IMG/VR virus record: IMGVR_UViG_2671180849_000019 | From: a virus | Lineage: Duplodnaviria; Heunggongvirae; Uroviricota; Caudoviricetes | Direction: 5' to 3' (one strand) | DNA: 34,380 nucleotides | Shown here: piece by piece, positions 1 to 34,380 of the stretch | How positions within the stretch are numbered: the stretch's first letter is position 1 | How the letters are laid out: the number at the start of each line of letters is the position of its first letter | Notes under the pieces: model-generated | The model's database searches: none | Seen by the model: the letters and a program-made list of their open reading frames with translations, nothing else | What the model was told of the DNA's origin: nothing | Position numbers and translations under genes: made by a program

Positions 1-429
1 ATGTACGTATGGAGCGCTAAATCAAATGGCTTTTTCCCCATATCGGAGAAAGAAAAATTTGAGGCATCAGGTCTGTGGCCTGATGATGGTGTAATAGTCA
101 GTGAGGAAGAACATAAAAAGTTATTTATGGATATTCCACCAGGAAAACAGATTGGAACACTGAATGGAAAACCAGCACTGATAGATATTCCTCAGCCGAC
201 CAAAAAGGAATTAATAGCTATTGCTGAAGTTAAAAAATCCCAATTACGGGAAAAAGCTGACAGTGAAATATCCTGGCGTCAGGATGCTGTTGATGCTGAT
301 ATCGCAACTGATGAAGAAACTTCAACTCTCACCGAATGGAAGAAATACCGTGTGCTGCTGATGCGTGTTGATACTTCAACAGCACCCGATATTGAATGGC
401 CTACGCCTCCGGCAGTTCAGGCCAGATGA
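1..429 (+). CDS. tail fibre assembly protein (Tfa/U-like); may be 5'-truncated by the window edge
   Basis: C-terminus ...[23 protein letters not shown] resembles the conserved C-terminus of lambda Tfa / Mu U family chaperones. Convergent with, and overlapping by 29 bp, a second Tfa gene on the opposite strand. Confidence 0.75.
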
Positions 430-994
430 CATCCGGCGCGGTGCTGGTATCTGTTGCCGTCACCGCGTCAATGTAATCCAGCACGGTGTTAAGTCGGGTT
501 GTTTCTGCCTGAGTCAGTTTCCGTCCGGCCTGTAATTTCAGCTGAATCAGACTAATGGAAGCCATTACTGCATCAATCAGTGACTGGCGCTGTGCTTCTG
601 CTGCTTCTACTGCGGCGTTATGCTGTGCCTCAGTATCTGTCACCCATTTCTCACCATCCCATTTATCATATGGCGTTAACGGTGAAAGCGTGACATAACC
701 GTTTTTGATGGCACCGATATAATCCACTGTAACAGCTGCGCCATTTTCTGTTGAGTAAACAGTCTCATTGCGATGGTCTTCTTCATGGCTCCATCCCTTA
801 CCCGTAAATACTGCCACTTTCCCCGGAATGTTTTCGCCCGGGTCAATACCAGTGGAACAGGCGGGCATACTTACGCCAGTATTAATATATTCATCAGACC
901 AGCCCGTATACTCAGATGTTTCAGCATCATAATAAAAACAACGCATATCGCCCGGCACTGTAGCCAGCCCATTTTTATCAAAAACAGGTTTCAT
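401..994 (-). CDS. tail fibre assembly protein (second, inverted copy; partner of the silent fibre cassette)
   Basis: 197-aa ORF with Tfa-like C-terminus (...[20 protein letters not shown]). Its ATG overlaps the stop of the upstream fibre cassette (TAATG). Confidence 0.8.
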
Positions 995-1451
995 TATTTA
1001 GCCCTCACCAGAAAGTTAAATGCAATATTTCGCGGTCTGACAGCAACAAAATTCACACCATCACCCACAGAGTTACTGGTGAAATTAAATCGTGAAAATC
1101 CTGGCTGATTTCCGGCGATGCCATCATGAAAGTTAATTGCGTGTCCCGCACCTCCGCCTATATTCCCGGCAAACTGAGAAAAGTTTGTAGCTTCCTGCCA
1201 GCTTAATAATTCGCGACCACCGTCTGCACCTCGCCCGTCATCCCAGATACGAATGAAATCACCGCGGGCTTCAGGTAATACCAGCGAAGGAAATACTTTC
1301 GCCAGCACAGGATAATCAGTGGCAGAGAATTTCGCGCCGTTGAACTTCAAAAACACCATACTGGACCAGCTGTCGATTACAGTATTTGGCATTGCAGCGG
1401 ACGGCCAGAAGAACGGAACGCCAATAGCTGGAGCACCTTCTCCCAAACCAA
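994..1451 (-). CDS. tail fibre C-terminal cassette (Sv'-like), silent: starts at the invertase crossover site and has no start codon of its own in this orientation
   Basis: Reading frame open from crossover site 1438-1463 to the stop at 994-996. Residues GLGEGAPAIGVPFFWPSAAMPNT... are identical to the distal part of the H ORF at 8317-8700. Confidence 0.65.
1068..1451. repeat. 384-bp segment identical to 8317-8700; identity ends at the invertase crossover dinucleotide
   Basis: Base-by-base comparison of the two stretches in the window shows no mismatch or indel. The flank beyond 1451 (CGTTTAAGAAAA, invertase side) differs from the flank beyond 8700 (GGTATGTGAGAA, H side). Confidence 0.95.
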
Positions 1452-1463
1452 CGTTTAAGAAAA
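1438..1463. other. DNA invertase crossover site (hix/gix/cix-like), TTCTCCCAAACC-AA-CGTTTAAGAAAA
   Basis: 26-bp imperfect dyad with central AA, resembling Hin/Gin recombination sites. Lies 50 bp upstream of the invertase gene and exactly at the repeat boundary. Confidence 0.6.
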
Positions 1464-1512
1464 TGCAGAGGTACCAGCTAACTGGCATCATCTCCGGTTT
1501 TTATTCAGGGGG

Positions 1513-2085
1513 ATGATCATGCTTATTGGCTATGTACGCGTGTCAACAAATGACCAGAACACCGATTTGCAACGTAATGCACTGAACTGCGCGGGATGTG
1601 AGCGGATTTTTGAGGACAAAATCAGTGGCACTAAGTCCGACAGACCGGGGCTGAAAAAACTACTCAGGACACTATCGGCAGGAGACACGCTGGTTGTCTG
1701 GAAGCTGGACAGGTTGGGGCGCAGTATGCGGCATCTTGTTACGCTGATAGAAGAGTTGCGCCAGCGTGGTGTGAATTTCAGAAGCCTGACTGACAGTATT
1801 GATACCAGTACCCCAATGGGCCGTTTCTTTTTTCATGTCATGGGTGCCCTGGCTGAAATGGAACGCGAACTGATAGTTGAACGTACCAGGGCAGGGCTGG
1901 CTGCAGCTCGTGCCAAAGGCAGAGTAGGTGGACGCCGTCCTAAGTTGACCACCGAACAGTGGGCACAGATTGGGCGTTTACTCGAGGCCGGAGAATCAAT
2001 ACAGCGTATTGCACTGATTTTTGATGTAGGCGTTTCTACCATTTATAGAAAATTTCCGGCAAATAAGATCAATGAATCCCCCTGA
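1513..2085 (+). CDS. serine DNA invertase (Pin/Gin/Cin/Hin family)
   Basis: N-terminus LIGYVRVSTNDQNTDLQRNAL with the catalytic Ser in the VRVST context, plus VVWKLDRLGRS, SPMGRFFFHVMGALAEMERELIVERT and a C-terminal HTH; near-colinear with e14 Pin as recalled. Start may be the ATG at 1519. Confidence 0.9.
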   Translation: MIMLIGYVRVSTNDQNTDLQRNALNCAGCERIFEDKISGTKSDRPGLKKLLRTLSAGDTLVVWKLDRLGRSMRHLVTLIEELRQRGVNFRSLTDSIDTSTPMGRFFFHVMGALAEMERELIVERTRAGLAAARAKGRVGGRRPKLTTEQWAQIGRLLEAGESIQRIALIFDVGVSTIYRKFPANKINESP

Positions 2086-2133
2086 ATCAGCATTATGTTG
2101 ATTATCCCTGCAAGCAGACAAATACCGTTATTT

Positions 2134-2151
2134 TGTGTGAATAACGACACA
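2134..2151 (+). promoter_or_regulatory. P2-type late promoter activator dyad (TGT-N12-ACA) upstream of FI
   Basis: TGTgtgaataacgacACA lies about 85 bp upstream of the FI start. P2 late promoters carry this dyad centred near -55 (Ogr-dependent). Confidence 0.45.
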
Positions 2152-2227
2152 ACTGCGCTTAGCTGTTTGTCAGGCACAATCACTTCAACATAGGGCGAAG
2201 CCTAATCCAATCAGGAGGTTCGCCACT

Positions 2228-3400
2228 ATGGCTCAGGATTACCACCACGGGGTGCGCGTTGTTGAAGTCAACGAAGGCACCCGATCTATTACCACGGTGA
2301 GCACCGCCATCGTGGGTATGGTCTGCACGGGCGATGATGCCGATGCAAAAATGTTTCCTCTTAATAAACCCGTGCTGATCACTGATGTGCTGACTGCCAG
2401 CGGTAAAGCGGGTGAGTCAGGTACTCTGGCCCGTTCGCTGGATGCCATCGCTGACCAGGCAAAACCCGTGACCATTGTTGTGCGTGTGCCGCAGGGTGAA
2501 ACGGAAGACGAAACCACGACCAATATCATCGGCGCAGTGACTGCTGAAGGTAAAAAAACAGGTATGAAAGCCCTGTTATCTGCCCAGTCACAGCTCGGCG
2601 TTAAACCGCGCATTCTCGGCGTGCCAGGCCACGACACCAAGGCGGTAGCTACTGAGTTGCTGAGCGTGGCGCAACGCCTGCGTGGATTTGCTTACCTGTC
2701 AGCGTATGGCTGCAAGACAGTGCAGGAGGCGATCACTTACCGCGAAAACTTCAGCCAGCGCGAAGGGATGCTGATCTGGCCTGACTTTACTGGTTGGGAC
2801 ACGGTGCTGAATGCCGAAGCAACGGCATATGCCACCGCCCGTGCGCTTGGTCTGCGCGCCAAAATTGACGAGCAGACCGGATGGCACAAAAGCCTGTCCA
2901 ACGTGGGCGTGAACGGTGTCACCGGAATTTCTGCAGATGTGTTCTGGGATCTGCAGGACCCGGCAACCGATGCAGGTCTGCTGAACCAGAACGACGTCAC
3001 CACGCTTGTGCGTAAAGACGGTTTCCGCTTCTGGGGTTCCCGCTGCCTGAGTGATGACCCGCTCTTTGCCTTCGAAAACTACACCCGCACGGCGCAGGTG
3101 CTGATGGACACGATGGCAGAAGCACACATGTGGGCGGTGGATAAACCGCTTAACCCGTCGCTGGCCCGCGACATTATCGAAGGTATCCGCGCCAAAATGC
3201 GCAGCCTGGTCAGTCAGGGCTATCTCATTGGTGGTGATTGCTGGCTGGATGAGTCGGTGAACGACAAAGACACGCTGAAAGCCGGAAAACTCACCATCGA
3301 CTACGACTACACGCCAGTGCCGCCACTTGAAAACCTGATGCTGCGTCAGCGCATCACCGATCAGTACCTGGTGAATTTCGCCAGCCAGGTCAGCGCGTAA
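2228..3400 (+). CDS. FI: tail sheath protein (gpFI)
   Basis: 390-aa ORF; [19 protein letters not shown]...[12 protein letters not shown]... and C-terminal ...[22 protein letters not shown] match P2 FI as recalled. AGGAGG RBS upstream. Confidence 0.95.
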
Positions 3401-3409
3401 GGGGACAAC

Positions 3410-3925
3410 ATGGCATTACCACGCAAATTAAAACACCTGAACCTGTTTAACGACGGGAACAACTGGCAGGGGATCGTTGAGTCGCTGACGCTGCCGAAAT
3501 TTACCCGCAAATATGAGAAGTATCGCGGCGGCGGAATGCCGGGTGCGGTGGATGTGGATCTGGGGCTTGATGACAGTGCGCTGGACACAGAATTTTCCAT
3601 TGGTGGTACTGAATTGCTGCTGTTTAAACAGATGGGTAAAGCCACGGTGGATGGCATCCAGCTGCGCTTTACCGGCTCTATTCAGCGTGACGATACCGGG
3701 GAAGTGCAGGCCGTGGAGCTTGTCGTGCGTGGACGTCACAAAGAAGTGGATTCCGGCGAGTGGAAGACGGGCGAAAGCAACACCACCAAAGTGACCAGTA
3801 CCAACAGCTACGCGAAGCTGACCATCAATGGTGAGGTGCTCTATGAAGTGGACCTTATCAACATGGTGGAAATTGTGGACGGTGTGGACCTGATGGAAGC
3901 GCACCGCAACGCCCTCGGCCTCTGA
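3410..3925 (+). CDS. FII: tail tube protein (gpFII)
   Basis: 171-aa ORF immediately downstream of FI, P2 FII-like in size and position. Confidence 0.9.
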   Translation: MALPRKLKHLNLFNDGNNWQGIVESLTLPKFTRKYEKYRGGGMPGAVDVDLGLDDSALDTEFSIGGTELLLFKQMGKATVDGIQLRFTGSIQRDDTGEVQAVELVVRGRHKEVDSGEWKTGESNTTKVTSTNSYAKLTINGEVLYEVDLINMVEIVDGVDLMEAHRNALGL

Positions 3926-3979
3926 TATATCTGAACGGCGCGGGATACCGCGCCAGAACCCAATTGACAGGACAGCAAA

Positions 3980-4282
3980 ATGAGCGATAAGCAGACTGAA
4001 AAGACCATTCAACTGGATACCCCCATCAAGCGCGGTAAAACAGAAATCACCGAAATTGTGCTGCGTAAACCGCAGTCCGGTGCGCTGCGCGGTACACGCC
4101 TGCAGGCCATTATGGATATGGATGTAAACGCGATGATGACCGTGATCCCCCGCATCTCCAGTCCGGCACTGACTGCACAGGAAATTGCAGAGATGGACCC
4201 GGCAGATCTCACTGCCATGTCGGTTGAGGTTGTCACTTTTTTGTTGAAGAAGTCGGTGCTTGCCGGTTTACCGACAGCCTGA
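3980..4282 (+). CDS. E: tail assembly chaperone gpE (zero-frame product)
   Basis: 100-aa ORF between FII and T, containing the slippery heptamer TTTTTTG at 4237-4243 near its 3' end. Confidence 0.85.
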   Translation: MSDKQTEKTIQLDTPIKRGKTEITEIVLRKPQSGALRGTRLQAIMDMDVNAMMTVIPRISSPALTAQEIAEMDPADLTAMSVEVVTFLLKKSVLAGLPTA

Positions 4283-4416
4283 CGGTTGACGATCTGGTGG
4301 CAGATATCGCCACCATTTTTCACTGGCCGCCATCCGTTACTGACGTTATGCCGCTGACCGAAGTGCTGGAATGGCGGTATAAAGCGATTCAGAGAAGCGG
4401 GGCCAACGATGAGTGA
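3980..4416 (+). CDS. gpE+E' fusion predicted from programmed -1 ribosomal frameshift at TTTTTTG (4237-4243)
   Basis: The -1 frame is open for 58 codons from the slip site (FVEEVGACRFTDSLTVDDL...EWRYKAIQRSGANDE) and stops at TGA 4414-4416, overlapping the T start at 4409. Same layout as P2 E/E'. Confidence 0.6.
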
Positions 4417-7400
4417 TAACAACCTGCGTCTGCAGGTCATTCTTAATGCGGTTGACAAGCTCACCCGTCCATTTCGATCTGCGCAGGCCAGTTCAAGAGA
4501 ACTGGCTGCTGCTGTCAAAAAATCCCGCGATGCAATAAAGCAGCTTGATCAGGCCGGGAGCAGTCTGGACAGCTTCCGAAAGCTGCAGGCAGAAAATCAG
4601 AAATTAGGCGACAGGCTGAACTATGCCCGCCAGCGTGCAAATTTGCTCAGTCAGGAACTGGGAGCGATGGGGCCGCCTTCGCAACGTCAGGTTGTTGCTC
4701 TGGGCCGTCAACGGCTGGCTGTTCAGCGCCTGGAAGAACGCCAGAAAAAGCTGCAGCAGCAGACGGCGCTTGTGCGTGCTGAACTGTACCGGGCGGGAAT
4801 TTCTGCGAAAGACGATGCGGGAGCAACTGCCCGTTTAGCCCGTGAAACATCACGTTATAACCAGGAACTTTCGAAACAGGAGGCGCGGCTGAAGCGACTG
4901 GGGGAAGCTCAGCGCAGGATGAATGCAGCGCGTGCCAGTTATGCCCGTTCGCTGGAGGTGCGTGATCGTATTGCAGGTGCCGGAGCCACCACCACGGCTG
5001 CAGGGCTGGCAATGGGTGCGCCAGTGATGGCGGCAGTAAAAAGCTATACCAGCATGGAAGATGCCATGAAAGGTGTGGCAAAGCAGGTCAATGGTCTGCG
5101 TGACGATAATGGCAACCGCACTGCACGTTTTTATGAAATGCAGGATGCCATCAAGGCTGCCAGCGAACAGTTGCCGATGGAAAACGGTGCGGTGGACTTC
5201 GCTGCACTGGTTGAAGGTGGTGCGCGCATGAACGTCGCAAACCCTGACGACAGCTGGGAAGATCAGAAACGTGACCTGCTGGCCTTCGCCAGTACGGCAG
5301 CAAAGGCGGCAACAGCCTTTGAGCTGCCAGCGGATGAACTGTCAGAAAGTCTGGGGAAAATCGCCCAGCTCTACAAAATCCCCACCCGCAATATTGAACA
5401 GCTCGGTGATGCGCTGAACTATCTGGATGATAACGCCATGTCGAAAGGGGCAGACATCATTGATGTGATGCAACGTCTGGGCGGTGTGGCTGACCGTCTG
5501 GATTATCGTAAAGCGGCGGCGCTGGGTTCCACCTTCCTGACACTGGGCGCTGCGCCAGAGGTTGCAGCCAGTGCAGCAAACGCGATGGTGCGTGAATTGT
5601 CCATTGCCACCATGCAAAGCAAGAGTTTCTTTGAAGGGATGAATCTGCTGAAACTCAATCCTGAAGTGATTGAAAAGCAGATGACGAAGGATGCGATGGG
5701 AACCATCCAGCGCGTGCTGGAGAAGGTAAACGCGCTGCCGCAGGACAAGCGCCTGTCTGCCATGACTATGTTGTTTGGTAAAGAGTTTGGCGATGACGCG
5801 GCGAAACTGGCAAACAACCTGCCGGAACTGCAGCGTCAGTTAAAACTGACAGCGGGCAATGATGCGCTCGGCTCCATGCAGAAAGAATCCGACATTAACA
5901 AGGATTCACTTTCTGCGCAGTGATTGCTGGTCAAAACCGGAGCGCAGAACACCTTCAGCAGCCTGGGCGAAACGCTGCGCCAGCCGCTGATGGATATTCT
6001 GTACACGGTGAAAAGCGTCACGGGGGCGTTGCGTCGCTGGGTGGAAGCTAACCCGGAACTGACAGGCACACTGATGAAAGCATCGGCTGTTGTGGCTGCG
6101 GTTACCGTCGGCCTCGGCACCTTAGCGGTGGCGCTGGCTGCAGTGCTGGGGCCGCTGGCAGTGATCCGTCTGGGATTCTCTGTGTTGGGTATCAAAACGT
6201 TATCTTCCGTTACGGCAGCAGTAACTCGAACCAGCAGCGCGTTGTCCTGGCTGGCTGGCGCACCACTGGCACTGCTGCGACGCGGGCTTGCTTCATCGGG
6301 CAACGCCGCAGGTTTACTTACTGCGCCGTTGTCGTCTTTGCGCCGCACGGCATCACTGACGGGAAATGTCCTGAAAACTGTAGCAGGTGCGCCGGTTGCA
6401 CTTTTGCGGTCTGGATTATCCGGTTTACGTGCGGTTGCTGTGATGTTTATGAATCCACTGGCAGCACTACGCGGCGGGCTGGCTGCCGCAGGCACGGTGC
6501 TGCGAGTACTGGCATCTGGTCCACTGGCGATGTTGCGCGTTGCCCTGTATGCCGTATCTGGTCTGTTAGGTGCTCTGCTCAGTCCGATAGGTCTTGTGGT
6601 TACTGCACTGGCGGGTGTGGCACTGGTTGTCTGGAAATACTGGCAACCCATCACCGCATTTCTCGGTGGCGTGGTGGAAGGATTCAAAGCGGCGGCAGGT
6701 CCCATCAGTGCAGCGTTCGAACCGCTTAAGCCTGTGTTCCAGTGGATTGGTGACAAAGTGCAGGCGCTGTGGGGCTGGTTTACTGATCTGCTGACGCCCG
6801 TTAAGTCGACTTCTGCCGAACTGCAGAGCGCAGCGGCAATGGGGCGACGATTCGGGGAGGCACTGGCGGAAGGGCTGAATATGGTTATGCATCCGCTGGA
6901 CTCCCTGAAATCTGGCGTTTCCTGGTTGCTGGATAAACTCGGCATTGTCAGTAAAGAGGCTGCAAAGGCGAAACTGCCGGAAAGCGTGACGCGTCAGCAA
7001 CCTGCGACGGTGAATGCAGACGGTAAAGTGATGATGCCATCGGGTGGTTTTCCGTCATGGGGATATGGCTTTGCGGGGATGTATGACAGCGGCGGCTATA
7101 TCCCGCGCGGGCAGTTTGGCATCGTCGGTGAAAACGGGCCGGAAATTGTTAACGGCCCGGCAAATGTGACCAGCCGGAGAAATACAGCTGCACTGGCTGC
7201 CGTTGTTGCCGGAATGATGGGCGTTGCTGCCGCGCCTGCAGAGCTTCCACCGTTGCACCCTTTGGCACTTCCCGCGAAAGGCGGCGAAGCGATGGTGAGT
7301 CGTGCAGCCACTGTGCCGCCCGTTCAACGGATTGAGGCACCGATGCAGATCATCATTCAGACGCAGCCAGGACAAAGTGCGCAGGATATTGCGCGGGAGG

Positions 7401-7486
7401 TGGCCCGCCAGCTTGATGAACGTGAACGTAGGCTGAAGGCAAAAGCCAGGAGTAACTACAGCGATCAGGGGGGATACGACGCATGA
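4409..7486 (+). CDS. T: tail tape measure protein (gpT-like), interrupted by an in-frame TGA at 5921-5923 (possible pseudogene, readthrough or sequence error)
   Basis: ORFs 4409-5923 and 5924-7486 are in the same frame, separated only by TGA. Coiled-coil-rich N half and Ala/Leu/Gly-rich hydrophobic repeats in the C half are typical of tape measure proteins. Gene sits between E' and U. Confidence 0.8.
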
Positions 7487-7968
7487 TGATGGTGCTGGGA
7501 TTGTACGTGTTTATGCTGCGCACCGTGCCGTATCAGGAGCTGCAGTATCAACGCAGCTGGCGACATGCGGCAAACAGCCGGGTAAACCGACGTCCGTCCA
7601 CGCAGTTTCTGGGACCGGACAACGACATGCTGACGCTTTCCGGTGTTCTTATGCCGGAGATAACAGGTGGCAGGCTGTCGTTGCTGGCACTGGAGCAGAT
7701 GGCAGAACAGGGGAAAGCATGGCCCCTGATTGAAGGCAGCGGCACGATTTATGGCATGTATGTGATTGAGGGACTGAATCAGACTAAAACGGAGTTTTTC
7801 CGCGACGGTATGCCGCGCCGGATTGAGTTCACCCTGTCGCTCAAACGGGTGGATGAATCCCTGTCCGATATGTTCGGTGATCTCAGTGCGCAACTGAATA
7901 ATCTGCAGGAAACGGCAACGTCTGCCTTAAGCGATATCAGTAAAACGGTGGGAGGGCTGCTGTCGTGA
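7483..7968 (+). CDS. U: tail protein gpU
   Basis: 161-aa ORF overlapping the T stop (ATGA), in the P2 gpU position. Confidence 0.9.
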   Translation: MMMVLGLYVFMLRTVPYQELQYQRSWRHAANSRVNRRPSTQFLGPDNDMLTLSGVLMPEITGGRLSLLALEQMAEQGKAWPLIEGSGTIYGMYVIEGLNQTKTEFFRDGMPRRIEFTLSLKRVDESLSDMFGDLSAQLNNLQETATSALSDISKTVGGLLS

Positions 7969-8305
7969 ATTTCAGCTCTGAACTGCTTAACAAAAGCAAC
8001 AAAACTCCGGCATTCAGCATCAGTATTGAGGGTAGGGATATCACCACTGTGCTGGATAACCGCCTGATGAGTCTGACTCTGACGGACAATCGGGGCTTTG
8101 AAGCAGACCAGCTTGATCTGGAGCTGGACGATGCCGACGGGAAAATCGTGCTGCCGCGCCGTGGTGCGGTCATTACGCTGGCGCTGGGCTGGAAGGGGCA
8201 GCCGCTTTTCCCGAAAGGGGCATTCACGGTGGACGAGATTGAACACACTGGCGCACCGGACCGCCTGACTATCCGGGCGCGAAGTGCTGATTTTCGGGAA
8301 ACGCT
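7965..8305 (+). CDS. D: tail protein gpD (late control D family), 3'-truncated by the N-gap
   Basis: ORF starts with start/stop overlap to U and is open for 113 codons until the N run at 8306. Confidence 0.8.
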
Positions 8306-8316
8306 NNNNNNNNNNN
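8306..8316. other. assembly gap (11 N)
   Basis: Literal run of n characters in the sequence. Confidence 1.
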
Positions 8317-8700
8317 CAGAGTTACTGGTGAAATTAAATCGTGAAAATCCTGGCTGATTTCCGGCGATGCCATCATGAAAGTTAATTGCGTGTCCCGCAC
8401 CTCCGCCTATATTCCCGGCAAACTGAGAAAAGTTTGTAGCTTCCTGCCAGCTTAATAATTCGCGACCACCGTCTGCACCTCGCCCGTCATCCCAGATACG
8501 AATGAAATCACCGCGGGCTTCAGGTAATACCAGCGAAGGAAATACTTTCGCCAGCACAGGATAATCAGTGGCAGAGAATTTCGCGCCGTTGAACTTCAAA
8601 AACACCATACTGGACCAGCTGTCGATTACAGTATTTGGCATTGCAGCGGACGGCCAGAAGAACGGAACGCCAATAGCTGGAGCACCTTCTCCCAAACCAA
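8317..8700. repeat. second copy of the 384-bp fibre-cassette segment (identical to 1068-1451), here fused to the constant part of H
   Basis: Exact identity from 8317 up to the crossover dinucleotide at 8699-8700, then divergence. Confidence 0.95.
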
Positions 8701-9748
8701 GGTATGTGAGAAGACCAGCTACATCCTTTCCACTCAAATTGGTAAGCGTATTGTCCAGCGGTTGTTTACCTGCCAGCGCATTAAGCATTGTCGTGGCAAA
8801 GTTCGGATCATTCCCCAGTGCCGCCGCCAGTTCGTTCAGTGTATCCAGTGCAGCAGGTGCAGAACCCACCATTCCTGCAATCGCCGATTTCACAAAAGCC
8901 GTAGTGGCAATCTGTGTATTGTTGACCGACTGCGCCGCCGTGGGGGCTGTTGGCGTTCCGGTGAGTGCCGGACTCGACAACGGTGCTTTTAGTGCCAGCG
9001 CATTGTTAATGGTGGTACTGAAATTCGGATCATTGTTAATGGCTGCGGCTATTTCTTTCAGCGTGTCCAGCGTGGCTGGCGCACCATTAATAAGGGCCGT
9101 CAGTGCCGCCTGTACAAACGCAGTGGTCGCAACCTGCGTGGTATTATTCCCCGCCGCTGGCGTTGGCGCTTTGGGGGTTCCGGTAAATGTCGGGCTGGCT
9201 TTTGGCGCGTACTGTGAATGCGGGTCCGGTGCGGCAAGATGTTTTGCCATCTGATCATCCGCGTACACCTTCAGCTCCAGTGCCTTGTCATCCACATACT
9301 TGCGGGTTGCCAGCACTACAGCAGGGTCGATTTTCAGGGTGATATTGTCCGTGCTGCTGGTAATCAGCACCATGCGCACGGTCTGAGTGCGCCCGCTACC
9401 TTCAGCCAGTTGCGGCTTATAGCTTTCCGGGCAGTTGCCCACGGCAATCAATGCCCCGGACTCATCAAACAAGCCCACTTCACGTATCCACCAACCGCCC
9501 TCGTTTTCAGGGATCACCTGTTCGGCAATAATCTGGCTGCTGTTCTGCGGGTCGATATAAAGCATATTCAGCGCAGCCCGGCGTTTCTCATTTACCAGTG
9601 CCGTCTGCTTTGCGTCCTGCGTTGGCAATACTCCACCGCCATCGCCCACCGCCATATGGGTAATTTTTAGCGGCACACCGAGCGCGGCGGCGCTGGCAAG
9701 TTTCGCCGCGCCAATATCCGTCAGCAGGGTATAAAATTTTGTGCTCAT
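8317..9748 (-). CDS. H: tail fibre protein (gpH-like), 3' end truncated by the N-gap
   Basis: N-terminus MSTKFYTLLTDIGAAKLA...MAVGDGGG...AVGNCPESYKPQLAEGSGRTQTVRMV and the repeated SPxLTGTPTAPT / DTLNELAAALGNDPNFATTM motifs match P2 H as recalled. The ORF-track continuation below 8317 reads through the N run and antisense gpD and is not real. Confidence 0.9.
8687..8712. other. DNA invertase crossover site, TTCTCCCAAACC-AA-GGTATGTGAGAA (H-proximal copy)
   Basis: Same inner half-site and central AA as the site at 1438-1463, different outer half-site. Lies inside the H coding sequence at the constant/variable junction (...TYL|GLGEGAP...). Confidence 0.6.
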
Positions 9749-10350
9749 GGATTCACTCTCATTGTGTCAATAACATGGACCGCCCCGCCTTCATGCGCGG
9801 TGCCACCGGAAATAATCGTTTCGTTGATATACGGATAGATCGTGATTTCTTCGCCAAGATAGCTGGCGGCTCCCACCCAATGCGGGCCGCTGGTCTGCAG
9901 ATTGATGGACATGCCGATCATGTGGCGGCTACATGGTTTGGCATCGCTTATCAGTCGCTCAAGTTCCAGATAGGTATCTTCAGTGATGCCCTGGTCCTGC
10001 ACGCCGATATCCAGGCGAAACGTGCCCGGTGTTTCTCCGGTCTGCCACCACTCAATAATGCGGATCAGGAATCCGAACGGCTCCACCACCCGCCGCACGG
10101 CACTGGTGGTCCCTTTATGCTGATGAATATAAAAAGCATCCTTCACCACCTGGCGCTTGACGCTTTCTGTCCAGCCCTCGTCCCAGCGATCCACAGAGAA
10201 CGCCCAGGCGAGATAAGGCAGGAAACTGACCGGACAGGTTGCCGGATTCCACAAGTCACGAAGCGGCACCTGCAGATCAGAAATCCCGCTGCAGGTTTGC
10301 GCCAGTCGGCGCTCCAGTGGTGTTGAACCCGGTGGCAGCAAACTATTCAT
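9745..10350 (-). CDS. I: baseplate protein gpI
   Basis: LLPPGSTPLERRLA...LWNPATCPVSFLPYLAWAFSVDRWDEGW...FYIHQHKGT matches P2 gpI as recalled. Confidence 0.9.
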   Translation of the reverse strand: MNSLLPPGSTPLERRLAQTCSGISDLQVPLRDLWNPATCPVSFLPYLAWAFSVDRWDEGWTESVKRQVVKDAFYIHQHKGTTSAVRRVVEPFGFLIRIIEWWQTGETPGTFRLDIGVQDQGITEDTYLELERLISDAKPCSRHMIGMSINLQTSGPHWVGAASYLGEEITIYPYINETIISGGTAHEGGAVHVIDTMRVNP

Positions 10351-11251
10351 CCGTTCCTCCGTTGGTTACGCTCCACTGCGTACATGATGCCGCCTGTGTT
10401 TTGTTCAGGACCACATCCGCCAGAGGAGAAGCCAGCTCCACACGCTGCACCCCCTCAACATGCAGGGCGGCAAAGATGGCGCTACGGCGAATATCCCGAC
10501 CAAGACGCGTCTGACTGGCGATGTACTTCTGCAGGCTGGCTTTTGCCGCTGCCATTACCGGCTCTGCTTCCGGTCCAGGATAGAGAAAAATGGTGGCTTC
10601 CACGCGATACGGGATGATTTCTGCGCTGCAAACCGTAAGACGGTCAGCCACCGGGCGGACGTTCTCACTGTTCAGAGCTTTTTCCACCACGTCCAGCAGG
10701 TCTTTTTCTGCAGTTCCATCGCCTTCGCGGCTAAGGACAGTCAGCACCACCTCTGCAGGTGCCGGGCTGGTTGCACTGGCATCCGCCACCCGACCGTCGG
10801 CGCTTCGGGCATGAAATTCATAAGCTGCAGTTGGCCCCGCAACAGAAAGCCCTTCAAAGGCTGCAGGCACACGCAGGCGTAACGCTTCATCGCTTTCCAT
10901 CACAGCTGCAACGGGCGGCACAGCATCATTATCAGCAGGCGTCACCGTCAGGCGTGTCACGTTGTAGTTGGCAGCGAGCTGGTCAAGATCGCCGCCCATC
11001 GCGTAAGCCACCATCACCGCCTGCGCGGCTTCGTTAATGCGCTGGCGCAGAAGCAACTCACGGTAAGCATTCTCCTGCAACAATTTAGTGGCGGGTTCAG
11101 ATTCCAGTTCCAGCGTGCGGATCACTGCTTCCTGCTCATCTTTCGGATGAAGCGCCACAAATTCTGCCTTGCGTTCGGCAAGCAGCGTCTCAAAGTCCGG
11201 CACATCCACAATCTGCGGTGCAGGCAACTGCGAAAGGTCAATCACTGCCAT
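10343..11251 (-). CDS. J: baseplate assembly protein gpJ (start taken at MAVIDLSQLPAP)
   Basis: MAVIDLSQLPAPQIVDVPDFETLLAERKA...LQENAYRELL...VEGVQRVELASPLADVVL is P2 J-like. The ORF track starts 13 codons upstream. Confidence 0.9.
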   Translation of the reverse strand: MAVIDLSQLPAPQIVDVPDFETLLAERKAEFVALHPKDEQEAVIRTLELESEPATKLLQENAYRELLLRQRINEAAQAVMVAYAMGGDLDQLAANYNVTRLTVTPADNDAVPPVAAVMESDEALRLRVPAAFEGLSVAGPTAAYEFHARSADGRVADASATSPAPAEVVLTVLSREGDGTAEKDLLDVVEKALNSENVRPVADRLTVCSAEIIPYRVEATIFLYPGPEAEPVMAAAKASLQKYIASQTRLGRDIRRSAIFAALHVEGVQRVELASPLADVVLNKTQAASCTQWSVTNGGTDE

Positions 11252-11597
11252 TCTCTGCTCCTGTTGATACGGAAAGGGACACAGGCACACCGTTATTCCG
11301 CCGCCCGGTCAGCTCCACCACCATTGAACCGTCAAAATTGCTGTTGATGGTGATGGAATCCAGCGTCAACCGTGGCTCCCAGCGACTCAGCGCCACATAC
11401 ACTGCCGACATGACCTGCAGGCGTAATGCCGGATTTTGTGGCTGATCTATCAGTGCCGACAGCAGGGAACCATATTCCCGGCGGGCAATACGGCTACCCT
11501 GCGGTGTCAGCAGAATGTCCCGCACCGACTGGCGCAGATGATCAATATCAGTAATGACTTTGCCGCTGGTATTGTTCATCCCGCTATAAAGCGTCAT
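11238..11597 (-). CDS. W: baseplate protein gpW
   Basis: 119-aa ORF, P2 W-like in size and position between V and J. Confidence 0.85.
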   Translation of the reverse strand: MTLYSGMNNTSGKVITDIDHLRQSVRDILLTPQGSRIARREYGSLLSALIDQPQNPALRLQVMSAVYVALSRWEPRLTLDSITINSNFDGSMVVELTGRRNNGVPVSLSVSTGAENGSD

Positions 11598-12172
11598 ACC
11601 GGGCCTCCGGTTGTATCGCCGCCTTTCAGGACGCCAGTATGCTGATGCGCATCAACCACGATCCCGTTAGAACTCATCGCTCCGCCGCCCTGGGTAACGC
11701 CACCATTGATCACCACTTCGCTGTTAATGCGCGTGCGGTCAGCCTCCAGTACAAACTCACTGGTTTTCATGGTGATGTTGTCAGCAGCCTCAATGACCAT
11801 TGATTTGATGCCCCTGACATACCAGCGCCCGGTGGCGGGTTCGTATTCAAACCAGCCACCGTCAGGATGTTCTGTCACGCAGGCGTCCGCCGACGTCGAC
11901 GGTGGTGCGAACTGATTCGAATAGACAGCGGGCAGCGCAAAGGCGGTTTCCAGATTGCCGCCCAGACTCAGCAGCACCACCTGCTCACCTTCCGATGGTC
12001 GCCACCATGTACGGGCATTCCCGGCACGCAGCGTCAGCCAGCTGATCCAGTTGGTTTCAAGCTCGCCCGTTTTCACCCGGCAAAGCCAGTTTTCCCTGTC
12101 CACTTCGGTGACTACCCCTGTGCGGATCAGGTTGGTGATAAGGCGCATGATTTCGGTTAATTGTGCGTTCAT
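11594..12172 (-). CDS. V: baseplate spike/hub protein gpV
   Basis: 192-aa ORF; ...HTGVLKGGDTTGGPV C-terminus and position match P2 V. Confidence 0.85.
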   Translation of the reverse strand: MNAQLTEIMRLITNLIRTGVVTEVDRENWLCRVKTGELETNWISWLTLRAGNARTWWRPSEGEQVVLLSLGGNLETAFALPAVYSNQFAPPSTSADACVTEHPDGGWFEYEPATGRWYVRGIKSMVIEAADNITMKTSEFVLEADRTRINSEVVINGGVTQGGGAMSSNGIVVDAHQHTGVLKGGDTTGGPV

Positions 12173-12218
12173 AGGGAAAGGTTGCCATCAGGGGAAGAAA
12201 GGCGGCAGTGCTGCAACT

Positions 12219-12236
12219 TGTATCAGTGCTGATACA
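12219..12236 (-). promoter_or_regulatory. TGT-N12-ACA dyad between S and V (candidate late promoter activator site)
   Basis: TGTatcagtgctgatACA in the 68-bp S-V intergenic region, where P2 has its PV late promoter. Confidence 0.4.
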
Positions 12237-12240
12237 AAGA

Positions 12241-12687
12241 TCACCCCGCCAGCCATTGCAGAATCATGTCGCGGGTCATTGCCTCAACATCATCATTTAC
12301 ACCCAGAAGGCGACGCTCTGCGTAACGCACCTCCGGTCCCTTACGACTGACGCGATCTCGCAGGCCGTAATGGTGAACGCGGGCAATGCGCTGCACCTTG
12401 CCTTCAAACTGCACGCTGGCAGAGTCGGTGCTGGCGGCAGTTTTCAGGTATTTTGTGGTGCGCAGCTTTGCAAACATCTGACGTTTGATACGGCCTTTTT
12501 TACTGCGTGCTGTTACCCGTCGCGGTTCATAGCTGCTGCCGTCAGGGTTGCGCTGCATCCTGATATTCTGCTGCTGTGTCCGGCGAAGTTCCTGCGCCAG
12601 CTGGCGCATCATGCGGCTTCTCGAGGCTGGTTCCAGATTCGCCAGCAAGGCACTCAGCCAGTCGTCCACCTTCTGCAGTTCAGCCAC
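12241..12687 (-). CDS. S: tail completion protein gpS
   Basis: 148-aa ORF in the P2 S position. Confidence 0.85.
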   Translation of the reverse strand: MAELQKVDDWLSALLANLEPASRSRMMRQLAQELRRTQQQNIRMQRNPDGSSYEPRRVTARSKKGRIKRQMFAKLRTTKYLKTAASTDSASVQFEGKVQRIARVHHYGLRDRVSRKGPEVRYAERRLLGVNDDVEAMTRDMILQWLAG

Positions 12688-13132
12688 GTTTCACCGTCCA
12701 CATTTCTTCAGGTGCATCAGGTTCCGCTATAGCTTCAACGCTCGACACACTGCCGTCAGTGCTGACCAGCACACGTTCCGTCAGTTGCAGGTTCAGGCTG
12801 ATATCACAGACATCGTTGCGCAGAATATCCACCTCAAAGGTGAATAGCTTTTCCCGTAACGCCGGGTTATTGATGGCATCGGGCTGGTTATCCCTCAGCC
12901 ACAGCAAAACCGGGGCCATCAGCAGATTCTGGTCGCCGCTGAAATCCTCAATCACCGCGTTCAGTGTGTAACGGTACTCCCACGACATGGAGCTGGCCCC
13001 CGTGGCAACCAGCGAACCGTTATCCACAAACAGATGCAGTTTGTCCGGGTTATTGCGGACATAAGGCACCGCTTTATTGAGGGCGTGGCGCAGGGATTGT
13101 GGTTTGTTCACTGTTTCGCTCCTGACACGCAA
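12680..13132 (-). CDS. R: tail completion protein gpR
   Basis: 150-aa ORF in the P2 R position, overlapping S. Confidence 0.85.
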   Translation of the reverse strand: MRVRSETVNKPQSLRHALNKAVPYVRNNPDKLHLFVDNGSLVATGASSMSWEYRYTLNAVIEDFSGDQNLLMAPVLLWLRDNQPDAINNPALREKLFTFEVDILRNDVCDISLNLQLTERVLVSTDGSVSSVEAIAEPDAPEEMWTVKRG

Positions 13133-13364
13133 TAATCATGTCCACTTTGTCTGCACAGACCGCCCAGGCGGCCTCCGTTTCATCCAGCAACGCGTTCAGA
13201 TCACCGTTAGTGCGCGGCGTTGCCTGATCCAGCCGACACGGCGTCACTCGCGGACAACCACTGACGGTAAGCCATACCTCCGGTGAGTGCCGGACGTTTC
13301 CGCAGCCGGATAATGTCAGCAGGCAAAGGAGTATCAGCCCAGCGGCGTAAATCCTCGTTCTCAC
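13074..13364 (-). CDS. lysC: LysC / Rz1-like outer-membrane lipoprotein (spanin), overlapping the 3' end of lysB in another frame
   Basis: Signal peptide with lipobox (MRTRIYAAGLILLCLLTLSGC). Starts inside lysB and extends past its stop, as in P2 lysB/lysC. Confidence 0.7.
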   Translation of the reverse strand: MRTRIYAAGLILLCLLTLSGCGNVRHSPEVWLTVSGCPRVTPCRLDQATPRTNGDLNALLDETEAAWAVCADKVDMIIACQERNSEQTTIPAPRPQ

Positions 13365-13635
13365 GTTTCAGTTCCTCGATCCGGTGTTGTCGTTGTCTCA
13401 GCAGCGTGCTGGTCTGTTCTGCTTCGGCATAGAGCCGCGCCTGCTCCCGGTTATTGGTTTCAGTCAGAATGGACAGGCTGATAAGCTGGCTGTTGCTCTT
13501 TGCCAGTGCCTGGCTTTTGCTCTGCAGCTCGTCTGCCTGCGTGCTGATGGTCTGGCTGGCATCAGCCAGCCGCCACGTCTGCCAGCCCAGCGCCGCCAGT
13601 AATAACGCCAGCACAACCAGCAGCAACCGGTTCAT
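13207..13635 (-). CDS. lysB: LysB / Rz-like inner-membrane spanin
   Basis: N-terminal TM segment (LLLVVLALLLAALGW) followed by a charged coiled-coil region; position after lysA. Confidence 0.75.
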   Translation of the reverse strand: MNRLLLVVLALLLAALGWQTWRLADASQTISTQADELQSKSQALAKSNSQLISLSILTETNNREQARLYAEAEQTSTLLRQRQHRIEELKRENEDLRRWADTPLPADIIRLRKRPALTGGMAYRQWLSASDAVSAGSGNAAH

Positions 13636-14009
13636 GCTGCTACCTGTTTCGCCATCTGATTACGGGTGATCCAGAAGGCAATAACGGTCAGTAGATAAAA
13701 GACCAGGGTAATAGCCCACCCCGTCCAGGCGAGACTTACAACAATCAGCAATCGCATCACCCAACTGATAAATACGTTTTCTTTTCGGGTAATTGTCTTC
13801 AGTAAAGATGCCCTTAACTCCTGCCAGAGCGGGCCATTCTTAATTAACGCAGCCAGTGCTACCGGAATTACCGCCCATGTCAGCAAACAGGCTACCCAAA
13901 CGCCGGACGCTGCCAGTACCGGAAAAATCCCCTGCGGATACACCATTGCTGCGATTAACAGCGCCATCCATAACATCAGAAACAGTCCGCTGATTAATTT
14001 CTTTTTCAT
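13632..14009 (-). CDS. lysA: LysA-like membrane protein (lysis timing); start taken at MKKKLISGLF
   Basis: Multi-TM small protein directly downstream of the endolysin. The ORF-track start at 14081 would overlap the endolysin by 70 bp. Confidence 0.6.
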   Translation of the reverse strand: MKKKLISGLFLMLWMALLIAAMVYPQGIFPVLAASGVWVACLLTWAVIPVALAALIKNGPLWQELRASLLKTITRKENVFISWVMRLLIVVSLAWTGWAITLVFYLLTVIAFWITRNQMAKQVAA

Positions 14010-14010
14010 T

Positions 14011-14523
14011 TCAGTTTGCTCCCTGTAAACACCAGGCCATCTCCCGCGCACGGCGGTTATCCAGCCCCTGATTAAACACACCTTTTACATAAACCCAGCG
14101 CGGCAACTGTCGGCACGCATCCGCCCAGAGCCGCTGATTGAGTAATTTCACCAGTGTGGAACTGCAGGCATTGCCCGTTCCCACGTTGAAGGCAAACGAC
14201 ACCACCGCGTCATACACCTTTTGCGGCGGCTGTTGCTTCACACACCTTTCCAGTGCCCGCTCCACACGCAGCACGTTGGAAATCAGCCCTTCTGCTGCCT
14301 GTCGTTCCGTGATTGTTTTGCCGGGAATGACGCCCGATGTATTACCAATGCCGTCGGTCCAGACACCTGCACTGCACTGATACGGCTGCAGACGGCAGCC
14401 TTCGTAATCGGCAATTAGTTTCAGCCCCTCCACGGAGGTGTGAAGCTGCTGAAAACCCGGCAACGTAGCTGCAATAGCCAGCACGGCCCCGACAAGGCAG
14501 CGTTTAACGATTGATGGATTCAT
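14011..14523 (-). CDS. K: endolysin, lysozyme family with N-terminal signal-anchor-release (SAR) domain
   Basis: N-terminal hydrophobic segment (CLVGAVLAIAATLPG) and motifs GVWTDGIGNT, FAFNVGTGN and QLPRWVYVKG, resembling phage 21/P1-type SAR lysozymes. Confidence 0.85.
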   Translation of the reverse strand: MNPSIVKRCLVGAVLAIAATLPGFQQLHTSVEGLKLIADYEGCRLQPYQCSAGVWTDGIGNTSGVIPGKTITERQAAEGLISNVLRVERALERCVKQQPPQKVYDAVVSFAFNVGTGNACSSTLVKLLNQRLWADACRQLPRWVYVKGVFNQGLDNRRAREMAWCLQGAN

Positions 14524-14719
14524 AGTCCTCCCGCGAGATCTGCCCGTCGCGCAGAAGCTGGTAGGCTTTATGTTTGTAGTACCAGTTGATAGCCAGCATC
14601 AGCACACCAATCATCAGGCCGCCCAGCGTTGAGGCATCCTTGATGGACAAATCGCCCAGCCAGGCCAGCACGACGGCGATGCAATACGTGATAAAGGCGC
14701 TGATTCGCTCAAGCGTCAT
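14504..14719 (-). CDS. Y: holin (small two-TM protein, possibly pinholin)
   Basis: 71 aa with two hydrophobic segments and a charged C-terminus, immediately upstream of the endolysin. Confidence 0.7.
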   Translation of the reverse strand: MTLERISAFITYCIAVVLAWLGDLSIKDASTLGGLMIGVLMLAINWYYKHKAYQLLRDGQISREDYESINR

Positions 14720-14722
14720 AAT

Positions 14723-14926
14723 TCAGTCCCATAGCTGGACGGTCTGCACGGTGGTGGTGGTCGGAATGTCCGGCAGCTCCACCTGCAGCCCGTGAGGTAA
14801 AAAGGGGCCGTATTCGGCAAGCCCCGGATTTGCCTTCAGTACCTGCTCCGTGACACCCTGCGTGCGCCCGTAATGACGCCAGCAAAGTGCGTCCACCGTG
14901 TCATACTGATGCGCACGCACTTTCAT
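14723..14926 (-). CDS. X: tail protein gpX
   Basis: 67-aa ORF in the P2 X position between L and the holin. Confidence 0.8.
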   Translation of the reverse strand: MKVRAHQYDTVDALCWRHYGRTQGVTEQVLKANPGLAEYGPFLPHGLQVELPDIPTTTTVQTVQLWD

Positions 14927-15453
14927 CAGATAAGCTCCACTGTGCAGTGCGGCGCATCCTGCACCCGGCTGATGGCCCAGCGGGCGTCACGCCATAAATC
15001 ACCGCTTGCTTCCGCCAGTTCCTCGCCTCGCTTCGCACCGGATGCCGTGGCGTCATAGTCCTGGTAACGTTCGTTGAGCATGGCGCGTGCCCAGCAGTAA
15101 ACCGCGTTGAAATAGTGCTGAATGCGCTCGCTTTTGCCGTCCAGTTGTTCCGCCGGGACTTCTGCCAGCGAGGCATACCCCAGCATCTGCTGGCGTCTGC
15201 GAAACTCATACAGCTCTGCGTTGACCTCCGAAATTGCCGACAGCGCAACCTGCTTTAAACGCGGCTGCGTCACCGTGCCGTCAGTGCGCATGACACTGCG
15301 AAACTCCGACAGGTCCACATCAGGCCAGAACGGCGTATTTCTGATGATTTCCGCCTGTTCCGGTGCCTGTTCTGGCGCAACAAACTTCATGCTGCTTTCT
15401 CCTGAAATAGAGGGCGGTGGACGGGGTTTTGATGTGGCAGTGCCTTTCGCCAC
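14926..15453 (-). CDS. L: head completion protein gpL
   Basis: ...NAELYEFRRRQ...DLWRDARWAISRVQDAPHCTVELI resembles P2 L. Start could instead be the internal MKFVAPEQ at 15390. Confidence 0.85.
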   Translation of the reverse strand: MAKGTATSKPRPPPSISGESSMKFVAPEQAPEQAEIIRNTPFWPDVDLSEFRSVMRTDGTVTQPRLKQVALSAISEVNAELYEFRRRQQMLGYASLAEVPAEQLDGKSERIQHYFNAVYCWARAMLNERYQDYDATASGAKRGEELAEASGDLWRDARWAISRVQDAPHCTVELI

Positions 15454-15485
15454 CCCGTGCCGCCCGTGCGCGGGGGCACGTTCTG

Positions 15486-16136
15486 TCAGCGGCTGTCATT
15501 GCGCAGTCTGCGCTCCAGCTGCTGTTTGTCTTTTTTCACGCCACAGCGGGGATCGAGCTGTAACGCATGGTTGAGATGATTAAGGGCAGACGCCGGATTG
15601 CCTTCACTCAGGACCGCGCCAATCGCTTTATGCAGACGCGCCCGTGACTGATCCGGCATATCCAGACCGTCTGTCAGCTCCAGCGTCTGCAGCAACAGAT
15701 CGGCATCAAAGCCGGTGGCAGCAAGCATTGCGCTCTGCGCCGCGTCTGCCATTTCCTCTGCCAGCACGGTCTGCACGTTGCGGTTACCCAGCGGCATCAC
15801 CCAGCCATGACGCAGGGCATGACGCCCGATCTCCAGCGCCCCGGCATAATCTCCGGCATCAATGCGCCACAGCATCACGTACATCAGCACGTCATCCTGT
15901 TGAGCGCCTCCGGCAGCCAGAACGCCCTCCGCCCAGGCGGCATATTTCGGCAGCAGCTCCACCTTTATTTCCGCTTTTTTCACCGTGGACTGAACGCCCT
16001 TGAGACGGCGGCGGTCTTCCGCCAGTTGCAGCAGCATCAGGTCATAGCCCGACGCGTGGCGAACACTGCCGCCCTCACGGGCGGCCTGTTCAGCCTGAAC
16101 GCGCAGGCGATGCTGCCGTGCGGGACTCAGGCTCAT
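15486..16136 (-). CDS. M: terminase endonuclease (small) subunit gpM
   Basis: 216-aa ORF between N and L, in the P2 M position. Confidence 0.85.
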   Translation of the reverse strand: MSLSPARQHRLRVQAEQAAREGGSVRHASGYDLMLLQLAEDRRRLKGVQSTVKKAEIKVELLPKYAAWAEGVLAAGGAQQDDVLMYVMLWRIDAGDYAGALEIGRHALRHGWVMPLGNRNVQTVLAEEMADAAQSAMLAATGFDADLLLQTLELTDGLDMPDQSRARLHKAIGAVLSEGNPASALNHLNHALQLDPRCGVKKDKQQLERRLRNDSR

Positions 16137-16139
16137 GGA

Positions 16140-17198
16140 TTACGCTCCGGTTTCTGCTGCGGCGGCGCTGAAGTCGCCAATCTGGATGTTTTCCACCAGT
16201 GCGGCGCAGCGGTAGTCCTCAACCACATAGGCTTCGTTAACGGATTCAAAATTTTCAATCCGGTCACGTTTCGGGTTGTCGATAACTGAACGGCGGCGGG
16301 TGTCTTCCTGCCAGTAGATGGACAGGTTATCCAGACGGGTGATTAGCAACGCATTCGGCGGGAAGAACGGCGCACGCACGGCCTGCAGGCCACCCATGCG
16401 TTTCTGACTGATGATCATATCGGCAGCGAGTTTTTCACTGTTTTCCTGCTCTTTGTTGACCAGCGGGAAATACTTGTCAGACAGCAGTTCACGACCGCAA
16501 ATCACCACCAGATCGTCATCGTCCTGGTAGACCACGTCGATAAGCTCATTAACGGCATCCATCACCACGGCGTCCAGGTTGGCATATTCGCCACCTTTAC
16601 CGACTTTCACCGCGCCCGGTGTGGTTTCACCGCCCGTGGTGGTGCTGCCCATGACGTGATCCGGTGCATCCTCACGGATTTTCTGCAGCCAGCCTTTATT
16701 CACATCCTGCAGCAGCGGGTTTTCGCTACGGTTGGAGGTTTTCGCACGCTTCACGCCGTTAAAGCCGATCATGATGCGGTCCAGTGCCTGACGTTTCACG
16801 ATGGCGTTACGGATACGCACCTGGAAATCCTGAAACTTCGCCCACAGGTCCAGCTTCGCGTAGGTCAGCACCGTGTCAAAGTTAGTCTGCTCGCATTTAT
16901 ATTCCACATCGACCATCAGCGTCGGATCGACAGGCTCACGCTCTTTCGCGGTGGTATCAGTGGTTCCGGCAATGGTGCTGCCAACACCCAATCCAAGCAG
17001 CTGACCGGACTGCTCAGTCACTGGCGTAACGTTAATCAGCGTCAGGAATGCGGCGGACTGCTGGATCTGGTCTTCCAGCGTCTGCTGTACAGACGGCTCT
17101 ACGGTGAATTTGCTGGACAGTTCTTCAACTGCCACACCGTTCAGACGCGCCAGCTGCTGCAGGTAAGCGTTAAAAGCAAAGCGGGTATTCTTCTTCAT
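16140..17198 (-). CDS. N: major capsid protein gpN
   Basis: 352-aa ORF, P2 N-like in size and position. Confidence 0.9.
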   Translation of the reverse strand: MKKNTRFAFNAYLQQLARLNGVAVEELSSKFTVEPSVQQTLEDQIQQSAAFLTLINVTPVTEQSGQLLGLGVGSTIAGTTDTTAKEREPVDPTLMVDVEYKCEQTNFDTVLTYAKLDLWAKFQDFQVRIRNAIVKRQALDRIMIGFNGVKRAKTSNRSENPLLQDVNKGWLQKIREDAPDHVMGSTTTGGETTPGAVKVGKGGEYANLDAVVMDAVNELIDVVYQDDDDLVVICGRELLSDKYFPLVNKEQENSEKLAADMIISQKRMGGLQAVRAPFFPPNALLITRLDNLSIYWQEDTRRRSVIDNPKRDRIENFESVNEAYVVEDYRCAALVENIQIGDFSAAAAETGA

Positions 17199-17214
17199 CA
17201 GGTTTTGTGCTCCA

Positions 17215-18027
17215 TCAGCAATTGGTCAGAGTGTCAGCGGGGGCGTTACCGCCTGTTGCACGTTGGCGGTAGTCCTGGCGGCTGTCTTCATGACTCAGCT
17301 TATTCACCAGTTCGTTAAAGGCGGTCTGCTGTGCCTGCAGGGCAGTCTCCAGCTCAGACAGGGATTTTTCGGTACGCACACTCAGGTTTTGCTGCTCAGT
17401 GGCGACCAGCTCCACGGCCTTATGCACATCAGAGAACCGGGCGTCATCGGACTGCTCTTTTTTGGTAAACAGCGCCGTGACACGGGCAAACAGGGACGGT
17501 TTGTCCTCCTGGATTTCTTCCAGTTCGATCACCGTTTCCTCTGCAGCGGTAAAAAGATTGGCGGGATTCTGCTTGCGGTTTGCCAGCGGGTTATGGGCTG
17601 CACTGGCGCTGAATGTCAGCATTTCCGTACCCAGACTGGCAGGGTCATCAGTGGCAGCCAGGCCGACCAGGTAGGCTTTGCCCGTATCAGCAAACTTCGG
17701 GCTGACTTCCATAGAGGTGAATAATTTCTGGCCTTTTTTCACCAGTTCCACCAGGGACTCCGTTGGCTCAACGTCGGCATACAGCGCCATCTTGCCTGCC
17801 AGCGGACCTTCCGTGATTTCTTCAGCAAACAGCGCCGTCACCTTGCCGTAGCGGTTAAAGGTGCTGTCCGGCAGATAAGACTTGATGTGCTCAAGGTTAA
17901 TCAGCGCGGTATACACCGCCGGGTTGTAGCTGGCTGCCATCTGTTCCAGCCATTCACGCTGGATTTCGCGTCCGTCGGTGGTGGCACCTTCCACCCCGAT
18001 GCGAAAACGCTTTGTTTTCACTGTCAT
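17215..18027 (-). CDS. O: capsid scaffolding protein gpO
   Basis: 270-aa acidic, coiled-coil-rich ORF, divergent from P, in the P2 O position. Confidence 0.9.
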   Translation of the reverse strand: MTVKTKRFRIGVEGATTDGREIQREWLEQMAASYNPAVYTALINLEHIKSYLPDSTFNRYGKVTALFAEEITEGPLAGKMALYADVEPTESLVELVKKGQKLFTSMEVSPKFADTGKAYLVGLAATDDPASLGTEMLTFSASAAHNPLANRKQNPANLFTAAEETVIELEEIQEDKPSLFARVTALFTKKEQSDDARFSDVHKAVELVATEQQNLSVRTEKSLSELETALQAQQTAFNELVNKLSHEDSRQDYRQRATGGNAPADTLTNC

Positions 18028-18105
18028 GAGCCGTGCTCCGTTAGAAAAAACTTACTGGAGCCTTATGGTTGCGGTGATGGGGGCAGTGAAACAATGCGCG
18101 GTATT

Positions 18106-18123
18106 TGTACCGACAACCACACA
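18106..18123 (-). promoter_or_regulatory. TGT-N12-ACA dyad in the O/P divergent promoter region (candidate PO activator site)
   Basis: TGTaccgacaaccacACA, centred about 87 bp upstream of the O start codon. Confidence 0.4.
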
Positions 18124-18169
18124 AACCGCAGGCGGGGAAAGCCGTCATTCAAGGCTGTAGGTTTGTGCC

Positions 18170-19936
18170 ATGAACACCACACTGACACCCGCAGATCTCG
18201 ATCCCCGTCGGCAGGCCATGCTGCTGTACTTTCAGGGATACCGCGTAGCCCGCATTGCTGAAATGCTGGGCGAGAAAGTTGCAACCGTTCACAGCTGGAA
18301 AAAACGCGACAAGTGGGGTGACTATGGGCCGCTGGATCAGATGCAGCTCACCACCGCCGCACGCTACTGCCAGCTCATTATGAAGGAGCACAAAGAAGGG
18401 AAAGATTTCAAAGAAATTGACCTGCTGGCGCGCCAGTCGGAGCGCCACGCGCGCATCGGCAAGTTTAACAATGGCGGTAACGAAGCCGACTTAAACCCTA
18501 ACGTCGCCAACCGCAACAAAGGCCCGCGCCGTCAGCCGGAAAAGAACGTTTTCACCGATGAACAAATTGAGAAGCTGGAAGAAATCTTCCACTCCTCCAT
18601 GTTCAACTACCAGCGCCACTGGTGGGAAGCCGGAAAAACCAACCGCATCCGCAACCTGCTGAAGTCACGCCAGATCGGCGCGACCTTTTACTTTGCCCGT
18701 GAAGCCCTGATTGACGCCCTGCTGACCGGACGTAACCAGATTTTCCTTTCCGCCAGTAAGGCACAGGCCCACGTCTTTAAGCAGTACATCATCGACTTCG
18801 CCAAAGAAGTGGAGGTGGAGCTGAAAGGCGATCCGATGGTGCTTCCTAACGGGGCCACGCTTTACTTCCTCGGCACCAATGCCCGCACAGCCCAGAGTTA
18901 TCACGGTAACCTGTATCTGGATGAATATTTCTGGATACCGAAATTCCAGGAGCTGCGCAAAGTGGCTTCCGGTATGGCTATTCACAAAAAATGGCGACAA
19001 ACCTATTTTTCCACGCCATCCAGCCTGACCCACAGTGCTTATCCGTTCTGGTCCGGTGCGCTGTTCAACCGTGGACGCAACAAAGCCGACAAGGTGGACA
19101 TCGACCTGTCCCACAGCAATCTGGCCCCCGGCCTGCTGTGCGCAGACGGGCAGTACCGCCAGATAGTCACTGTGGAAGATGCGGTGCGCGGCGGCTGCAA
19201 CTTGTTCGACCTCGACCAGTTACGCATGGAATACAGCCCGGATGAATACCAGAACCTGCTGATGTGTGAGTTCGTGGACGATCTCGCGTCCGTGTTCCCG
19301 CTCAGCGAGCTGCAGGGGTGCATGGTGGACAGCTGGGAAGTCTGGACCGACTTTCATGCACTGGCGCTGCGCCCGTTTGGCTGGCGCGAAGTGTGGATCG
19401 GTTATGACCCGGCAAAAGGTACGCAAAACGGCGACAGCGCCGGGTGCGTGGTGGTGGCACCGCCAGCCGTGCCGGGCGGTAAGTTCCGCATTCTTGAGCG
19501 TCACCAGTGGCGCGGAATGGACTTCCGCGCCCAGGCTGACGCCATCAAAAAACTGACCGAGCAGTACAACGTGACCTATATCGGCATTGACTCGACAGGC
19601 GTCGGTCACGGGGTTTATGAGAACGTGAAAGCGTTCTTTCCTGCCGTCCGGGAGTTTGTCTACAACCCCAACGTTAAAAACGCTCTGGTACTCAAGGCCT
19701 ACGACATTATCAGCCACCGCCGTCTGGAGTTTGACGCCGGACACACCGACATAGCGCAGTCATTTATGGCAATCCGTCGCGCCACCACCGCCAGTGGCAA
19801 CCGCCCGACCTATGAAGCCAGCCGCAGCGAAGAAGCCAGCCACGCCGATCTGGCCTGGGCAACAATGCACGCACTGTTTAACGAACCACTGCAAGGCGAG
19901 TCCGCCAATACCAGTAATATTGTGGAGATTTTTTGA
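18170..19936 (+). CDS. P: terminase ATPase (large) subunit gpP
   Basis: 588-aa ORF, divergent from O and followed by Q, as in P2. Confidence 0.9.
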   Translation: MNTTLTPADLDPRRQAMLLYFQGYRVARIAEMLGEKVATVHSWKKRDKWGDYGPLDQMQLTTAARYCQLIMKEHKEGKDFKEIDLLARQSERHARIGKFNNGGNEADLNPNVANRNKGPRRQPEKNVFTDEQIEKLEEIFHSSMFNYQRHWWEAGKTNRIRNLLKSRQIGATFYFAREALIDALLTGRNQIFLSASKAQAHVFKQYIIDFAKEVEVELKGDPMVLPNGATLYFLGTNARTAQSYHGNLYLDEYFWIPKFQELRKVASGMAIHKKWRQTYFSTPSSLTHSAYPFWSGALFNRGRNKADKVDIDLSHSNLAPGLLCADGQYRQIVTVEDAVRGGCNLFDLDQLRMEYSPDEYQNLLMCEFVDDLASVFPLSELQGCMVDSWEVWTDFHALALRPFGWREVWIGYDPAKGTQNGDSAGCVVVAPPAVPGGKFRILERHQWRGMDFRAQADAIKKLTEQYNVTYIGIDSTGVGHGVYENVKAFFPAVREFVYNPNVKNALVLKAYDIISHRRLEFDAGHTDIAQSFMAIRRATTASGNRPTYEASRSEEASHADLAWATMHALFNEPLQGESANTSNIVEIF

Positions 19937-20973
19937 TGGGAAAGCGTAAGAAAAACCGCGCAGCGGCGATGAATCAGATCCAGCATAAAAGCCAGACTTC
20001 AGCCGAAGCATTCAGCTTCGGCGATCCCGTTCCTGTTCTGGACCGCCGCGAATTACTGGACTATGTGGAATGCGTACAGATGGACCGCTGGTATGAGCCA
20101 CCAGTGAGTTTCGACGGACTGGCGCGAACCTTCCGCGCCGCCGTGCATCATAGCTCACCGATTGCGGTGAAATGCAACATTCTGACCAGCACCTACATCC
20201 CTCACCCGCTGCTCAGCCAGCAGGCTTTTTCACGTTTTGTGCAGGACTATCTGGTATTTGGTAACGCCTACCTGGAGAAACGCACGAACCGGTTCGGTGA
20301 AATTATCGCCCTTGAGCCTGCGCTGGCAAAATACACCCGACGCGGGTTAGACCTGGATACCTACTGGTTTGTGCAATACGGTATGACAACCCAGCCGTAT
20401 CAGTTCACGAAAGGCAGCATCTTTCATCTGATGGAACCCGATATCAACCAGGAGATCTACGGCCTGCCCGGCTATCTTTCTGCCATTCCGTCAGCCCTGC
20501 TCAACGAGTCCGCCACGCTGTTCCGACGCAAATATTATATTAATGGCAGCCATGCAGGATTCATAATGTACATGACCGATGCCGCTCAGAACCAGGAGGA
20601 TGTGAACAACCTCCGCAACGCGATGAAAAGCGCCAAAGGTCCGGGCAACTTCCGCAACCTGTTTATGTACTCGCCTAACGGCAAAAAGGACGGGCTTCAG
20701 ATCATCCCGCTGTCAGAAGTGGCGGCAAAGGATGAGTTTCTGAACATCAAGAACGTAAGCCGGGACGACATGATGGCGGCGCATCGTGTGCCGCCGCAAA
20801 TGATGGGGATTATGCCGAATAATGTTGGGGGGTTTGGGGATGTGGAGAAGGCAAGCCGTGTATTCGTCCGAAATGAGCTAATGCCACTACAAAAGCGATT
20901 ACAGGAGATGAATGATTGGCTTGGCAAGGAGGCGATACAGTTTAATACCTACTCGCTAGATATAGTCCCATAA
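19933..20973 (+). CDS. Q: portal (capsid portal vertex) protein gpQ
   Basis: 346-aa ORF overlapping the P stop; size and position as P2 Q. Confidence 0.9.
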   Translation: MMGKRKKNRAAAMNQIQHKSQTSAEAFSFGDPVPVLDRRELLDYVECVQMDRWYEPPVSFDGLARTFRAAVHHSSPIAVKCNILTSTYIPHPLLSQQAFSRFVQDYLVFGNAYLEKRTNRFGEIIALEPALAKYTRRGLDLDTYWFVQYGMTTQPYQFTKGSIFHLMEPDINQEIYGLPGYLSAIPSALLNESATLFRRKYYINGSHAGFIMYMTDAAQNQEDVNNLRNAMKSAKGPGNFRNLFMYSPNGKKDGLQIIPLSEVAAKDEFLNIKNVSRDDMMAAHRVPPQMMGIMPNNVGGFGDVEKASRVFVRNELMPLQKRLQEMNDWLGKEAIQFNTYSLDIVP

Positions 20974-20976
20974 TAA

Positions 20977-21002
20977 GAAAAGCCACCGTTTGGTGGCTTT
21001 TC
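20977..21002. terminator. bidirectional intrinsic terminator hairpin between convergent Q and the HIRAN-domain gene
   Basis: GAAAAGCCACC-gttt-GGTGGCTTTTC: GC-rich stem flanked by A-run and T-run on either side. Confidence 0.6.
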
Positions 21003-21007
21003 TTCAT

Positions 21008-21748
21008 TTACTCAATAGGTTCAAACTCATCCTGAGGAATCAGCGTCGATTGACAGGCTTGGCTTAGTACTCCTGATAATTTACATAATAACCGATAGTT
21101 ATGAGGAGCATCATCGCTAATCTTTTCGACCGTTAAAGTGATTGATTTTGGATCATCCAATAACATCTTCTTGATATCATTACTTAAATACCTAGGGCAG
21201 TAACCAACGATTTCAGCTGGTTTATCTGCACGAACGACAACAGCATCCCCATCGTATTCATTTTGAAGATCCAAGCAAAGACGCAAAATTTGCCCCGGTT
21301 TCAATTCAGATACACGAGCATTAGCTAAGCTATTTAAGTAACCAAGTCCATGTAAGAAGAAAAAATGCTCAAAGTTACCATCAGAATCAACATCAATTTT
21401 TTTGAAAATCTGCAGCTGATCAGTGCTTCGTAAGCCTCCCGAGCGAGCAAGAATATCGATAGGATTTACCTTATCTTCTTCAAATCCAAGCCATTTAATG
21501 AAACTCGGATACTCTGGACGTCTCGGTGATAAAAGGCGATTTTTAAAAAGAGGAAACAATTCTTCCGAAACATAAGTTTCACGAACATCACTCATGCCGC
21601 TAAACTTTGTAAATTTAGTAGATTTGAGAGCACCTTTGGTATACCTGAAAACATACCCCGATTTGCGCTCTTGCAAGTTACCAACAACATGCCAGTCTCT
21701 GGTATCTGGTGCCTGCCATGCGACGTAAACGGAGTTTGTATTAGTCAT
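21008..21748 (-). CDS. hypothetical protein with C-terminal HIRAN-like domain (predicted DNA 3'-end binding); second gene of the kinase cassette
   Basis: 246-aa ORF whose ATG overlaps the kinase stop (ATGA). Segment LRLCLDLQNEYDGDAVVVRADKPAEIVGYCPRYL fits the HIRAN signature as recalled. Confidence 0.6.
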   Translation of the reverse strand: MTNTNSVYVAWQAPDTRDWHVVGNLQERKSGYVFRYTKGALKSTKFTKFSGMSDVRETYVSEELFPLFKNRLLSPRRPEYPSFIKWLGFEEDKVNPIDILARSGGLRSTDQLQIFKKIDVDSDGNFEHFFFLHGLGYLNSLANARVSELKPGQILRLCLDLQNEYDGDAVVVRADKPAEIVGYCPRYLSNDIKKMLLDDPKSITLTVEKISDDAPHNYRLLCKLSGVLSQACQSTLIPQDEFEPIE

Positions 21749-22659
21749 TCTAGTAACCTTCTGCGATTTTCCATTACCATTAACGTTGCAAATCTACGTG
21801 CACTGTCGGATATACACGATGAAGGCACTTGGTTAAACACATCTGTAATGGAATCTTCTGTTAAAACGCTCAACTTACCTAACCAATGGTCGCGAGCGGC
21901 AACTCTCCCTTCAACTGCATGTTGAAATGCTTCAACGGTCAGCAAGGGCTTTTTATCAGTTTTTGCTTTGAATAGCTCAGAGCGAGCTTTTCTTACAAAA
22001 CATGGGATTTGTCGATTTTTATCTTTAGTATTAAGCCGTTCGTTACGCTCATCATCTAACATCTCCCTTCCTAAACTAGCGGCATGATCGTATGTTGGAC
22101 ACAAAAACTGCTCACCAGTTTCATTGTTAAGCATGATCGCCCAATTTTCATGATGGCGATCTTGATTACTCACAAGTGCATCGAGCATCAAATATCCACA
22201 AAATACATCTGCTGCATTTAGCCCGGTTAGATCATATACACTCGGAGGAGGCTTGATAGATTCCCTATCTAAACAACCCAATACCCTTGTGACAGTGTGT
22301 TCTCTGACCCTTACCGGCTTTTCCCCGGCTTGTAAAGGCCCAGGATAATCGAATGTCGAACTGTGAAGCACTTCATTTCCCATTACCATCCGGAAACCAG
22401 ATGGAATGATATTCTGAGTCACCACACCGAATCGACCATTGTATCGCGCCAAATCATAGCTAGCATGTGGAATGTTAAGCAAATGACATAACTCAGCAGC
22501 ACACTTTTCAGACCAATGCTCGCCAGTACCTGGCCTAGAGTACTTAAACAACTGCAAATTTACAGTGTCATCGGAGAAATAGAACCAAAACTTCTCTTTG
22601 GTTCCTAACTGTTCAAGATCGTTAGCTACGGGGCTAAGCTCTACCAATTGGTATGGCAT
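21745..22659 (-). CDS. HipA-like Ser/Thr kinase (short, HipT-sized, lacking the HipA N-terminal subdomain)
   Basis: Catalytic-loop motif LVSNQDRHHENWAIM and downstream LCPTYDHAASLG match the HipA D-x-H-x-x-N and P-x-YD motifs; Gly/Lys-rich N-terminal segment QLGTKEKFWFYF. Confidence 0.7.
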   Translation of the reverse strand: MPYQLVELSPVANDLEQLGTKEKFWFYFSDDTVNLQLFKYSRPGTGEHWSEKCAAELCHLLNIPHASYDLARYNGRFGVVTQNIIPSGFRMVMGNEVLHSSTFDYPGPLQAGEKPVRVREHTVTRVLGCLDRESIKPPPSVYDLTGLNAADVFCGYLMLDALVSNQDRHHENWAIMLNNETGEQFLCPTYDHAASLGREMLDDERNERLNTKDKNRQIPCFVRKARSELFKAKTDKKPLLTVEAFQHAVEGRVAARDHWLGKLSVLTEDSITDVFNQVPSSCISDSARRFATLMVMENRRRLLE

Positions 22660-22818
22660 CTGACATCCCTGTTTAGCGGATTATGAATAAGTTAGGTTCC
22701 ATTTTATCCAAACATTGTCAAATACTCTAAGATTTATTAGATGATAGAGCGATACTGTATGCATGTCCAGCAATCAAATCAATATATAACTCTTATATGA
22801 CTTAGCGCGCGCTCGTAT

Positions 22819-22830
22819 CCCCGCCACGCC
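22819..22830 (-). other. possible cos-related sequence (GGCGTGGCGGGG on the minus strand)
   Basis: 12-nt exact match to the 5' part of the 186 cohesive end as I recall it (GGCGTGGCGGGGAAAGCAT); the remaining 7 nt do not match. Confidence 0.25.
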
Positions 22831-22852
22831 TGCCCGCTTTATGTAGTGGTTT

Positions 22853-22954
22853 TCATGCACCTGCATGACATAAGCAAAAGCACGCCAGTTCTGGCTGACT
22901 TCAGCAAAAACGATCCTCAAACGATCATGCGATCTCATGCGTCATAGTCATGCG
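22853..22954. promoter_or_regulatory. array of TCATGC(A/G) motifs (one 16-bp palindrome plus three direct repeats) overlapping a cluster of three GATC sites
   Basis: Palindrome TCATGCAccTGCATGA at 22853-22868; TCATGCG at 22925, 22935 and 22948; GATC at 22912, 22923 and 22931, all in the intergenic region between the two divergent cargo operons. Confidence 0.3.
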
Positions 22955-23254
22955 CTGCCAAGGGAAGCGTAAATCCGTATCTGAATGACTGCTGAAAAGC
23001 GAATCATACGGGTTTACAAAGATGAAAGTTCGCTGTGAGCGAGAAGCGAACCTTGCAACTTTGTTGGCACAGTTTTAACACCAATTTTTTGAGGATAGCT
23101 AGAAAACTTGTGGCATAAAGGATCAGTTTCCCGATCGAACTTTTTATCAAGAAGGGCTCATAGCAATCGCCAGAAGAAGTGATGTTAAAGTATTGAGCTC
23201 GGCGTTAAGATTAAATAAATTACAGACTAATCCAATGTTTTGTGGAAGGATAAG

Positions 23255-24298
23255 ATGGCAGTCAAGCGCGCATACTACGGTAACGATAGTGACCGAGACT
23301 ACTTAGAGCGGATATTTCAGTCAGCTAACATTAACTTTCTCATCGGATCAGGTGCATCCCTCCCAGCGATTAAAGTACTGGGGACAATCGAAACGGATCT
23401 TCAGCAGCTTATTAATGATGAACAGGAAGATGAATACTTAAGGATGGCAGCTGACTTTTTGTCAGATGTTTGGCTACCTCATGAATGCATGTTGAAGCGC
23501 GGCTACGGCACCCCCTTCGCACCTCAGGTGATCACCGATTTGGAATGTACCCGTGCAAATTATGATGCATTTATGTCTTCACTGGAAAAGATACTGACCC
23601 GCCGCCGAACTGGCCTACTTCCGAGGCGTATTAACGTTTTTACAACTAATTATGATTTATTCATCGAAGAAGCTGCCACACGTAATAACAATATTCTTTT
23701 TAATGATGGATTCAATAGAAGAGCAAGTATTTTGGGAGATGCGGAATTTGATGCGGGTAGCTTTAATCATTCTGTAAGTGCAACCGGAAATCTGTATAAT
23801 TATAAAGTTGAGCTTCCTACTGTTAACCTTATAAAACTTCATGGTTCGCTCTCTTGGCAGCATTCTAAAGGGAAAATCATTTATCGTATTGCAGATATTA
23901 AGCCGCTTGACTTTCCCACCCTAGCCGAAATGAAAGGATGGGTACTTGCTCATGCACTTATTCTTCCACGTAAGGAGAAGTTTAAAGAGACTCTACTACA
24001 GAACGTTTATTATGATTTACTGAGAACCTATTCCAACGAGCTTGATAAAGAAGCAACTTTACTAATTGTCTTTGGGTTCTCGTTTGCTGATGAGCACATT
24101 GAAACGATAACTAAAAAAGCCCTGCGCAACGCCACCCTGAAGCTACTGATCTTTGCTTTCGATGAGGCCAGTGTTAACGGCTTTATGGAGAAATTTCGGG
24201 ATTACTCAAACGTAGAGATTATTTATCGGCCGGGAAGAAATGTTGATTTTCCGGTAATGAATAACATTATCACGTGCTATCTGGGAGGCTCGAGATGA
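23255..24298 (+). CDS. SIR2-family NAD+-binding protein (defence-associated; SIR2 component of a SIR2-HerA pair)
   Basis: Motifs NFLIGSGASLP (Gly-rich NAD loop), VFTTNYDLFIE and LIKLHGSL (catalytic His). Start taken at ATG 23255 after GGAAGGA; the ORF track starts at TTG 23240. Confidence 0.85.
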   Translation: MAVKRAYYGNDSDRDYLERIFQSANINFLIGSGASLPAIKVLGTIETDLQQLINDEQEDEYLRMAADFLSDVWLPHECMLKRGYGTPFAPQVITDLECTRANYDAFMSSLEKILTRRRTGLLPRRINVFTTNYDLFIEEAATRNNNILFNDGFNRRASILGDAEFDAGSFNHSVSATGNLYNYKVELPTVNLIKLHGSLSWQHSKGKIIYRIADIKPLDFPTLAEMKGWVLAHALILPRKEKFKETLLQNVYYDLLRTYSNELDKEATLLIVFGFSFADEHIETITKKALRNATLKLLIFAFDEASVNGFMEKFRDYSNVEIIYRPGRNVDFPVMNNIITCYLGGSR

Positions 24299-26154
24299 GC
24301 AGGCATTTTACTGAAGAGGAAGCGGTGCTCCGTATAGGCGAAGTCTGTGAGGTTTCTGGACGCGCTGTGACAATTTTGGTCGATAAAAACAAAAATCTCA
24401 GTGACTTGTTTTATCAGGGAAAAGTTCTAAGAAATGTATCAGTGGGTAGCTTCATTGAGATCAAAAAAGGTTTCATGAGCCTGATCGGCAAGGTTGAAGC
24501 GGAACGAATCATTGAGGAAAAACATCTCGCTGGGAGCGGCAGTGATGCCTGGCGATATCGGCGATACCTGACCTCTACTCTTACGGGTTACATTGATCGT
24601 ACTGGTTGCTTCATTGGTGGTTCGCGTGAACTACCTCTCATCGGCAATGAAGTCTTCGTGGTAACTGAAGAGATGATACAAACGGTTCATCAGATAGCTA
24701 ATGCAGACGAAACTGTAATGAGGTTTACTCGTACAGATCTTGAAGATATTGAAATTGCACTACCAATCAATGGTCTTATTAATTCCCACATTGCCATTTT
24801 CGGTAATACAGGCAGCGGAAAGTCAAATACCCTAGCCGCGCTATACAAAGCAGGTATTGCCCAAGTTAAACATATTCTCGGCAACCACTTTAGTGAAAGA
24901 TGCAAATTTATTCTATTCGACTTTAATGGAGAATATACTGCCCCACGCTGTATTACTGACGAGAAGACGGTTTATAATCTCAACACGCACCATGCAAATG
25001 GTGACAAACTTCCTCTACCCAGAGAGGTTCTACTTGAGCATGATATGCTCTCAGTTCTAACCGATGCAACAGACAAAACACAGAAACCTTTCCTGAAGAG
25101 AGTTCTTGAGTTTCGCAAGAAAGTGATGACTGCTGATAATCCTCTTGAGTTTATGCGCAATATCCTGAAGAAAAAAGTCAGACAAAATCTCTTTAGTAGC
25201 GACAAACCCAAATGCGATACTATAAATCAGTTTCTTAGCCCAATTTTCAAAGATGACCCAGAACTTATATCTGATCTTGAGTATCATTCAACTGCATATA
25301 AATGGAAATTGAGGGGTGGTAGTATTTTCAATACAGAAGCTGATACTGAGCGCTCCTATCTATTCAGTCTTGCAAGCAATTTTTTATTTAAAACTGATAT
25401 GATTGAAGAACTGTTGGACTTTATGTACTTACAGTTAATACAGGAATATTTATCTAACAAGTCTAACCCTGAACATATTTCACCAGTTATAAATAGAATG
25501 AGTGCTAACCGTAAAGATATAGCCAAAATATTTGATACTTCCGGACAGTCTGACTTTTGGGGTGAACATAATTTCACGGTTGTGAATCTAAATATGGTTA
25601 ATATAACCATGAAAAAAACGCTTCCTCTTTTGATAGCCAAGTGGGCTTACAATATGAAGAAAATGTCTACAGAGAAATCTACACTGCACATCATTATAGA
25701 TGAAGCCCACAATATTTTGTCTAATACTTCTTTTCGGGAAACGGAAAGTTGGAGAGATTATCGTCTGGAAACTTTTGAGGAAATCATAAAGGAGGGGAGA
25801 AAATTTGGAGTTTTTATCACAATTTCCAGTCAACGCCCTAATGATATATCGTCGACAATCATATCCCAAGCACACAATTATTTTATTCATCGCCTTATTA
25901 ATCAGAATGATCTGTACGCAATTGAAAAATCAGTATCATATATAGATCGACTGACTGAAGAGTCGATTCCAACGCTATCTACAGGAACCTGTATTTTTAG
26001 TGGTATCGTCTGCCCCATGCCGCTCAAATTAAGGGTAGCTGAACTTCCAATTGAAGAAAAACCTAAGAGTAATACTATTTCCTTCAACGATTTAATACCT
26101 GAGAGGCTGGGAGAGGATGACCAGAGCGACTACGTAATAACCAGCCCTCACTAA
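24295..26154 (+). CDS. HerA/FtsK-like ATPase (HerA component of a SIR2-HerA defence pair)
   Basis: Walker A FGNTGSGKSNT and Walker B LHIIIDEAHNI; ATG overlaps the SIR2 stop (ATGA) with a GGGAGG RBS. Confidence 0.85.
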   Translation: MSRHFTEEEAVLRIGEVCEVSGRAVTILVDKNKNLSDLFYQGKVLRNVSVGSFIEIKKGFMSLIGKVEAERIIEEKHLAGSGSDAWRYRRYLTSTLTGYIDRTGCFIGGSRELPLIGNEVFVVTEEMIQTVHQIANADETVMRFTRTDLEDIEIALPINGLINSHIAIFGNTGSGKSNTLAALYKAGIAQVKHILGNHFSERCKFILFDFNGEYTAPRCITDEKTVYNLNTHHANGDKLPLPREVLLEHDMLSVLTDATDKTQKPFLKRVLEFRKKVMTADNPLEFMRNILKKKVRQNLFSSDKPKCDTINQFLSPIFKDDPELISDLEYHSTAYKWKLRGGSIFNTEADTERSYLFSLASNFLFKTDMIEELLDFMYLQLIQEYLSNKSNPEHISPVINRMSANRKDIAKIFDTSGQSDFWGEHNFTVVNLNMVNITMKKTLPLLIAKWAYNMKKMSTEKSTLHIIIDEAHNILSNTSFRETESWRDYRLETFEEIIKEGRKFGVFITISSQRPNDISSTIISQAHNYFIHRLINQNDLYAIEKSVSYIDRLTEESIPTLSTGTCIFSGIVCPMPLKLRVAELPIEEKPKSNTISFNDLIPERLGEDDQSDYVITSPH

Positions 26155-26167
26155 TTAACAAAGTGCT

Positions 26168-26187
26168 GAAGCGGTAACGACCGCTTC
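26168..26187. terminator. possible terminator hairpin between convergent HerA and DinI-like genes
   Basis: GAAGCGGT-aacg-ACCGCTTC perfect 8-bp stem, but without a clear U-tract. Confidence 0.3.
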
Positions 26188-26298
26188 TAGCACAAAGCGG
26201 ACGATCACTTATCAAAATGCCCGCCCACCTTACGCCTCGTTTCACTCGTTGCCCAAACTAGCCCCCATCAGAATGAATCCTCCTGGAGGCAACGTTTC

Positions 26299-26532
26299 TT
26301 AATGCAGCCAGCTGTCGTCTTCCCACACTTTCTGCATAATTTTCATCACTTGTTTTCTTTCTTCATCCAGTTGCAGTCCGGTCAGTTCCACACCGTTAGA
26401 GCTACCTTTGCGGATACGAATTACCGTTTTGGGATACAGGGGGCGCAGATTGCGGTAAAGCTCGGATTCAAGGGCGTCCAGGGTAGACTGGCTAATCTTC
26501 TGCTCTTTATCGATCATTATTTCAATGCGCAT
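26299..26532 (-). CDS. DinI-like protein (Tum/Orf97-like SOS module)
   Basis: MRIEIMIDKEQKISQSTLDALESELYRNL...WEDDSWLH resembles E. coli DinI as recalled. Own RBS GAGGTG. The ORF track starts 24 codons upstream. Confidence 0.75.
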   Translation of the reverse strand: MRIEIMIDKEQKISQSTLDALESELYRNLRPLYPKTVIRIRKGSSNGVELTGLQLDEERKQVMKIMQKVWEDDSWLH

Positions 26533-26542
26533 AAAAGTCACC

Positions 26543-26731
26543 TCAACTGATGACATCCATTGAGCGGTTGTATTCGTGGGTTCTGATTTTTGCCATGAGT
26601 TCATCAGTCAATTCAGAAACCCACTGCAGAGCCAGCCCCTTCTCTTCATCACTACACTCACTAGCCGCTACAAGCTTAAGAAAAAAATCAATGCGCTGGA
26701 GCTTCAAAGACTCCAAAAAATAGTCCTGCAT
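26543..26731 (-). CDS. small hypothetical protein, first gene of the LexA-boxed operon
   Basis: 62-aa ORF with AGGAGG RBS, 43 bp downstream of a consensus LexA box; its stop overlaps the RBS of the DinI-like gene. Confidence 0.5.
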   Translation of the reverse strand: MQDYFLESLKLQRIDFFLKLVAASECSDEEKGLALQWVSELTDELMAKIRTHEYNRSMDVIS

Positions 26732-26773
26732 CTTTCCTCCTATGACACCAAAGCGATACTGTATACATAACCA

Positions 26774-26789
26774 CTGTTTATATTTACAG
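26774..26789 (-). promoter_or_regulatory. LexA operator (SOS box), CTGT-N8-ACAG
   Basis: CTGTttatatttACAG with an AT-rich spacer, upstream of the small ORF and DinI-like gene; a degenerate half-site (TATACAGTA) lies nearby. Confidence 0.6.
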
Positions 26790-26883
26790 TATATAATAAT
26801 CTTACTGATGTAAAACGTTTTTTTACGTTCATCAGCCAGAAATGCCTGGTATTATTAAGAGCACGAATTGTTAACCCGCGTAA

Positions 26884-29298
26884 TTAATACAGGTTCCGCC
26901 ACTTATCATCTTCCTGCAAACGCTGGTTCCGATAGAAGATACGCAGGCCTGCTCCTGACGGAATACTGCCGCCGCGAAGGAGTAAATCGACCTCTTTCTC
27001 GCTGCCATCAAATCCCCTGGACTTCAGTTCATACACGAGCTGCTGTCGCTGATGATCTGTAATTCGCTGTTTGTAGTCTTTACGCCGTTTCGGTTTCACC
27101 AGGCGTAACCTTGCTGCCAGTTCCCGGCGCTCTTTTTTGCTCATACTGTGCAGGTAATCGTGCAACTCCTTGTCATCCATACGGGTGATATCAGTTCTGG
27201 TATCTCCATCAGCTGATTTGTCTTTCCCTTGTTGGTACAAATTTTCAGCAAGGGGACAGTTATTGCCACGAGTCCAAGGGGCGCAAGCGCCCTGGTCGGC
27301 TGCCGCCTCCTGAACGTCAACGGCCTTACGAACCATTTTCCACTTCACTGCATGAGTGCAGATCTTGCCCTCTGCAATGGGTGACCAGATGCCATAAATA
27401 CGAATGCCGTGATCGCCATAGGCTGTCGGCTCTTCGTTGATTTCATAAGCGGTTCTGATCAAGTGATATTTGCGGGGAACCAACACGCCGCCCTGCTTCA
27501 TAATGTAGGTGGCAAAACAGCCAGCATCAGCAGCAGCCAGAATGGCATCAAGGCGCGGGTTATCCAGTACCGGAGCACCTGCTTTTTTGTCACCCTGTTG
27601 CCTTGCCGCCTGACCAGCCAGCAATCGCAGTTCACGGTAAGCCTGACGCCCCGGAATGCCAAAGAAGCGGAATTGCTGAACACGATGCAGAGACGCCCAG
27701 ACATTAACGTATTCAGCGTTATCACGCAGAGATTTACCCGTTTCCTTGCTGATCTCGCCAGCCAGACCACGCCCGTCAATGTTCTTACTGATATATTTCG
27801 CGATGTAGCTTGTCGGCGTTCCTTTGCGCGGGTTAATCAACTCAGACTTAAAGCGCGGCCCAGTGTTATTGCCCAGCTCCTCGCGGTCTTCACGGATGGC
27901 AAACTTACGCAGTAATGCAGTGATGGCGCGGCGGTCTTTTTTGCGCATAAAACACAACAGGTGCCAGTGAACTGTACCGTCATGATGCGGCTCAGCCACC
28001 CGCACGCCATACCAGCGCAATCCGGCTTTGTGCATCGCCTTACGAAATGCAGCAAACATGCCGACCAGATAGTCGCTGCTTTGTCTTACCGTCGAGTTTG
28101 TCCAGGTCGGGTTGGGTCTGCCGTTATTGAGCGTGGAATGGAAACGCGACGGACAGGTGATAGTGTAGAAAACGGCGCAGTCACTGCGCATTTCCGCGAT
28201 AAGCTCCAGACCTTTAACACAGGCCATCATCTCATTGCGGCGATGCGCCGGGTTGCTGCTGCTGGCGTTTACCACATCTTCCATATCCAGCGTGTCGCCG
28301 TCTTCGTTCACCAGTTCATGAGAACGGAAAAACTCCAGCGACTTACGGCGCTGCTCACGTTTATGCATCACGGCTTCATAGCTGACATAGGGGGATGCTT
28401 TTTTGCTGACCAGGCAGACAGCACGCAACTGCTCTTCCCGCCATTCACAACGCATCTTCCATAATTTCCGATACCACCAGTCGGCACACAACATACGCGC
28501 CAACGAACCCGGAATGAGTTCATAGGGCACGGGTTTACGGCGGTTTCTTTTCCGACGGAGTTGCTCAAACGCAGGTGGGATGACATCCAGACGCAGGGTT
28601 TCCGCTGCCACCTTTTCCCATGTCTTGCGGATTTCTTCTGGCTTAACGTCATCGGTGGCATACAAATCACCACAAGCTGCATCAAGGCACATACTCATAT
28701 GCGCAGCTACCAGGGTGGACAGGCGTTTCACCTGATCCTGACTCATTTCAGGCAGGATCAGCAGGCCGTCCAGCCCTTCATGGCTTGCCATAAAGCGAAA
28801 AGATGCAGATAGCTGACTGTCGCGTACATGCTCCAGTCGTTCCAGACATGGCTTAATCGTCTCACGTAAATAGCGGGAATAAGCCTTTGGCTTGCCCAGG
28901 CTGCTGAAGTATTCAATACGTTGCATCAGCGGCTTGCTGATATGGGAAGGCTGGGCGTTGACGTCCGCCAGAATGACCATGTCTGAATTAAAACGCTGCT
29001 GCTCATGCGCCAGCTTTGCCCGGCTAATGAGCTTATCCTGCTCCATTTCGCGCTGGACAGGATCACGTGATTCATTAAAGAAATAACGCTCCCAGACCTG
29101 ATCACTCAGTGCCTCGCGGCGCAACTGTTCCTGCTCGTTATCGGCAGCGTACAGAGTGATCAGGTTTGAAAGCGTAGAAACCGGCGCAACTTCCGCCGGG
29201 TCCAGATAAGGGTTAATGGCCTTTTTCGGGCTGTTCCATGAGAATGCTGCAGCAGCCTCGTTAAAGCCGCAGCAGTTGTTCATATCGGCATGACTCAT
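26884..29298 (-). CDS. A: replication initiation protein gpA (rolling-circle endonuclease)
   Basis: 804-aa ORF in the P2/186 A position, upstream of the tum-like module. Confidence 0.85.
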
Positions 29299-30152
29299 GC
29301 ACGTACTCCGTACACGGCAGAACTATCCACGCCACGCGAATAATCAAATCCCATCCAGCAGCGCGGCCCGGAAACAGCAATGATTTCTGTTGCTGATTTA
29401 CCCTCGCCAGCTGCCACACCGATGCTGCGTTTTACCTTGATATAGTGGTGAGTAAAATTGCGATACAGCGAACGGATCAGGGATGTGTCACTGTTAGAAA
29501 CAATGACTGGATGTCCTTCTGATGACCGATGTTCAAGAACGGATGCCAGGTGATACTGGTCATCTTCAGTGAAACCATCAGTGTGATAGCCGGAAAACGT
29601 ACCGTCATACGGCGGATCGCAATACACCACATCTCCCGCCTTCAACATCGCCAGCGTTTCATCAAAGCTGGCGCAGATAAACGTTGCTCGCTGGGCTTTT
29701 TCTGCAAATGTGCGAAGTTCTTTTTCAGGGAAATACGGATTTTTATAATTACCGTAGGGGATGTTGAAATGCCCGCTCTTGTTATAGCGACATAAACCAC
29801 GGTAACCGTGACGATTAAGATACAGGAAATATACCGCTTTCATGAAATCAGTAATTTCAGTTGAGCAGTTAAACTCCTGCCTTATGTTGTAATAAGCCAC
29901 CTCCCTGTTTGCGATCTCAAATAAAACTCTGGCGCGAGATATAAACGATTCACAATCAGCGGAAACCTTTTTATAGAGGTTGATTAAATCAGGATTAATA
30001 TCCGCAACCAGATAGCTGGGATAATCCGTTTCCATCATCACAGCACAGGAACCCGCGAAAGGTTCAACCAGTCGCGGGCCAGCAGGAAGGTATTTTTTCA
30101 GTTCTGGCATAATGGCGGTTTTATTTCCCGCCCATTTCAGGATGGTGCTCAT
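29295..30152 (-). CDS. DNA N6-adenine methyltransferase (Dam-like); start taken at [11 protein letters not shown]
   Basis: Motifs [16 protein letters not shown] (AdoMet binding) and [10 protein letters not shown] (catalytic DPPY). ATG overlaps the stop of the upstream TraR-like gene. Confidence 0.85.
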
Positions 30153-30376
30153 ACAGCACCTCCGTTGTAATGTTTGCCTTTCAGTTCTGCGATTTCCTGA
30201 CAGGTAATGCAAAGCTGCACTCCCGGAATGGCGCGGCGTCGTGCTGGCGGAATTGGCGCTTCACATTCAATGCAAAGTACGCGTGACACGCCCGGTGATT
30301 TGGCACGGGCTGCACGGATATGGCGCTGGCGTTCTTCTTCAACGCGCTGCTGTACGAGATCCATTGCATCAGCCAT
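30149..30376 (-). CDS. TraR/DksA-family C4 zinc-finger protein
   Basis: 75 aa with CIECEAPIP...CITCQ (Cys-x2-Cys ... Cys-x2-Cys). Confidence 0.75.
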   Translation of the reverse strand: MADAMDLVQQRVEEERQRHIRAARAKSPGVSRVLCIECEAPIPPARRRAIPGVQLCITCQEIAELKGKHYNGGAV

Positions 30377-30615
30377 TAGTGGATCTCCTGCGCTTCGTTC
30401 TGGATTGCTTCAGCAGTCACGCGCAGCAGTTCTGCCGCTTCCACGTGGGTTAGCTGGCGGGATGTGATATGACACGCCAGGCTATCAAGGCGAGCAGCCA
30501 TTGCTTCAGCCCTTGCCCGGCGTTCTTCCAGACGAGCCTCTGTCAGTAAAATATTAAGCCCTGCGTCATCCGGTCCGGTTTTAGTCGTGAGGGTTTCAAT
30601 ATTACGCATAATCAA
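30376..30615 (-). CDS. hypothetical early protein
   Basis: 79-aa ORF, translationally coupled to the downstream gene, inside the early operon. Confidence 0.55.
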   Translation of the reverse strand: MIMRNIETLTTKTGPDDAGLNILLTEARLEERRARAEAMAARLDSLACHITSRQLTHVEAAELLRVTAEAIQNEAQEIH

Positions 30616-30676
30616 TTCTCCTGAATTTAGATAAAGGGATGCCCGGCGGGTTTACGCCATTAATTTCATTAGTTGG

Positions 30677-31018
30677 TTAATTCGGCATGGTTAGCCGTCT
30701 GGGAAATAAGCTCACCACTGCACGAAAATGATTCATTGCTTTAATCAGCTCCCGCTTTTCGTCAGTGGTCAGCTCATTAATGCTGATGCTATGACGTTCA
30801 GCTGGAATTTTTGCCATAAAGAATATGGCAGCCAGTGCCCGTTTATTTTGTTCATTATTGCTATCCCGTGGATCACGCATATCTTTAATAAACCGCTCAA
30901 GCTCTGACTCAATATTCAGGCCAAAAACTTTCGCCCTTAACTCTGCAATGTGATTAAGTCCATTCAGGCGTTCACCGGGGCTTAATGGAACAGTTGCTGC
31001 AGCGCCATTAATTGCCAT
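30677..31018 (-). CDS. hypothetical early protein
   Basis: 113-aa ORF in the early operon; no motif I can assign. Confidence 0.5.
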   Translation of the reverse strand: MAINGAAATVPLSPGERLNGLNHIAELRAKVFGLNIESELERFIKDMRDPRDSNNEQNKRALAAIFFMAKIPAERHSISINELTTDEKRELIKAMNHFRAVVSLFPRRLTMPN

Positions 31019-31040
31019 ACTTCATATCCCCCAAACGCAG

Positions 31041-31265
31041 CTATCGTTCTTTGTTCTTACGGTAACGCTCAAGAGGAGATACATTTTTTCGTATCGTCTC
31101 TTTAACCTGCTCTCCCCGTAAAAACGTCCCATCCTTTAACGTGAAAAAGTAACTGCCATCGCCCGACAATGACGGATAGCAACAGAGCAAATCATCTTCA
31201 GGTACTGAATAACTCTCCCCTCTGTAACGAAACTGATAAACCACTTCACTTTCTGCCGCATACAT
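31041..31265 (-). CDS. hypothetical early protein
   Basis: 74-aa ORF; overlaps the next ORF in another frame. Confidence 0.45.
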   Translation of the reverse strand: MYAAESEVVYQFRYRGESYSVPEDDLLCCYPSLSGDGSYFFTLKDGTFLRGEQVKETIRKNVSPLERYRKNKER

Positions 31266-31432
31266 TTGGACTTTCTCCGTTTCCTCGTGGTCAATTCAGA
31301 CAGCAATTCATCTTGTGAATGACATGGATGCCAGCGTTTTCCATCCTCACCCGTGATCCAGCCGTGACCGTAGTGCATTGCCGGGCTTTGTTTTACCAGC
31401 AGCGATGCAAATGATGGTTCTTTCGTCAGCAT
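31136..31432 (-). CDS. hypothetical early protein; extent uncertain (overlaps 31041-31265 in another frame)
   Basis: Open frame beginning MLTKEPSFASLLVKQ... directly downstream of cII. Either its distal half or the 74-aa ORF is likely non-coding, or there is a frameshift. Confidence 0.35.
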   Translation of the reverse strand: MLTKEPSFASLLVKQSPAMHYGHGWITGEDGKRWHPCHSQDELLSELTTRKRRKSKCMRQKVKWFISFVTEGRVIQYLKMICSVAIRHCRAMAVTFSR

Positions 31433-31439
31433 AAGCACC

Positions 31440-31958
31440 TCACAGCAAACCGAATGAAGCACCGAGGCCAGTCACGGTATCAACTGCACTCGCCATCGCA
31501 GGATTAGCCTGTAAACGGGCCTGCAATGAAACAGCAGCCAGCGCCATCAGTCGTGTTACAGAGTTAATGCTGCTGATAGCATCACGACGACCGGCACTAG
31601 TTTTTACATCACCAGATACCGCACCTGCTGCAACACGCCCGATCTCTGCAGTTGCGCTCATGACGTAATGCGGCAGTTTCTCTTTTGCTACCTCATTAAT
31701 CGGTACACATGGCAGACAATGAATCTGTGCCAGAAAACCATCTACCAACGTTGAATCTTCAGTCAGATCGGTAAGCAGCCAGATTTCTGGTGCGGTTAAT
31801 AAATGAGGTTGAGCTGGGTTCAGCTTGTTCCGCAGAATCTGCACATTCATGCCCGCACGTTCTGCCAGTTGCACCAGATTGTGGCGCAGTGTGAATGCAC
31901 GACAGGCTTCATCAAAATGTGGATGTTTGGAAACTTGGTAATCAAACATGGTTTTCAA
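31440..31958 (-). CDS. cII: CII-like transcriptional activator (phage 186 CII family)
   Basis: [19 protein letters not shown]...[21 protein letters not shown]...[24 protein letters not shown] matches 186 CII as recalled. Confidence 0.8.
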
Positions 31959-32013
31959 CTCCGAACTTATCGCAAAATCGAACTCAGCGTCTTATTGCGA
32001 AAATAGACGTCTA

Positions 32014-32217
32014 TTAAGCAGACAAAGCATCAACAGTCAGAGCAGCCATGTTAATCATTACCTTTTCACGTTTTTTGTCTTTACGAAGACGATGACGAGG
32101 TAGTCGGCCATCAGCCAACATGTCGTTAATCGTATCAATAGAAAGGCCAGTCAGTTCGCTATAACGTTCGATTGTGACATGTGGTGTATTCAGAGTAATT
32201 GAAATGTTAGGTGTCAT
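32014..32217 (-). CDS. apl: Apl/Cox-like excisionase and lytic-switch regulator
   Basis: 67-aa HTH protein, first gene of the leftward early operon, divergent from cI. Confidence 0.7.
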
Positions 32218-32362
32218 AAGGCAACATTCCTTCTAGATATGGCTTGTGGCGAGCCGTTGTTTGTCGTGATTAGTAGTGAAGGCTCCAAAAGAACACTTCT
32301 GGTTCAACTTTAAGATCGCTTTTGGAATCTGTCAACGAATTTTGGATTTCTTTGGAGGACTT

Positions 32363-32932
32363 GTGGATTTCAATAGCGGCGGTAAGAAAGCCATAGAACG
32401 TTTAGTTGAAGCATATGGGTTCGGTACCCGTCAGGCTCTATGTGATCATTTAGGTGTTTCTAAGAGCACCATGGCAACGCGCTATATGCGTGATATTTTT
32501 CCAGCAGATTGGGTAATCCAGTGCGCCCTTGAAACGGGCACCTCGCTTAATTGGCTAACAACAGGGCATGGTTCAAAGCAAGCATCAGCAAATACAAATA
32601 CTATAGAAGTAGAAAAATATTTATTGTCTGATGGAGCATTGCAGAAAGACGGTTTTTATATTTTTGATAAGGGATTTCTACCCTCTACGTTTAAAAAACC
32701 TTTTGTCATCACAGATAACAATTCTGAATTTATTTGTGATAAAGAATTTGATGATATACGTGATGGTAAATGGGTAATAAGTATTGATGGCGAAATAACT
32801 ATCCGTGACATTACTCGTTTACCCGGTGGAAGAATCTTCGTCGAGGGTGGAAACAGAGCCTTCGAATGCAAGATAGAAGACATTGAAATAATTGGTAAAA
32901 TTATAAGTTTAACAGTCAAGTATGTTAAATAG
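32363..32932 (+). CDS. cI: CI immunity repressor (186 type); start uncertain
   Basis: EAYGF...CALETGTSLNWLTTGHG and a C-terminal domain resembling 186 CI. GTG at 32363 follows GGAGGA; the ORF track extends to GTG 32276. Confidence 0.75.
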   Translation: MDFNSGGKKAIERLVEAYGFGTRQALCDHLGVSKSTMATRYMRDIFPADWVIQCALETGTSLNWLTTGHGSKQASANTNTIEVEKYLLSDGALQKDGFYIFDKGFLPSTFKKPFVITDNNSEFICDKEFDDIRDGKWVISIDGEITIRDITRLPGGRIFVEGGNRAFECKIEDIEIIGKIISLTVKYVK

Positions 32933-32947
32933 TACCGGGAGGAAACT

Positions 32948-33139
32948 ATGCTTGGTAAGGTATTTTTTGTGGTTTTGTCATGTTCTTTGTTATTAAACCC
33001 ACTAACTACCTATGCTAGAAATTATCCCTGCTCAGGGAAAAAGGGAGGTGTTTCTCACTGTACCTCAGATGGCAAATTCGTTTGCAATGATGGAACTATT
33101 AGTAAATCCAAAAAAATCTGTACTAAAAACTCACGATAA
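32948..33139 (+). CDS. small secreted cysteine-rich protein (candidate lysogeny-expressed moron)
   Basis: GGGAGG RBS; N-terminal signal peptide [23 protein letters not shown] followed by about 40 residues with 4 Cys and many Lys. Sits between cI and int. Confidence 0.5.
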
Positions 33140-33327
33140 CTTTTGCTTTTATATCTGCGTCTAAAATAAAAATGAGCCGCAGGTTAACCGCAAAAGTTAC
33201 ATGCTCACATAGCAAAAAGAATAGCCAACTTAATTATGGCTTCAGTGAGATGTATGGTCGTAGGATTTCATACATTGACACTGGTTATACATACAGTGAA
33301 AATGCTCTCTACTGGAGGGCATTTTTT

Positions 33328-34380
33328 ATGGCAGTACGAAAACTCACCACTGGGAAATGGCTTTGCGAATGTTACCCCGCCGGACGAAGTGGGCGTCGTG
33401 TGCGTAAACAATTCGTCACCAAAGGCGAAGCACTGGCTTTTGAGCGCCACACGATGGAAGAAACCGAAGCAAAGCCCTGGCTGGGTGAATCAGTGGATCG
33501 TCGAACACTGAAAGACGTGGTTGAGCTATGGTTCAAACTACATGGTAAATCTCTGACAGCTGGGCAGCATGTCTATGACAAATTGCTGTTGATGGTTGAC
33601 GCTCTGGGCAATCCTCTTGCAACCGATCTCACCTCTAAAATGTTTGCCCACTATCGAGATAAACGCCTGACAGGCGAGATCTACTTCAGCGAGAAATGGA
33701 AGAAAGGAGCAAGCCCGGTCACCATTAACCTGGAGCAAAGCTATCTAAGTAGTGTTTTTAGCGAACTATCCCGTCTGGGCGAATGGTCGTATCCGAACCC
33801 ACTGGAGAACATGCGAAAATTCACCATCGCAGAAAAAGAGATGGCATGGCTTACCCATGAGCAGATTGTTGAATTGCTGGCTGATTGCAAACGTCAGGAC
33901 CCAATTCTGGCACTGGTAGTTAAGATATGCTTAAGCACAGGCGCACGCTGGCGTGAAGCCGTAAATCTTACCCGCTCACAGGTGACCAAATACCGAATTA
34001 CCTTTGTCAGAACGAAGGGGAAGAAAAACAGAAGCATCCCTATCAGTAAAGAGCTTTACGAAGAGATCATGGCGCTTGATGGGTTCAATTTCTTCACAGA
34101 CTGCTATTTTCAATTTTTATCCGTGATGGAAAAAACGTCTATCGTACTCCCTCGCGGTCAACTCACACACGTTCTGCGCCATACGTTTGCGGCGCACTTC
34201 ATGATGTCGGGTGGAAACATTCTGGCCTTACAAAAAATTCTCGGACACCACGATATAAAAATGACTATGCGTTACGCACATCTGGCACCGGATCATCTGG
34301 AAACGGCGCTCCGTTTCAATCCTCTGGCAACGCTGCCAAGTGGCGACAAAGTGGCGGCAGCGGTTGGCATTACCCCGTAA
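33328..34380 (+). CDS. int: tyrosine integrase (P2/186 type)
   Basis: C-terminal catalytic region with ...RHTFAAHFMMSGG...LGHHDIKMTMRYAHL (R...HxxR...Y). Start at ATG 33328 after GGAGGG; the ORF-track start at 33172 is an upstream extension. Confidence 0.9.
   Translation: MAVRKLTTGKWLCECYPAGRSGRRVRKQFVTKGEALAFERHTMEETEAKPWLGESVDRRTLKDVVELWFKLHGKSLTAGQHVYDKLLLMVDALGNPLATDLTSKMFAHYRDKRLTGEIYFSEKWKKGASPVTINLEQSYLSSVFSELSRLGEWSYPNPLENMRKFTIAEKEMAWLTHEQIVELLADCKRQDPILALVVKICLSTGARWREAVNLTRSQVTKYRITFVRTKGKKNRSIPISKELYEEIMALDGFNFFTDCYFQFLSVMEKTSIVLPRGQLTHVLRHTFAAHFMMSGGNILALQKILGHHDIKMTMRYAHLAPDHLETALRFNPLATLPSGDKVAAAVGITP

Follow-up and report, generated by a model that had tools for sequence, protein, structure and literature searches.

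A probable Pin-type tail-fibre inversion switch in a P2-like prophage of Escherichia coli, seen in a scaffold that mixes its two states

The gene order of the window

Does a DNA invertase at the left end of this prophage switch the tip of the tail fibre, and if it does, why are the neighbouring genes in an order that does not fit a P2-like genome? The window (the whole stretch of DNA that was analysed, 34,380 nt) is a P2-like (Peduoviridae) prophage of E. coli, as judged by its gene content and domain matches. It corresponds to positions 46-34425 of CYDZ01000025.1 (GCA_001284165.2) and is laid out as follows:

1513-8305, plus strand: invertase, sheath gene FI, tube gene FII, E, tape-measure gene T, U, and the first 113 codons of D
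8306-8316: a run of 11 N, which is a scaffold gap between two contigs
20973 down to 8317, minus strand: genes for the capsid, lysis, the baseplate (V, W, J, I) and the fibre (H)
18170-20973, plus strand: genes for the terminase (P) and the portal (Q)
far right of the window: genes for replication, immunity and the integrase

The left block, from the invertase gene (pin) to D, faces H, and this orientation is wrong for a P2 genome. The left contig breaks off in codon 113 of D, and the right contig opens inside a fibre cassette, Sv'. Where the window has its N gap, sister assemblies that are contiguous have the full D gene and then ogr and ybjL. The record CYDZ01000025.1 extends just 45 nt beyond the left end of the window, so the left contig begins 250 nt inside the segment that we propose to be invertible. 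(The original prediction for this locus did not mention the N run at 8306-8316, a second recombination site at 8687-8712, or a duplicate of part of Sv' at 8317-8700.) A lookup of the 402-aa integrase ORF for the host flank returned just one unrelated short contig; a different start was probably called for this ORF.

A Pin-type invertase and a candidate enhancer

The features of the proposed switch are:

1-429, plus strand: chaperone G, the partner of cassette Sv
401-994, minus strand: chaperone G', the partner of cassette Sv'
994-1451, minus strand: cassette Sv', an alternative C-terminus of the fibre, with about 151 codons and a stop codon at 994-996 (phrog_3100)
1438-1463: invertase-proximal 26-bp site (hixR-like), TTCTCCCAAACCAACGTTTAAGAAAA, which is TTCTCCCAAACC-AA-CGTTTAAGAAAA
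1519-2085, plus strand: Pin-type small serine DNA invertase of 188 aa (Resolvase and HTH_7), with an alternative ATG upstream at 1513
1540-1603: candidate recombinational enhancer at the 5' end of the invertase gene, with two G-N13-C Fis-like cores
8317-8700, minus strand: the opening 384 nt of Sv' again, in direct orientation and 100% identical to 1068-1451
8687-8712: fibre-gene 26-bp site (hixL-like), inside H, TTCTCCCAAACC-AA-GGTATGTGAGAA
8701-9748, minus strand: Hc, the constant N-terminal part of the tail-fibre gene H

The original prediction placed a serine invertase at 1513-2085, and our searches agree. The ORF matches the Pfam families Resolvase (E = 2.9e-53) and HTH_7 (E = 6.4e-16), aligns from end to end with the structures of Gin (3UJ3 and 4M6F, E = 1e-91), and belongs to phrog_125, DNA invertase (E = 1e-100). 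It has the two parts that characterize the Hin/Gin/Cin/Pin (Din) family, which are a resolvase catalytic domain with a nucleophilic serine (Ser9/10) and a C-terminal helix-turn-helix. The protein is identical to PinE of e14 at 156 of 188 positions (83%) and to Gin of Mu at 137 of 193 positions (71%), so describing it as Pin-type is accurate. A mutated active site had been named as a reason to give up the idea of a switch. We found that the catalytic serine is kept (Ser9, within VRVSTNDQ) and that the ORF is intact. The true start is probably the ATG at 1519 (MLIGY..., giving 188 aa), as in the gene calls of relatives, rather than the one at 1513.

Invertases of the Hin/Gin/Cin/Pin type bind a pair of inverted 26-bp sites. 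Exchange at the central dinucleotide is activated by an enhancer that is bound by Fis and lies within the 5' part of the gene for the invertase itself. The invertase gene has two G-N13-C cores near its 5' end, at 1540-1554 (GTGTCAACAAATGAC) and 1589-1603 (GCGCGGGATGTGAGC), at a centre-to-centre distance of 49 nt. When the gene is aligned with e14 pinE and Mu gin, the cores fall at conserved positions. The distal core is rich in G+C. By analogy with the hin and gin enhancers, the cores are candidate Fis sites, and this is a resemblance of position only. A stricter pattern for the Fis consensus found nothing conserved in the alignment of the invertase genes, and it was only the relaxed G-N13-C pattern that did. 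Downstream, between the invertase and FI, lies a match to TGT-N12-ACA (2134-2151), which we take to be the late promoter motif of P2, and therefore FI probably keeps its own Ogr-dependent promoter; the motif is frequent by chance and we give it little weight.

Two 26-bp sites and the point of crossover

According to the title of Johnson and Simon (1985), as it appears in PMC3798978, inversion needs two 26-bp sites and a 60-bp enhancer. The original prediction had a site resembling hix or gix 50 bp from the invertase. Indeed, the site at 1438-1463 ends 49 nt before the ATG at 1513 (55 nt before the one at 1519). This 26-mer has a single copy in the window, and shuffled sequences gave 0 chance matches at up to 3 mismatches. 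It is identical to the pinE-proximal site of e14 at 25 of 26 positions, and homology to the invertase-sheath block of other phages begins at 1437. The second site, at 8687-8712, is identical to the stfP site of e14 at 21 of 26 positions. Both sites are intact, and each has AA at its centre.

The point of crossover can be read from the two copies of Sv'. Their identity stops at 1451, which places the crossover at the central AA (1450-1451) of the site. (The length of the duplicate, 384 nt, comes from direct comparison; the repeat search alone gave 300 nt.) The end of Sv' is joined once to the flank of the invertase and once to the flank of the fibre gene, and the switch point is the dinucleotide at which serine invertases exchange strands. 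Hc reads in frame into the copy of Sv' at 8317-8700, and this is the ON junction. A single base distinguishes the inner half-sites: the one next to Sv' is TTCTCCCAAACC, the one next to Sv is TTCTCCAAAACC, and each moves with its cassette.

In the window the two sites are direct repeats, whereas in a sister assembly (L006) and in phage 500465-1 (L001) they are inverted, 1.74-1.83 kb apart. The direct orientation in the window is due only to the way the scaffold was joined, as we argue below. In these relatives, as in other Hin/Gin/Cin/Pin systems, two inverted 26-bp sites with an identical central dinucleotide flank the segment.

Cassettes and chaperones

Hc has the N-terminal domain of Phage_tail_fib (E = 4.3e-64) and is preceded on the same strand by homologues of I, J, W and V. 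Sv' matches tail-fibre families at their C-terminal end (phrog_3100, positions 210-381 of 382, E = 1.5e-52) and is 41% identical to StfE of e14. It has no start codon of its own within the segment, and its reading frame is the same as that of H across the site. At 994-1451, where it is joined to the flank of the invertase, Sv' is in the OFF position. The ORF at 994-1491 runs 13 codons past the centre of the site, which is outside the segment, and gene callers annotate a 164-aa ORF for the OFF cassette that starts just outside the segment. A promoter scan of 1-2300 gave one promoter-like hit, which is fewer than in shuffled sequences, and none that is placed to drive the OFF cassette. This is weak evidence, but it fits the prediction of a promoterless fibre C-terminal cassette with its own chaperone gene at 401-994.

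The product of that gene, G', matches Caudo_TAP (E = 3.4e-27) and phrog_105 (E = 5.5e-84) and is 63% identical to TfaE of e14. G' converges on G, with an overlap of 29 nt. A second, convergent chaperone gene had been proposed at 1-429, and G is indeed a match to Caudo_TAP (E = 7.4e-34) and to phrog_188 (E = 3.9e-55). G is 33% identical to TfaP of e14, and in LP50-1 it directly follows H. The partner of G, cassette Sv, lies just to the left of the window; the source record holds only its last 45 nt, and it is complete only in L006 and in another sister assembly, L007. The junctions of Hc with Sv and of pin with Sv are absent from the window. In sum, the constant 5' part of the fibre gene lies outside the segment and the start-less 3' cassettes lie within it, in opposite orientations and each with a chaperone, as in the G segment of Mu, the C segment of P1 and the P segment of e14.

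Both orientations are found in essentially identical prophages

L006 (CYDJ01000009.1) contains an essentially identical prophage, uninterrupted between the lysis genes and the host gene ybjL, in which the genes run V-W-J-I-Hc, site, Sv'-G' converging with G-Sv, site, invertase-FI...D-ogr-ybjL. The right contig of the window is 99.97% identical to L006, the terminal 384 nt of Sv' included, and Sv' in L006 continues beyond the 384 nt that are copied at 8317-8700. Between the invertase and U there are 0 mismatches in 6505 nt. The 1744-nt segment of L006 is the reverse complement of the block at 1-1451 of the window (2 mismatches in 1494 nt). In four further assemblies, which carry this prophage with 0 mismatches over the 6.8 kb between the invertase and D, D-ogr-ybjL is intact.

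Assembly graphs would branch at the sites if the reads held both orientations. Two further assemblies of this prophage break there. The contig of L007 starts at the exact centre of the H site, and a Logan contig (L009) starts at position 1445 of the window, the first base past the one-base difference between the half-sites. The structure of these assemblies suggests that both orientations may coexist in the culture of this isolate.

Thus, we conclude that the window is a scaffold that mixes both inversion states of one prophage across an N gap, rather than a rearranged genome. The left contig would cross the invertase-proximal site in one state and the right contig would cross the H site in the other state. 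A join of this kind accounts for the direct-repeat orientation of the sites, the duplication of Sv', and the pin-to-D block that faces H. The record of another sister, L005, has a comparable join across an N gap, of the host gene yehQ to G'.

Across 5426 complete E. coli genomes, the full junction of Sv', site and invertase is present in 256 and the full junction of Sv', site and Hc in 48. With this scaffold and L006, these genomes show the segment in both orientations, with the exchange at the core of the site. The number of places per genome that match a junction has a median of one and reaches 5-6 at the most. As a genome can hold several such places, the two Sv' junctions of the window could come from two P2-like prophages in one genome, each fixed in a different orientation. 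We consider this improbable given that the median is one place, that both contigs of the window match the single contiguous prophage of L006 at 99.97-100%, and that any second copy would need to agree in all 384 nt and stop precisely at the dinucleotide of the crossover. If two prophages were present, inversion in the lineage would still be implied.

A model for the switch

We return to a single prophage in two states. The contiguous relatives give the true order as V-W-J-I-Hc, site, Sv-G converging with G'-Sv', site, and then the invertase reading into FI-FII-E-T-U-D. Very probably, the locus is a site-specific inversion switch of the Pin/e14 type that acts on the tail fibre of this P2-like E. 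coli prophage. The serine invertase would bind the two mutually inverted 26-bp sites and cut at the central AA dinucleotide, and the 1.74-kb segment would flip, probably with the help of Fis bound at a 5' enhancer within the invertase gene. A late transcript that enters from H would read either Hc-Sv and chaperone G or Hc-Sv' and chaperone G'. Virions would then carry one of two receptor-binding tips, with one of two receptor specificities, and the host range would be expected to change with the orientation.

A nonsense codon in the tape-measure gene

The tape-measure gene T has an in-frame TGA at 5921-5923, at a Trp codon. The same codon was hit independently in a prophage lineage that is 98.8% identical, where it is TAG instead of TGA. 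Because of this nonsense codon, the prophage may make no infectious particles, and switching would then have no host-range consequence in this strain.

The nonsense codon could also be a sign that the switch is a frozen relic, with an invertase or sites that are inactive, so that the orientations among isolates are old, fixed events. Related loci do decay: the invertase is frameshifted in CP019275 and a cassette is degraded in LP50-1. Nevertheless, we think that a relic is very unlikely here. The invertase ORF is intact and has all of the residues that Gin and PinE share around the catalytic serine; both sites are intact; the orientation differs between assemblies that have 0 mismatches in flanks of 6.5 kb; and the sites are the exact points at which three assemblies break or branch. 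Furthermore, inversion in P2-like prophages of E. coli has been demonstrated in growing cultures (PMC4272514).

An active switch in a prophage that makes no infectious particles raises another idea, which is that the host keeps the intact switch for its own use. If so, the switch might diversify a tailocin-like particle, or it might produce alternative pieces of the fibre that interfere with other phages, which has been reported for PinQ and PinR in cryptic prophages (PMC12529663; bioRxiv 10.1101/2025.03.28.646004). We find this very doubtful for the prophage studied here.

Finally, it is extremely unlikely that the order in the window is real and reflects a decaying, rearranged prophage in which pin-to-D is inverted relative to H, part of Sv' is present in direct copies, and D is truncated under the 11 N: the deposited record does show this order, the nonsense codon in T suggests decay, and the finished genome of E2348/69 has an aberrant rearrangement beside its invertase, but the junction is the N run itself, with identity to the other copy of Sv' from the first base after it, the left contig starts just 45 nt before the window, D-ogr-ybjL is intact in the four other assemblies (with 0 mismatches over 6.8 kb), L006 is contiguous and has the canonical order, the rearrangement would require a duplication as well as an inversion whose breakpoint in D has no site, and the join of yehQ to G' across the N gap in L005 shows that this project's scaffolds mis-join here.

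For E2348/69, a search returned a same-strand match to 1446-10400, as if this finished genome shared the order of the window. We rejected this match, as the search had joined two pieces. In the annotated region of E2348/69, the V-to-H block is inverted upstream of the invertase, unlike the order in the window. A search for inverted repeats at the breakpoints in E2348/69 found nothing convincing.

The invertase lies in the Z/fun slot

Coming back to the switch in one prophage, we consider its place in the genome. In P2-like phages the late genes run V-W-J-I-H-G ... FI-FII-E-T-U-D, with variable cargo between G and FI, the Z/fun slot. The contiguous relatives L001, L002, L004 and L006 keep this late-gene order, with the cargo between G and FI, and the order H-G-G'-Sv'-invertase-FI is seen in contiguous relatives. 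In another relative (L011), the genes from FI to T are 98% identical to those of the window, and H, one chaperone and an acyltransferase stand where the window has G'-Sv'-invertase. The original prediction was that the invertase would sit between the fibre genes and FI, where P2 carries Z/fun, once the left block was re-oriented. The slot is as predicted. The need to re-orient the block is not biological and is an artefact of the 11-N gap, which joins two states. The broader reading of the locus as a fibre-switching module of the Mu/e14 type is supported.

There is nothing unusual in this arrangement, which has been annotated in Peduoviridae that are classified by the ICTV, is common in E. coli, and is in the literature. 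Escherichia phage 500465-1 (Peduoviridae, Wadgaonvirus) shares the junction of site, invertase and FI (1437-2300) at 99.5% identity, and P2-like phages of Klebsiella and others of Escherichia share it at 96-98%. The annotation of phage 500465-1 lists H, two chaperones, a cassette described as "virion structural protein," a DNA invertase, and then the sheath. In Fels-2, a P2-like prophage of Salmonella, an invertible fibre segment adjoins fin/STM2702 (PMC7953296), and Fels-2/fin also appears in the reference list of PMC4272514. Whole-genome sequencing detected inversion in growing cultures for the P2-like prophages of the EPEC strain E2348/69 (PMC4272514). A survey of P2-like phages reports DNA invertases as frequent cargo of the Z/fun hotspot, together with inversion of neighbouring genes (bioRxiv 10.1101/2024.10.15.618418).

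Comparison with known inversion systems

The prophages most like that of the window are 500465-1, Fels-2 (fin, STM2702) and those of EPEC E2348/69, in which the architecture and its position are identical. Phage 500465-1 has the same two 26-bp sites, inverted. It carries other cassettes, as fibre tips and their chaperones are mosaic; only the content of the cassettes differs, and the window adds the TGA in the tape-measure gene.

The P segment of e14 (stfP-tfaP / tfaE-stfE / pinE) has the same layout, with a constant part, site, cassette and chaperone, a converging chaperone, cassette and site, and an invertase that reads outward. The likeness extends to the invertase (83%), G' and TfaE (63%), Sv' and StfE (41%), and the sites (25/26 and 21/26). 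In contrast, Sv and G of the window are only distantly related to StfP and TfaP (33% for the chaperone). Also, e14 is a lambdoid remnant, while the window is a prophage of a P2-like myovirus; and what lies 3' of the invertase is the tail sheath operon in the window and mcrA in e14. The e14 equivalent of the OFF-cassette ORF is annotated as a pseudogene.

The systems of Mu (G segment, Gin) and P1 (C segment, Cin) share the mechanism and the gene logic. In Mu the order is Sc, gix, Sv-U converging with U'-S'v, gix, gin. The invertase of Mu is 71% identical, and the 26-bp sites share a half-site pattern of the type AAACC...GGTTT but are otherwise loosely similar. The Mu segment is 3 kb and has far longer cassettes, and Mu is a transposable phage that is unrelated to P2 outside of the tail genes.

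Implications

For the biology of P2-like phages, this locus adds nothing new, since invertible fibre segments are textbook material (Mu, P1 and e14) and their placement in the Z/fun slot is annotated, common and published. The caution is for draft assemblies: active invertible segments break assemblies exactly at the recombination sites, and they can yield scaffolds that mix the two states and pass for large rearrangements, duplicated cassettes and truncated genes. Catalogues of prophages that are cut from such scaffolds inherit these artefacts.

Scaffold gaps at the invertible region

An 11-N scaffold gap in the window (8306-8316) cuts off gene D at codon 113 and yields a spurious 603-amino-acid "H" open reading frame (7937-9748), which crosses the gap, runs antisense over the D fragment, and ends within the 3' end of U. 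A sister assembly of the same prophage (L005; GCA_001285585.2, CYDX01000001.1) has a second N-gap join (6555-6568), where the host gene yehQ is directly fused to the start of the fibre chaperone gene G' (window position 977 onward). This shows that the invertible region repeatedly caused mis-scaffolding in this sequencing project.

A rearrangement beside the invertase in E. coli E2348/69

In the finished genome of E. coli E2348/69 (L003; NC_011601.1), the V-W-J-I-Hc block, where Hc is the constant N-terminal part of fibre gene H, is inverted and adjoins the invertase (approximately 5990-10840), and gene S is truncated in this region. The outer half-sites are GGTATGTGAGAA on the Hc side and CGTTTATGAAAA on the pin (invertase) side, and both abut sequences other than the normal inner half-sites. 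There is also a 385-amino-acid hypothetical gene upstream of the invertase. A search of the rearrangement breakpoints for inverted repeats found no clear one. This arrangement looks like the product of aberrant invertase-mediated events.

Alternative cargo before FI

In a related prophage (L011; Logan SRR30543823), the fibre chaperone and the tail sheath gene FI are separated by an Acyl_transf_3 gene (6575-7606), and this slot contains no invertase. Homology between this prophage and the window starts only at the start codon of FI (window 2227), so the region upstream of FI moves together with the cargo in the slot.

Defence genes in the old/tin hotspot

In the window, the P2 old/tin hotspot, with the replication gene on one side and the portal gene on the other, contains two sets of genes:

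23240-26154, + strand: SIR2-HerA, a pair of anti-phage defence genes (PADLOC hits: SIR2, E = 6e-211; HerA, E = 7e-267)
21008-22659, - strand: candidate two-gene defence system PDC-M03 (A, E = 2e-122; B, E = 3e-93)

The components of the PDC-M03 candidate, which adjoins the portal gene, are a HipA-like kinase (A) and a HIRAN-domain protein (B).

Interrupted fibre and tape-measure genes

In another sister assembly (L006; GCA_001284985.1, 4249-5753), fibre gene H differs from the window's copy by a single-base indel, which may be a true frameshift or an error in the sequencing, and which splits the gene into pieces of 158 and 341 amino acids. A second gene is interrupted in the window itself:

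4409-7486: tape-measure gene T

Here, a tryptophan codon has become an in-frame TGA (5921-5923), which cuts T into 504 and 520 amino acids. This TGA is common to all of the sister assemblies, and sequence comparison shows that the codon is TGG in Escherichia phage 500465-1, E2348/69, and the P2-like relative LP50-1. In a separate prophage lineage that is 98.8% identical (L010), the matching codon is TAG instead of TGA, so this tryptophan codon of T appears to have been mutated to a stop twice, independently.

Follow-up and report, generated by a model that had tools for sequence, protein, structure and literature searches.

An In-Frame Opal Codon in the Tail Tape Measure Gene T of a P2/186-Type Escherichia coli Prophage

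Organization of the Tail Gene Region

The window analysed here was the whole 34,380-nt stretch of IMG/VR record IMGVR_UViG_2671180849_000019, and the features around its tail genes are listed in Table 1. The tail genes followed the P2 order FI-FII-E-E'-T-U-D, and the genes H, I, J, W, V, S and R, the lysis genes, X, L, M, N and O, then P and Q, were located on the opposite strand. Beyond P and Q, there was a cargo region, followed by a 186-like early region with A, Dam, B, Fil, cII, Apl/Cox, cI and Int, in which a DinI/Tum-like gene was also present. The gene at 4409-7486 is T, the tail tape measure gene of a P2/186-type E. coli prophage. The prophage adjoined ybjL in the sister assemblies and in CFT073. 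Among complete genomes, the best match to the prophage as a whole reached only 98.0% identity. The ybjL-potF flank was 99.9% identical in the best complete genomes and thereby gave no match informative on the host lineage. The defence genes SIR2-HerA and PDC-M03 were observed as cargo in the prophage.

The slippery sequence TTTTTTG for the E+E' frameshift was intact at 4237-4243; the frameshift site of P2 E+E' has been described previously (PMC3091744). Furthermore, the ATG of gene U overlapped the stop codon of T (ATGA, 7483-7486), and the translation of U may be coupled to that of T and require ribosomes that have translated T to its end.

Table 1. Features of the tail gene region in the window.
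Feature	Position	Strand	Evidence
Gene FI (sheath)	2228..3400		P2 gene order
Gene FII (tube)	3410..3925		P2 gene order
Gene E (tail assembly chaperone, P2 gpE-type)	3980..4282	+	PF10109; 100% identical to CFT073 E
E' reading frame (GpE family)	4297..4416	+	tblastn with CFT073 GpE, residues 1-39, 97% identity; PF06528 in sister loci
Gene T (tail tape measure), opal allele, apparently a pseudogene in effect; 1025 codons, 1 in-frame stop	4409..7486	+	tblastn against CFT073; PF10145
N-terminal product expected of mutant T, 504 aa, about half of the normal protein	4409..5923	+	ORFs and deposited proteins
TGA (opal), codon 505, TGG (Trp) in relatives; G-to-A transition at 5923	5921..5923	+	Alignment
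C-terminal 520 codons of T; would be translated only via UGA readthrough or restart at the adjacent TTG	5924..7486	+	ORFs
Gene U (P2 gpU)	7483..7968	+	PF06995
Gene D, 5' third, cut by the scaffold gap and not by mutation	7965..8305	+	tblastn with CFT073 D, residues 1-119 only
Run of 11 N, scaffold join of two draft-assembly contigs	8306..8316	.	Sequence

In-Frame Stop Codon in Gene T

The ORFs of 504 aa and 520 aa in gene T were in the same frame and were parted by one codon alone, the TGA at 5921-5923, within the local codons TCT GCG CAG TGA TTG CTG GTC AAA ACC GGA. Together with this TGA, the two ORFs made up 3078 nt, that is, 1025 codons and the terminal stop. The first-pass annotation had described a single in-frame TGA that parted two same-frame ORFs of one tape measure of about 1024 aa. 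The TGA was read at this position, the ORF coordinates agreed and the two ORFs proved to be one gene, but the combined length was corrected to 1025 residues.

Residues 1-1025 of the CFT073 tape measure aligned to 4409-7483 by tblastn with 98.7% identity, no gaps and one stop. Because the alignment was gapless and full-length, the single-codon difference was anchored by homology and was not a chance juxtaposition of two ORFs. In addition, the Pfam domain PF10145 (PhageMin_Tail) was found at residues 246-457 of T with an E value of 5.5e-19. The C-terminal half, which is missing from the 504-residue fragment, included a hydrophobic repeat region in the translation. The position between E/E' and U and the full-length homology were those of a P2-type (Peduoviridae) gene T, and the uninterrupted frame of this family was broken by the TGA at codon 505. 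Judged from its sequence, the T of the window is a disrupted allele of the gene T family and not a functional member as written.

Codon 505 in Related Tape Measure Genes

The megablast search of 5400-6500 against phage records gave 33 near-full-length matches. A single tape measure gene of 3078 nt (1025 aa) was annotated in phage 500465-1, Klebsiella phage 4LV2017, CFT073 and E2348/69. Codon 505 was TGG (Trp505) in all five relatives that were read, namely phage 500465-1, 4LV2017, KP12, E2348/69 and CFT073. In the alignments of 500465-1, 4LV2017 and KP12, the two E. coli-type sequences had no difference from the window within 50 nt of the codon besides TGG/TGA. The exact 35-mer with TGG was present in 69 IMG/VR and 43 metagenome contigs (112 in all), while the version with TGA was present in one contig of the same collections and the TAG and TAA versions in none of them. 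The TGA 35-mer was also not found in the contig scan of species-representative genomes. Moreover, the 61 nt centred on codon 505 matched 758 of 5426 complete E. coli genomes, none of which was identical to the window, and the best 451-nt matches were one base off the window.

At the protein level, the Trp was kept in the tape measures of Fels-2, SEN4, Acinetobacter phage Alexa and Achromobacter phage Mano, with identities as low as about 35%. Tape measures still more distant had another residue there, and all the homologues aligned were continuous through codon 505. The sense codon in close relatives, within collinear sequence, was that expected of a nonsense (pseudogene) allele. The change from TGG to TGA (Trp to stop) in a P2-like tape measure, proposed in the first-pass annotation together with an alignment of tape measures for conservation of the Trp, was supported by the alignments.

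The tape measure might also be naturally made in two parts, with proteins of 504 and 520 aa cooperating; a TTG directly follows the stop, and gene callers annotate two proteins. However, no relative was split at codon 505. The sole record with two CDSs was that of KP12, in which a frameshift lying about 440 nt downstream of codon 505 caused the split. The natural split at codon 505 that would have spoken against a nonsense change was absent from the homologues aligned. Furthermore, reading of the sequence revealed no usably spaced Shine-Dalgarno motif for the TTG at 5924 or for the ATG at 5990, and the split was restricted to one clone. The two-part reading was therefore given practically no weight, the least of all the alternatives considered.

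Occurrence of the TGA in Independent Assemblies

The same TGA was read in eight fetched loci (L005-L010, L013 and L014). These comprised the IMG/VR contig UViG_2690315992 (L005), the NCBI drafts GCA_001285585.2, GCA_001284985.1, GCA_001284025.1 and GCA_001284165.2 (L006-L009), the Logan assemblies of the two SRA runs ERR4783774 (L010) and SRR18174172 (L014), and the gut-type ENA metagenome ERZ28646433 (L013). The number includes contig CYDZ01000025.1 of GCA_001284165.2, which was 100% identical to the window with an offset of 45 bases and is evidently the contig from which the window was taken. Over 5-8 kb, the eight loci showed 0-2 mismatches to the window, and they therefore represent one clone sampled many times. 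In addition, the exact 504-aa product was found on at least 18 contigs and was deposited four times at NCBI, in each case from E. coli (CTS44822.1, CTU13162.1, CTV63749.1 and CTV72928.1). A nonsense allele of nfsA was also observed in two sister isolates.

A sequencing or assembly error, with TGG in the true genome, had been listed as an alternative in the first-pass annotation. The window is a short-read draft scaffold in which at least one join (the 11 N at 8306-8316) is unreliable, which leaves some room for such an error. However, the TGA was also present in three other NCBI assemblies, two Logan assemblies, the ENA metagenome and the IMG/VR contig. Moreover, codon 505 does not lie in a homopolymer, and a substitution error would not turn up again as the same base. 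The error was thus refuted by the identical TGA in eight loci of different projects, and its residual probability is very small. On the basis of the concordant independent assemblies, the TGA is real and inherited.

Integrity of the Other Prophage Genes

The integrity of the prophage genes was tested by tblastn with all late proteins of CFT073 and all early proteins of phage vB_EcoM-813R9. All the tested phage genes were full length without any stop, save T, which carried the stop, and D, which was cut at the 11-N join. Within the sequenced part, the TGA is the sole inactivating lesion, which indicates that it arose recently.

The apparent convergence of U and the 5' part of D on the tail-fibre gene H suggested a large inversion splitting D and H. 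This arrangement was ruled out, as the break coincided with the 11 N. The 603-aa ORF at 7937-9748, which seemed to be a fusion of H to antisense D, was a product of the same join, and so was the truncation of D at residue 119. The inner boundary of a 384-bp repeat was exactly where the contig to the right of the 11 N ended. The near-identical sister locus L007, which has no N, showed the normal collinear order V-W-J-I-H-...-invertase-FI...T-U-D(366 aa)-ogr-ybjL, and D of 366 aa followed by ogr and ybjL was the arrangement in the sister assemblies. The tail-fibre cassette is invertible, with its crossover point at the repeat boundary, and the invertase still flipped the fibre segment between sister isolates.

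Evaluation of Programmed Recoding

The gene might be functional as written if the UGA were decoded as selenocysteine or by regulated readthrough. UGA is the stop of known bacterial and phage readthrough, and readthrough inserts Trp, which is the ancestral residue here (PMC10570021). However, every relative examined lacked the stop yet had the identical downstream sequence. No signal has evolved around the stop, because the TGG relatives share the same downstream sequence. The fold of the RNA at 5915-5990 was no more stable than that of shuffled sequences (z = 0.36), no Rfam family reached the threshold anywhere in the window, and a scan revealed no tRNA gene in the window, so the prophage has no suppressor tRNA gene. 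Furthermore, a U follows the stop codon, which also argues against recoding.

Neither a conserved stop nor a downstream RNA element, as in programmed readthrough or selenocysteine insertion, was found. The only stops at codon 505 among the homologues were that of the clone and one TAG allele of independent origin. The stop-codon readthrough that the first-pass annotation had offered as another alternative was thus unsupported, the stop being unconserved and without a fold, an Rfam match or a tRNA gene, and programmed recoding is regarded as highly improbable.

Recurrence of Stops at Codons 504 and 505

Another explanation is that the site is a mutational hotspot or that inactivation was selected, with the loss of tails and the retention of the defence cargo benefiting the host. 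The assembly of SRR3240968 (L011) carried TAG at codon 505 in another prophage background, with 44 mismatches in T, and this TAG is an independent event. A TAG was also found at the neighbouring Q504 in two loci (L026 and L027). The carriage of SIR2-HerA and PDC-M03 by the prophage would be in line with selection.

As a control, 10 other codons that a single transition would turn into a stop were chosen, and N-terminal fragments ending before each of them were looked up. Truncated products were found for seven of these codons, although many entries of this kind are contig-end partials. All four of the control codons inspected at the DNA level were real internal stops, namely W283 to TGA (L031), Q355 to TAA (L037), Q403 to TAA (L039 and L040) and the Q504 to TAG mentioned above. 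In addition, frameshifts were found in 4 of 63 full-length T genes of other, unrelated contigs. Stops thus occur across T at the present sampling depth, and therefore recurrence at one codon is not evidence of selection. Moreover, the site of codon 505 lies outside a Dcm (CCWGG) context. With regard to selection, lysis on induction is not stopped by a tail defect, so there is no obvious benefit to the host.

Codon 505 is not a hotspot, and the recurrence there is the expectation from deep sampling. An explanation by hotspot or selected inactivation was considered very unlikely, if somewhat less so than error or recoding. The control look-ups also indicated that, with sampling at its present depth, a common prophage gene will show a stop at nearly every mutable codon in one assembly or another.

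Proposed Consequence for Tail Assembly

The explanation favoured with high confidence is that a recent, real G-to-A change (TGG to TGA, Trp505 to opal) in gene T of this P2/186-type prophage has been fixed in one repeatedly sampled clone, and that tails are expected to be lost. The translation of T would end after 504 of 1025 residues, and the C-terminal half would not be made. Long-tailed phages need the tape measure for tail assembly; it belongs to the hub complex, from which the tube polymerises around and along it (PMC4493119; PMC3004832). In the absence of a full-length tape measure, the assembly of tube and sheath would be neither started nor measured. From this role of the tape measure, an induced lysogen would be expected to lyse with DNA-filled heads without tails and with few or no infectious particles. 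Furthermore, the expression of U and D may be lowered by the 1.56 kb of T mRNA that is not translated, through Rho polarity or lost coupling.

This block is probably incomplete. Of the stop codons in E. coli, UGA is the leakiest; it is misread by tRNA-Trp, and the rare product would be the authentic wild-type protein. The same mutation might thus act as a leaky opal allele, in which basal readthrough gives a low infectious yield and the prophage is crippled but not dead. This reading modifies the favoured explanation and does not exclude it. Only a few copies of T would be needed per tail, as for the gp29 tape measure, of which there are three copies per T4 tail (PMC3004832). In E. coli K-12, the readthrough of UGA by Trp-tRNA-Trp in competition with RF2 amounted to about 2% at 37 °C and to 4% at 25 °C (PMC10570021). 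In addition, all the other genes were intact and the fibre segment was still being flipped, which would be consistent with a prophage retaining some yield. However, polarity on U and D could limit the yield further. RF2 acts comparatively efficiently on UGA followed by U, and the RF2 of natural isolates is more active than that of K-12. The readthrough should accordingly be reduced and may be well below 2%. A leaky allele was therefore considered possible but doubtful.

A further proposal is that the opal stop acts as a natural attenuator, in that basal tRNA-Trp readthrough would restore authentic tape measure at a few percent and keep the phage at a low and condition-dependent yield while the host keeps SIR2-HerA and PDC-M03, and the recurrence at codons 504 and 505 would reflect selection for that state. 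If this were true, more readthrough would be expected at low temperature or with abundant tRNA-Trp. Such a role is very improbable, about as much so as selected inactivation.

Under the favoured explanation, a nonsense mutation with tails expected to be lost, the deposited "proteins" of 504 and 520 aa are the two pieces of a single broken tape measure gene, which should be considered in annotation. In calls of prophage viability, this prophage should be scored as probably tail-defective despite its complete look.

Comparison with Known Tape Measure Genes and Defective Prophages

The T of the window was similar to the tape measure genes of phage 500465-1 (YP_009949239.1, Peduoviridae, Wadgaonvirus) and of CFT073 (WP_001282781.1), with 3078 nt, a position between E/E' and U and 98.7-99.1% identity. 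It was different from both in codon 505, which was TGG (Trp) in those genes and TGA in the window. Like the FETUD tail operon of bacteriophage P2, the region showed the order FI-FII-E-E'-T-U-D, the TTTTTTG in E and a length-determining protein of a contractile tail. P2 gpT itself, which is shorter (815 aa), was too diverged to be among the tblastn matches listed. The classical conditional-lethal T mutants of P2 are laboratory amber alleles, whereas that of the window is a natural opal allele in a lysogen.

Similar to cryptic or defective prophages, the window carried an inactivating point mutation in an essential virion gene, which has been inherited vertically by the host clone. It was different from classical cryptic prophages, which have many deletions, in that the decay was at its very first step and the other tested genes were intact. 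The locus is thus a clean natural example of first-step prophage decay, with a single lesion and the rest intact.

With regard to the stop itself, the basal UGA readthrough of E. coli and the A1 protein of Qbeta involve the same stop and the same near-cognate tRNA, with Trp inserted. In Qbeta, the A1 protein is made when the leaky UGA is read by tRNA-Trp; this stop is conserved, and the phage requires the extended protein. In contrast, the stop of the window is a clone-specific accident without conservation. The disrupted allele belongs to a well-known gene family, and the kind of prophage and the process are likewise familiar, this being ordinary prophage decay.

Stop codons at codons 504 and 505 of gene T

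Stop codons at this point of the tape-measure gene were not restricted to the TGA of the window. The locus L011 (SRR3240968), which belongs to a different prophage background, carried TAG at codon 505 (4389-4391) as an independent event, and two loci from other prophage backgrounds, L026 (ERR4220943) and L027 (ERR13621220), carried TAG at Q504. Control codons elsewhere in gene T also showed stops, and the recurrence at 504/505 was therefore judged to be chance. In addition, the Logan contigs L012 (SRR30543823) and L015 (SRR35898252) both terminated at codon 505, one past the 'TG' of the codon and the other immediately ahead of it. These ends could be due to a mixture of alleles at this position within the samples, or they could be a coincidence.

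Contig joins and possible rearrangements

The 5' third of gene D meets the tail-fibre gene H head-on across a run of 11 N. This join produced a chimeric ORF of 603 aa (7937-9748, minus strand) and gave the window the appearance of a large inversion. In the near-identical sister assembly L007 (GCA_001284985.1), gene D was intact and the gene order was normal, so the join at 8306-8316 was probably a mis-scaffold.

For the sister draft L006 (GCA_001285585.2), the locus lay on a 641-kb scaffold and included 14 N. Within 1-7100, a chromosome-like region directly preceded the silent fibre segment and the invertase, standing where the left half of the prophage was expected. Based on Pfam domains and the K-12 gene order, we take this region to be mlrA-yehUTSR-yehQ. 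The junction reflects either a rearrangement of the chromosome between copies of the prophage or a further scaffolding error. Furthermore, the V-W-J-I-H block was inverted (3632-9400 of the locus L004) in the related prophage of E. coli E2348/69, a finished genome, in which gene S was annotated as truncated at the inversion junction beside the invertase region. In this complete genome, the aberrant inversion appears to be genuine.

A stop in nfsA and a possible lesion of gene H in sister isolates

The host gene nfsA, about 3.6 kb past the prophage end, had a stop at codon 121 (TCA to TAA) in L007 (18252-18974) and in the Logan assembly L010 (11216-11938), two isolates of one clone, and it was intact in the sisters L006 and L008. 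Loss of nfsA is a usual first step toward nitrofurantoin resistance. Moreover, L007 had a 1-base deletion relative to the window at about 4706 in gene H, splitting it into 158 and 341 aa, which was either a second lesion of that isolate or an assembly error.

Defence cargo, early region and invertible tail-fibre segment

Features of the window
Feature	Position	Strand	Remark
Tail-fibre-assembly gene	1-429	+	
Tail-fibre-assembly gene	401-994	-	
Perfect repeat, 384 bp	1068-1451 and 8317-8700		tail-fibre variable region
Hin/Gin/Cin-like sites, 26 bp	1438-1463 and 8687-8712		TTCTCCCAAACC AA ...
Serine invertase gene	1513-2085		adjoins Hin/Gin/Cin-like site
11 N, contig join	8306-8316		
PDC-M03 candidate pair	21008-22659	-	HipA-like protein and HIRAN-domain protein
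SIR2-HerA pair	23240-26154	+	PADLOC: SIR2 E = 6e-211, HerA E = 7e-267
DinI-family gene	26299-26604		early region
Dam methylase	29295-30212		early region
CI-type repressor	32276-32932		56% identity to closest phage's repressor

The defence cargo is flanked by the portal gene Q on one side and by the early region on the other. The early region (26299-34380) is 186-like, not P2-like; cII, Fil and Apl/Cox were also present, and the CI-type repressor shared only 56% identity with its counterpart in the closest phage. The DinI-family gene suggests SOS inducibility, by comparison with phage 186.

Both copies of the perfect repeat stopped precisely past the central AA of the Hin/Gin/Cin-like site (TTCTCCCAAACC AA ...). 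The two tail-fibre-assembly genes lie on a segment that was reversed in L007 compared with the window, and because of this opposite orientation the inversion switch seems to be active. The arrangement of repeat, site and invertase resembles the layout of the phage P1 C-segment.

Follow-up and report, generated by a model that had tools for sequence, protein, structure and literature searches.

The 11-N gap in a 186/P2-like prophage is probably a scaffolding artefact of its invertible tail-fibre segment

The window analysed here is a stretch of 34,380 nucleotides of a tailed-phage record (IMG/VR IMGVR_UViG_2671180849_000019), and all positions refer to it. Gene identities were taken from two annotated relatives to which the window was mapped, L001 (CP019275) and L002 (complete chromosome NZ_CP020107). 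Two blocks of genes are separated by the only run of Ns in the window, a scaffold gap of 11 N at 8306–8316, which lies inside the interval 8280–8330 singled out by the earlier note. The left block comprises a tail-fibre cassette and a DNA invertase, followed on the plus strand by the tail module FI, FII, E (+E'), T and U (2228–7968) and an incomplete gene D, denoted D'; by the mapping onto L002, FI through D' occupy 2228–8305. The right block begins with the tail-fibre gene H on the minus strand and continues, on the same strand, with I, J, W, V, S, R, the lysis genes, X, L, M, N and O (9745–18027). Beyond O it contains P and Q (plus strand), a cargo region, replication and 186-type regulatory genes, and the integrase. 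The late blocks are convergent and meet 3'-end to 3'-end at the gap. The earlier note described FI–D as running on the plus strand into the gap and H–O as running on the minus strand away from it; the strands are as described, whereas "away" holds only in coordinate order, since H–O are transcribed towards the gap. The first three nucleotides of the window are the ATG of tfa1 and the last three (34378–34380) are the integrase stop codon; the stretch was therefore seemingly cut at gene boundaries, and its parent record may be longer.

The late genes of coliphage 186 and P2 are ordered ...V-W-J-I-H-G-FI-FII-E-T-U-D-ogr. The window contains the colinear modules of a 186/P2-like (Peduoviridae) prophage, namely Q,P / O-N-M-L-X-lysis-R-S-V-W-J-I-H / FI-FII-E-T-U-D, with the invertible fibre cassette and the DNA invertase (1–2085) occupying the place of P2 G-Z/fun. 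Each block is colinear with its counterpart in L001, L002 and L083 (complete genome NZ_CP145714), all annotated prophages, at 95–99.8% identity, and the two are jointly colinear with them only once one block is inverted; after one block is turned, gene order and strands match L002 and L083 gene for gene. The prophage differs from 186 and P2 in that a two-cassette invertible segment and an invertase replace G and Z/fun, and in the PDC-M03 and SIR2-HerA modules of its accessory locus. Two features of the family are incomplete in the window: ogr is absent, and D ends at codon 113. The missing 3' part of D and the missing ogr are sequence absent from the window and are no evidence against membership of the 186/P2-like family.

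The accessory locus (21008–26154) lies between the portal gene Q and the replication genes and holds two defence modules recognized by PADLOC with E-values of 1e-93 to 1e-267. These are PDC-M03 A and B on the minus strand (21745–22659 and 21008–21748, respectively, with a HIRAN domain in B), and SIR2 and HerA on the plus strand (23240–24298 and 24274–26154). Additionally, the tape-measure gene T (4409–7486) contains an in-frame TGA at 5921–5923 (codon 505), where fifteen relatives have TGG. The same TGA is found in L007, an IMG/VR contig, and is therefore probably real; the prophage may be tail-defective owing to this nonsense codon.

Both genes that abut the gap are truncated, as the earlier note had observed. 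Gene D (late control/baseplate hub) starts with a GTG at 7965 on the plus strand and is cut off at 8305, 113 codons and two nucleotides later, although D has 366 residues in L007, in which it extends past the cut point of the window. On the other side of the Ns, H occupies the minus strand between 9748 and 8317, where its 477 codons remain open without a stop; its N-terminus matches the Pfam family Phage_tail_fib. Two open reading frames nevertheless cross the gap. One encodes 603 residues (7937–9748, minus strand), reading H through the Ns into the antisense strand of D, and the other encodes 130 residues (7965–8357, plus strand), reading D' through the Ns into the antisense strand of H. Both are chimeras, which bears out the warning that gene calls spanning the gap are unreliable.

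The gene at 1513–2085 (plus strand) encodes an intact, 190-residue serine DNA invertase of the Gin/Pin family. It matches the Pfam families PF00239 (Resolvase) and PF02796 (C-terminal HTH_7), and aligns over its full length to the structure of Mu Gin (3UJ3, E=1.5e-91; 4M6F also gives an E-value of about 1e-91). Two 26-bp crossover sites of the Gin/Hin/Cin/Pin type are found in the window, and only two. The first (TTCTCCCAAACCAA|CGTTTAAGAAAA) is located at 1438–1463, directly upstream of the invertase gene, and the second (TTCTCCCAAACCAA|GGTATGTGAGAA) at 8687–8712, inside H. Both are on the plus strand, i.e. in direct orientation. In contrast, in four complete reference loci the two sites form an inverted pair, 1.7–1.9 kb apart, with arms of 20–32 nt and without long repeats. 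The inverted sites of a Gin/Hin/Cin/Pin-type segment are thus not seen in the window as drawn, and are obtained after the left block is turned. The direct sites therefore expose an error in the scaffold.

The remaining parts of the segment are recognizable on the invertase side of the left block. The window begins with a tail-fibre assembly chaperone gene, tfa1 (1–429, plus strand), followed by a second one, tfa2 (401–994, minus strand; Pfam Caudo_TAP), which is the cognate of the alternative fibre C-terminus Hv2. Hv2 itself is also on the minus strand, with its last 24 codons and stop at 994–1067 and its proximal 384 nt (128 codons) at 1068–1451, where it is joined to the invertase side (state 1). 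Opposed cassettes, tfa1 on the plus strand and tfa2 with Hv2 on the minus strand, are therefore present within 1–1451. The other fibre tip, Hv1 (277 nt, cognate to tfa1), lies directly upstream of tfa1, at the other end of the segment, in the relatives L003, L004, L083 and L088 (NZ_CP035874.1, strain B2C), and has no match in the window. Right of the gap, the constant part of H (8701–9748, minus strand, 349 codons) is joined to a second copy of the 384-nt Hv2 stretch (8317–8700, minus strand), 100% identical to the first (state 2). Both segment states occur among relatives, one in L003 and L004 and the other in L083 and L088, and both the H|Hv2 and the Hv2|invertase junctions are present in this single record. 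The fibre-side break is located within a Gin/Pin-type invertible segment.

The Hv2 module is widespread. Among 5,426 complete E. coli genomes, 651 contain a homologue of 8317–8700, prophage Sp1 of O157:H7 Sakai being one example, and homologues are also found at 95 places on plasmids; the module moves between unrelated prophage types. In L088 (5259–6458), a complete genome with a deleted relative of this prophage, the Hv2 end of the segment borders on a truncated terminase gene, so that the deletion endpoint lies at or near a crossover site.

The duplication is exact. Positions 8317–8700 equal 1068–1451 at 384 of 384 nucleotides in the same orientation, and the identity extends from the first base past the Ns to the centre of the crossover site. 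In L083, which has the same cassettes in a complete genome, both copies of the window map to one stretch (12298–12684), and no internal repeat was found in the fibre region of that locus. Among the 651 complete genomes, the 384 nt occur at a median of one place per genome, with up to four places in some. When the reverse complements of 8317–10000 and 1–1067 are joined in this order, they align to L083 as one ungapped HSP of 2751 nt at 99.4% identity; the join of 8317 to 1067 is also aligned across in L088, L087, L084 and L005, and it yields an H protein of 501 residues that ends in a stop codon. Position 1067 is therefore the real neighbour of 8317, and the 24 codons at 994–1067 are the true continuation of H. 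A simpler account, in which the C-terminus of H is merely missing between 8317 and position 1, was dropped, as the sequence right of the gap duplicates 1068–1451. All that is missing between the blocks is the alternative fibre tip, about 277 nt; beyond them, D codons 114–366, ogr and attR are missing.

The order and orientation of the two blocks were compared with those of relatives. In L002, positions 1439–8305 of the window map to the minus strand (99.8% identity), and 8685–20958 and 26301–34380 map to the plus strand; the left and right blocks are likewise on opposite strands in L001 and L083. The invertase-FI...D and H-I...O blocks are on opposite strands in 22 of 22 N-free loci, with a spacing of 0.9–2.7 kb, a count that includes all compared loci holding both blocks with no N between them. 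In the window, contrary to all of these, the invertase-FI and H-I blocks map to the same strand. The sequence across the gap (7500–9100) was used as a query against 5,426 complete E. coli genomes and 50,697 phage records. One half of it or the other is matched in 1,862 of the genomes and in 60 phage records, and the D'|H' junction occurs neither in any of the 5,426 genomes nor in any of those 60 phage records. The junction is thus contradicted by finished genomes of close relatives, in agreement with the proposal of the earlier note that the scaffold join is probably wrong. That note had also proposed that the left block must be both inverted relative to the right block and placed after it. 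The inversion is upheld by L002, L001, L083 and the 22 loci; a separate move is not needed, as the blocks are already neighbours. Turning either block round would restore the gene order.

The last 52 nt before the gap occur in 75 IMG/VR contigs, every one of which goes on into D, and L007, the closest relative of the left block (99.986% identity), is uninterrupted past 8305 into full D, ogr and the ybjL flank. The natural continuation of D' at 8305 is accordingly predicted to be D codons 114–366, then ogr and the ybjL flank. The ends of three whole IMG/VR contigs fall 3–145 nt beyond the D breakpoint of the window; this closeness to 8305 suggests a repeat boundary with another P2-like element. 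One contig, L035 (IMGVR_UViG_2579778535_000009), which ends 3 nt past this breakpoint, carries in its positions 1–400 the reverse complement of D' (window 7928–8305) fused, with no N, to the interior of replication gene A (window 27568); L035 represents a P2-like remnant that was rearranged, or else a contig of chimeric origin.

The topology of the window is shared by a second scaffold. IMG/VR UViG_2698536341_000022, comprising L005 and L008, is 99.98–99.99% identical to the window and has the same arrangement; its join corresponds to window position 963, a single N, and window position 8022, and it has a duplicate of its own, of 329 nt. The breakpoints of the two scaffolds differ by 283 nt on the D side and by 105 nt on the fibre side. 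With the topology constant and the breakpoints shifting, an artefact fits better than one real junction. Across assemblies, the fibre-side breakpoints are scattered (963, 977, 1068, 1123 and 1375 in window coordinates). A single-N join in the same fibre gene H is also seen at position 419 of L062 (IMGVR_UViG_2698536450_000021), where the middle of the H constant part adjoins a tfa fragment, the remaining locus being in normal orientation.

The gap is best explained, with a probability that we put at about 0.85, as an assembly artefact in an ordinary 186/P2-like prophage, in which neighbouring contigs were joined with one of them reversed and both states of the invertible segment mixed. The N-gap junction is not a biological feature. 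New in relation to the earlier note is the likely cause, a break within the invertible fibre segment with its 384-nt end duplicated. The prophage would have been assembled as two contigs, 1–8305 and 8317–34380, that are true neighbours. Between H and the invertase would lie an invertible segment of ~1.73 kb, Hv1-tfa1 / tfa2-Hv2, flipped by the Gin/Pin-type invertase between the two 26-bp sites. The right contig, with "H constant part | Hv2", would represent the flipped state, and the left contig, with "Hv2 | invertase", the unflipped state. The most likely reason for the same 384-nt segment end being assembled onto both flanks is that the two orientations coexisted in the sequenced culture, and both inversion states were presumably present in the sequenced DNA. 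In clonal E. coli cultures with P2-like prophages, coexisting orientations of the fibre segment have been measured from sequencing reads (PMC4272514).

The scaffolder probably erred in the following manner. Read pairs or overlaps that link the segment of the left contig to H of the right contig would have set both contigs in the same orientation, which would place the invertase-FI...D' part between them, back to front; the large overlap thereby implied would then have been replaced by a short run of Ns. Linking by orientation through the duplicated segment is preferred because, by reasoning, it alone reproduces the observed topology. Ordinary distance-aware paired-end logic, joining the end of D' to the end of Hv2, was considered and, on reasoning only, does not reproduce it. 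In the orientation of the phage, the corrected prophage would read int ... I, H constant part, crossover site, segment, second site, invertase, FI ... D', the missing D codons 114–366, ogr and attR. The corrected segment would contain Hv1 (277 nt, missing here), tfa1, tfa2 and Hv2, in either orientation.

Several observations speak against this explanation and give weight to its rivals. A scaffolder that checks distances should reject the implied overlap of ~7 kb. Moreover, both contigs reach into Hv2 and neither into Hv1, so that a simple majority rule would favour a real inverted repeat over a mixture of states. The C segment of phage P1 is flanked by long inverted repeats. The join could accordingly be mis-oriented and the 384-nt duplicate nevertheless be a real inverted repeat of that style around the segment, at which the contigs broke. 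The end of the right contig coincides exactly with the point at which the identity would have to stop (8317 corresponds to 1068), and Hv2-type sequence at both contig ends, with no Hv1, is seen in L005/L008 as well as in the window. However, single copies of the 384 nt, together with a distinct 277-nt Hv1 next to tfa1, are found in L083 and L088, which are complete, and in L084 and L087, which are N-free metagenome sequences; the reference segments examined are bounded solely by the 20–32-nt arms; the median of one place per genome does not suit a repeat; and the scattered breakpoints of other assemblies reveal no common repeat boundary. No relative carries such a repeat, and a real one is unlikely in this genome. 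We consider it very unlikely that the blocks come from two P2-like prophages of the same genome that carry the same fibre cassette in different states and are not neighbours. The break inside D would suggest a second D-like sequence in the genome, and the Hv2 module is present in many prophage types at up to four places per genome, but the closest relatives of both blocks, L005 and L008, belong to one scaffold. L007, the nearest relative of the left block, terminates in the ybjL flank, the integrase of the right block matches that of L002, a prophage at this very locus (ybjL/rcdA), and the blocks are complementary, overlapping in the 384 nt only.

The recurrence of the wrong topology in two assemblies might, alternatively, reflect a real rearrangement common to both. 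We regard as highly improbable a rearrangement common to this lineage and UViG_2698536341_000022, in which the invertase-FI...D' module is inverted relative to the segment and the segment end is duplicated. That the junction as drawn is itself real is scarcely credible; in that case a rearrangement, such as an inversion of the 7–8 kb tail module, would have put D' beside the fibre segment, and the Ns would conceal no more than a few bases. In its favour, another scaffold (99.99% identical) has the same topology, and rearranged P2-like remnants do occur, such as L035, in which D' is fused to gene A. Against it are the absence of the junction from all 5,426 complete genomes and from the phage records, and the different breakpoints of the two scaffolds on both sides of the join; such a junction would, moreover, require a duplicated segment end and leave both invertase sites direct. 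Inversion by the invertase at a pseudo-site in D was rejected, as no crossover-like sequence is present in full D even when up to three mismatches are allowed.

The preferred reading, an assembly artefact at an invertible segment, places this locus beside known systems, including the Mu G, P1 C and e14 P segments and the P2-like prophage loci of E. coli E2348/69 (PMC4272514). It resembles them in having an adjacent serine invertase (Gin-like at E=1.5e-91) and two crossover sites of the TTCTC..AAACCAAGGT.. type, one of which lies inside the fibre gene, such that inversion swaps the fibre C-terminus and its chaperone. The direct sites and the doubled segment end differ from these systems, and are properties of the scaffold rather than of the phage. 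The gap likewise resembles short-read scaffolding errors at invertible sequences, with a run of Ns between truncated genes, a duplicate at a contig end, an orientation against all finished genomes, the same error in L005/L008 and a 1-N join in L062. The mode of error is here a reconstruction.

The main value of this result is in annotation hygiene, as the 603-residue and 130-residue reading frames that cross the gap are chimeras. The prophage appears rearranged and would be scored as broken, although its halves are ordinary neighbours, and the 384-nt duplicate is liable to be mistaken for a repeat. Since the error recurs in a second public scaffold, and a further one shows a 1-N join in H, invertible fibre segments seem to be a recurring pitfall when P2-like prophages in provirus catalogues are scaffolded from short reads. 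If the rearrangement shared with UViG_2698536341_000022 were true, it would inactivate a prophage that is otherwise intact and also has a nonsense codon in its tape-measure gene. The presence of both junction types in one record suggests active inversion of the fibre segment by the Gin-like invertase in the sequenced culture, a behaviour already known for such prophages, whose biology is otherwise not unusual here.

Follow-up and report, generated by a model that had tools for sequence, protein, structure and literature searches.

The locus analyzed here raises the question of why one piece of an E. coli prophage is printed twice in its sequence. In the stretch of 34,380 nucleotides that was analyzed as a whole (hereafter the window), direct sequence comparison showed that positions 1068-1451 and 8317-8700 match at 384 of 384 positions, in agreement with the base-for-base identity claimed in the original prediction. 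Such a match is far from what chance would give in 34 kb, and a repeat search of the window found no other long repeat. The right limit of the identity reads ...TTCTCCCAAACCAA, which comprises the inner half-site and central AA of a crossover site. Past this limit, the first copy reads CGTTTAAGAAAA toward an invertase gene and the second reads GGTATGTGAGAA into the constant part of the tail fiber gene H (Hc). A scan of the window with the 26-bp consensus found no crossover-like site beyond these two (1438-1463 and 8687-8712), and at both of them the identity does stop at the central AA, as had been claimed. The two sites are imperfect palindromes of 26 bp that have the inner half and the central AA in common, and they lie on separate contigs in the window. 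Serine invertases such as Hin and Gin make a 2-bp staggered cut, which predicts exchange at the central dinucleotide.

The features of the locus are given below. State 1 denotes the orientation in which cassette X is joined to H, and state 2 the orientation in which X lies beside the invertase gene.

1-8305: contig A, carrying tfaY, tfaX, cassette X, a Gin/Cin-type invertase gene and the tail genes from FI to a truncated D.
1-429, plus strand: tfaY, the chaperone gene paired with cassette Y (Pfam Caudo_TAP, E = 7e-34).
401-994, minus strand: tfaX, the chaperone gene paired with cassette X (Pfam Caudo_TAP, E = 3e-27).
994-1451, minus strand: cassette X, an alternative C-terminus of H, 152 codons and a stop (translation).
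1438-1463: crossover site between X and the invertase gene, TTCTCCCAAACC AA CGTTTAAGAAAA (26-bp consensus scan).
1519-2085, plus strand: serine DNA invertase of the Gin/Cin/Pin/Hin type, 188 aa (Pfam Resolvase and HTH_7).
1537-1604, plus strand: predicted recombinational enhancer inside the invertase gene, aligning with the annotated P7 cin enhancer.
2228-8305, plus strand: FI, FII, E/E', T, U and the 5' part of D (ORFs and annotation of collinear relatives).
8306-8316: scaffold gap of 11 N, joining contigs A and B in a non-native relative orientation.
8317-34380: contig B, carrying X-Hc, I, J, W, V, lysis and head genes, Q, P, cargo, A, B, cox, C and int.
8317-8700, minus strand: second print of X, its first 128 codons, in frame with Hc, state 1 (384/384 identity and translation).
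8687-8712: crossover site between X and H, TTCTCCCAAACC AA GGTATGTGAGAA (26-bp consensus scan).
8701-9748, minus strand: constant N-terminal part of H, 349 codons (Pfam Phage_tail_fib, E = 4e-64).

The window represents a single E. coli prophage of the P2-like type (Peduoviridae, Wadgaonvirus-like), scaffolded from two pieces. It is collinear with P2-family prophages at 96-98% over 21 kb in the P2 gene order, and contigs A and B together make up exactly one P2 gene set as complementary halves. The native order was taken from the complete relatives E. coli LP50-1 and Escherichia phage 500465-1 (Wadgaonvirus, Peduoviridae). Their genes run along a single strand as V, W, J, I, H and tfa, then tfa' and Sv' in the opposed direction, then the invertase gene and FI to D. 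The order and strand of these relatives mean that the gap join in the window is non-native: the native order is the reverse complement of 8317-34380 followed by 1-8305. The native layout is thus V, W, J, I and Hc, a crossover site, X and tfaX pointing forward, tfaY and Y pointing backward, the second site, the invertase gene, and FI onward to D. The window lacks ogr and the 3' part of D, and a sequence scan of it found no cassette Y either. D is cut by the contig end at 8305, and a sibling contig (L015) runs 3.9 kb beyond the equivalent position. The window begins at the ATG of tfaY and finishes at the stop codon of the integrase gene, and its ends look like a gene-bounded provirus cut. Two ORFs read through the 11-N gap, one from H into antisense D (7937-9748, minus strand) and one from D into antisense X (7965-8357, plus strand). 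Both are artifacts of the scaffold join and are unsuited to gene annotation.

At its left edge the second copy directly abuts the 11-N run, and no other position of the window is an N. A contig end, not a biological boundary, therefore sets the left limit of the identity, and the length of 384 bp is without biological meaning. The earlier account of this copy overlooked the gap that sets this length, as well as the mis-oriented join. The H-linked copy of X is longer in sibling assemblies, reaching 489 bp in one (L007) and 1,451 of 1,451 bp in another (L032). The direct orientation of the two copies in the window results only from the flip of contig A against contig B; in the native order they would be inverted. 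The claim that both inversion junctions had been captured is correct in that one H-X and one invertase-X junction are present, but the pair is one junction per orientation state, not both junctions of one state.

The genes on either side of the sites describe what is being switched. Two opposed Caudo_TAP genes accompany the alternative C-termini of H, and both fusions are in frame: H-X is a protein of 501 aa (...LTYLGLGEGAP...) and H-Y one of 447 aa (...LTYLGFGEGAN...). The 152 residues of X form the end of the 501-aa H-X protein of L032, and tfaX follows X on the same strand in all relatives. Cassette Y, which matches Gp53-like_C, sits just left of position 1, and the siblings L033 and L035 extend leftward into it. 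The copy of X at 994-1451 is silent (state 2) because it has no N-terminal part and lies beside the invertase gene. The ORF start at 1491 or 1488, within the site and its flank, is no real start. The exact-protein look-up used the 164-aa form of ORF 994-1491 (165 aa); gene callers take the next ATG. The crossover site beside the invertase gene also occurs in phage 500465-1, L009 and L017, and the site beside H is identical in E. coli B2C, 500465-1 and L032. The two sites are in inverted orientation in L032, L009, L017 and L029, and the 1,748-bp spacing is that of the L032 segment. When the X-invertase, X-H, Y-H and Y-invertase (B2C) sites were compared, exchange was confined to the 7 bases AAACCAA, the central AA included.

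The ORF of the invertase is intact. Its Pfam matches are strong (Resolvase, E = 2.9e-53; HTH_7, E = 6e-16), and it aligns over residues 3-186 with the Gin structures 3UJ3 and 4M6F at E = 1e-90 to 1e-91 (1.5e-91 for 3UJ3). It is 99.6-99.7% identical to its counterpart in phage 500465-1, a range shared with the constant part of H, which from about 8685 onward is 99.7% identical to H of that phage. Amino acid identity to P7 Cin is 75.5%, with the N-terminus MLIGYVRVST in common. The stretch MLIGYVRVSTNDQ pairs residue for residue with MLIGYVRVSTNEQ of P7 Cin, and Ser9 lies within the YVRVST motif; we take this serine to be the catalytic nucleophile. The predicted enhancer shares 55 of 68 nt with the P7 'enhancer', against 73% identity over the first 420 nt of the gene, a comparison confounded by coding constraint. 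Inversion is presumably Fis- and enhancer-dependent.

The origin of the duplicate can be read from sibling assemblies. The contig L032 (GCA_001285085.1), one of two NCBI draft contigs found by the tfaX exact-protein look-up, is without Ns. It equals window positions 14243-8317 at 100% and the reverse complement of 1-1451 at 1451 of 1451 positions. Beyond this match it continues with Y (about 297 bp), the site TTCTCCAAAACCAAGGTATGTGAGAA and 65 bp of reverse-complemented Hc, where the contig ends. The complete invertible segment in L032 measures 1,748 bp between the central dinucleotides and contains one X and one Y. L032 enters the segment from H through X and exits through Y back into H. This path is impossible for a single molecule, and the reads of its isolate therefore held both H-X and H-Y junctions. 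On the other side of the segment, L033 equals window positions 1-6994 with 45 bp further left into Y, and L033 and L035 are 99.96-100% identical to contig A. L035 shows the invertase gene, X, tfaX, tfaY and Y in this order and breaks off precisely at the central AA of the Y-end site, in the manner expected of a branch in the read graph.

Given these assemblies, the duplicate is very probably one segment end printed twice at the scaffold gap, from a culture that held both orientations. From the contigs and the sibling assemblies we infer that the reads of the window's own isolate held both states. A mixture of orientations from which the cassette was emitted twice had been one of two alternatives in the original prediction, and it is borne out by the H-X and Y-H junctions of L032 and by the stop of L035 at the central AA. 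The accompanying statement that the duplicate was direct evidence of inversion under either alternative holds for the mixed population, but a static repeat alone would not be such evidence.

Under this explanation, the Gin/Cin/Pin-type invertase would cut the central AA/TT of two inverted 26-bp sites and flip the segment. The flip would fuse Hc either to X (with tfaX) or to Y (with tfaY), giving two receptor-binding tips. By analogy with Mu, P1 and related systems, this switch of tips is expected to alter the host range. Reads of both states would lead into X from the H flank as well as from the invertase flank. The assembler would have built the invertase-side contig (1-8305) in state 2, while the H-side contig would have grown into X from state-1 reads and halted at 8317. 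The scaffolder would then have linked both contigs by 11 N in the wrong relative orientation. One suggestion for the flip is that, in read pairs from molecules in the H-X state, the X mate may have been assigned to the copy in contig A; A would then be oriented as its reverse complement behind the reverse complement of B, and the negative distance would be printed as a minimal gap. A gapped sibling scaffold, UViG_2698536341_000022 (L007 and L016), shows the same flipped join with other breakpoints: its H side runs 489 bp into the segment, it has 1 N (L007 9708), and its contig A covers only 8022-1123. The recurrence of the flip suggests a systematic cause. Coexistence of both orientations has been reported for the tail-fiber segments of P2-like prophages and e14 in clonal E. 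coli cultures (PMC4272514); in that work, Goldberg et al. used read mapping and PCR on cultures grown from single colonies (PMC4272514).

It is quite unlikely that a gap-filler or scaffolder copied X onto the H contig without reads and that no inversion occurred in the culture. The copy does sit right at the N gap, where the contigs are demonstrably misjoined. However, the H-X junction keeps the reading frame and is exact to the base at the crossover dinucleotide, and it recurs gap-free in the independent L032 assembly and in the complete genome of B2C. The X and Y sides have at most 12 exact bases in common beside the site, which is too few for a false k-mer join; a k-mer assembler could therefore hardly have built the H-X junction from state-2 reads alone.

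It is very unlikely that the window mixes two loci, that is, separate prophages or elements with X, one carrying H-X and the other X-invertase. Our census found 746 X places in 660 complete E. coli records, usually one per record, yet about one eighth of the X-bearing complete records, B2C among them, have more than one X place. The contig breaks beside the variable sites 976 and 1067 also suggest a second related copy. Against this, the two window copies are identical and carry the same rare X allele, whereas the alleles of other phages differ from it at 8 or more of the 384 sites within 1068-1451. The H-linked segment of L032 equals the invertase-linked segment of the window at 1451 of 1451 positions, including the rare A at 976. 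Contigs A and B, as complementary halves, are similarly distant from the same ungapped relatives, L009 and L017. The two-locus explanation had been raised by the mismatch at 976 in L007 and by contig starts at 977, and was rejected for the 384 bp on the full-length match of L032.

The contig ends of the siblings lie at 963 (L007), 977 (L015 and L034) and 1123, and that of the window at 1068. They are near the variable sites 962, 976, 1067 and 1120, which differ in an L011-like cassette allele. L007 has the common G at 976, and the window and L032 have A. In L034, a run of 14 N (3513-3526) links the X end at 977 with a host gene. These genomes probably contain another, related X/tfaX element that creates additional assembly branches; the main conclusion is unaffected.

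The other alternative of the original prediction was that true perfect inverted repeats of at least 384 bp lie inside both sites, as in the C segment of P1 and P7, so that X would be present twice per molecule. Identical 384 bp do abut both sites, and because the H-linked copy ends 73 bp short of the X stop codon, the window by itself is compatible with a repeat. P7 has internal inverted repeats of 198 and 129 nt, and repeats of this kind would account for the assembly breaks at this place. However, the far end of the segment, where the original prediction had suggested looking for the 384 bp in inverted orientation, is covered by the gap-free, complete and 100%-identical segment of L032, which has a single X and a single Y; its sole inverted repeat is the site with the duplicated H flank (85 nt). 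L035 likewise runs from the invertase gene through one X to Y. At the segment ends of five ungapped relatives (L001, L002, L009, L017 and L029), the inverted repeats span just 27-38 nt, and no inverted repeat of 18 nt or more was found at those of L030. In L009, L017, L001 and L030, X lies beside the invertase gene, one X in each. In B2C the same segment (99.5% identity) lies the other way round, with X joined to H, Y beside the invertase gene and again a single X. In L007 and L032 the H-linked copy passes the X stop into tfaX; with a repeat, both tips would thus be the same and tfaY would lack a partner cassette. Among the 24 IMG/VR loci with the exact X 47-mer, one contig holds X twice, and it is the gapped sibling scaffold UViG_2698536341_000022. 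The 47-mer search of IMG/VR returned siblings of the window but not the window's own scaffold. The long repeats were rejected, and have a minimal probability, because neither the complete and ungapped relatives nor the identical sibling segment showed a second X.

There is scarcely any chance that the cassette is really present twice in this isolate, as a fresh inverted repeat of 0.4-0.5 kb or as an H-X rearranged beside the truncated D, in which case the scaffold would show a real structural variant that arose through the invertase or through homologous recombination between prophages.

The module was also met in other settings. In another phage (L008 10218-12509, IMGVR_UViG_2698536454_000020), whose H is only about 72% similar, the same X-tfaX-tfaY-Y module lies between two H-like stretches of about 270 bp each, in inverted orientation. 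These flanks may be a hairpin-type assembly or a true partial duplication of H. In the closely related human E. coli isolates CM1805xx, the module lies in a pinE element at the same chromosomal position on opposite strands, which looks like a natural flip-flop between sibling genomes. It is annotated as 'integrase' in some of these genomes and as 'phage tail protein' in others. The X-ending tail-fiber ORF is likewise labeled 'integrase' at L027 3927-4673 (E. coli APEC E19025) and in similar RefSeq records, a label that appears to be a misannotation.

Some further genes of contig B were noted. At 23240-26154 (plus strand), PADLOC models are matched by a SIR2-like protein of 352 aa (SIR2, E = 6e-211) and by a HerA-type ATPase of 626 aa (HerA, E = 7e-267). 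They are a predicted anti-phage defense pair and belong to the cargo that lies between the portal and replication genes; in the relatives this place is taken by other cargo, for instance retron Ec67, AIPR, KAP NTPase and ParA. At 21008-22659 (minus strand), two genes match the PADLOC candidate PDC-M03 (A, E = 2e-122; B, E = 3e-93), with a HIRAN domain in one and a weak HipA_C match in the other. A DinI-like gene lies at 26299-26604.

The probable printing of one segment end twice, from reads of both orientations, has mainly practical consequences. Invertase switching of phage tail-fiber tips has been known since Mu, P1 and e14. The present system is a standard, already known member of the Gin/Cin/Pin family in a P2-like prophage, with a module that is widespread in E. 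coli. For annotation, the window should be treated as a mis-oriented scaffold of two contigs and the duplicate as an artifact. In draft genomes, doubled cassettes at contig ends may also be a low-cost sign that inversion is active.

Among known inversion systems, the C segment and Cin of P1 and P7 resemble the present one in the architecture of the sites and in the invertase (Cin identity as above); the match of 55/68 nt at the predicted enhancer, in the 5' part of the gene, may reflect coding constraint. They differ in the long internal repeats (198 and 129 nt in P7), through which both fiber variants share part of the variable region; in the phage described here no such repeat extends beyond the sites, L032 having only the 85-nt site and H flank and the relatives 27-38 nt. 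The G segment of Mu with Gin, the P segment of e14 with PinE and the B segment of Shigella with PinB are alike in that the invertase gene adjoins the segment, the segment lies between two 26-bp sites whose crossover is the central 2 bp, and opposed pairs of cassette and chaperone replace one fiber C-terminus. Both pinE elements and Mu-like prophages of E. coli contain the X-tfaX-tfaY module itself, with 93-99% identity. Unlike in Mu, e14 and Shigella B, the module here lies in a P2-like prophage between H and FI, where it replaces gene G. The Mu segment is about 3 kb, and the segment here is smaller (1.75 kb). Multi-site systems, such as Min of p15B and the shufflon-like P2 prophage of EPEC, differ from this locus, which has two sites in the window and two in L032. 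The P2-like prophages of EPEC E2348/69 (PMC4272514) have the same gene order as here, but one EPEC prophage has three repeats and four variants in place of two sites (PMC4272514). Phage 500465-1 (Wadgaonvirus) shares both this gene order and identical crossover sites, and carries other cassettes inside its segment.

Follow-up and report, generated by a model that had tools for sequence, protein, structure and literature searches.

What is the two-gene cassette lodged between the portal gene and cos of a 186-like prophage, and how might it serve its carrier? The preliminary description of the window, as we call the whole stretch of DNA analysed here (34,380 nucleotides), had proposed a HipA-like kinase and a HIRAN-domain protein, encoded by overlapping genes in lower-GC DNA between portal gene Q and the replication module. 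The list of open reading frames (ORFs) and direct reading of the letters bore out the two genes, their ATGA overlap, their motifs and their coordinates. The features of the locus are as follows.

19933–20973, plus strand: portal gene Q, neighbour of hipN
20975–21004, unstranded: bidirectional intrinsic-terminator-like hairpin with a 13-bp perfect stem, common to the convergent portal gene Q and hipN
21008–21748, minus strand: hipN (ORF, 246 aa), with a HipS-like N-terminus (residues ~1–115) and a HIRAN C-terminus (~125–230)
21745–21748, minus strand: ATGA stop/start overlap of hipI and hipN, read directly
21745–22659, minus strand: hipI (ORF, 304 aa), HipA-superfamily Ser/Thr kinase
22666–22670, minus strand: Shine-Dalgarno-like AGGGA, 6 nt 5' of the kinase ATG, read directly
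22741–22769, minus strand: sigma-70 promoter-like TGGACA-17-TATCAT (10/12), from a consensus scan
22753–22772, unstranded: LexA/SOS-box-like palindrome, on the gene strand TGCTGGACATGCATACAGTA, of the form CTG-N10-CAG, 15/20 to consensus
22805–22899, minus strand: cos region of the prophage (context, outside the module), core GGCGTGGCGGGGA at 22818–22830, aligning across the cut of the circularised phage 186 cos junction
23240–24298, plus strand: SIR2 (PADLOC, E 6e-211)
24274–26154, plus strand: HerA (PADLOC, E 7e-267)

The two genes have 4 nt in common (...gaATGActaat), the TGA stop of the kinase overlapping the ATG of its partner, and the whole cassette measures 1.65 kb. The Shine-Dalgarno-like site is kept as (C)AGGGA in an upstream alignment of closer relatives. 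At the other end, the hairpin has folding energies of −20.4 and −21.0 kcal/mol on the two strands (z −6.8 and −6.5), which 0/200 shuffles equalled; it was not among the sites listed by the consensus scan. The GC content is 0.38–0.43 across 21001–23000 against 0.50–0.61 in the structural genes, in agreement with the preliminary description. Between the kinase gene and SIR2 there is no ORF of at least 60 aa, the interval containing the predicted promoter and cos; beyond HerA lie a DinI-like gene and then replication gene A.

HipI is a HipA-superfamily protein kinase and, judged by its modelled fold and core motifs, is predicted to be active. The 304-aa protein carries SNQDRHHENW (residues 164–173) and PTYDH (188–192), comprising the catalytic loop D167-R-H-H-E-N172 and the Mg-binding D191, residues that we take to correspond to D309, N314 and D332 of HipA. 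Its Gly-rich loop, G19-T-K-E-K-F-W25, sits near the N-terminus (residues 19–25), and the N-subdomain-1 of HipA is missing. Among 111 distinct homologues (35–100% identity), G19–W25, K39, D167...N172 and D191-H-A are each at least 95% conserved. With an AlphaFold model of HipI (pLDDT 82.6, pTM 0.85), Foldseek gave a HipA/CtkA-type fold: the closest solved structure was CtkA (3akj, E 9e-10, TMq 0.67), and matches were also found to HipA (3dnt/3tpv, E 2e-6 to 5e-6) and HipT-type kinases (7wcf/8ezs, 2e-4 to 3e-3). Sequence identity between the model and the HipA structures is 10–12%. PDB searches by sequence or profile yielded CtkA alone for the kinase (E 0.0015) and only a marginal match to L. 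plantarum lp_0118 for HipN, so fold comparison was needed. The Pfam model HipA_C (PF07804) scored below threshold on HipI itself (20.7 bits vs a cut-off of 30.5, E 3.6e-4, residues 154–225 only), and 24/24 aligned relatives matched it at E ≤ 1 (best 3.4e-8). The HipA-like assignment is thus upheld by predicted fold, motifs and relatives, but not by the HipA_C score of HipI.

The partner assignment was confirmed by profile search. The 246-aa HipN contains LDLQNEYDGDAVVV...IVGYCPRYL, and the Pfam HIRAN model matched residues 127–228 with 51.3 bits against a cut-off of 24.7 (E 1.1e-13). Consistently, the HIRAN motif residues N163, D166 and A169 are at least 95% conserved in 104 distinct sequences (35–100% identity). 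A phmmer search with the HIRAN segment alone returned spurious integrin matches only. Fold comparison of both proteins matched HipS-HipT complex structures. The domain combination differs from that of eukaryotic HLTF/Rad5, in which HIRAN is joined to SNF2 translocases and ubiquitin ligases, whereas in HipN it is joined to a HipS-like domain of the kinase-regulator type. Homologues formed 955 clusters for HipI and 535 for HipN at E ≤ 1e-3, and such numbers exclude chance ORFs. NCBIfam holds no model for either protein, and PHROGs files both under 'unknown function'.

The architecture is already known. The cassette is hipIN of Gerdes, Baerentsen and Brodersen (mBio 2021, PMC8262856), a purely bioinformatic study. 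It describes short kinases (279–321 aa) without N-subdomain-1, encoded by the first gene and followed by a HipS-like plus HIRAN partner, and we found no structural difference from it; its fourth HipI subclade, of Proteobacteria and Cyanobacteria, also fits the spread of the homologues that we surveyed. The adjacent genes match both models of the PADLOC candidate PDC-M03 over their full length (PDC-M03A on HipI, E 2.1e-122; PDC-M03B on HipN, E 3.4e-93). Rousset et al. 2022 list the pair as P2-hotspot system #20, 'HipA_C | HipA_C/HIRAN', with 150 occurrences in E. coli hotspots (Table S5B); its representative HipN is identical to ours, and its representative kinase shows a single substitution (G45D). 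Their Table S5A gives WP_001146828 plus WP_000185757 (or WP_000185756) with DarT/Macro and Mrr_cat neighbours, and a 'HIRAN-kinase' is also named in a Vibrio prophage hotspot. System #20 is a catalogue entry only and was not among the systems that they cloned and tested. The preliminary description had called the architecture uncharacterised; this does not apply to its existence in catalogues, and it still applies to experiments, as our literature search found no test of hipIN.

Comparison with better-known relatives sets hipIN apart in gene content. HipBA of E. coli K-12 shares superfamily and catalytic motifs with HipI. However, HipA (~440 aa) includes an N-subdomain of its own and targets GltX, and HipB, an HTH repressor, neutralises it, whereas HipI has 304 aa and a sub-threshold HipA_C match. 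HipBST (E. coli O127, Legionella) consists of the kinase HipT, whose target is TrpS, the antitoxin HipS and HipB; hipIN, in contrast, lacks a HipB/HTH gene, places the kinase first and has the HipS-like domain fused to HIRAN. In HipL, according to Gerdes et al. 2021 (PMC8262856), kinase, HipS-like and HIRAN domains form one chain, which hipIN splits over two. The P2-hotspot system pFR108, 'Exonuclease + HipA' (Rousset et al. 2022), encodes a fused kinase-HipS-like chain (protein 2, whose stored sequence ends before the C-terminus) downstream of a DEDD exonuclease; its kinase is 37% identical to HipI over 51 aa only, and hipIN is split where pFR108 is fused. As for type II toxin-antitoxin modules, the overlapping gene pair fits, but hipIN has the putative toxin first and fused relatives exist.

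Is the pair a unit in its own right? Using the kinase alone as query, we retrieved 138 loci, 137 of them with downstream DNA, and in all 137 a HipN homologue lay directly 3' of the kinase on the same strand. These loci came from taxa as diverse as Enterobacterales, cyanobacteria, Acidobacteria, Planctomycetes, Clostridia and CPR. The genes overlapped by 1–17 nt in 114/137 loci (65 with the 4-nt type), were 0–15 nt apart in 17 and 117–246 nt apart in 6. No third gene recurred: the 321 neighbours made up 248 clusters, and HTH_3, the most frequent Pfam family among them, was found in 4/149 representatives. An obligatory third gene of the HipB-like HTH type is ruled out for the hipIN clade, none being present here and none recurrent in 98 other loci. 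Likewise ruled out for this clade is an obligatory DEDD exonuclease/diDNase, as in pFR108 and in actinobacterial clusters (NAR 2025), since neither the window nor any of the 142 loci examined encodes the DEDD exonuclease. When 149 neighbour proteins were scanned together with PADLOC and Pfam, no usable estimate of enrichment emerged, only a heterogeneous mixture that included some restriction-modification and housekeeping genes, phage regulators and integrases; a single Glu/Gln-tRNA-synthetase neighbour was not located by motif. A P2-type portal gene stood beside hipN in 39/137 loci, and hipIN was also found in non-P2 prophages and at chromosomal sites devoid of phage genes. The Nostocales copies are flanked by housekeeping genes and lie outside defence islands. 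Collectively, hipIN moves as a unit, with strict pairing and interchangeable flanking cargo.

In the window, hipIN occupies the interval from cos to the portal gene as accessory cargo. The P2 cos 19-mer is absent, as is the Rousset cloning-primer sequence; the prophage is 186-like (P2 family) and has a cos of the 186 type. The annotated cos of phage 186 is GGCGTGGCGGGGAAAGCAT, and the stretch 22797–22956, overlapping the cos region, is 87–93% conserved in many P2-like phages. With cos between them, hipIN lies at the left end of the packaged DNA and SIR2-HerA at the right. The neighbour across cos varies among SIR2-HerA, a 176-aa hypothetical protein and none; in the last type, ~380 bp separate the DinI-like gene from the kinase, cos included, which is too short for another gene. 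The adjoining SIR2-HerA pair of the preliminary description is therefore a true neighbour but not part of one cargo block, and a single four-gene system is ruled out by the intervening cos and by the occurrence of hipIN with other or no neighbours. The description had also placed variable anti-phage cargo at this locus of P2-like phages. Supporting this, the gpA–gpQ region is a validated hotspot of anti-phage systems (Rousset et al. 2022), and hipIN occurs there with differing neighbours. The cos-proximal P2 location is not mentioned in the accessible portion of Gerdes et al. 2021 (PMC8262856). A near-identity search of deposited phage genomes gave no match, and prophages and IMG/VR contigs were the only places where the cassette appeared.

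The upstream DNA points to a control element. A promoter scan of 20800–23400 returned one match only, and carries little weight alone because shuffles averaged 5.8 matches. The SOS-box-like palindrome, however, overlaps the predicted −35 hexamer of that promoter, 94 nt 5' of the kinase ATG. SOS boxes are of the CTGT-N8-ACAG type, and the 34-kb window contains three such LexA-type sites where a shuffle is expected to give 0.005; the best of them, at 26772–26791, lies ahead of the Tum/DinI-like operon, an arrangement shared with phage 186. An SOS box lay at 89–117 nt in 45/45 distinct upstream regions whose kinases are at least 66% identical, and at 80 nt in a further locus (L069), against a background rate of 0.016 per 250 nt. 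In the alignment of relatives, the box is the sole conserved island in otherwise diverged upstream DNA. None of the 81 upstream regions from more distant loci has the box, not even those of Vibrio, to which the same LexA consensus should presumably apply; LexA control would thus be clade-specific rather than intrinsic to hipIN. Here, hipIN is preceded by a predicted LexA-controlled promoter. The searchable literature yielded no report of SOS wiring of hipIN, and Gerdes et al. 2021 (PMC8262856) make no mention of LexA or SOS.

What would such a unit do? At a probability of roughly 45%, we favour the reading that hipIN is a self-contained, SOS-wired kinase switch that is gated by DNA ends and brings about abortive infection or dormancy. 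Translational coupling would yield HipI and HipN 1:1 for assembly into a complex, in which the HipS-like domain would supply the N-terminal piece missing from HipI and, by analogy with HipS and HipT in HipBST, hold the kinase inactive. Two control layers, LexA and HIRAN, would both read DNA distress. LexA would repress transcription through the SOS box over the −35, and RecA-activating single-stranded DNA would raise expression; HIRAN would bind free 3' ends of injected or replicating phage DNA or of broken host DNA, and end binding would change HipN so as to release or activate the kinase. HipI may then phosphorylate an essential host factor, by HipA/HipT analogy an aminoacyl-tRNA synthetase, and with translation and growth stopped the infection would be aborted or the lysogen become dormant. 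The preliminary description had treated phosphorylation of tRNA synthetases as a property of HipA-family kinases at large; it is established for HipA and HipT only, and the closest fold to HipI is that of CtkA. The specific two-tier arrangement, with LexA setting the level of the complex and the HIRAN domain of HipN sensing free 3' ends and releasing the HipA-like kinase, we regard as possible but doubtful.

The preliminary description had suggested a kinase toxin under the control of a partner that senses DNA ends, and the idea is older: Gerdes et al. 2021 (PMC8262856) proposed for hipIN and hipL that DNA-end sensing leads to kinase activation and abortive infection. We counted this independent proposal in favour of the DNA-end-gated switch, together with the domain and fold assignments, the conserved residues, the strict pairing, the lack of a recurrent third gene, the movement as a unit, the SOS box and residence in defence hotspots beside SIR2-HerA, DarT/Macro and Mrr_cat, Nostocales being the exception. 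On the other side we counted the Nostocales placement and the absence of the SOS box from distant relatives. Abortive infection may need a faster response than transcriptional induction allows, and the prophage itself generates 3' ends through rolling-circle replication and cos cutting, so that self-activation would have to be avoided or tolerated. A further point against is pFR108, which stands in the table of additional, not validated systems of Rousset et al. 2022; it weighs little, because its kinase is very distant and none of the loci examined has its exonuclease.

One alternative is an SOS-induced dormancy or addiction toxin-antitoxin module without an anti-phage role, which we consider unlikely. 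DNA damage would derepress hipIN and the kinase would arrest growth, as HipA or the SOS-induced TisB does, so that the lysogen tolerates the damage; alternatively, the prophage would be stabilised by the killing of cells that lose it. The conserved LexA-type box agrees with this, as several E. coli toxin-antitoxin loci (tisB, symE, dinJ-yafQ and yafNO) are regulated by LexA, and so do the housekeeping surroundings in Nostocales and the unvalidated status of the related pFR108. HipA kinases, moreover, are classic persistence toxins (Gerdes et al. 2021). But the conserved HIRAN motif residues of the partner would be left unexplained, and the pair is a PADLOC defence candidate; as interchangeable cargo it is enriched in other prophages and in a hotspot validated for defence. 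The fused kinase-HipS-like chains of pFR108 and HipL are unfit for addiction by a short-lived antitoxin and suggest allosteric control within a fixed 1:1 unit instead.

The same fused forms would suit a second alternative, that HipN is an obligatory targeting subunit rather than an inhibitor. The HipS-like domain would complete the HipA fold and HIRAN would bring the kinase to 3' ends, where DNA-bound proteins in replication, recombination or packaging of a competing phage would be phosphorylated, giving direct interference without host killing. The pTM of 0.84 of the HipN model suggests that its two domains pack together, and CtkA, the closest solved fold, is to our knowledge not a tRNA-synthetase kinase. 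HipS-like domains are homologous to N-subdomain-1, an integral part of HipA. Yet HipS acts as an antitoxin in the two HipS-HipT systems studied (Gerdes et al. 2021; HipS-HipT structures), and none of the HipA-family kinases is known to act on a DNA-bound substrate, which makes this alternative quite improbable. Very improbable is a function of the prophage's own, in which hipIN would come on with the SOS-triggered lytic cycle and HIRAN would recognise the phage's own ends (the gpA-nicked origin or cos), tuning host physiology or timing or excluding superinfecting relatives during induction: the operon does start ~60 bp away from cos, where the packaged DNA has its extreme left end, and its SOS box has a parallel in phage 186, where LexA controls the tum operon and orf97, a cargo gene downstream in that operon, blocks 186 infection, but the module also resides in non-P2 prophages and phage-free chromosomal sites, its flanking cargo is interchangeable, and it is dispensable, phage 186 having only ~145 bp and a terminator at the equivalent place.

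As a discovery, hipIN has been anticipated by three catalogues and by a proposal of the same mechanism; the present analysis adds the SOS box, the residue conservation, the pairing survey and the cos position. The conserved SOS box is a concrete reason why assays without SOS induction could miss a phenotype. The module is readily testable, because it is compact (1.65 kb), has its own predicted promoter and ranks 20th in frequency among the cargo systems of the E. coli P2 hotspot. Should the published hypothesis hold, free DNA 3' ends sensed through HIRAN would be a new sensing principle in bacterial immunity, HipA-family kinases would be a new class of effector, and a domain of eukaryotic replication-fork repair would be linked to prokaryotic conflict systems. 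The two-tier switch, if true, would be the first immune or dormancy system with HIRAN as its nucleic-acid sensor and a Hip kinase as its effector.

The cassette is the already known but uncharacterised candidate system hipIN, also listed as PDC-M03 and as system #20 of Rousset et al. Gerdes, Baerentsen and Brodersen (mBio 2021, PMC8262856) define hipIN as the kinase HipI plus HipN, a HipS-like and HIRAN protein, and propose that HIRAN recognises the DNA ends of invading phages, which activates the kinase and causes abortive infection; the proposal "can now be tested experimentally". The mechanism offered in the preliminary description is therefore already in print. Both of our proteins matched the PADLOC candidate PDC-M03 (E 2e-122 and 3e-93). 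"HipA_C" with "HipA_C/HIRAN" is system #20 of the E. coli P2 hotspot in Rousset et al. (Cell Host Microbe 2022, PMC9122126), where it has 150 occurrences; their Vibrio prophage hotspot table also contains a "HIRAN-kinase". HipN of the #20 representatives is identical to that of the window, the kinase differs by one residue, and the RefSeq accessions of both proteins recur in Rousset Table S5A. A NAR paper (2025) and a genome paper (2026) still term the pair predicted or candidate. Full-text literature searches found no experimental test of hipIN, in agreement with the earlier statement that no experimental characterisation of this architecture was known. The finding is real and was well described, but is not new as a discovery; the present analysis adds the HipS-like domain, strict two-gene conservation across phyla, a cos-proximal left-end slot and a conserved SOS box.

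The two coupled ORFs lie exactly at 21008-22659 as first described, and every motif quoted for the two proteins was found in them. Gene calls together with PADLOC and Pfam matches also bore out the setting beside a portal gene, SIR2-HerA and the replication module.

Features of the hipIN region and of related sites in the window
18170-20973: terminase and portal genes (ORF calls and domain scans)
20975-21004: putative bidirectional terminator, a hairpin with a perfect 13-bp stem where the convergent portal gene and hipN meet
21008..21748, minus strand: partner gene hipN, 246-aa ORF
21745..22659, minus strand: kinase gene hipI, 304-aa ORF
22753-22772: LexA-box-like palindrome TGCTGGACATGCATACAGTA, CTG-N10-CAG, 15/20 to consensus, overlapping a sigma-70-like site
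22899-22805, minus strand: 186-type cos region, aligning across the cut of the circularised phage 186 cos junction
23240-24298: SIR2 (PADLOC, E 6e-211)
24274-26154: HerA (PADLOC, E 7e-267)
26299-26604: DinI/Tum-like gene, downstream of the LexA box at 26772-26791
26543-26731: 62-aa ORF, downstream of the same box
33279-33298: third LexA-box-like site CACTGGTTATACATACAGTG, 15/20, inside ORF 33172-34380

The two genes share four bases, ATGA, read directly in the sequence, so the kinase stop codon overlaps the hipN start. The lower GC content noted earlier was measured as 0.38-0.43 across the pair vs 0.50-0.61 in the structural genes. The terminator hairpin has a Delta-G of -20.4 and -21.0 kcal/mol on the two strands (z about -6.5 on both). 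Beyond SIR2-HerA lie a DinI-like gene and replication gene A, and because Pfam scans of ORFs 31440-31958, 32276-32932 and 33172-34380 revealed CI, CII and integrase, we regard the prophage as 186-like. SIR2-HerA is a known defence system; the copy at 23240-26154 is complete, with a 25-nt overlap when both ORFs are called from their longest starts, and only part of the hipIN-bearing prophages also carry it.

The cos site falls between the kinase gene and SIR2. The annotated 186 cohesive end is 19 bases long, and the core GGCGTGGCGGGGA (22818-22830) agrees with it at 13 of them. Many P2-like phages conserve the stretch 22797-22956, which overlaps the cos region, at 87-93%. Since cos is located upstream of the kinase, hipIN occupies a cos-portal slot at the very left of the packaged DNA; since cos separates it from SIR2-HerA, which fills the right-end slot, the gpA-gpQ "hotspot" of this prophage comprises two cargo slots flanking cos. 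The single cargo region of the preliminary description thus stands as to the proximity of hipIN and SIR2-HerA but resolves into two slots. At the hipIN position, phage 186 carries no more than about 145 bp with a terminator, and its right-end slot holds orf97. In phage 500465-1, similarly to the window, a TIR-domain gene separates the portal gene from the conserved stretch, which in the window contains cos.

HipI itself scored 20.7 bits against Pfam HipA_C, under the curated cut-off of 30.5, but all 24 aligned relatives matched HipA_C at E<=1 (best 3.4e-8). Its AlphaFold model (pLDDT 82.6, pTM 0.85) matched H. pylori CtkA (E 9e-10, TM 0.67), HipA (about 1e-6) and HipT-type kinases. Conservation in 111 distinct homologues (35-100% identity) was at least 95% for each of three motifs: G19-T-K-E-K-F-W25 of the Gly-rich loop, D167-R-H-H-E-N172 of the catalytic loop, and D191-H-A. 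The relatives' matches, the predicted fold and the motifs uphold the original HipA-like call and indicate that HipI is very probably an active HipA-superfamily kinase without the HipA N-terminal subdomain. Residues 96-118 (window about 22306-22374) form the sole low-confidence stretch of the model (pLDDT 43-54); within it or at its edges are the invariant residues N95, L98, Y105, P106, R117 and H121, and this conserved loop may become ordered only when HipN or substrate is bound.

HipN consists of two domains, HipS-like and HIRAN. The HIRAN assignment held, with N163, D166 and A169 at least 95% conserved; the HipS-like domain had been missed. Of 24 HipN relatives, 20 gave a weak match (E<=1) to Couple_hipA, which models the N-terminal domain of HipA in Pfam. 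The HIRAN motif N-x-Y-D-x-x-A, to which N163, D166 and A169 belong, includes the Asp that contacts the 3'-OH in HLTF. A profile search of 1.84 billion representatives yielded 317 HipN-family clusters at E<=1e-30, and two-domain proteins of 240-270 aa made up nearly all of the best 150 matches.

Cassette DNA (at least 98.8% identity) was present in 21 of 5426 complete E. coli genomes and was not found in any deposited phage genome. The survey of P2-like prophages suggested earlier showed the pair beside a P2-family portal gene in all 21. One genome, NZ_CP042893.1 (H14), matched at two places and may carry two P2-like prophages with hipIN. Searching with the kinase alone gave 138 loci, from 58 IMG/VR viral contigs and 80 species genomes, the latter spanning Enterobacterales, Vibrio, cyanobacteria, deltaproteobacteria, Acidobacteria, Planctomycetes, Clostridia and CPR. 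A HipN homologue lay directly downstream on the same strand in 137 of the 137 loci with downstream DNA; the 138th ends at a contig edge. The genes overlapped by 1-17 nt in 114/137 loci (65 of the 4-nt type), lay 0-15 nt apart in 17 and were separated by 117-246 nt in six cyanobacterial loci (L099, L101, L102, L112, L116 and L123).

Neighbours were not conserved: 321 flanking proteins of non-P2 loci fell into 248 clusters, and the commonest Pfam family recurred in at most 4 of 149 representatives. Among P2-like prophages, the pair can have on its far side SIR2-HerA or a 176-aa hypothetical protein, and at several loci only ~380 bp including cos, too short for another gene, separate the DinI-like gene from the kinase. 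Rousset Table S5A adds DarT/Macro and Mrr_cat as neighbours. No HipB-like third gene recurred at the surveyed loci. The strict pairing, unconserved neighbours and varying far side show that hipIN is autonomous and mobile as a unit of two genes, with no HipB-like third one. Shared synteny was confined to Nostocales (L110-L142), where the pair sits between housekeeping genes at a conserved chromosomal site that is neither defence island nor prophage; there, a PfkB kinase gene converges on hipN with a 3-nt overlap, and SfsA, polysaccharide deacetylase or shikimate kinase lies upstream. In a single case among the 149 aligned neighbour proteins, a distant-locus neighbour has tRNA-synt_1c, the class I Glu/Gln-tRNA-synthetase catalytic domain (E 1e-112); a motif search did not locate its locus. 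The case draws attention since HipA targets GltX.

Rousset et al. (PMC9122126) also cloned another Hip-kinase system from the P2 hotspot, pFR108 "Exonuclease + HipA" of E. coli TA255 (Table S2B), which appears only among their additional, not validated, systems, with no phenotype reported. Its kinase is joined to a HipS-like region, though the stored sequence stops before the C-terminus, and is encoded together with a DEDD exonuclease (DUF5051); the arrangement resembles the actinobacterial diDNase-HipA-HIRAN clusters (NAR 2025) and adds another type of Hip-kinase cargo to this hotspot. The pFR108 kinase is distant from HipI (37% identity over only 51 residues), and neither the window nor any of the 142 loci examined has a homologue of the exonuclease, so this negative says little about hipIN.

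A consensus scan found a single sigma-70-like site upstream of the kinase, TGGACA-17-TATCAT (22769..22741), which the LexA-like palindrome overlaps. The 34-kb window holds three LexA-box-like sites vs 0.005 expected per shuffle. The best, CACTGTTTATATTTACAGTA (26772-26791, 17/20), precedes the DinI/Tum-like operon. In phage 186 the corresponding p95 tum operon is under SOS control and has its known LexA site there, so the window's site served as a positive control; by this parallel, the SOS response can probably induce the prophage through Tum. The site at 33279-33298 precedes the integrase domains (Int_N from residue 109) and may lie in the true int promoter region between cI and int. Upstream of kinases at least 66% identical, a LexA-like box stood 89-117 nt before the start codon in 45 of 45 distinct regions, non-P2 contexts included, often nearer to consensus (e.g. 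TACTGTATAAAGATACAGTA, 18/20); L069, a locus with a 61% identical kinase, has one at 80 nt. None was present in 81 more distant upstream regions. Background in the same loci outside the upstream windows was 0.016 boxes per 250 nt, nearly all tum-operon boxes. When diverged upstream regions were aligned (mean column identity 39%), the palindrome was the sole conserved island. Neither LexA nor SOS is mentioned in Gerdes 2021 (PMC8262856), and a literature search found no paper that connects LexA to bacterial HIRAN proteins.

Gene structure, domains, conservation, context and the SOS box are what was observed; how hipIN works beyond them is what we infer. The published DNA-end/kinase model, with two refinements, is the best-supported reading, at a confidence of 0.45. 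HipI and HipN, made in equal amounts, would assemble into the counterpart of a complete HipA bearing an added HIRAN domain, and in this complex the HipS-like domain would keep HipI inactive. In Enterobacterales, LexA would hold expression low until RecA is activated; HIRAN would then bind free 3' ends and release HipI to phosphorylate an essential factor, halting growth. By analogy only, that factor might be an aminoacyl-tRNA synthetase. Fused single-chain relatives exist, which favours allosteric control over a short-lived antitoxin. Several observations weigh against defence: the related pFR108 system is not validated, the pair sits among housekeeping genes in Nostocales, the SOS box is confined to one clade, and the prophage itself produces 3' ends. 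The strongest competitor, though we consider it unlikely, is a module for dormancy or addiction that is induced by SOS and plays no part against phages. That HipN is a targeting subunit bringing HipI to DNA-bound substrates appears more doubtful still, and a role in the prophage's own induction is the least probable.

The conserved SOS box suggests that expression of the pair depends on DNA damage, and offers a practical route to testing.

Follow-up and report, generated by a model that had tools for sequence, protein, structure and literature searches.

A probable SIR2-HerA abortive-infection gene pair carried as cargo beside a cos-like site in a P2/186-like prophage of Escherichia coli

In a 34,380-nucleotide stretch of viral DNA (IMG/VR record IMGVR_UViG_2671180849_000019, hereafter the window) a P2/186-like E. 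coli prophage carries among its cargo two overlapping genes, which very probably act together as a SIR2-HerA defence system of the abortive-infection type. From characterised homologues of the two proteins we infer that they assemble into a complex, that the SIR2 is an NADase, and that a trigger sets off a defence response. Other SIR2-HerA subtypes are known to deplete NAD+, and by homology the divergent subtype of the window would do the same. The pair consists of the following features:

23255..24298, plus strand: predicted SIR2-family NADase effector gene (ORF 1), ATG start, 347 aa
24295..26154, plus strand: predicted HerA-type hexameric ATPase gene (ORF 2), 619 aa
24295..24298, plus strand: ATGA stop/start overlap of SIR2 and HerA, read directly from the sequence

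Both reading frames and the ATGA overlap had been described in an earlier note on this DNA, and they are present where that note had placed them. A GGGAGG Shine-Dalgarno sequence is located close 5' of the ATGA, and the overlap is predicted to couple translation of SIR2 and HerA. Of 7 related loci with 70-96% protein identity, 6 retain an ATGA or GTGA at the junction. Where other E. coli genomes have an identical locus, RefSeq annotates both CDS with the start codons given here. Regarding selection, dN/dS values of 0.09-0.30 (~0.1) for both genes indicate that the pair is under purifying selection, and judged from its sequence the two-gene pair is intact in the window. The pair had further been described as AT-rich, which holds: the G+C content is 0.418 for the SIR2 gene, 0.391 for the HerA gene and 0.409 for the interval 20974-26298 as a whole, that is 41% compared with 53% (0.529) for the remaining window.

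RefSeq WP_028985770 ('SIR2 family protein') and the SIR2 protein of the window are 100% identical; a literature search for this accession returned no paper. The motifs of the SIR2 are GSGAS at residue 31 (the Gly-rich NAD loop), TTNYD at 130 and HGS at 196. PADLOC profile PDLC04080 matches from position 1 to 347 of 347 (E 6e-211), and Pfam SIR2_2 scores 48.4 bits with a cut-off of 24.5. N132 of the TTNYD motif and H196 of the HGS motif are invariant among 62 homologues and align with the catalytic residues N226 and H287 of SaSir2 from Staphylococcus aureus, for which a point mutation of H287 abolished NAD+ hydrolysis, while N226 was proposed from conservation (PMC11514289). An AF2 model of the SIR2 monomer (pLDDT 85, pTM 0.87) was compared with the PDB by Foldseek. 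Each of the best 39 matches is the SIR2 subunit of a solved SIR2-HerA complex (E 1e-17 to 1e-10); the next match, KomBC, follows after an E-value gap of at least three orders of magnitude, and DSR2 and the yeast deacetylase Hst2 appear at E 7e-06 or worse, below every SIR2 subunit of a SIR2-HerA complex.

The HerA protein, which differs from WP_086482717 by one residue, contains the Walker A motif GNTGSGKS at 170 (K176), an FDxNGEY motif (D209), the Walker B motif IIDEAH at 467 (D469/E470) and a conserved EGRKFG...SQRP segment. D209 is located 33 residues past the Walker A lysine; Ile occupies position 188 and Arg position 218. PADLOC profile PDLC04097 matches over profile positions 3-616 of 618 (E 6.5e-267), and the Pfam HerA central domain DUF87 scores 70.2 bits with a cut-off of 23.2. 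Walker A, Walker B and SQRP align with those of three solved SIR2-associated HerA proteins (8wiv, 8yho, 8j4u_M), as does the N-terminal barrel region; residues 9-260 align to residues 9-247 of PsHerA. All five motifs cited in the earlier note (GSGAS, TTNYD, HGS, GNTGSGKS and IIDEAH) were thus found in the two translations. Its assignment of the pair to SIR2-HerA is likewise upheld, with the PADLOC SIR2 and HerA profiles matched over their full length and Pfam SIR2_2 and DUF87 above their curated cut-offs. The system is named 'SIR2-HerA' in PADLOC and presumably corresponds to Gao_Her_SIR in DefenseFinder.

In comparison with known systems, SaSir2-HerA of Staphylococcus aureus (PDB 8yhx/8yho) gave the best PDB match for the SIR2 both by sequence (E 3.5e-21) and by structure (E 2.6e-17); its HerA can be aligned with that of the window over the ATPase core (E 4.6e-26), and both systems share the two-gene architecture of SIR2 and HerA and the aligned Asn/His dyad. 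The staphylococcal proteins form a 12:6 complex in which the NADase is activated allosterically by HerA, and an additional loop and a helix bundle of SaSir2 are described as essential for complex formation (PMC11514289). The host of SaSir2 is however Gram-positive, the identity is only ~19-21% (structural alignment), and the catalytic Asn of the window SIR2 comes ~94 residues earlier (N132 vs N226), so that the insertion separating TTNYD from the Gly-rich loop is much smaller. The solved SIR2 proteins measure 381-428 aa (PDB), so that the window SIR2 is 34-81 residues shorter; because of this shortness and an identity of only 16-21% to them (structural alignment), its contacts with HerA may differ from those in the solved complexes. 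Nezha, the SIR2-HerA of Gao et al. 2020 (PDB 8j4u, 8su9, 8sub), shares with the window pair its species, its two-gene architecture and the folds of both proteins (TM 0.61-0.67); it is also found in P2 and P4 hotspots, as system #14 of Table S5B (Rousset et al. 2022, PMC9122126). Its SIR2 is nevertheless 415 aa long compared with 347 aa, with 18-21% identity, and its Walker A lysine and FD aspartate are 24 residues apart compared with 33. Since both window proteins score below the NCBIfam equivalog cut-offs (99.8 bits vs 500 for NF042942 SIR2_antiphage, 137.5 vs 800 for NF042943 HerA_antiphage), the pair is classed by these profiles as a relative of the Nezha/Gao-2020 equivalog subfamily, not a member.

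The best PDB match for HerA, barrel region included, was PsSIR2-HerA of Paenibacillus sp. 453MF (PDB 8w9l, 8wiv, 8wld; E 3.3e-28), in which complex formation activates NADase, nuclease, ATPase and helicase activities (PMC11472057). PsHerA differs in its length of 696 aa with a unique C-terminal extension, and the SIR2 identity is 16-18%. The HerA is homologous (E 7.6e-26 and 2.4e-21) to the partner in DUF4297-HerA of Gao et al. 2020. In E. coli itself, mining for adjacent sir2 and herA genes gave eight divergent clusters, which include types I-III (Zhang et al. 2026, PMC13434337). In the assay of that study only four of the eight conferred protection from phages, and for several divergent subtypes abortive infection was shown to be the mode of protection. 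The window pair is expected to belong to one of these clusters. By residue numbering only, it is not type III, which has K188 and D218 with a spacing of 30 between the Walker A lysine and FD (PMC13434337), compared with K176, I188, R218 and a spacing of 33 in the window. Among the PDB matches of the window HerA, we take 8xau and possibly 9c1m (labelled only 'ATP-binding protein' in the search) to be DUF4297-HerA, the effector of which would be a DUF4297 nuclease and not a SIR2 NADase.

The pair is located between the portal gene gpQ, which ends at 20973, and the replication protein gene gpA (26884-29298, minus strand), and shares this part of the prophage with a cos-like site and a second, divergently oriented cassette:

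21008-21748, minus strand: HipS-like/HIRAN protein (Pfam HIRAN 51.3 bits)
21745-22659, minus strand: HipA-like small kinase (PADLOC PDC-M03 profile), neighbouring candidate system
22818..22830, minus strand: cos-like core GGCGTGGCGGGGA, sole match in the window
22957..26288, no strand assigned: cargo insert with SIR2-HerA, on the gpA side of cos; missing in P2-like prophages that have the kinase cassette only and are otherwise identical

We presume that this core resembles the cohesive ends of P2 and 186. Searched with all 19 nt of the P2 cos, the window had no site with ≤3 mismatches; only the 13-nt core GGCGWGGCGGGGA was matched. A recombination breakpoint with locus L001 falls at 22806, and from the 13-nt core together with the recombination breakpoints the site at 22818-22830 is a probable cos. 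It lies between the kinase cassette and SIR2-HerA, and the cargo on either side is exchanged independently. The insert is delimited by a prophage with the kinase cassette and the cos region but without the pair (L017), which matches the window at 22599-22956 and resumes at 26289. The P2-like prophage context and the variable cargo locus supposed in the earlier note are both correct for the interval between gpQ and gpA, the cargo of which differs among otherwise identical prophages. The gpA-gpQ interval is a published P2 hotspot, WP_028985770 is found in its loci (Table S5A), and both 'SIR2 + HerA' and the HipA/HIRAN cassette are recurrent hotspot systems (Rousset et al. 2022, PMC9122126). The SIR2 protein at the P2 hotspot is already catalogued, and the finding is in this sense ordinary. 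The old/tin locus of P2 occupies the same position in the phage genome, with variable anti-phage cargo beside cos, which in P2 consists of old and tin.

The kinase cassette (21008-22659) is indeed divergent from the pair, on the minus strand with a 595-bp spacer in between. It matches PADLOC PDC-M03A (E 2e-122) and PDC-M03B (E 3e-93), whereas Pfam HipA_C is below its cut-off, and the arrangement of its genes fits the definition of hipIN-like in PMC8262856. It is nearly identical to system #20 of Table S5B, for which 150 occurrences are given (Rousset et al. 2022, PMC9122126). We found no published experimental validation of the cassette as a defence system, and on its PDC-M03 matches and hipIN-like architecture it is a candidate only. 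Of the 'two-system defence island' that had been proposed for this interval, the SIR2-HerA half is supported; the second half would be the kinase cassette, a candidate system, and the term is overstated.

The pair is mobile as a 3.2-kb module with its own leader and terminal hairpin. Its borders were obtained by comparison with L002, a chromosomal non-P2 copy in a non-phage island beside a restriction endonuclease, with which the window shares the stretch 23024-26194 at 90.9% identity:

23024..23254, plus strand: upstream non-coding leader, which travels with the pair (L002 comparison)
26163..26193, plus strand: stable hairpin at the right-hand edge of the common module, 9 nt past the stop codon of HerA

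An inverted repeat (23025-23054) marks the left edge of the leader, which presumably holds the promoter of the pair. A scan for the sigma-70 consensus gave no convincing plus strand promoter upstream of SIR2, and the number of matches in the promoter/terminator scan equalled the shuffle expectation. The hairpin has a folding energy of -21.2 kcal/mol and a z-score of -5.9, with none of 200 shuffles folding as well; it has no T-tract and is probably a transcript end or an insulator. The right module boundary follows at 26194 (L002 comparison). Modules of this kind are also present in non-phage islands of many species, and in all 14 related loci from other species (30-96% identity, reaching Lactobacillus and Bifidobacterium) HerA is found directly 3' of the SIR2 homologue. 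Within E. coli the pair is rare, being present in only 18 of 5426 complete genomes; copies with at least 99% identity were found in 13 E. coli genomes. In the phage collection a DNA search gave no match to the pair, and a protein search gave only distant matches (23-31% identity) and no isolated phage with the pair.

By analogy with the solved complexes, HerA would form a hexameric ring ATPase, the N-terminal barrel of which docks on a two-layer SIR2 ring in a complex of the SIR2(12-14):HerA(6) kind, and in the uninfected cell the SIR2 NADase would be held off. Infection by a competing phage would supply the trigger and switch the complex on; the only system with known triggers responds to phage proteins such as SSB, to exposed DNA ends and to a fall in ATP. 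The SIR2 would then hydrolyse NAD+ by means of Asn132 and His196, and the infected lysogen would stop growing before the invader replicates, so that sibling lysogens, and hence the prophage, would be protected. The short-SIR2 lineage may furthermore represent an E. coli cluster for which no activity or trigger has been demonstrated, with its own SIR2-HerA docking and its own trigger, an idea which we regard as quite improbable. Competing P2-like phages or P4 satellites might supply such a trigger through their proteins or through cos-type DNA ends, a possibility suggested because the pair lies beside cos and opposite a kinase cassette with HIRAN (DNA-end-binding). If this were true, the system would be a mechanistically distinct variant and not a copy of Nezha.

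Within the same family a different killing logic is conceivable, in which HerA acts as a nickase that makes DNA ends, ATP serves as a checkpoint and NAD+ depletion is late and gated. Type III works in this way: the nickase mutation D218A abolishes its defence, and the NADase is gated by the ATP that HerA binds (PMC13434337). The window HerA retains the FDxNGEY aspartate D209, and from the similar spacing to the Walker A lysine one might guess that it is the counterpart of D218. We nevertheless consider this reading unlikely, as the residue numbering given above does not fit type III, the subtypes are not interchangeable (HerA swaps between them abolish defence; PMC13434337), and other systems display helicase and nuclease activities, or no ATPase at all. 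Far less probable is a role that is not primarily anti-phage, either as a selfish addiction or stabilisation module or in the processing of prophage DNA (packaging, or end processing beside cos). The pair does adjoin cos, terminases are distant relatives of the HerA/FtsK-type ATPases, and the HerA has a weak PHROG terminase match (E 2e-16), but the prophage has its own terminase and portal, most P2-like prophages are without the pair, L017 among them, and the same module occurs in non-phage islands. HerA was rejected as packaging ATPase of the prophage on the first two of these grounds.

That the pair is a decaying, non-functional remnant would fit the apparent frameshift in the SIR2 homologue of Pantoea ananatis (L012) and the lack of a recognised promoter upstream of SIR2; with both ORFs full length relative to the profiles, all catalytic motifs intact, low dN/dS and highly similar copies in other E. 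coli genomes, we judge this to be highly improbable. The chance is close to nil that we are dealing with a ThsA-like SIR2 or a deacetylase sirtuin beside an unrelated ATPase, for which no support was found; Pfam reports just the generic SIR2_2 domain. Placement in unrelated families had been named beforehand as the outcome that would speak against a SIR2-HerA pair, and it was the SIR2 and HerA profiles that matched. In Thoeris, ThsA is a fusion of SIR2 and a SLOG sensor domain and has the TIR protein ThsB as partner. Pfam found no SLOG or other second domain in the 347-aa SIR2, no Thoeris profile was among the matches listed (25 of 27 PADLOC matches), and the partner is HerA; the ThsA-like candidate was accordingly rejected. 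The deacetylase sirtuin was rejected as well, with no deacetylase family as best match for the SIR2, a fold nearest to SIR2-HerA subunits in the Foldseek ranking and an ATPase that matches the HerA profile over its full length.

Taken as a SIR2-HerA defence system, the locus defines the exact module boundaries (23024-26194) and the key residues N132 and H196 of SIR2 and K176, D209 and D469/E470 of HerA. Beyond correct annotation the finding matters little, and the independent exchange on each side of cos is one modest added detail. The module moves between prophage hotspots and chromosomal islands, and the locus cleanly illustrates a published rule, by which the defence cargo that P2-like prophages bear beside cos is interchangeable.

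The earlier note had placed a SIR2 gene and an ATPase gene overlapping by ATGA at 23255-26154, in AT-rich DNA divergent from a kinase cassette, and this observation was confirmed. The ORFs share ATGA at 24295-24298, with a GGGAGG ribosome-binding site ahead of the HerA start, and all five quoted motifs were found: GSGAS, TTNYD and HGS at residues 31, 130 and 196 of SIR2, and GNTGSGKS and IIDEAH at residues 170 and 467 of HerA. From the portal gene to the DinI-like gene the GC content is 40.9%, compared with 52.9% in the remaining window, and the kinase cassette lies on the opposite strand and is thus divergent from the pair. Where other E. coli genomes carry an identical locus, RefSeq calls the same two CDS, as 'SIR2 family protein' and 'ATP-binding protein'. 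The features of the region are as follows.

Features of the cargo region and its neighbours
18170-19936: terminase large subunit (PHROG profile)
19933-20973: portal (PHROG profile)
21008-22659, minus strand: kinase cassette
22818-22830, minus strand: cos-like core GGCGTGGCGGGGA, in the 595-bp spacer between kinase cassette and SIR2
23025-23054: left-edge inverted repeat, 10 nt
23255-24298, plus strand: SIR2 ORF, ATG start, 347 aa
24295-26154, plus strand: HerA ORF, 619 aa
26163-26193: terminal hairpin, 13-bp stem just past the HerA stop, no T-tract (-21.2 kcal/mol, z -5.9)
26299-26604, minus strand: DinI-like protein (PHROG 189), between cargo and gpA
26884-29298, minus strand: replication/nicking protein gpA (PHROG profile)

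Profile searches, which might have placed the proteins in unrelated families, matched all 347 positions of the PADLOC-DB SIR2 profile PDLC04080 (E 6e-211) and positions 3-616 of 618 of the HerA profile PDLC04097 (E 6.5e-267), so that the SIR2-HerA identity stands; about twenty more SIR2 profiles and fourteen more HerA profiles matched more weakly. Pfam SIR2_2 and DUF87 (the HerA central domain) each exceeded the curated cut-off. The NCBIfam equivalogs 'SIR2_antiphage' (99.8, cut-off 500) and 'HerA_antiphage' (137.5, cut-off 800) were matched but fell far short, so the pair is a member of the SIR2-HerA family outside the subfamily of Nezha, the E. coli system of Gao et al. Among PDB sequences SIR2 was closest to SaSir2 of S. 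aureus (8yhx, E 3.5e-21), followed by Nezha SIR2 (8j4u, 1.5e-11) and PsSIR2 of Paenibacillus (8w9l, 8.5e-05), and HerA matched PsHerA (8wiv, 3.3e-28), SaHerA (8yho, 4.6e-26), Nezha HerA (8j4u_M, 2.4e-20) and two more HerA-type ATPases, 9c1m and 8xau. N132 and H196 of the window SIR2, both invariant across a 62-homologue alignment, align to N226 and H287 of SaSir2, the proposed catalytic dyad, in which a point mutant of H287 abolished NAD+ hydrolysis (PMC11514289). The Walker A, FDxxGEY, Walker B and EGRKFG...SQRP segments of HerA align in every solved HerA shown. An AlphaFold2 model of SIR2 from the 62-sequence alignment (mean pLDDT 85, pTM 0.87) was compared with the PDB by Foldseek, and each of its best 39 matches is a SIR2 subunit from one of the three solved SIR2-HerA systems (E 2.6e-17 to 1.3e-10, TM 0.52-0.67, 16-21% identity). 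KomBC (E 5e-07) came after these, then DSR2, the yeast deacetylase Hst2 and FAM118B; this ranking, together with the HerA matches, rules out a ThsA-like or deacetylase-like SIR2 with an unrelated ATPase.

When one genome per species was scanned, 14 loci with SIR2 relatives (30-96% identity) were found, in Citrobacter, Enterobacter, Pantoea, Klebsiella, Buttiauxella, Gilliamella, Lactobacillus, Bifidobacterium and a Muribaculaceae MAG. All 14 carry a HerA homologue directly 3' of the SIR2 relative on the same strand, and an ATGA or GTGA junction is retained in 6 of the 7 loci checked. Most informative comparisons gave dN/dS of 0.09-0.15 for SIR2 and HerA alike; for SIR2 the least diverged pair gave 0.30. 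SIR2 and HerA form a functional unit that is conserved and under selection. The SIR2 subfamily comprises 1920 protein clusters at E <= 1e-10, mostly near 347 aa, those named being all 'SIR2 family protein' or 'hypothetical'. HerA is better conserved than its SIR2 partner in 13 of 15 locus comparisons, including every one from Enterobacterales (for Pantoea septica 86% vs 71% against the window), which suggests faster evolution of the SIR2 effector than of the ATPase. In Pantoea ananatis LMG 2665 (658-1702 of that locus) the SIR2 match is split in two, with overlapping segments at query residues 1-217 and 203-347, which suggests a SIR2 frameshifted or disrupted by duplication upstream of an intact HerA.

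The neighbours identified by PHROG, including a Dam-type methylase, a CI-type repressor and an integrase, bear out a P2/186-like prophage, as had been supposed. Given its position, the CI-type repressor encoded here and the annotation of CII/Fil-type regulators in the related prophage of E. coli EC812A1, the DinI-like protein may be the Tum-like SOS antirepressor of a 186-type phage. The gpQ-gpA interval beside cos is the hotspot of Rousset et al. 2022, where P2 itself carries old and tin (PMC9122126). Their Table S5A lists WP_028985770, 100% identical to the window SIR2, in P2 hotspot loci 'SIR2_2 + DUF87 + DinI', and in Table S5B system 14 is 'SIR2 | DUF87 - SIR2 + HerA (Gao et al., 2020)' (188 occurrences) and system 20 'HipA_C | HipA_C/HIRAN' (150 occurrences) (PMC9122126). 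The window kinase cassette is nearly identical to the representative sequences of system 20.

The full pair was found in 18 of 5426 complete E. coli genomes, in 13 of them with at least 99% identity, and all three inspected among these close copies lie in P2-like prophages. Neither DNA nor protein searches found the pair in any isolated phage of the phage collection. Only three of the 5426 genomes have the exact combination of both cassettes; ten others resemble the window only rightwards of ~22806 and carry different portal-side cargo, and prophages with the kinase cassette alone have 68 bp in place of 22957-26288. The cargo thus differs between compared prophages on either side, in agreement with the variable locus that had been proposed. 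The sole cos-like core in the window is 12 nt away from the 22806 breakpoint; the two cassettes flank this probable cos and would occupy opposite ends of the linear virion DNA. Prophages with other portal-side cargo match the window from the breakpoint on, so the cargo on either side of cos is exchanged independently. A 54-aa ORF (22774-22938, minus strand) overlaps the cos-like site; RefSeq annotates it as a 'hypothetical protein' in EC812A1 but leaves it out in other genomes, and it is unlikely to be a real gene. In EC812A1 (3221-6157 of that locus) a portal gene without its N-terminus abuts the tail tape measure gene, so most head and tail genes have been deleted, and the locus is a degraded prophage retaining its SIR2-HerA defence cargo.

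A 91%-identity copy of 23024-26194 lies in a non-phage chromosomal island, near a restriction endonuclease and a TPR protein. This shared extent and the replaced segment 22957-26288 delimit a mobile unit of ~3.2 kb, consisting of a 231-bp leader, SIR2, HerA and the terminal hairpin. Both edges, as shared with the island copy, coincide with hairpins, which may be insulators, terminators or recombination landmarks. The island copy (E. coli 873.10, NZ_CP061754.1, 6927-11025 of that locus) is outside any P2 prophage; ankyrin and DUF6387 proteins, IS elements and a type I R-M remnant are also nearby, and the surroundings look like a classic defence island.

The earlier note had called the interval a two-system defence island, which holds for SIR2-HerA as a known-family system but not for the kinase cassette, which PADLOC lists as a 'phage defence candidate' (PDC-M03); the interval is therefore better described as a known-family system next to a candidate one. 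The architecture of the cassette is that of hipIN, a small HipI-like/HipA-like kinase followed by a HipS-like/HIRAN putative antitoxin, for which an abortive-infection role is predicted only (PMC8262856), and experimental proof of defence by it was not found in the literature. A literature search for WP_028985770 found no experiment on the short-SIR2 subtype; of the eight E. coli clusters from which Zhang et al. tested representatives, four gave robust protection, namely Nezha and types I-III (PMC13434337).

By homology with characterised SIR2-HerA systems, a HerA hexamer would bind SIR2 subunits arranged in a double ring, with the NADase silent before infection and, once activated, depleting NAD+ and aborting infection; ring architecture and NAD+-depleting abortive infection are both described for those systems (PMC11514289, PMC11472057). 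In the most detailed model, E. coli type III, phage SSB and Gp5.9 are the triggers, the HerA nickase makes DNA ends whose stimulation of the ATPase uses up ATP, and ATP binding to HerA is the NADase checkpoint (PMC13434337). Subtypes differ in their activities (PMC11514289) and are not interchangeable (PMC13434337). The window HerA has K176 where type III has K188, with Ile and Arg at residues 188 and 218, and by this residue numbering only it is excluded as the type III protein. The solved SIR2s exceed that of the window by 34-81 residues, SaSir2 having about 94 more residues ahead of the catalytic Asn, and the docking surface of the window SIR2 may therefore differ from that of the solved systems. 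The literature and PADLOC already contain the family, the hotspot and the same protein at the same hotspot, and nothing here is new to them; profiles, fold, synteny and hotspot together support the anti-phage reading of the pair, as a SIR2-HerA family defence system in a P2-like prophage.

Follow-up and report, generated by a model that had tools for sequence, protein, structure and literature searches.

The minus-strand genes tumA and tumB, which lie between the replication gene A and a block of cargo genes in a stretch of 34,380 bp (hereafter the window, i.e. the whole DNA analysed), are taken, with a probability of about 0.9 for the mechanism as a whole, to form the SOS induction operon of an Escherichia coli prophage of Fels-2-like type (Felsduovirus, P2/186 family). 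As such, the module would be the already characterised DNA-damage switch of Fels-2/186-type prophages of the P2 family. A sequence-only reading of the window had proposed an SOS-inducible 186-type prophage with a LexA-boxed Tum/DinI module, and the near-identical copies of the module in the Salmonella prophage Fels-2 and in DuoHS, a prophage of E. coli HS, support this proposal. Identity, homology and operator conservation were computed here; for the dependence on LexA and Tum and for the induction by damage, the source is published work on near-identical or homologous copies.

In the proposed mechanism, host LexA bound to a double operator would cover, in the lysogen, the promoter from its -10 hexamer through the start site and ~30 nt into the leader, and tumA and tumB would remain silent. 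Following DNA damage, active RecA would bring about LexA self-cleavage and the tum promoter would fire. TumA would then bind the 186-type repressor CI stoichiometrically and stop its operator binding, and removal of CI would free the early lytic promoter (apl, cII and replication genes) for lytic development. TumB, a DinI homologue, would be co-expressed with TumA, and transcription of the operon would end at a hairpin just ahead of the convergent SIR2-HerA genes.

The prophage and its repressor

By synteny and high identity, the prophage is assigned to the Fels-2-like P2-family phages (Felsduovirus). Outside the cargo and tail-fibre regions it is 90-98% identical to DuoHS, and a cos-like site is found near 22808-22826. 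The tum module adjoins gene A (26884-29298, minus strand) on its downstream side, at the border of the variable region near cos, and the tum promoter comes next after this gene. Two contigs make up the window, with 11 N (8306-8316) between them; an apparent 6-kb inversion of tail genes relative to DuoHS was rejected as a product of this scaffold join.

The immunity repressor of 186 type is encoded by cI (32363-32932, plus strand; probable start GTG 32363 after GGAGGA). Its product matches Phage_CI_repr (PF07022) and Phage_CI_C (PF16452), with a Peptidase_S24 match below the cut-off of that model, and is 87% identical to DuoHS CI, the differences being concentrated in the N-terminal two-thirds. 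Because this identity is 87% and not 100%, we infer the cognate pairing of TumA with CI, its presumed target. Self-cleaving repressors stimulated by RecA use an Ala-Gly or Cys-Gly dipeptide, and the CI translation, read by eye, contains neither. The resemblance of CI, Apl and CII to their phage 186 counterparts, put forward in the sequence-only reading, stands for CI (33% identity) and for CII (69% identity, PF06892 match); Apl belongs to the Cox-like excisionase/repressor family phrog_575, but resembles 186 Apl only weakly in direct comparison. Fels-2 differs at this point, its CI being only 38% identical to that of the window (by our own count, ~70% for the DNA-binding N-terminal domain as against ~22% for the C-terminal one). 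TumA may recognise the N-terminal domain, which is the conserved one.

The outcome of induction is a separate matter. The tape-measure gene (4409-7486) contains an in-frame TGA (5921-5923) where DuoHS has TGG, so induction need not yield infectious phage. In addition, the completeness of genes H and D cannot be judged because of the scaffold join. Both features would fit an intact switch in a defective prophage, in which derepression would lead to replication and perhaps lysis in the absence of infectious particles, the switch persisting as a host-level SOS cassette. This is considered unlikely, though well worth keeping in mind: the lone TGA may be a sequencing error, and the rest of the prophage aligns with the inducible DuoHS at the identities given above. 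It bears, moreover, on what induction produces and not on the nature of the tum module, and is therefore compatible with the SOS induction operon proposed here.

TumA, the putative antirepressor

The operon consists of a 62-aa ORF, tumA (26543-26731), and a gene for a 77-aa DinI-family protein, tumB (26299-26532), both on the minus strand. The Shine-Dalgarno sequence of tumA, GGAGG (26736-26740, minus strand; read from the sequence), is invariant in relatives. The tumB ATG (26532) stands 10 nt past the tumA TGA, in a different frame, with a ribosome-binding site that overlaps the tumA stop; the tumB stop is at 26299-26301. The one terminator-like match given by the generic promoter scan, at the tumA/tumB junction (26537-26554), was rejected as a terminator, being no stabler than shuffled sequences (z=-1.0).

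TumA is identical at 61 of 62 positions to the DuoHS protein ECHS_RS04495, with T51S as the single difference, and likewise at 61 of 62 to Fels-2 STM2728. The DuoHS gene is the tum of the Phollow study (PMC12055606), whose published delta-tum primers match the window at 26729-26751 and 26523-26545 and fuse the ATG and TGA of this ORF exactly. In that study, neither DuoHS with the in-frame tum deletion nor DuoHS in a lexA(Ind-) host gave lysis after mitomycin C. The deletion may have exerted a polar effect on tumB, and the text and supplementary tables consulted contain no complementation of it. Apart from TumA, DuoHS shows identity or near-identity in the promoter, in both LexA boxes, in the ribosome-binding site and at the tumB junction, and its module occupies the same site after gene A; the cargo that follows tumB is different.

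TumA is also homologous, as judged by intermediate sequences and profiles, to the N-terminal (non-DinI) part of 186 Tum. The argument takes this route because direct comparison is negative: no BLASTP alignment was obtained between the 62-aa protein and 186 Tum, and tblastn with Tum residues 1-70 against all phage records retrieved Eganvirus-type Tum only, neither the Fels-2 nor the PSP3 type. The intermediate P0147 is 42% identical to TumA of the window and 41% identical to Tum residues 5-43 (E=7e-11), and hhalign of the TumA family with 186 Tum aligns residues 5-44 with residues 5-44 at 94.5% probability (E=7.6e-8). TumA falls into phrog_698, a family also matched by Tum residues 1-70 (E=6.7e-6), and the PHROG cross-hits are reciprocal. 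Profiles of Pfam, NCBIfam, PADLOC and PDB gave no match to TumA, for which AlphaFold2 predicts a two-helix hairpin (pLDDT 88.5). In 186, Tum is made from the LexA-regulated promoter p95 and sequesters CI (PMC7708051); it binds CI and blocks operator binding (Shearwin 1998, as cited in PMC3121763 and PMC7708051). By homology, TumA would make a comparable contact with the CI of the window.

TumB and the architecture of related operons

The DinI-like nature of the second product, noticed in the sequence-only reading, is confirmed by a full-length match to Pfam DinI (PF06183, E=6.6e-23; 81.3 bits against a cut-off of 24.2) and by an end-to-end alignment with E. coli DinI (PDB 1GHH, E=2.7e-6 over residues 1-75). 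TumB remains below the cut-off of the NCBIfam dinI equivalog (42.7 bits against 111) and is therefore regarded as a phage paralogue, not as dinI itself. It is 41% identical to residues 71-145 of 186 Tum (E=3e-24), and its equivalents would be the C-terminal half of that protein (Tum77) and PSP3 TumB. Most likely, TumB tunes the activity of RecA filaments and, through it, how long the SOS signal lasts.

The SOS operon of 186 comprises p95, a LexA site, Tum (146 aa) and Orf97, and resembles that of the window in its location after gene A and in the CI/Apl/CII type of switch. Its Tum is a single 146-aa polypeptide, whereas the window has two genes, the variant documented in PSP3 and Fels-2; even so, the 77-aa DinI part of 186 Tum is also made separately, from an internal GTG. 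Further, 186 has one LexA box where the window has two overlapping ones. No Orf97 homologue was found in the window. The proposal that STM2726 of Fels-2 is one, which would make the operon reach into the cargo, was rejected, the two proteins being unrelated.

In both Fels-2 and PSP3, tum is split in two, and in PSP3 the antirepressor activity resides in the upstream gene (PMC3121763). Together with the near-identity of TumA to DuoHS tum, this supports the suggestion in the sequence-only reading that the 62-aa gene is the antirepressor part. PSP3 has the same layout, an upstream gene for ~60 aa, described as 'UV induction of prophage', followed by a DinI homologue of 77 aa, the two being annotated TumA and TumB; its TumB is ~78% identical to that of the window (own count from translations). 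The PSP3 TumA, in contrast, belongs to phrog_1993 with marginal similarity (E=0.0022 to 0.0039), and PSP3 has a single, 186-like LexA box and a longer CI. Fels-2 is closer: the module DNA is 97.5% identical to the region with its tum genes, the same double operator is present, and its TumB counterpart is annotated as similar to PSP3 TumB. The Fels-2 operon STM2726-2728 acts like a member of the DNA-damage regulon, the mutagen MX raising STM2727 expression 5.5- to 14.8-fold (PMC2225428), and the lethality of a lexA-null mutation has been attributed to Fels-2 (Bunny et al. 2002, as cited in PMC3121763). It differs from the window in that its cargo gene STM2726 is on the same strand and is listed in one differentially expressed operon with STM2727 and STM2728, while the cargo of the window is convergent. 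The same logic has been described for GfoA, GftA and FsoA of the Gifsy and Fels-1 prophages, where a LexA-repressed operon for a small antirepressor and a DinI homologue is set against a non-cleavable repressor (PMC3121763); gene order is reversed there, dinI coming first, and the likeness concerns the described logic, not a comparison of proteins.

The roles of the two products could conceivably be exchanged, with the DinI-like TumB as the effector of induction (for example by altering RecA activity toward CI) and TumA as an accessory or as a requirement for tumB expression. The short junction lends itself to this view, since a tumA deletion could affect tumB translation through the overlapping ribosome-binding site, and tumB is much better conserved than tumA between PSP3 and the window phage. 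However, the DuoHS deletion leaves an ATG-TGA and the whole tumB ribosome-binding site in place and still abolishes induction; the activity in PSP3 maps to the other gene; a DinI gene is absent downstream in 18 of 20 LexA-boxed TumA relatives; the homology of TumA to 186 Tum sits in the non-DinI half; and CI lacks the dipeptides mentioned above. The exchange of roles is accordingly judged highly improbable, and TumA is retained as the putative antirepressor.

Promoter and double operator

The motif CTGT-N8-ACAG occurs once in the window, at 26774-26789 (CTGTTTATATTTACAG, with an AT-rich spacer), and 43 bp separate the edge of this core at 26774 from the first base of the tumA ATG (26731), which confirms the SOS box reported at this distance upstream of the two-gene operon. 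The bare motif is not rare, with 0.44 matches expected per window and at least one in 34 of 100 shuffles. The 20-mer CACTGTTTATATTTACAGTA (26772-26791), by contrast, has 3 mismatches to the consensus TACTGTATATATATACAGTA and was equalled in none of 100 shuffles. When scored with a rough position matrix derived from 17 E. coli operators, this box 1 (minus strand TACTGTAAATATAAACAGTG) reaches 23.2 bits; when the window was simulated 500 times with a first-order Markov model, sites reaching 16 bits arose 0.038 times per window and sites reaching 21 bits never. In 75 of 80 related loci from IMG/VR, the score of box 1 is 20 bits or more.

A second box, absent from the account given in the sequence-only reading, overlaps box 1 by 5 nt. 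This box 2 (26757-26776; minus strand CAGTGGTTATGTATACAGTA) scores 16.3 bits, as against 15.4 bits for box 2 of ColE1 with the same matrix, and at least 13 bits in 66 of the 80 loci. Across 53 distinct upstream sequences the operator arms are kept and the central 3 nt of box 2 are hypervariable. Judged by its sequence, the operator is an overlapping double SOS box of colicin type, an addition to known biology, and we infer that LexA occupies both boxes.

As in the operators of the colicin family (cea of ColE1, cloacin, pesticin), the two 20-bp LexA boxes share CAGTG. The 35-bp operator TACTGTAAATATAAACAGTGGTTAT...TACAGTA resembles those operators: a 54-nt query made of its Fels-2 version and the immediate flanks agrees at 88-90% of positions over ~42 nt with the cea, cloacin and pesticin (pst) promoters, and was matched in 1118 plasmids. 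The double box of colicin genes binds two LexA dimers, with very tight repression (PMC2994835). Unlike the tum operator, those of the colicin family drive a bacteriocin and not a prophage antirepressor, and the -35 region and leader are unrelated; in ColE1 the boxes apparently lie downstream of the promoter hexamers (own reading), whereas the -10 hexamer of the window is probably inside box 1. The tum double operator may represent a control cassette that bacteriocin plasmids also use, one that would fire late and be very tightly repressed.

The left arm of box 1, TACTGT (26786-26791), is the probable -10 hexamer of the tum promoter, the counterpart of 186 p95, and the probable -35 hexamer TTTACA (26809-26814, minus strand) is located 17 nt upstream of it. 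The annotated p95 is laid out alike (TTCACA, 18 nt, TACTGT), with its -10 TACTGT likewise serving as left arm of the LexA box. No difference in promoter or operator separates the window, DuoHS and Fels-2, and TTTACA is nearly invariant in the 80 IMG/VR loci. In the interval from gene A to tumA, a generic sigma-70 scan reported no promoter because only 8 of 12 hexamer positions match; the annotated hexamers of p95 also give 8 of 12 by our own count, and the missed call probably reflects the threshold of the scan. Upstream of TumA relatives from other genera, a strong LexA box is found in 17-18 of 20 cases at a distance of 34-56 nt, with otherwise different promoters; its conservation spans the Enterobacterales and is a further addition to known biology. 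Between the gene A stop and the tum promoter, an imperfect inverted repeat (CTGATGAACGT-A7-ACGTTTTACATCAG; 26805-26835, minus strand) has no T-run and, as read from the sequence, is largely kept in relatives.

The opposing view, in which the LexA-like sequence is a chance match or a non-functional relic and the operon is constitutive or otherwise controlled, may draw on the frequency of the bare motif and on the uncalled promoter, but it is hardly credible given the quality of the 20-mer, its coincidence with the annotated LexA site of p95, its retention in close and distant loci whose flanks and box 2 centre vary, the mutagen induction of the Fels-2 counterpart and the block of DuoHS induction in the lexA(Ind-) host.

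Operon end, cargo genes and other LexA-like boxes

The SOS operon probably ends at a terminator-like hairpin (26153-26193, minus strand) with a 13-bp stem, one bulge and the loop CGUU, followed by UUUGUUAAUU and separated by 9 nt from the convergent herA stop. Folding of 26140-26305 (minus strand) gives z=-4.04, with the hairpin in both the MFE and the centroid structures. A hotspot of variable accessory (cargo) genes starts directly past tumB, similarity breaking 0-8 nt from the tumB stop in 73 of 80 loci; this is an addition to known biology.

The idea that the defence cargo is derepressed by DNA damage along with the prophage holds only in part. SIR2-HerA is encoded on the opposite strand, converges with the tum operon across the terminator-like hairpin, and has no LexA box that could be found in its upstream region. 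Such derepression is plausible only for the PDC-M03 pair, a candidate defence pair made up of a HipA-like kinase and a HIRAN protein, by way of a separate LexA-like box ~110 nt upstream. This box is conserved, as is one at int, where the 17-nt spacer between the -35 and -10 hexamers of the promoter is itself a LexA-like box. A small LexA regulon of three separate promoters (tum double operator, int and PDC-M03), in place of one SOS switch, is put forward tentatively, at slightly less than even odds. If it exists, DNA damage would co-ordinately release the antirepressor, the supply of integrase and one cargo system. No description of the int box, the PDC-M03 box or a colicin-type operator in the tum promoter was found in the searchable literature.

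Distribution and significance

The module is present in 1125 of 5426 complete E. coli genomes, about a fifth. RefSeq and phage records call TumA a 'hypothetical protein' or, erroneously, a 'levan regulatory protein', and the PHROG family to which it belongs carries the label 'unknown function'. In itself the finding matters little, since it re-identifies the Fels-2/186-type SOS/Tum switch, genetically tested in a copy that differs by one residue. The double colicin-type operator and the int and PDC-M03 boxes could be of modest interest for the timing of induction and the expression of cargo in P2-like prophages. The practical value lies in annotation: as TumA lacks a Pfam or NCBIfam model although its module is so frequent, a TumA profile combined with its LexA box would automatically flag SOS-inducible prophages of the P2 family.

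The split tum module and its tested counterparts

The window carries the split form, as in PSP3 and Fels-2, of the 186-type LexA/Tum induction module, and in this sense the module is already known; the single fused Tum polypeptide of 186 itself is the only feature that it does not share. It comprises two minus-strand genes, tumA (26543-26731, 62 aa), with its ATG at 26731 and a GGAGG ribosome-binding site, and tumB (26532-26299, 77 aa), which starts ten nucleotides past the tumA TGA and whose product belongs, as had been predicted, to the DinI family (PF06183, E=6.6e-23; DinI structure PDB 1GHH, E=2.7e-6). About 105 nt past tumB, a 13-bp hairpin followed by UUUGUUAAUU (26193-26153, minus strand, fold z-score -4.0) resembles a terminator, and herA, which is convergent, has its stop codon 9 nt past it.

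The 651-bp tum region is 97.5% identical to prophage Fels-2, where its two genes are STM2728, a hypothetical protein, and a DinI-family gene whose annotation notes similarity to PSP3 TumB. It is matched in 67 phage records and in 1125 of 5426 complete E. coli genomes, including four at 100%. The same module is present in DuoHS, a prophage of E. coli HS. Window TumA shares 61 of 62 residues with ECHS_RS04495, the tum gene of DuoHS, and likewise with STM2728, and the promoter and both LexA boxes are invariant among the three prophages except at three central positions of box 2. For DuoHS, the Phollow study describes an in-frame delta-tum at ECHS_RS04495 and reports that mitomycin-C lysis and viral foci are abolished by this deletion and likewise by lexA(Ind-) (PMC12055606). 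The delta-tum primers NHR24/NHR28 join the ATG to the TGA of exactly the 62-aa ORF, keeping the tumB ribosome-binding site, and they match the window at 26729-26751 (one mismatch) and 26523-26545 (no mismatch). In Salmonella TA100, the mutagen MX raised STM2727, the Fels-2 counterpart of tumB, 5.5- to 14.8-fold, and STM2726-STM2727-STM2728 is listed as a differentially expressed operon (PMC2225428). A stop codon splits tum in two in Fels-2 and PSP3, and in PSP3 it is the upstream gene that has antirepressor activity (PMC3121763); the PSP3 record names the genes tumA ('UV induction of prophage') and tumB.

The sequence-only reading of this DNA as an SOS-inducible 186-type prophage is thereby borne out: lexA and tum dependence (DuoHS) and DNA-damage inducibility (Fels-2 with MX) have been reported for near-identical or homologous copies, and identity with these tested copies, homology and operator conservation are observed directly.

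State of the prophage

The tape-measure gene (4409-7486) contains an in-frame TGA (5921-5923; TGG, Trp, in DuoHS) that splits the 1025-aa protein into 504 + 520 codons; either the prophage is defective or the TGA is a sequencing error. The first of these would not conflict with LexA/Tum induction. The window is a scaffold, two contigs being joined by 11 N at 8306-8316. Positions 1-8305, which hold the tail-fibre assembly genes, the invertase and the genes from sheath to the 5' part of D, run opposite to the rest when compared with DuoHS; since the N join interrupts genes H and D, a genuine inversion was rejected in favour of a scaffolding artefact. A DNA invertase (1513-2085, phrog_125) adjoins tail-fibre and tail-fibre-assembly segments in opposite orientations (1-429 plus, 401-994 and 994-1491 minus), inside one of which the window starts, and 1-2085 looks like an invertible host-range cassette.

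TumA as the probable antirepressor

BLASTP gives no alignment between the 62-aa protein and 186 Tum, and tblastn with 186 Tum(1-70) does not reach the Fels-2-type phages. The connection is made by a TumA relative (P0147) that is 42% identical to window TumA and 41% identical to residues 5-43 of 186 Tum (E=7e-11), and by the alignment of 28 TumA family sequences, which matches 186 Tum with 94.5% probability (E=7.6e-8, residues 5-44 on 5-44). Independent support for this homology is provided, at the level of sequence families, by PHROG: window TumA belongs to phrog_698 (E=3.6e-38) and touches phrog_8554 and phrog_1993, 186 Tum(1-70) matches phrog_1993, phrog_8554 and phrog_698 (E=6.7e-6), and PSP3 TumA falls in phrog_1993. 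PHROG gives 'unknown function' for each of the three, and no Pfam or NCBIfam model covers TumA in the libraries searched. The common core motif, read from the sequences, is C-x6-[IL]-A-L-x-[LW]-[IV]-[AS]-[ED]-[IL]. From the family alignment, AlphaFold2 models a hairpin of two helices, 2-23 and 28-61 (pLDDT 88.5), and places the conserved Cys where the chain turns; among solved structures, none is related to TumA by sequence. Together with the delta-tum of an ORF identical at 61 of 62 residues, the profile and PHROG links uphold the suggestion that the first gene is the antirepressor part.

Run exhaustively against 1.84 billion cluster representatives, phmmer returned 66 TumA relatives, nearly all short (most 35-130 aa), none being a Tum-like fusion of ~146 aa with a DinI domain; a precomputed Pfam domain was absent from all TumA relatives listed in a word-indexed search. 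Of 20 loci from other Enterobacterales genera that encode TumA relatives, retrieved with an alignment of query proteins only 34-48% identical to window TumA, 17-18 have a strong LexA box (20-28 bits) 34-56 nt 5' of the start codon, in several unrelated promoter contexts; the exceptions are one replaced upstream region and one 1-nt deletion in the box spacer. A DinI gene follows the TumA relative in only two of these loci, so the LexA-boxed small antirepressor appears as the conserved core and the DinI gene as an optional passenger. TumB as the induction effector is unlikely given this distribution and a delta-tum confined to the 62-aa ORF.

Promoter and operator

In minus-strand order, gene A, encoding the replication endonuclease (26884-29298), comes before the tum promoter and is separated from tumA by an imperfect inverted repeat (26805-26835) and by probable promoter hexamers TTTACA (26809-26814) and TACTGT (26786-26791) with a 17-nt spacer, all read from the sequence. 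LexA box 1 (26772-26791) begins with TACTGT and overlaps box 2, CAGTGGTTATGTATACAGTA (26776-26757), by 5 nt. The annotated p95 promoter of 186 has the same design (TTCACA, 18 nt, TACTGT); there TACTGT serves as -10 hexamer and at the same time forms the left arm of the LexA site. A generic promoter scan called no promoter at the tum promoter, a result of little weight because the hexamers of annotated p95 match at 8 of 12 positions too (our count).

The predicted SOS box is in place: CTGT-N8-ACAG occurs once in the window (26774-26789), its core edge 43 bp from the tumA ATG. The bare motif is unremarkable (0.44 matches expected; at least one in 34 of 100 shuffles), but the 20-mer 26772-26791 has at most three mismatches to TACTGTATATATATACAGTA, which none of 100 shuffles equalled. 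With a rough position matrix built from 17 E. coli LexA operators, whose bit scores are approximate, box 1 scores 23.2 bits (training sites, 12.9-26.9). Four sites of at least 16 bits, namely both tum boxes and one box each at int and PDC-M03A, are found in the window versus 0.038 expected from 500 first-order Markov simulations, which gave no site of at least 21 bits. Among 80 IMG/VR loci with identical TumA (53 distinct upstream sequences), box 1 reaches at least 20 bits in 75 and box 2 at least 13 bits in 66; variation falls mainly on three central positions of box 2 and the leader 3' of it, its arms CAGTGG and TACAGT being mostly kept. An inert tum box, for which the commonness of the bare motif and the silent scan might speak, is unlikely in view of such conservation. 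One of the 80 loci and a Klebsiella michiganensis locus have an unrelated GC-rich sequence, abutting the leader, in place of the tum promoter and LexA box, and may be natural variants without SOS control.

By its sequence, the tum operator (26757-26791) is a colicin-type double overlapping SOS box. A 54-nt query over the Fels-2 operator found matches in 1118 plasmids; its alignments to the regions 5' of cea (ColE1), cloacin and pesticin, ~43 nt from these genes, extend over ~42 nt with 88-90% identity, and box 2 of Fels-2 is identical to that of ColE1. In colicin operons, two LexA dimers bind overlapping boxes, giving very tight repression and expression in a small fraction of cells (PMC2994835). 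186 and PSP3 have a single LexA box each. By analogy with colicins, the double operator would make the tum promoter tighter, and probably later-firing, than p95. In the literature searched, which did not include the main Fels-2 paper, a double operator in tum promoters is not reported.

CI and the other switch genes

The expected likeness of CI, Apl and CII to 186 holds for CI, which has both 186-type CI domains at 33% identity, and for CII (69%); Apl falls in a Cox-like excisionase/repressor PHROG, its direct similarity to 186 Apl being barely present. CI (32363-32932, probable start GTG 32363) is 87% identical to DuoHS CI, the last ~70 residues being identical. No Ala-Gly or Cys-Gly dipeptide was seen in its translation, read by eye, and its Peptidase_S24 match is below cut-off, as would fit a repressor that depends on an antirepressor and does not cleave itself. 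Window and Fels-2 TumA share 98% identity, yet CI identity is only 38% (Fels-2 cI, L006:2192-2824), being ~70% for the N-terminal DNA-binding domain and ~22% for the C-terminal one (our count). This single comparison therefore suggests that TumA may recognize the N-terminal domain of CI, or cross-react between immunity types. A 63-aa ORF between cI and int (32948-33139) encodes several cysteines and an N-terminus like a signal peptide; DuoHS has it too (ECHS_RS23290), and Fels-2, where cI and int adjoin, lacks it.

Other LexA-like boxes and the cargo

The true int start is ATG 33328, and 5' of it TTGACA-CTGGTTATACATACAGT-GAAAAT (33276-33304) forms a sigma-70-like promoter element whose 17-nt spacer is a LexA box (33279-33298; 21.6 bits, 23.7 in DuoHS). 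All 29 distinct upstream sequences from 80 related IMG/VR int loci keep the -35 (TTGAC/TTGAT), both arms (CTG[GT], ACAG) and a -10-like hexamer rich in A/T, with variable box spacers and upstream flanks; the -35 hexamer and arms are also kept in Klebsiella phages 4LV2017 and KP12. This pattern suggests that the int promoter may be LexA-repressed. A small hairpin between this element and the ATG has a T-run and takes in the int ribosome-binding site.

A defence hotspot is known in P2-like phages between gpA and gpQ, beside cos (PMC9122126), and the tumB-to-portal interval corresponds to it: in 73 of 80 loci, similarity ends 0-8 nt from the tumB stop, and 32 different sequences follow. The cargo consists of SIR2-HerA (23240-26154, plus strand) and PDC-M03A/B (21008-22659, minus strand), a HipA-like kinase and a HIRAN protein forming a candidate defence pair. 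Between them, near 22808-22826, is a cos-like site, identified by its resemblance to the 186 cos sequence. It falls in a ~90-nt stretch (22804-22895; reverse complement of the cos-like sequence, GGCGTGGCGGGGATACGAG) that separates the two slots and shows conservation across 1399 E. coli genomes.

The proposal that the cargo is derepressed by DNA damage stands in part. SIR2-HerA converges on the tum operon from the far side of the terminator-like hairpin, and its upstream region shows no LexA-like site; derepression is therefore unsupported for this system, although its copy number could possibly rise during replication. PDC-M03A has a LexA-like box of its own, TACTGTATGCATGTCCAGCA (22753-22772, 19.6 bits), 94 nt 5' of its start (22659, minus strand), the minus strand reading TTGATT-N17-TACAGT. 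Of 38 distinct upstream regions of PDC-M03A relatives in IMG/VR, 34, from relatives with 67-100% identity, have a box of 16.8-24.8 bits at -109 to -133, with conserved arms and variable spacers, and the box is lacking only in relatives at 56-58% identity; the PDC-M03 pair therefore looks SOS-regulated.

Mechanism and significance

LexA would repress tumA-tumB, presumably by occupying both boxes, until its RecA-stimulated cleavage allows their transcription; TumA would then sequester CI through a putative contact surface and so permit early lytic transcription, while TumB would modulate RecA. We give this full chain a probability of about nine in ten. Two points keep some value beyond the known module: TumA bears no annotation in any library searched, and the operator is of the colicin-type double-box kind.

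Follow-up and report, generated by a model that had tools for sequence, protein, structure and literature searches.

A YdcA-family mini-protein gene in the cI-int interval of a 186-like Escherichia coli prophage

The lysogeny module and its small predicted exported protein

Our analysis covered a stretch of 34,380 nucleotides of viral DNA (IMGVR_UViG_2671180849_000019, here called the window), the 3′ end of which holds the lysogeny module of a 186-like (Peduoviridae) E. coli prophage. The genes and sites of this region are compiled in Table 1. The original prediction had placed an ORF of 63 aa with a strong ribosome binding site in the interval between repressor and integrase, and this description was borne out: the ORF is preceded by a GGGAGG motif, lies downstream of a 186-type cI and is followed by a P2-type int. 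The start of cI is given according to the RefSeq annotation of identical DNA, its frame being open back to position 32276, and 15 nt separate the cI stop codon (32930-32932) from the ATG of the ORF, which is referred to as ydcA in the following. The int DNA of the window is 97.5% identical to int of vB_EcoM-813R9.

The G+C content is 0.30-0.39 from the 3′ half of cI through the ydcA cassette, compared with 0.46-0.52 in int. The 3′ half of cI is thus as AT-rich as ydcA, and ydcA co-varies with that cI allele. Similarity to phages without ydcA restarts at around position 33250, which delimits a cassette of approximately 32933-33245 consisting of the ydcA ORF and about 105 nt with a long hairpin. 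Elsewhere in the window we observed two defence modules within 21008-26154, an interval located between the portal-side genes and the replication gene, namely SIR2-HerA and the candidate system PDC-M03.

Table 1. Coordinates of genes and sites in the window, with the evidence for each assignment.
Feature	Position	Strand	Evidence or remarks
PDC-M03 B (candidate defence system)	21008-21748	-	HIRAN domain in the B protein
PDC-M03 A (candidate defence system)	21745-22659	-	
SIR2 defence gene	23240-24298		PADLOC, 6e-211
HerA	24274-26154		7e-267
LexA box CTGTTTATATTTACAG	26755-26795		strong, 2 mismatches; second CTG-rich half-site just upstream
cII	31440-31958	-	Phage_CP76, 2e-41
Apl/Cox-like excisionase	32014-32217	-	phrog_575, 2e-30
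cI repressor, 186 type	32363-32932	+	Pfam Phage_CI_repr, 3e-31; Phage_CI_C, 5e-29
Shine-Dalgarno motif GGGAGG of ydcA	32937-32942	+	direct sequence reading; ends 5 nt before ATG
YdcA-family gene	32948-33139	+	63 codons and TAA stop; 63 aa
Predicted signal peptide, residues 1-23	32948-33016	+	predicted signal peptidase I cut after TYA
Predicted mature peptide, 40 aa	33017-33136	+	four Cys; net charge about +7
Long hairpin from the ydcA stop codon	33137-33199	+	outer stem UAACUUUUGC/GCAAAAGUUA, inner stem UCUGCG/CGCAGG; no U-run
Promoter-like site TTGACA-17-GAAAAT before int	33275-33303	+	near-consensus
LexA-box-like palindrome CTGGTTATACATACAG in the spacer of the promoter-like site	33281-33296	+	consensus search
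Hairpin AAAAUGCUCUC-UACUG-GAGGGCAUUUU followed by U-run	33299-33327	+	contains int Shine-Dalgarno motif (33314-33319); ends at int ATG
P2-type tyrosine integrase, 350 aa	33328-34380	+	Int_N, 3e-32; Phage_integrase, 7e-22; phrog_1, 2e-74

The hydropathy profile and an alignment of homologues both indicate a typical signal peptide, as had been expected from the DNA, with a short charged start (MLGK), a hydrophobic core of 12 residues and the segment NPLTTYA, and with predicted cleavage between this Ala and the following Arg. Ala23, at position -1, is the only signal-peptide position kept in at least 96% (96-100%) of homologues. The remainder is, as anticipated, a Lys/Cys-rich peptide of 40 aa (4.3 kDa, pI 9.7, 7 Lys, 2 Arg and 4 Cys). 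Among 47 homologues the mean pairwise identity is 80% in the mature part versus 25% in the signal peptide, which together with the near-invariant Ala is the mark of a strongly constrained exported peptide. The prophage protein has all invariant and near-invariant alignment columns, i.e. the four Cys, KGG[VI]SHC, F[VI]CxDG and SxSK, and His37 is near-invariant beside the four invariant Cys. An AlphaFold2 model shows a small beta-hairpin core with pLDDT values of 83-91 for residues 31-60. A lipoprotein reading of Cys12 was considered and rejected: the preceding residues V-L-S do not fit a lipobox, the corresponding residues in relatives (L-L-F, L-L-I or I-L-V) are not lipobox-like either, and the Cys is only 11 residues away from the N-terminus. 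The ORF is a real gene for a small Cys/Lys-rich peptide with predicted Sec export.

Transcription of ydcA and the region before int

A sequence scan of the cI-to-ydcA interval found no promoter-like (sigma-70) or terminator-like site. As ydcA lacks its own promoter and begins 15 nt behind cI, it would be transcribed on the cI (pL) message in the lysogen, and co-transcription with cI from pL is the simplest and most likely reading. The hairpin at the 3′ end lacks a U-run, and overall ydcA looks dependent on the cI promoter. According to an alignment this hairpin belongs to the ydcA cassette and is absent in relatives without ydcA. It may act as a processing site or a stabiliser, or it may be a relic of the donor locus. 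The E. coli B-type allele has a shortened outer stem without compensating changes. The predicted fold of the region 33136-33330 has a free energy of -60.9 kcal/mol (z = -6.2). An Rfam search of 31900-33500 gave only two sub-threshold matches to CRISPR repeats, which we regard as chance matches.

The original prediction had ydcA co-transcribed with both cI and int. The first half of this claim is consistent with the 15-nt gap, the gene's own Shine-Dalgarno motif and the interval free of promoter-like and terminator-like sites, whereas the second half sits poorly with a promoter-like site and a hairpin directly before int. A search with the LexA consensus (at most 3 mismatches) gave three matches in the window versus 0.03 expected, and the LexA-like box before int is kept in JA0257, 813R9, ESSI2_ev129 and Yersinia despite diverged surroundings. 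Equivalents of the hairpin that covers the int Shine-Dalgarno motif are also present in relatives; a terminator scan of the region did not list this hairpin. With a putative LexA-box promoter of its own and a hairpin over its Shine-Dalgarno motif, transcription from cI-ydcA into int appears doubtful. The 5′ arm of the hairpin would be missing from a transcript initiated at the putative int promoter, and from this layout we suspect that cI-ydcA messages end or are silenced ahead of int, which would itself be switched on by the SOS response. In this respect the window differs from 186, where cI abuts int. A further LexA box in the window (CTGTTTATATTTACAG) precedes small ORFs of the minus strand that lie between SIR2-HerA and the replication gene, a region which we take to resemble the p95/tum SOS operon of 186.

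The YdcA family and the variable slot between cI and int

The ORF is not a novel insert but belongs to the widespread and annotated YdcA family. The protein scored 115.8 bits against NCBIfam NF007463 (YdcA/PRK10040.1-2; curated cutoff 93), with residues 5-63 matching model positions 1-58 out of 58, and was assigned to this subfamily and not to NF007462 (68.5 bits versus a cutoff of 118). PHROG 6000 (phrog_6000) was matched with an E-value of 1.9e-34, and PF27300 is precomputed on all close homologues; a Pfam-A scan with a local copy not containing PF27300 gave no match. RefSeq names the identical protein “YdcA family protein” (WP_000900883.1), and the exact protein is recorded on more than 1,000 contigs. 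Its UniRef label is “Conjugal transfer protein”, for which we found no basis except, possibly, the link to Dis2 and type IV secretion described below. Our literature searches found no mention of the prophage gene, its accession numbers, PF27300 or phrog_6000.

When 5,426 complete E. coli genomes were searched, 709 contained the cI-ydcA segment, with a coverage of at least 80% in 592 (about one in nine); E. coli B derivatives such as C43(DE3) are among them. A survey of related prophages, suggested along with the original prediction, found the reading frame conserved, and it also extends to phages of Yersinia and Haemophilus. Between E. coli alleles that are 9-12% apart in DNA we counted 11 synonymous versus 1 non-synonymous differences (dN/dS 0.02), and the comparison with the JA0257 allele gave a dN/dS of 0.07-0.09; the range for ydcA is thus 0.02-0.09, versus 0.06-0.17 for cI. 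The prophage alleles are under strong purifying selection. The ORF is short (63 codons), AT-rich and functionally uncharacterised, as would be expected of a chance ORF or a decaying, non-functional remnant, but this explanation has practically no probability left and is refuted by the conservation data: the curated family cutoff is exceeded, substitutions are nearly all synonymous, and about 590 E. coli genomes as well as the Yersinia and Haemophilus phages have an intact frame. Since the ORF is conserved and its family is already catalogued, it is a common accessory gene and not a new kind of element. A 3-kb contig from a “MAG: Bacillota bacterium” (JAEWTL010000113.1) encodes a 100% identical protein in the same cI-ydcA-int layout, most likely owing to contamination or mis-binning.

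A search of 1.8 billion representative proteins with the YdcA profile recovered 444 clusters. With one genome per species scanned, family members were found in Gamma-, Beta- and Alphaproteobacteria and in MAGs labelled as Myxococcota, and the mature part is about 80% identical across the Alpha-, Beta- and Gammaproteobacteria. IMG/VR contains 493 relatives, which, among the matches listed (80 loci), are only near-identical E. coli copies and therefore add abundance rather than diversity. The family occurs in three forms: proteins of about 57-63 aa, proteins of about 105-130 aa that have gained another Cys domain, and still longer or tandem proteins. The second domain of longer members follows the pattern CxCRSGxxCTGPRGGxYC..GxKSYxRR, while others have two or three tandem YdcA domains; longer or tandem members include those of loci L036, L045, L048, L052, L058 and L065, and forms from Providencia measure 200-250 aa, including long tails of low complexity. 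The family is mostly chromosomal in Proteobacteria, with E. coli K-12 ydcA as an example, and the commonest setting of ydcA is an ordinary chromosomal context.

The surroundings of family members vary widely. Among 80 species-level loci no neighbour gene was common across clades, and the recurring neighbours (cytochrome b561, P2-type phage cI and DUF2946, with 5-6 loci each) are clade-restricted. In a few genomes ydcA adjoins Mu Gam or GemA. Chromosomal ydcA lies beside cybB and rydC in Escherichia and Shigella but not in Salmonella or Citrobacter (PMC11340327). Such heterogeneous settings indicate that the family behaves as a single-gene accessory module. Phages outside the P2 group carry the gene too: Moraxella phages Mcat13 and Mcat24 have homologues among annotated tail genes, upstream of large tail genes, and the Acinetobacter Vieuvirus phage Ab11510-phi has one in an unannotated gap with neighbours that are all labelled hypothetical. 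Several of these homologues lack annotation, and all of these sites are outside of a lysogeny module, so that expression in the lysogen is no general rule for the family.

In P2-like phages of Escherichia, Yersinia and Haemophilus, ydcA always follows straight after a 186-type cI. The order cI-ydcA-int is found in Yersinia prophages (loci L006, L007 and L022) and in Pasteurellaceae (loci L064, L066 and L067), and the Haemophilus phages HP2 and S2 have an unannotated homologue of 60 aa. The gap after cI is 15 nt in E. coli and 48 nt in Yersinia, while in HP2 and S2 the first base of the homologue is also the final base of the cI stop codon. Between the three genera cI is 27-36%, int 50-66% and the mature YdcA part 76-86% identical. 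Iterative int and cI profiles found this layout only in Escherichia, Yersinia and Pasteurellaceae. Owing to their narrowness the profiles may overlook repressors of other types, for example in locus L048, in which ydcA is preceded at a distance of 1 nt by a 217-aa ORF and followed by a 343-aa ORF.

The statement in the original prediction that P2 and 186 have no gene in the interval was correct: cI directly abuts int in 186, and the 115-nt stretch from C to int in P2 carries no annotated gene. ESSI2_ev129 has 77 nt from cI to int and no cargo. In other relatives the slot holds different genes. We found a 558-aa PD-Lambda-1 defence protein in vB_EcoM-813R9 (PADLOC 3e-120), a 348-aa protein without assigned identity in Klebsiella phage 4LV2017, ydcA with a recombined 3′ end followed by a KAP family NTPase in E. 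coli JA0257, and a 354-aa protein, an N-acetyltransferase and an ASCH-domain protein in E. coli 20AR0354, whose cI is recombinant and matches the window cI in its 5′ part. The slot of Vibrio phage K139 contains orf2 and glo. Rousset et al. reported that K139-like phages have a defence hotspot between cI and int (PMC9122126), and 8% of P2 defence systems lie in the wider int-primase interval (PMC13586616). As the slot is empty or carries different cargo in relatives, ydcA is best regarded as accessory cargo of a known variable slot, in line with what had been foreseen from the window.

Classical lysogenic-conversion morons are bor and lom of lambda and old, tin and fun of P2, and by textbook definition a moron is framed by its own promoter and terminator. 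The prophage ydcA is moron-like as a single accessory gene with a lower G+C content than its neighbours and a patchy occurrence in close relatives, being absent in 186, P2 and ESSI2_ev129 and replaced by PD-Lambda-1 in 813R9, but unlike a textbook moron it has no promoter-plus-terminator frame around it.

Overall identity between the prophage protein and YdcA of E. coli K-12 (b1419) is 53%, and the prophage protein passes the curated family model. Both share a Sec signal peptide and a domain of about 35 residues with the pattern PCSGxKGG[VI]SHC...GKF[VI]CNDG[ST]xSxSKKxC. Chromosomal YdcA is a predicted periplasmic protein of 57 aa without assigned function (PMC11340327); its gene has an RpoS-type promoter region (PMC5493296) and was reported to be induced by acid through YdcI (PMC7642389). 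The prophage paralogue differs in its position behind cI instead of next to rydC/cybB, so that its regulation presumably follows lysogeny and not RpoS or YdcI.

The only relative of YdcA with a solved structure is Dis2 of Legionella (Lpg0823; PDB 7MUC/7MUD, chain AN). An hmmsearch of PDB sequences with the YdcA profile returned Dis2 with an E-value of 3.3e-4, aligning the signal peptide, CS-K-GG[IV]xxC and VCN[DN]G, and it was likewise the top Foldseek match of the prophage protein (7muc_AN, probability 0.77, 38% identity; 7mud_AN, 44% identity, rmsd 1.7 Å over 27 columns). A Dis2-like protein from a protein collection carries PF27300 and aligned to the YdcA profile by hhalign with an E-value of 1.6e-4 and a probability of 51%. 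The similarity spans 21-46 columns and is remote and statistically modest (E about 1e-4). Dis2 and YdcA share the arrangement CS-K-GG[IV]-x-x-C...G-x-x-VCN[DN]G-x-x-S after the signal peptide, and each Dis2 lobe appears to be a homologue of the YdcA domain. There are two such lobes, with five disulfides, in Dis2 but a single lobe, with four Cys, in the prophage protein, and Dis2 is a stoichiometric component of a secretion machine, whereas no secretion-system genes were found among the window ORFs examined. Judging from these alignments, the relation is one of domain homology and not of orthology. Dis2 is a periplasmic protein located near the outer membrane in the Dot/Icm outer-membrane cap, where it is pinned by disulfides with clear density (PMC8486379). 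It had no structural relatives when first described (PMC8486379), and the published accounts consider it confined to Legionellales (Legionella and Coxiella), without evident homologues in other groups (PMC8486379, PMC12716638). Dis2 is dispensable for assembly and its deletion has only subtle effects (PMC12716638). In the searchable literature we found no mention of a link between YdcA and Dis2.

Possible functions of the prophage protein

Our overall reading, which we hold tentatively and with slightly less than even confidence, is that the ORF is a functional YdcA-family mini-protein gene, carried as cargo of the cI-int slot, whose product acts as an envelope-binding lysogenic-conversion factor. 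The first steps of this reading are, taken jointly, very probable: ydcA would be transcribed in the lysogen on the cI (pL) message, the precursor would be exported by Sec and cleaved after Ala23, and cleavage would release a strongly basic 4.3-kDa peptide with two disulfides into the periplasm. The later steps are considerably more doubtful but have a real chance of being correct. The peptide may bind a conserved envelope component close to the outer membrane, since Dis2 as the only solved relative docks in this way, and the lysogen may thereby gain the same envelope or stress benefit as from chromosomal ydcA, now tied to prophage immunity. The prophage gene would then be a lysogenic-conversion gene acting alone, without a partner gene. 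Deletion of ydcA sensitises E. coli W to 3-hydroxypropionate (PMC7642389); the chromosomal phenotypes are, however, weak and come from this single study, and the similarity to Dis2 is short and concerns part of a secretion machine, no genes of which were seen among the window ORFs examined.

The main rival to the envelope/stress reading is superinfection exclusion, which we consider unlikely but worth weighing. Periplasmic YdcA, made together with cI, would block a step of rival phages at the envelope, such as DNA injection or the action of the tail lysozyme, and it may also block conjugation or a machine similar to type IV secretion. The closest parallel is Glo of the P2-related (Peduoviridae) Vibrio phage K139, which occupies the same slot (PL-cI-...-glo-int), is annotated in GenBank as “periplasmic protein; involved in phage exclusion” and, according to a paper citing Nesper 1999 (PMC3952083), is a soluble periplasmic protein made by the K139 lysogen. 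The placement of ydcA between cI and int and the predicted export of its product correspond to those of Glo. Glo is, however, a protein of 137 aa with a documented exclusion role, whereas such a role would be assigned to the 63-aa YdcA by analogy, and the two proteins showed no homology (BLASTP E-value of 0.16 over 30 residues). That other occupants of the slot in close relatives with the same int are anti-phage genes, namely PD-Lambda-1 and the KAP NTPase, favours exclusion, but no PADLOC family matched the prophage protein at an E-value of 0.01 or below. Temperate phages that are not related to each other share YdcA (Moraxella Mcat, Acinetobacter Vieuvirus and Mu-like contexts, besides the relatives in IMG/VR), and Dis2 docks on a machine translocating DNA and protein (PMC8486379); against this stand the mostly chromosomal family, the subtle effects of Dis2 deletion and the degree of conservation of the mature part across Proteobacteria, which is the opposite of the usual rapid diversification of exclusion proteins. 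A broader version, also by analogy and with an even smaller chance of being right, would make YdcA-type mini-proteins a widespread, phage-spread class of periplasmic “plugs” that dock on a conserved outer-membrane-associated machine, the prophage copy blocking rival phages or conjugative DNA. If true, a 40-residue exclusion system of a single gene, placed by the repressor from Haemophilus to E. coli, has been missed by defence catalogues.

Two further functions appear much less plausible. In a role in metal handling, which is highly improbable, the Cys and His residues would bind periplasmic Cu or Zn rather than form disulfides. The protein has the four invariant Cys and the near-invariant His37, DUF2946 genes occur near copper-uptake genes, and a DUF2946 protein is encoded downstream of ydcA in six Atlantibacter/Citrobacter-type loci, but these neighbours are confined to one narrow clade and no metal genes are found near the prophage ydcA. 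Moreover, the cysteines of Dis2 form disulfides (PMC8486379). We give still less credence to the toxin or bacteriocin that the original prediction had allowed for, in which the released peptide would kill or inhibit competitors or host cells. The protein is phage-borne, small, cationic and Cys-stabilised like many antimicrobial peptides, but its Sec leader, which is not of the double-glycine type, is predicted to take it no further than the periplasm, and genes for export, processing or immunity are absent beside ydcA in the prophage and in the 80 loci, where no neighbour recurs across clades. Furthermore, ydcA is a single-copy chromosomal gene in many species, E. coli K-12 among them, and in E. 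coli it is the deletion and not the presence of the gene that is harmful (PMC7642389).

As a sequence object the prophage ydcA is ordinary, its protein being identical to a RefSeq entry and present in about one in nine complete E. coli genomes. The point of interest lies in a tiny, strongly conserved protein of the predicted periplasm that has been acquired repeatedly by unrelated temperate phages, and that P2-like phages of three genera keep linked to their immunity repressor. This linkage, the gene in HP2 and S2, the relation between YdcA and Dis2, and the LexA-box promoter-like site of int may all merit follow-up. If YdcA alters the envelope of the lysogen, by stress tolerance or by exclusion, it would offer an inexpensive example of lysogenic conversion that is simple to test, and an initial functional lead for both E. 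coli ydcA and the lobes of Legionella Dis2.
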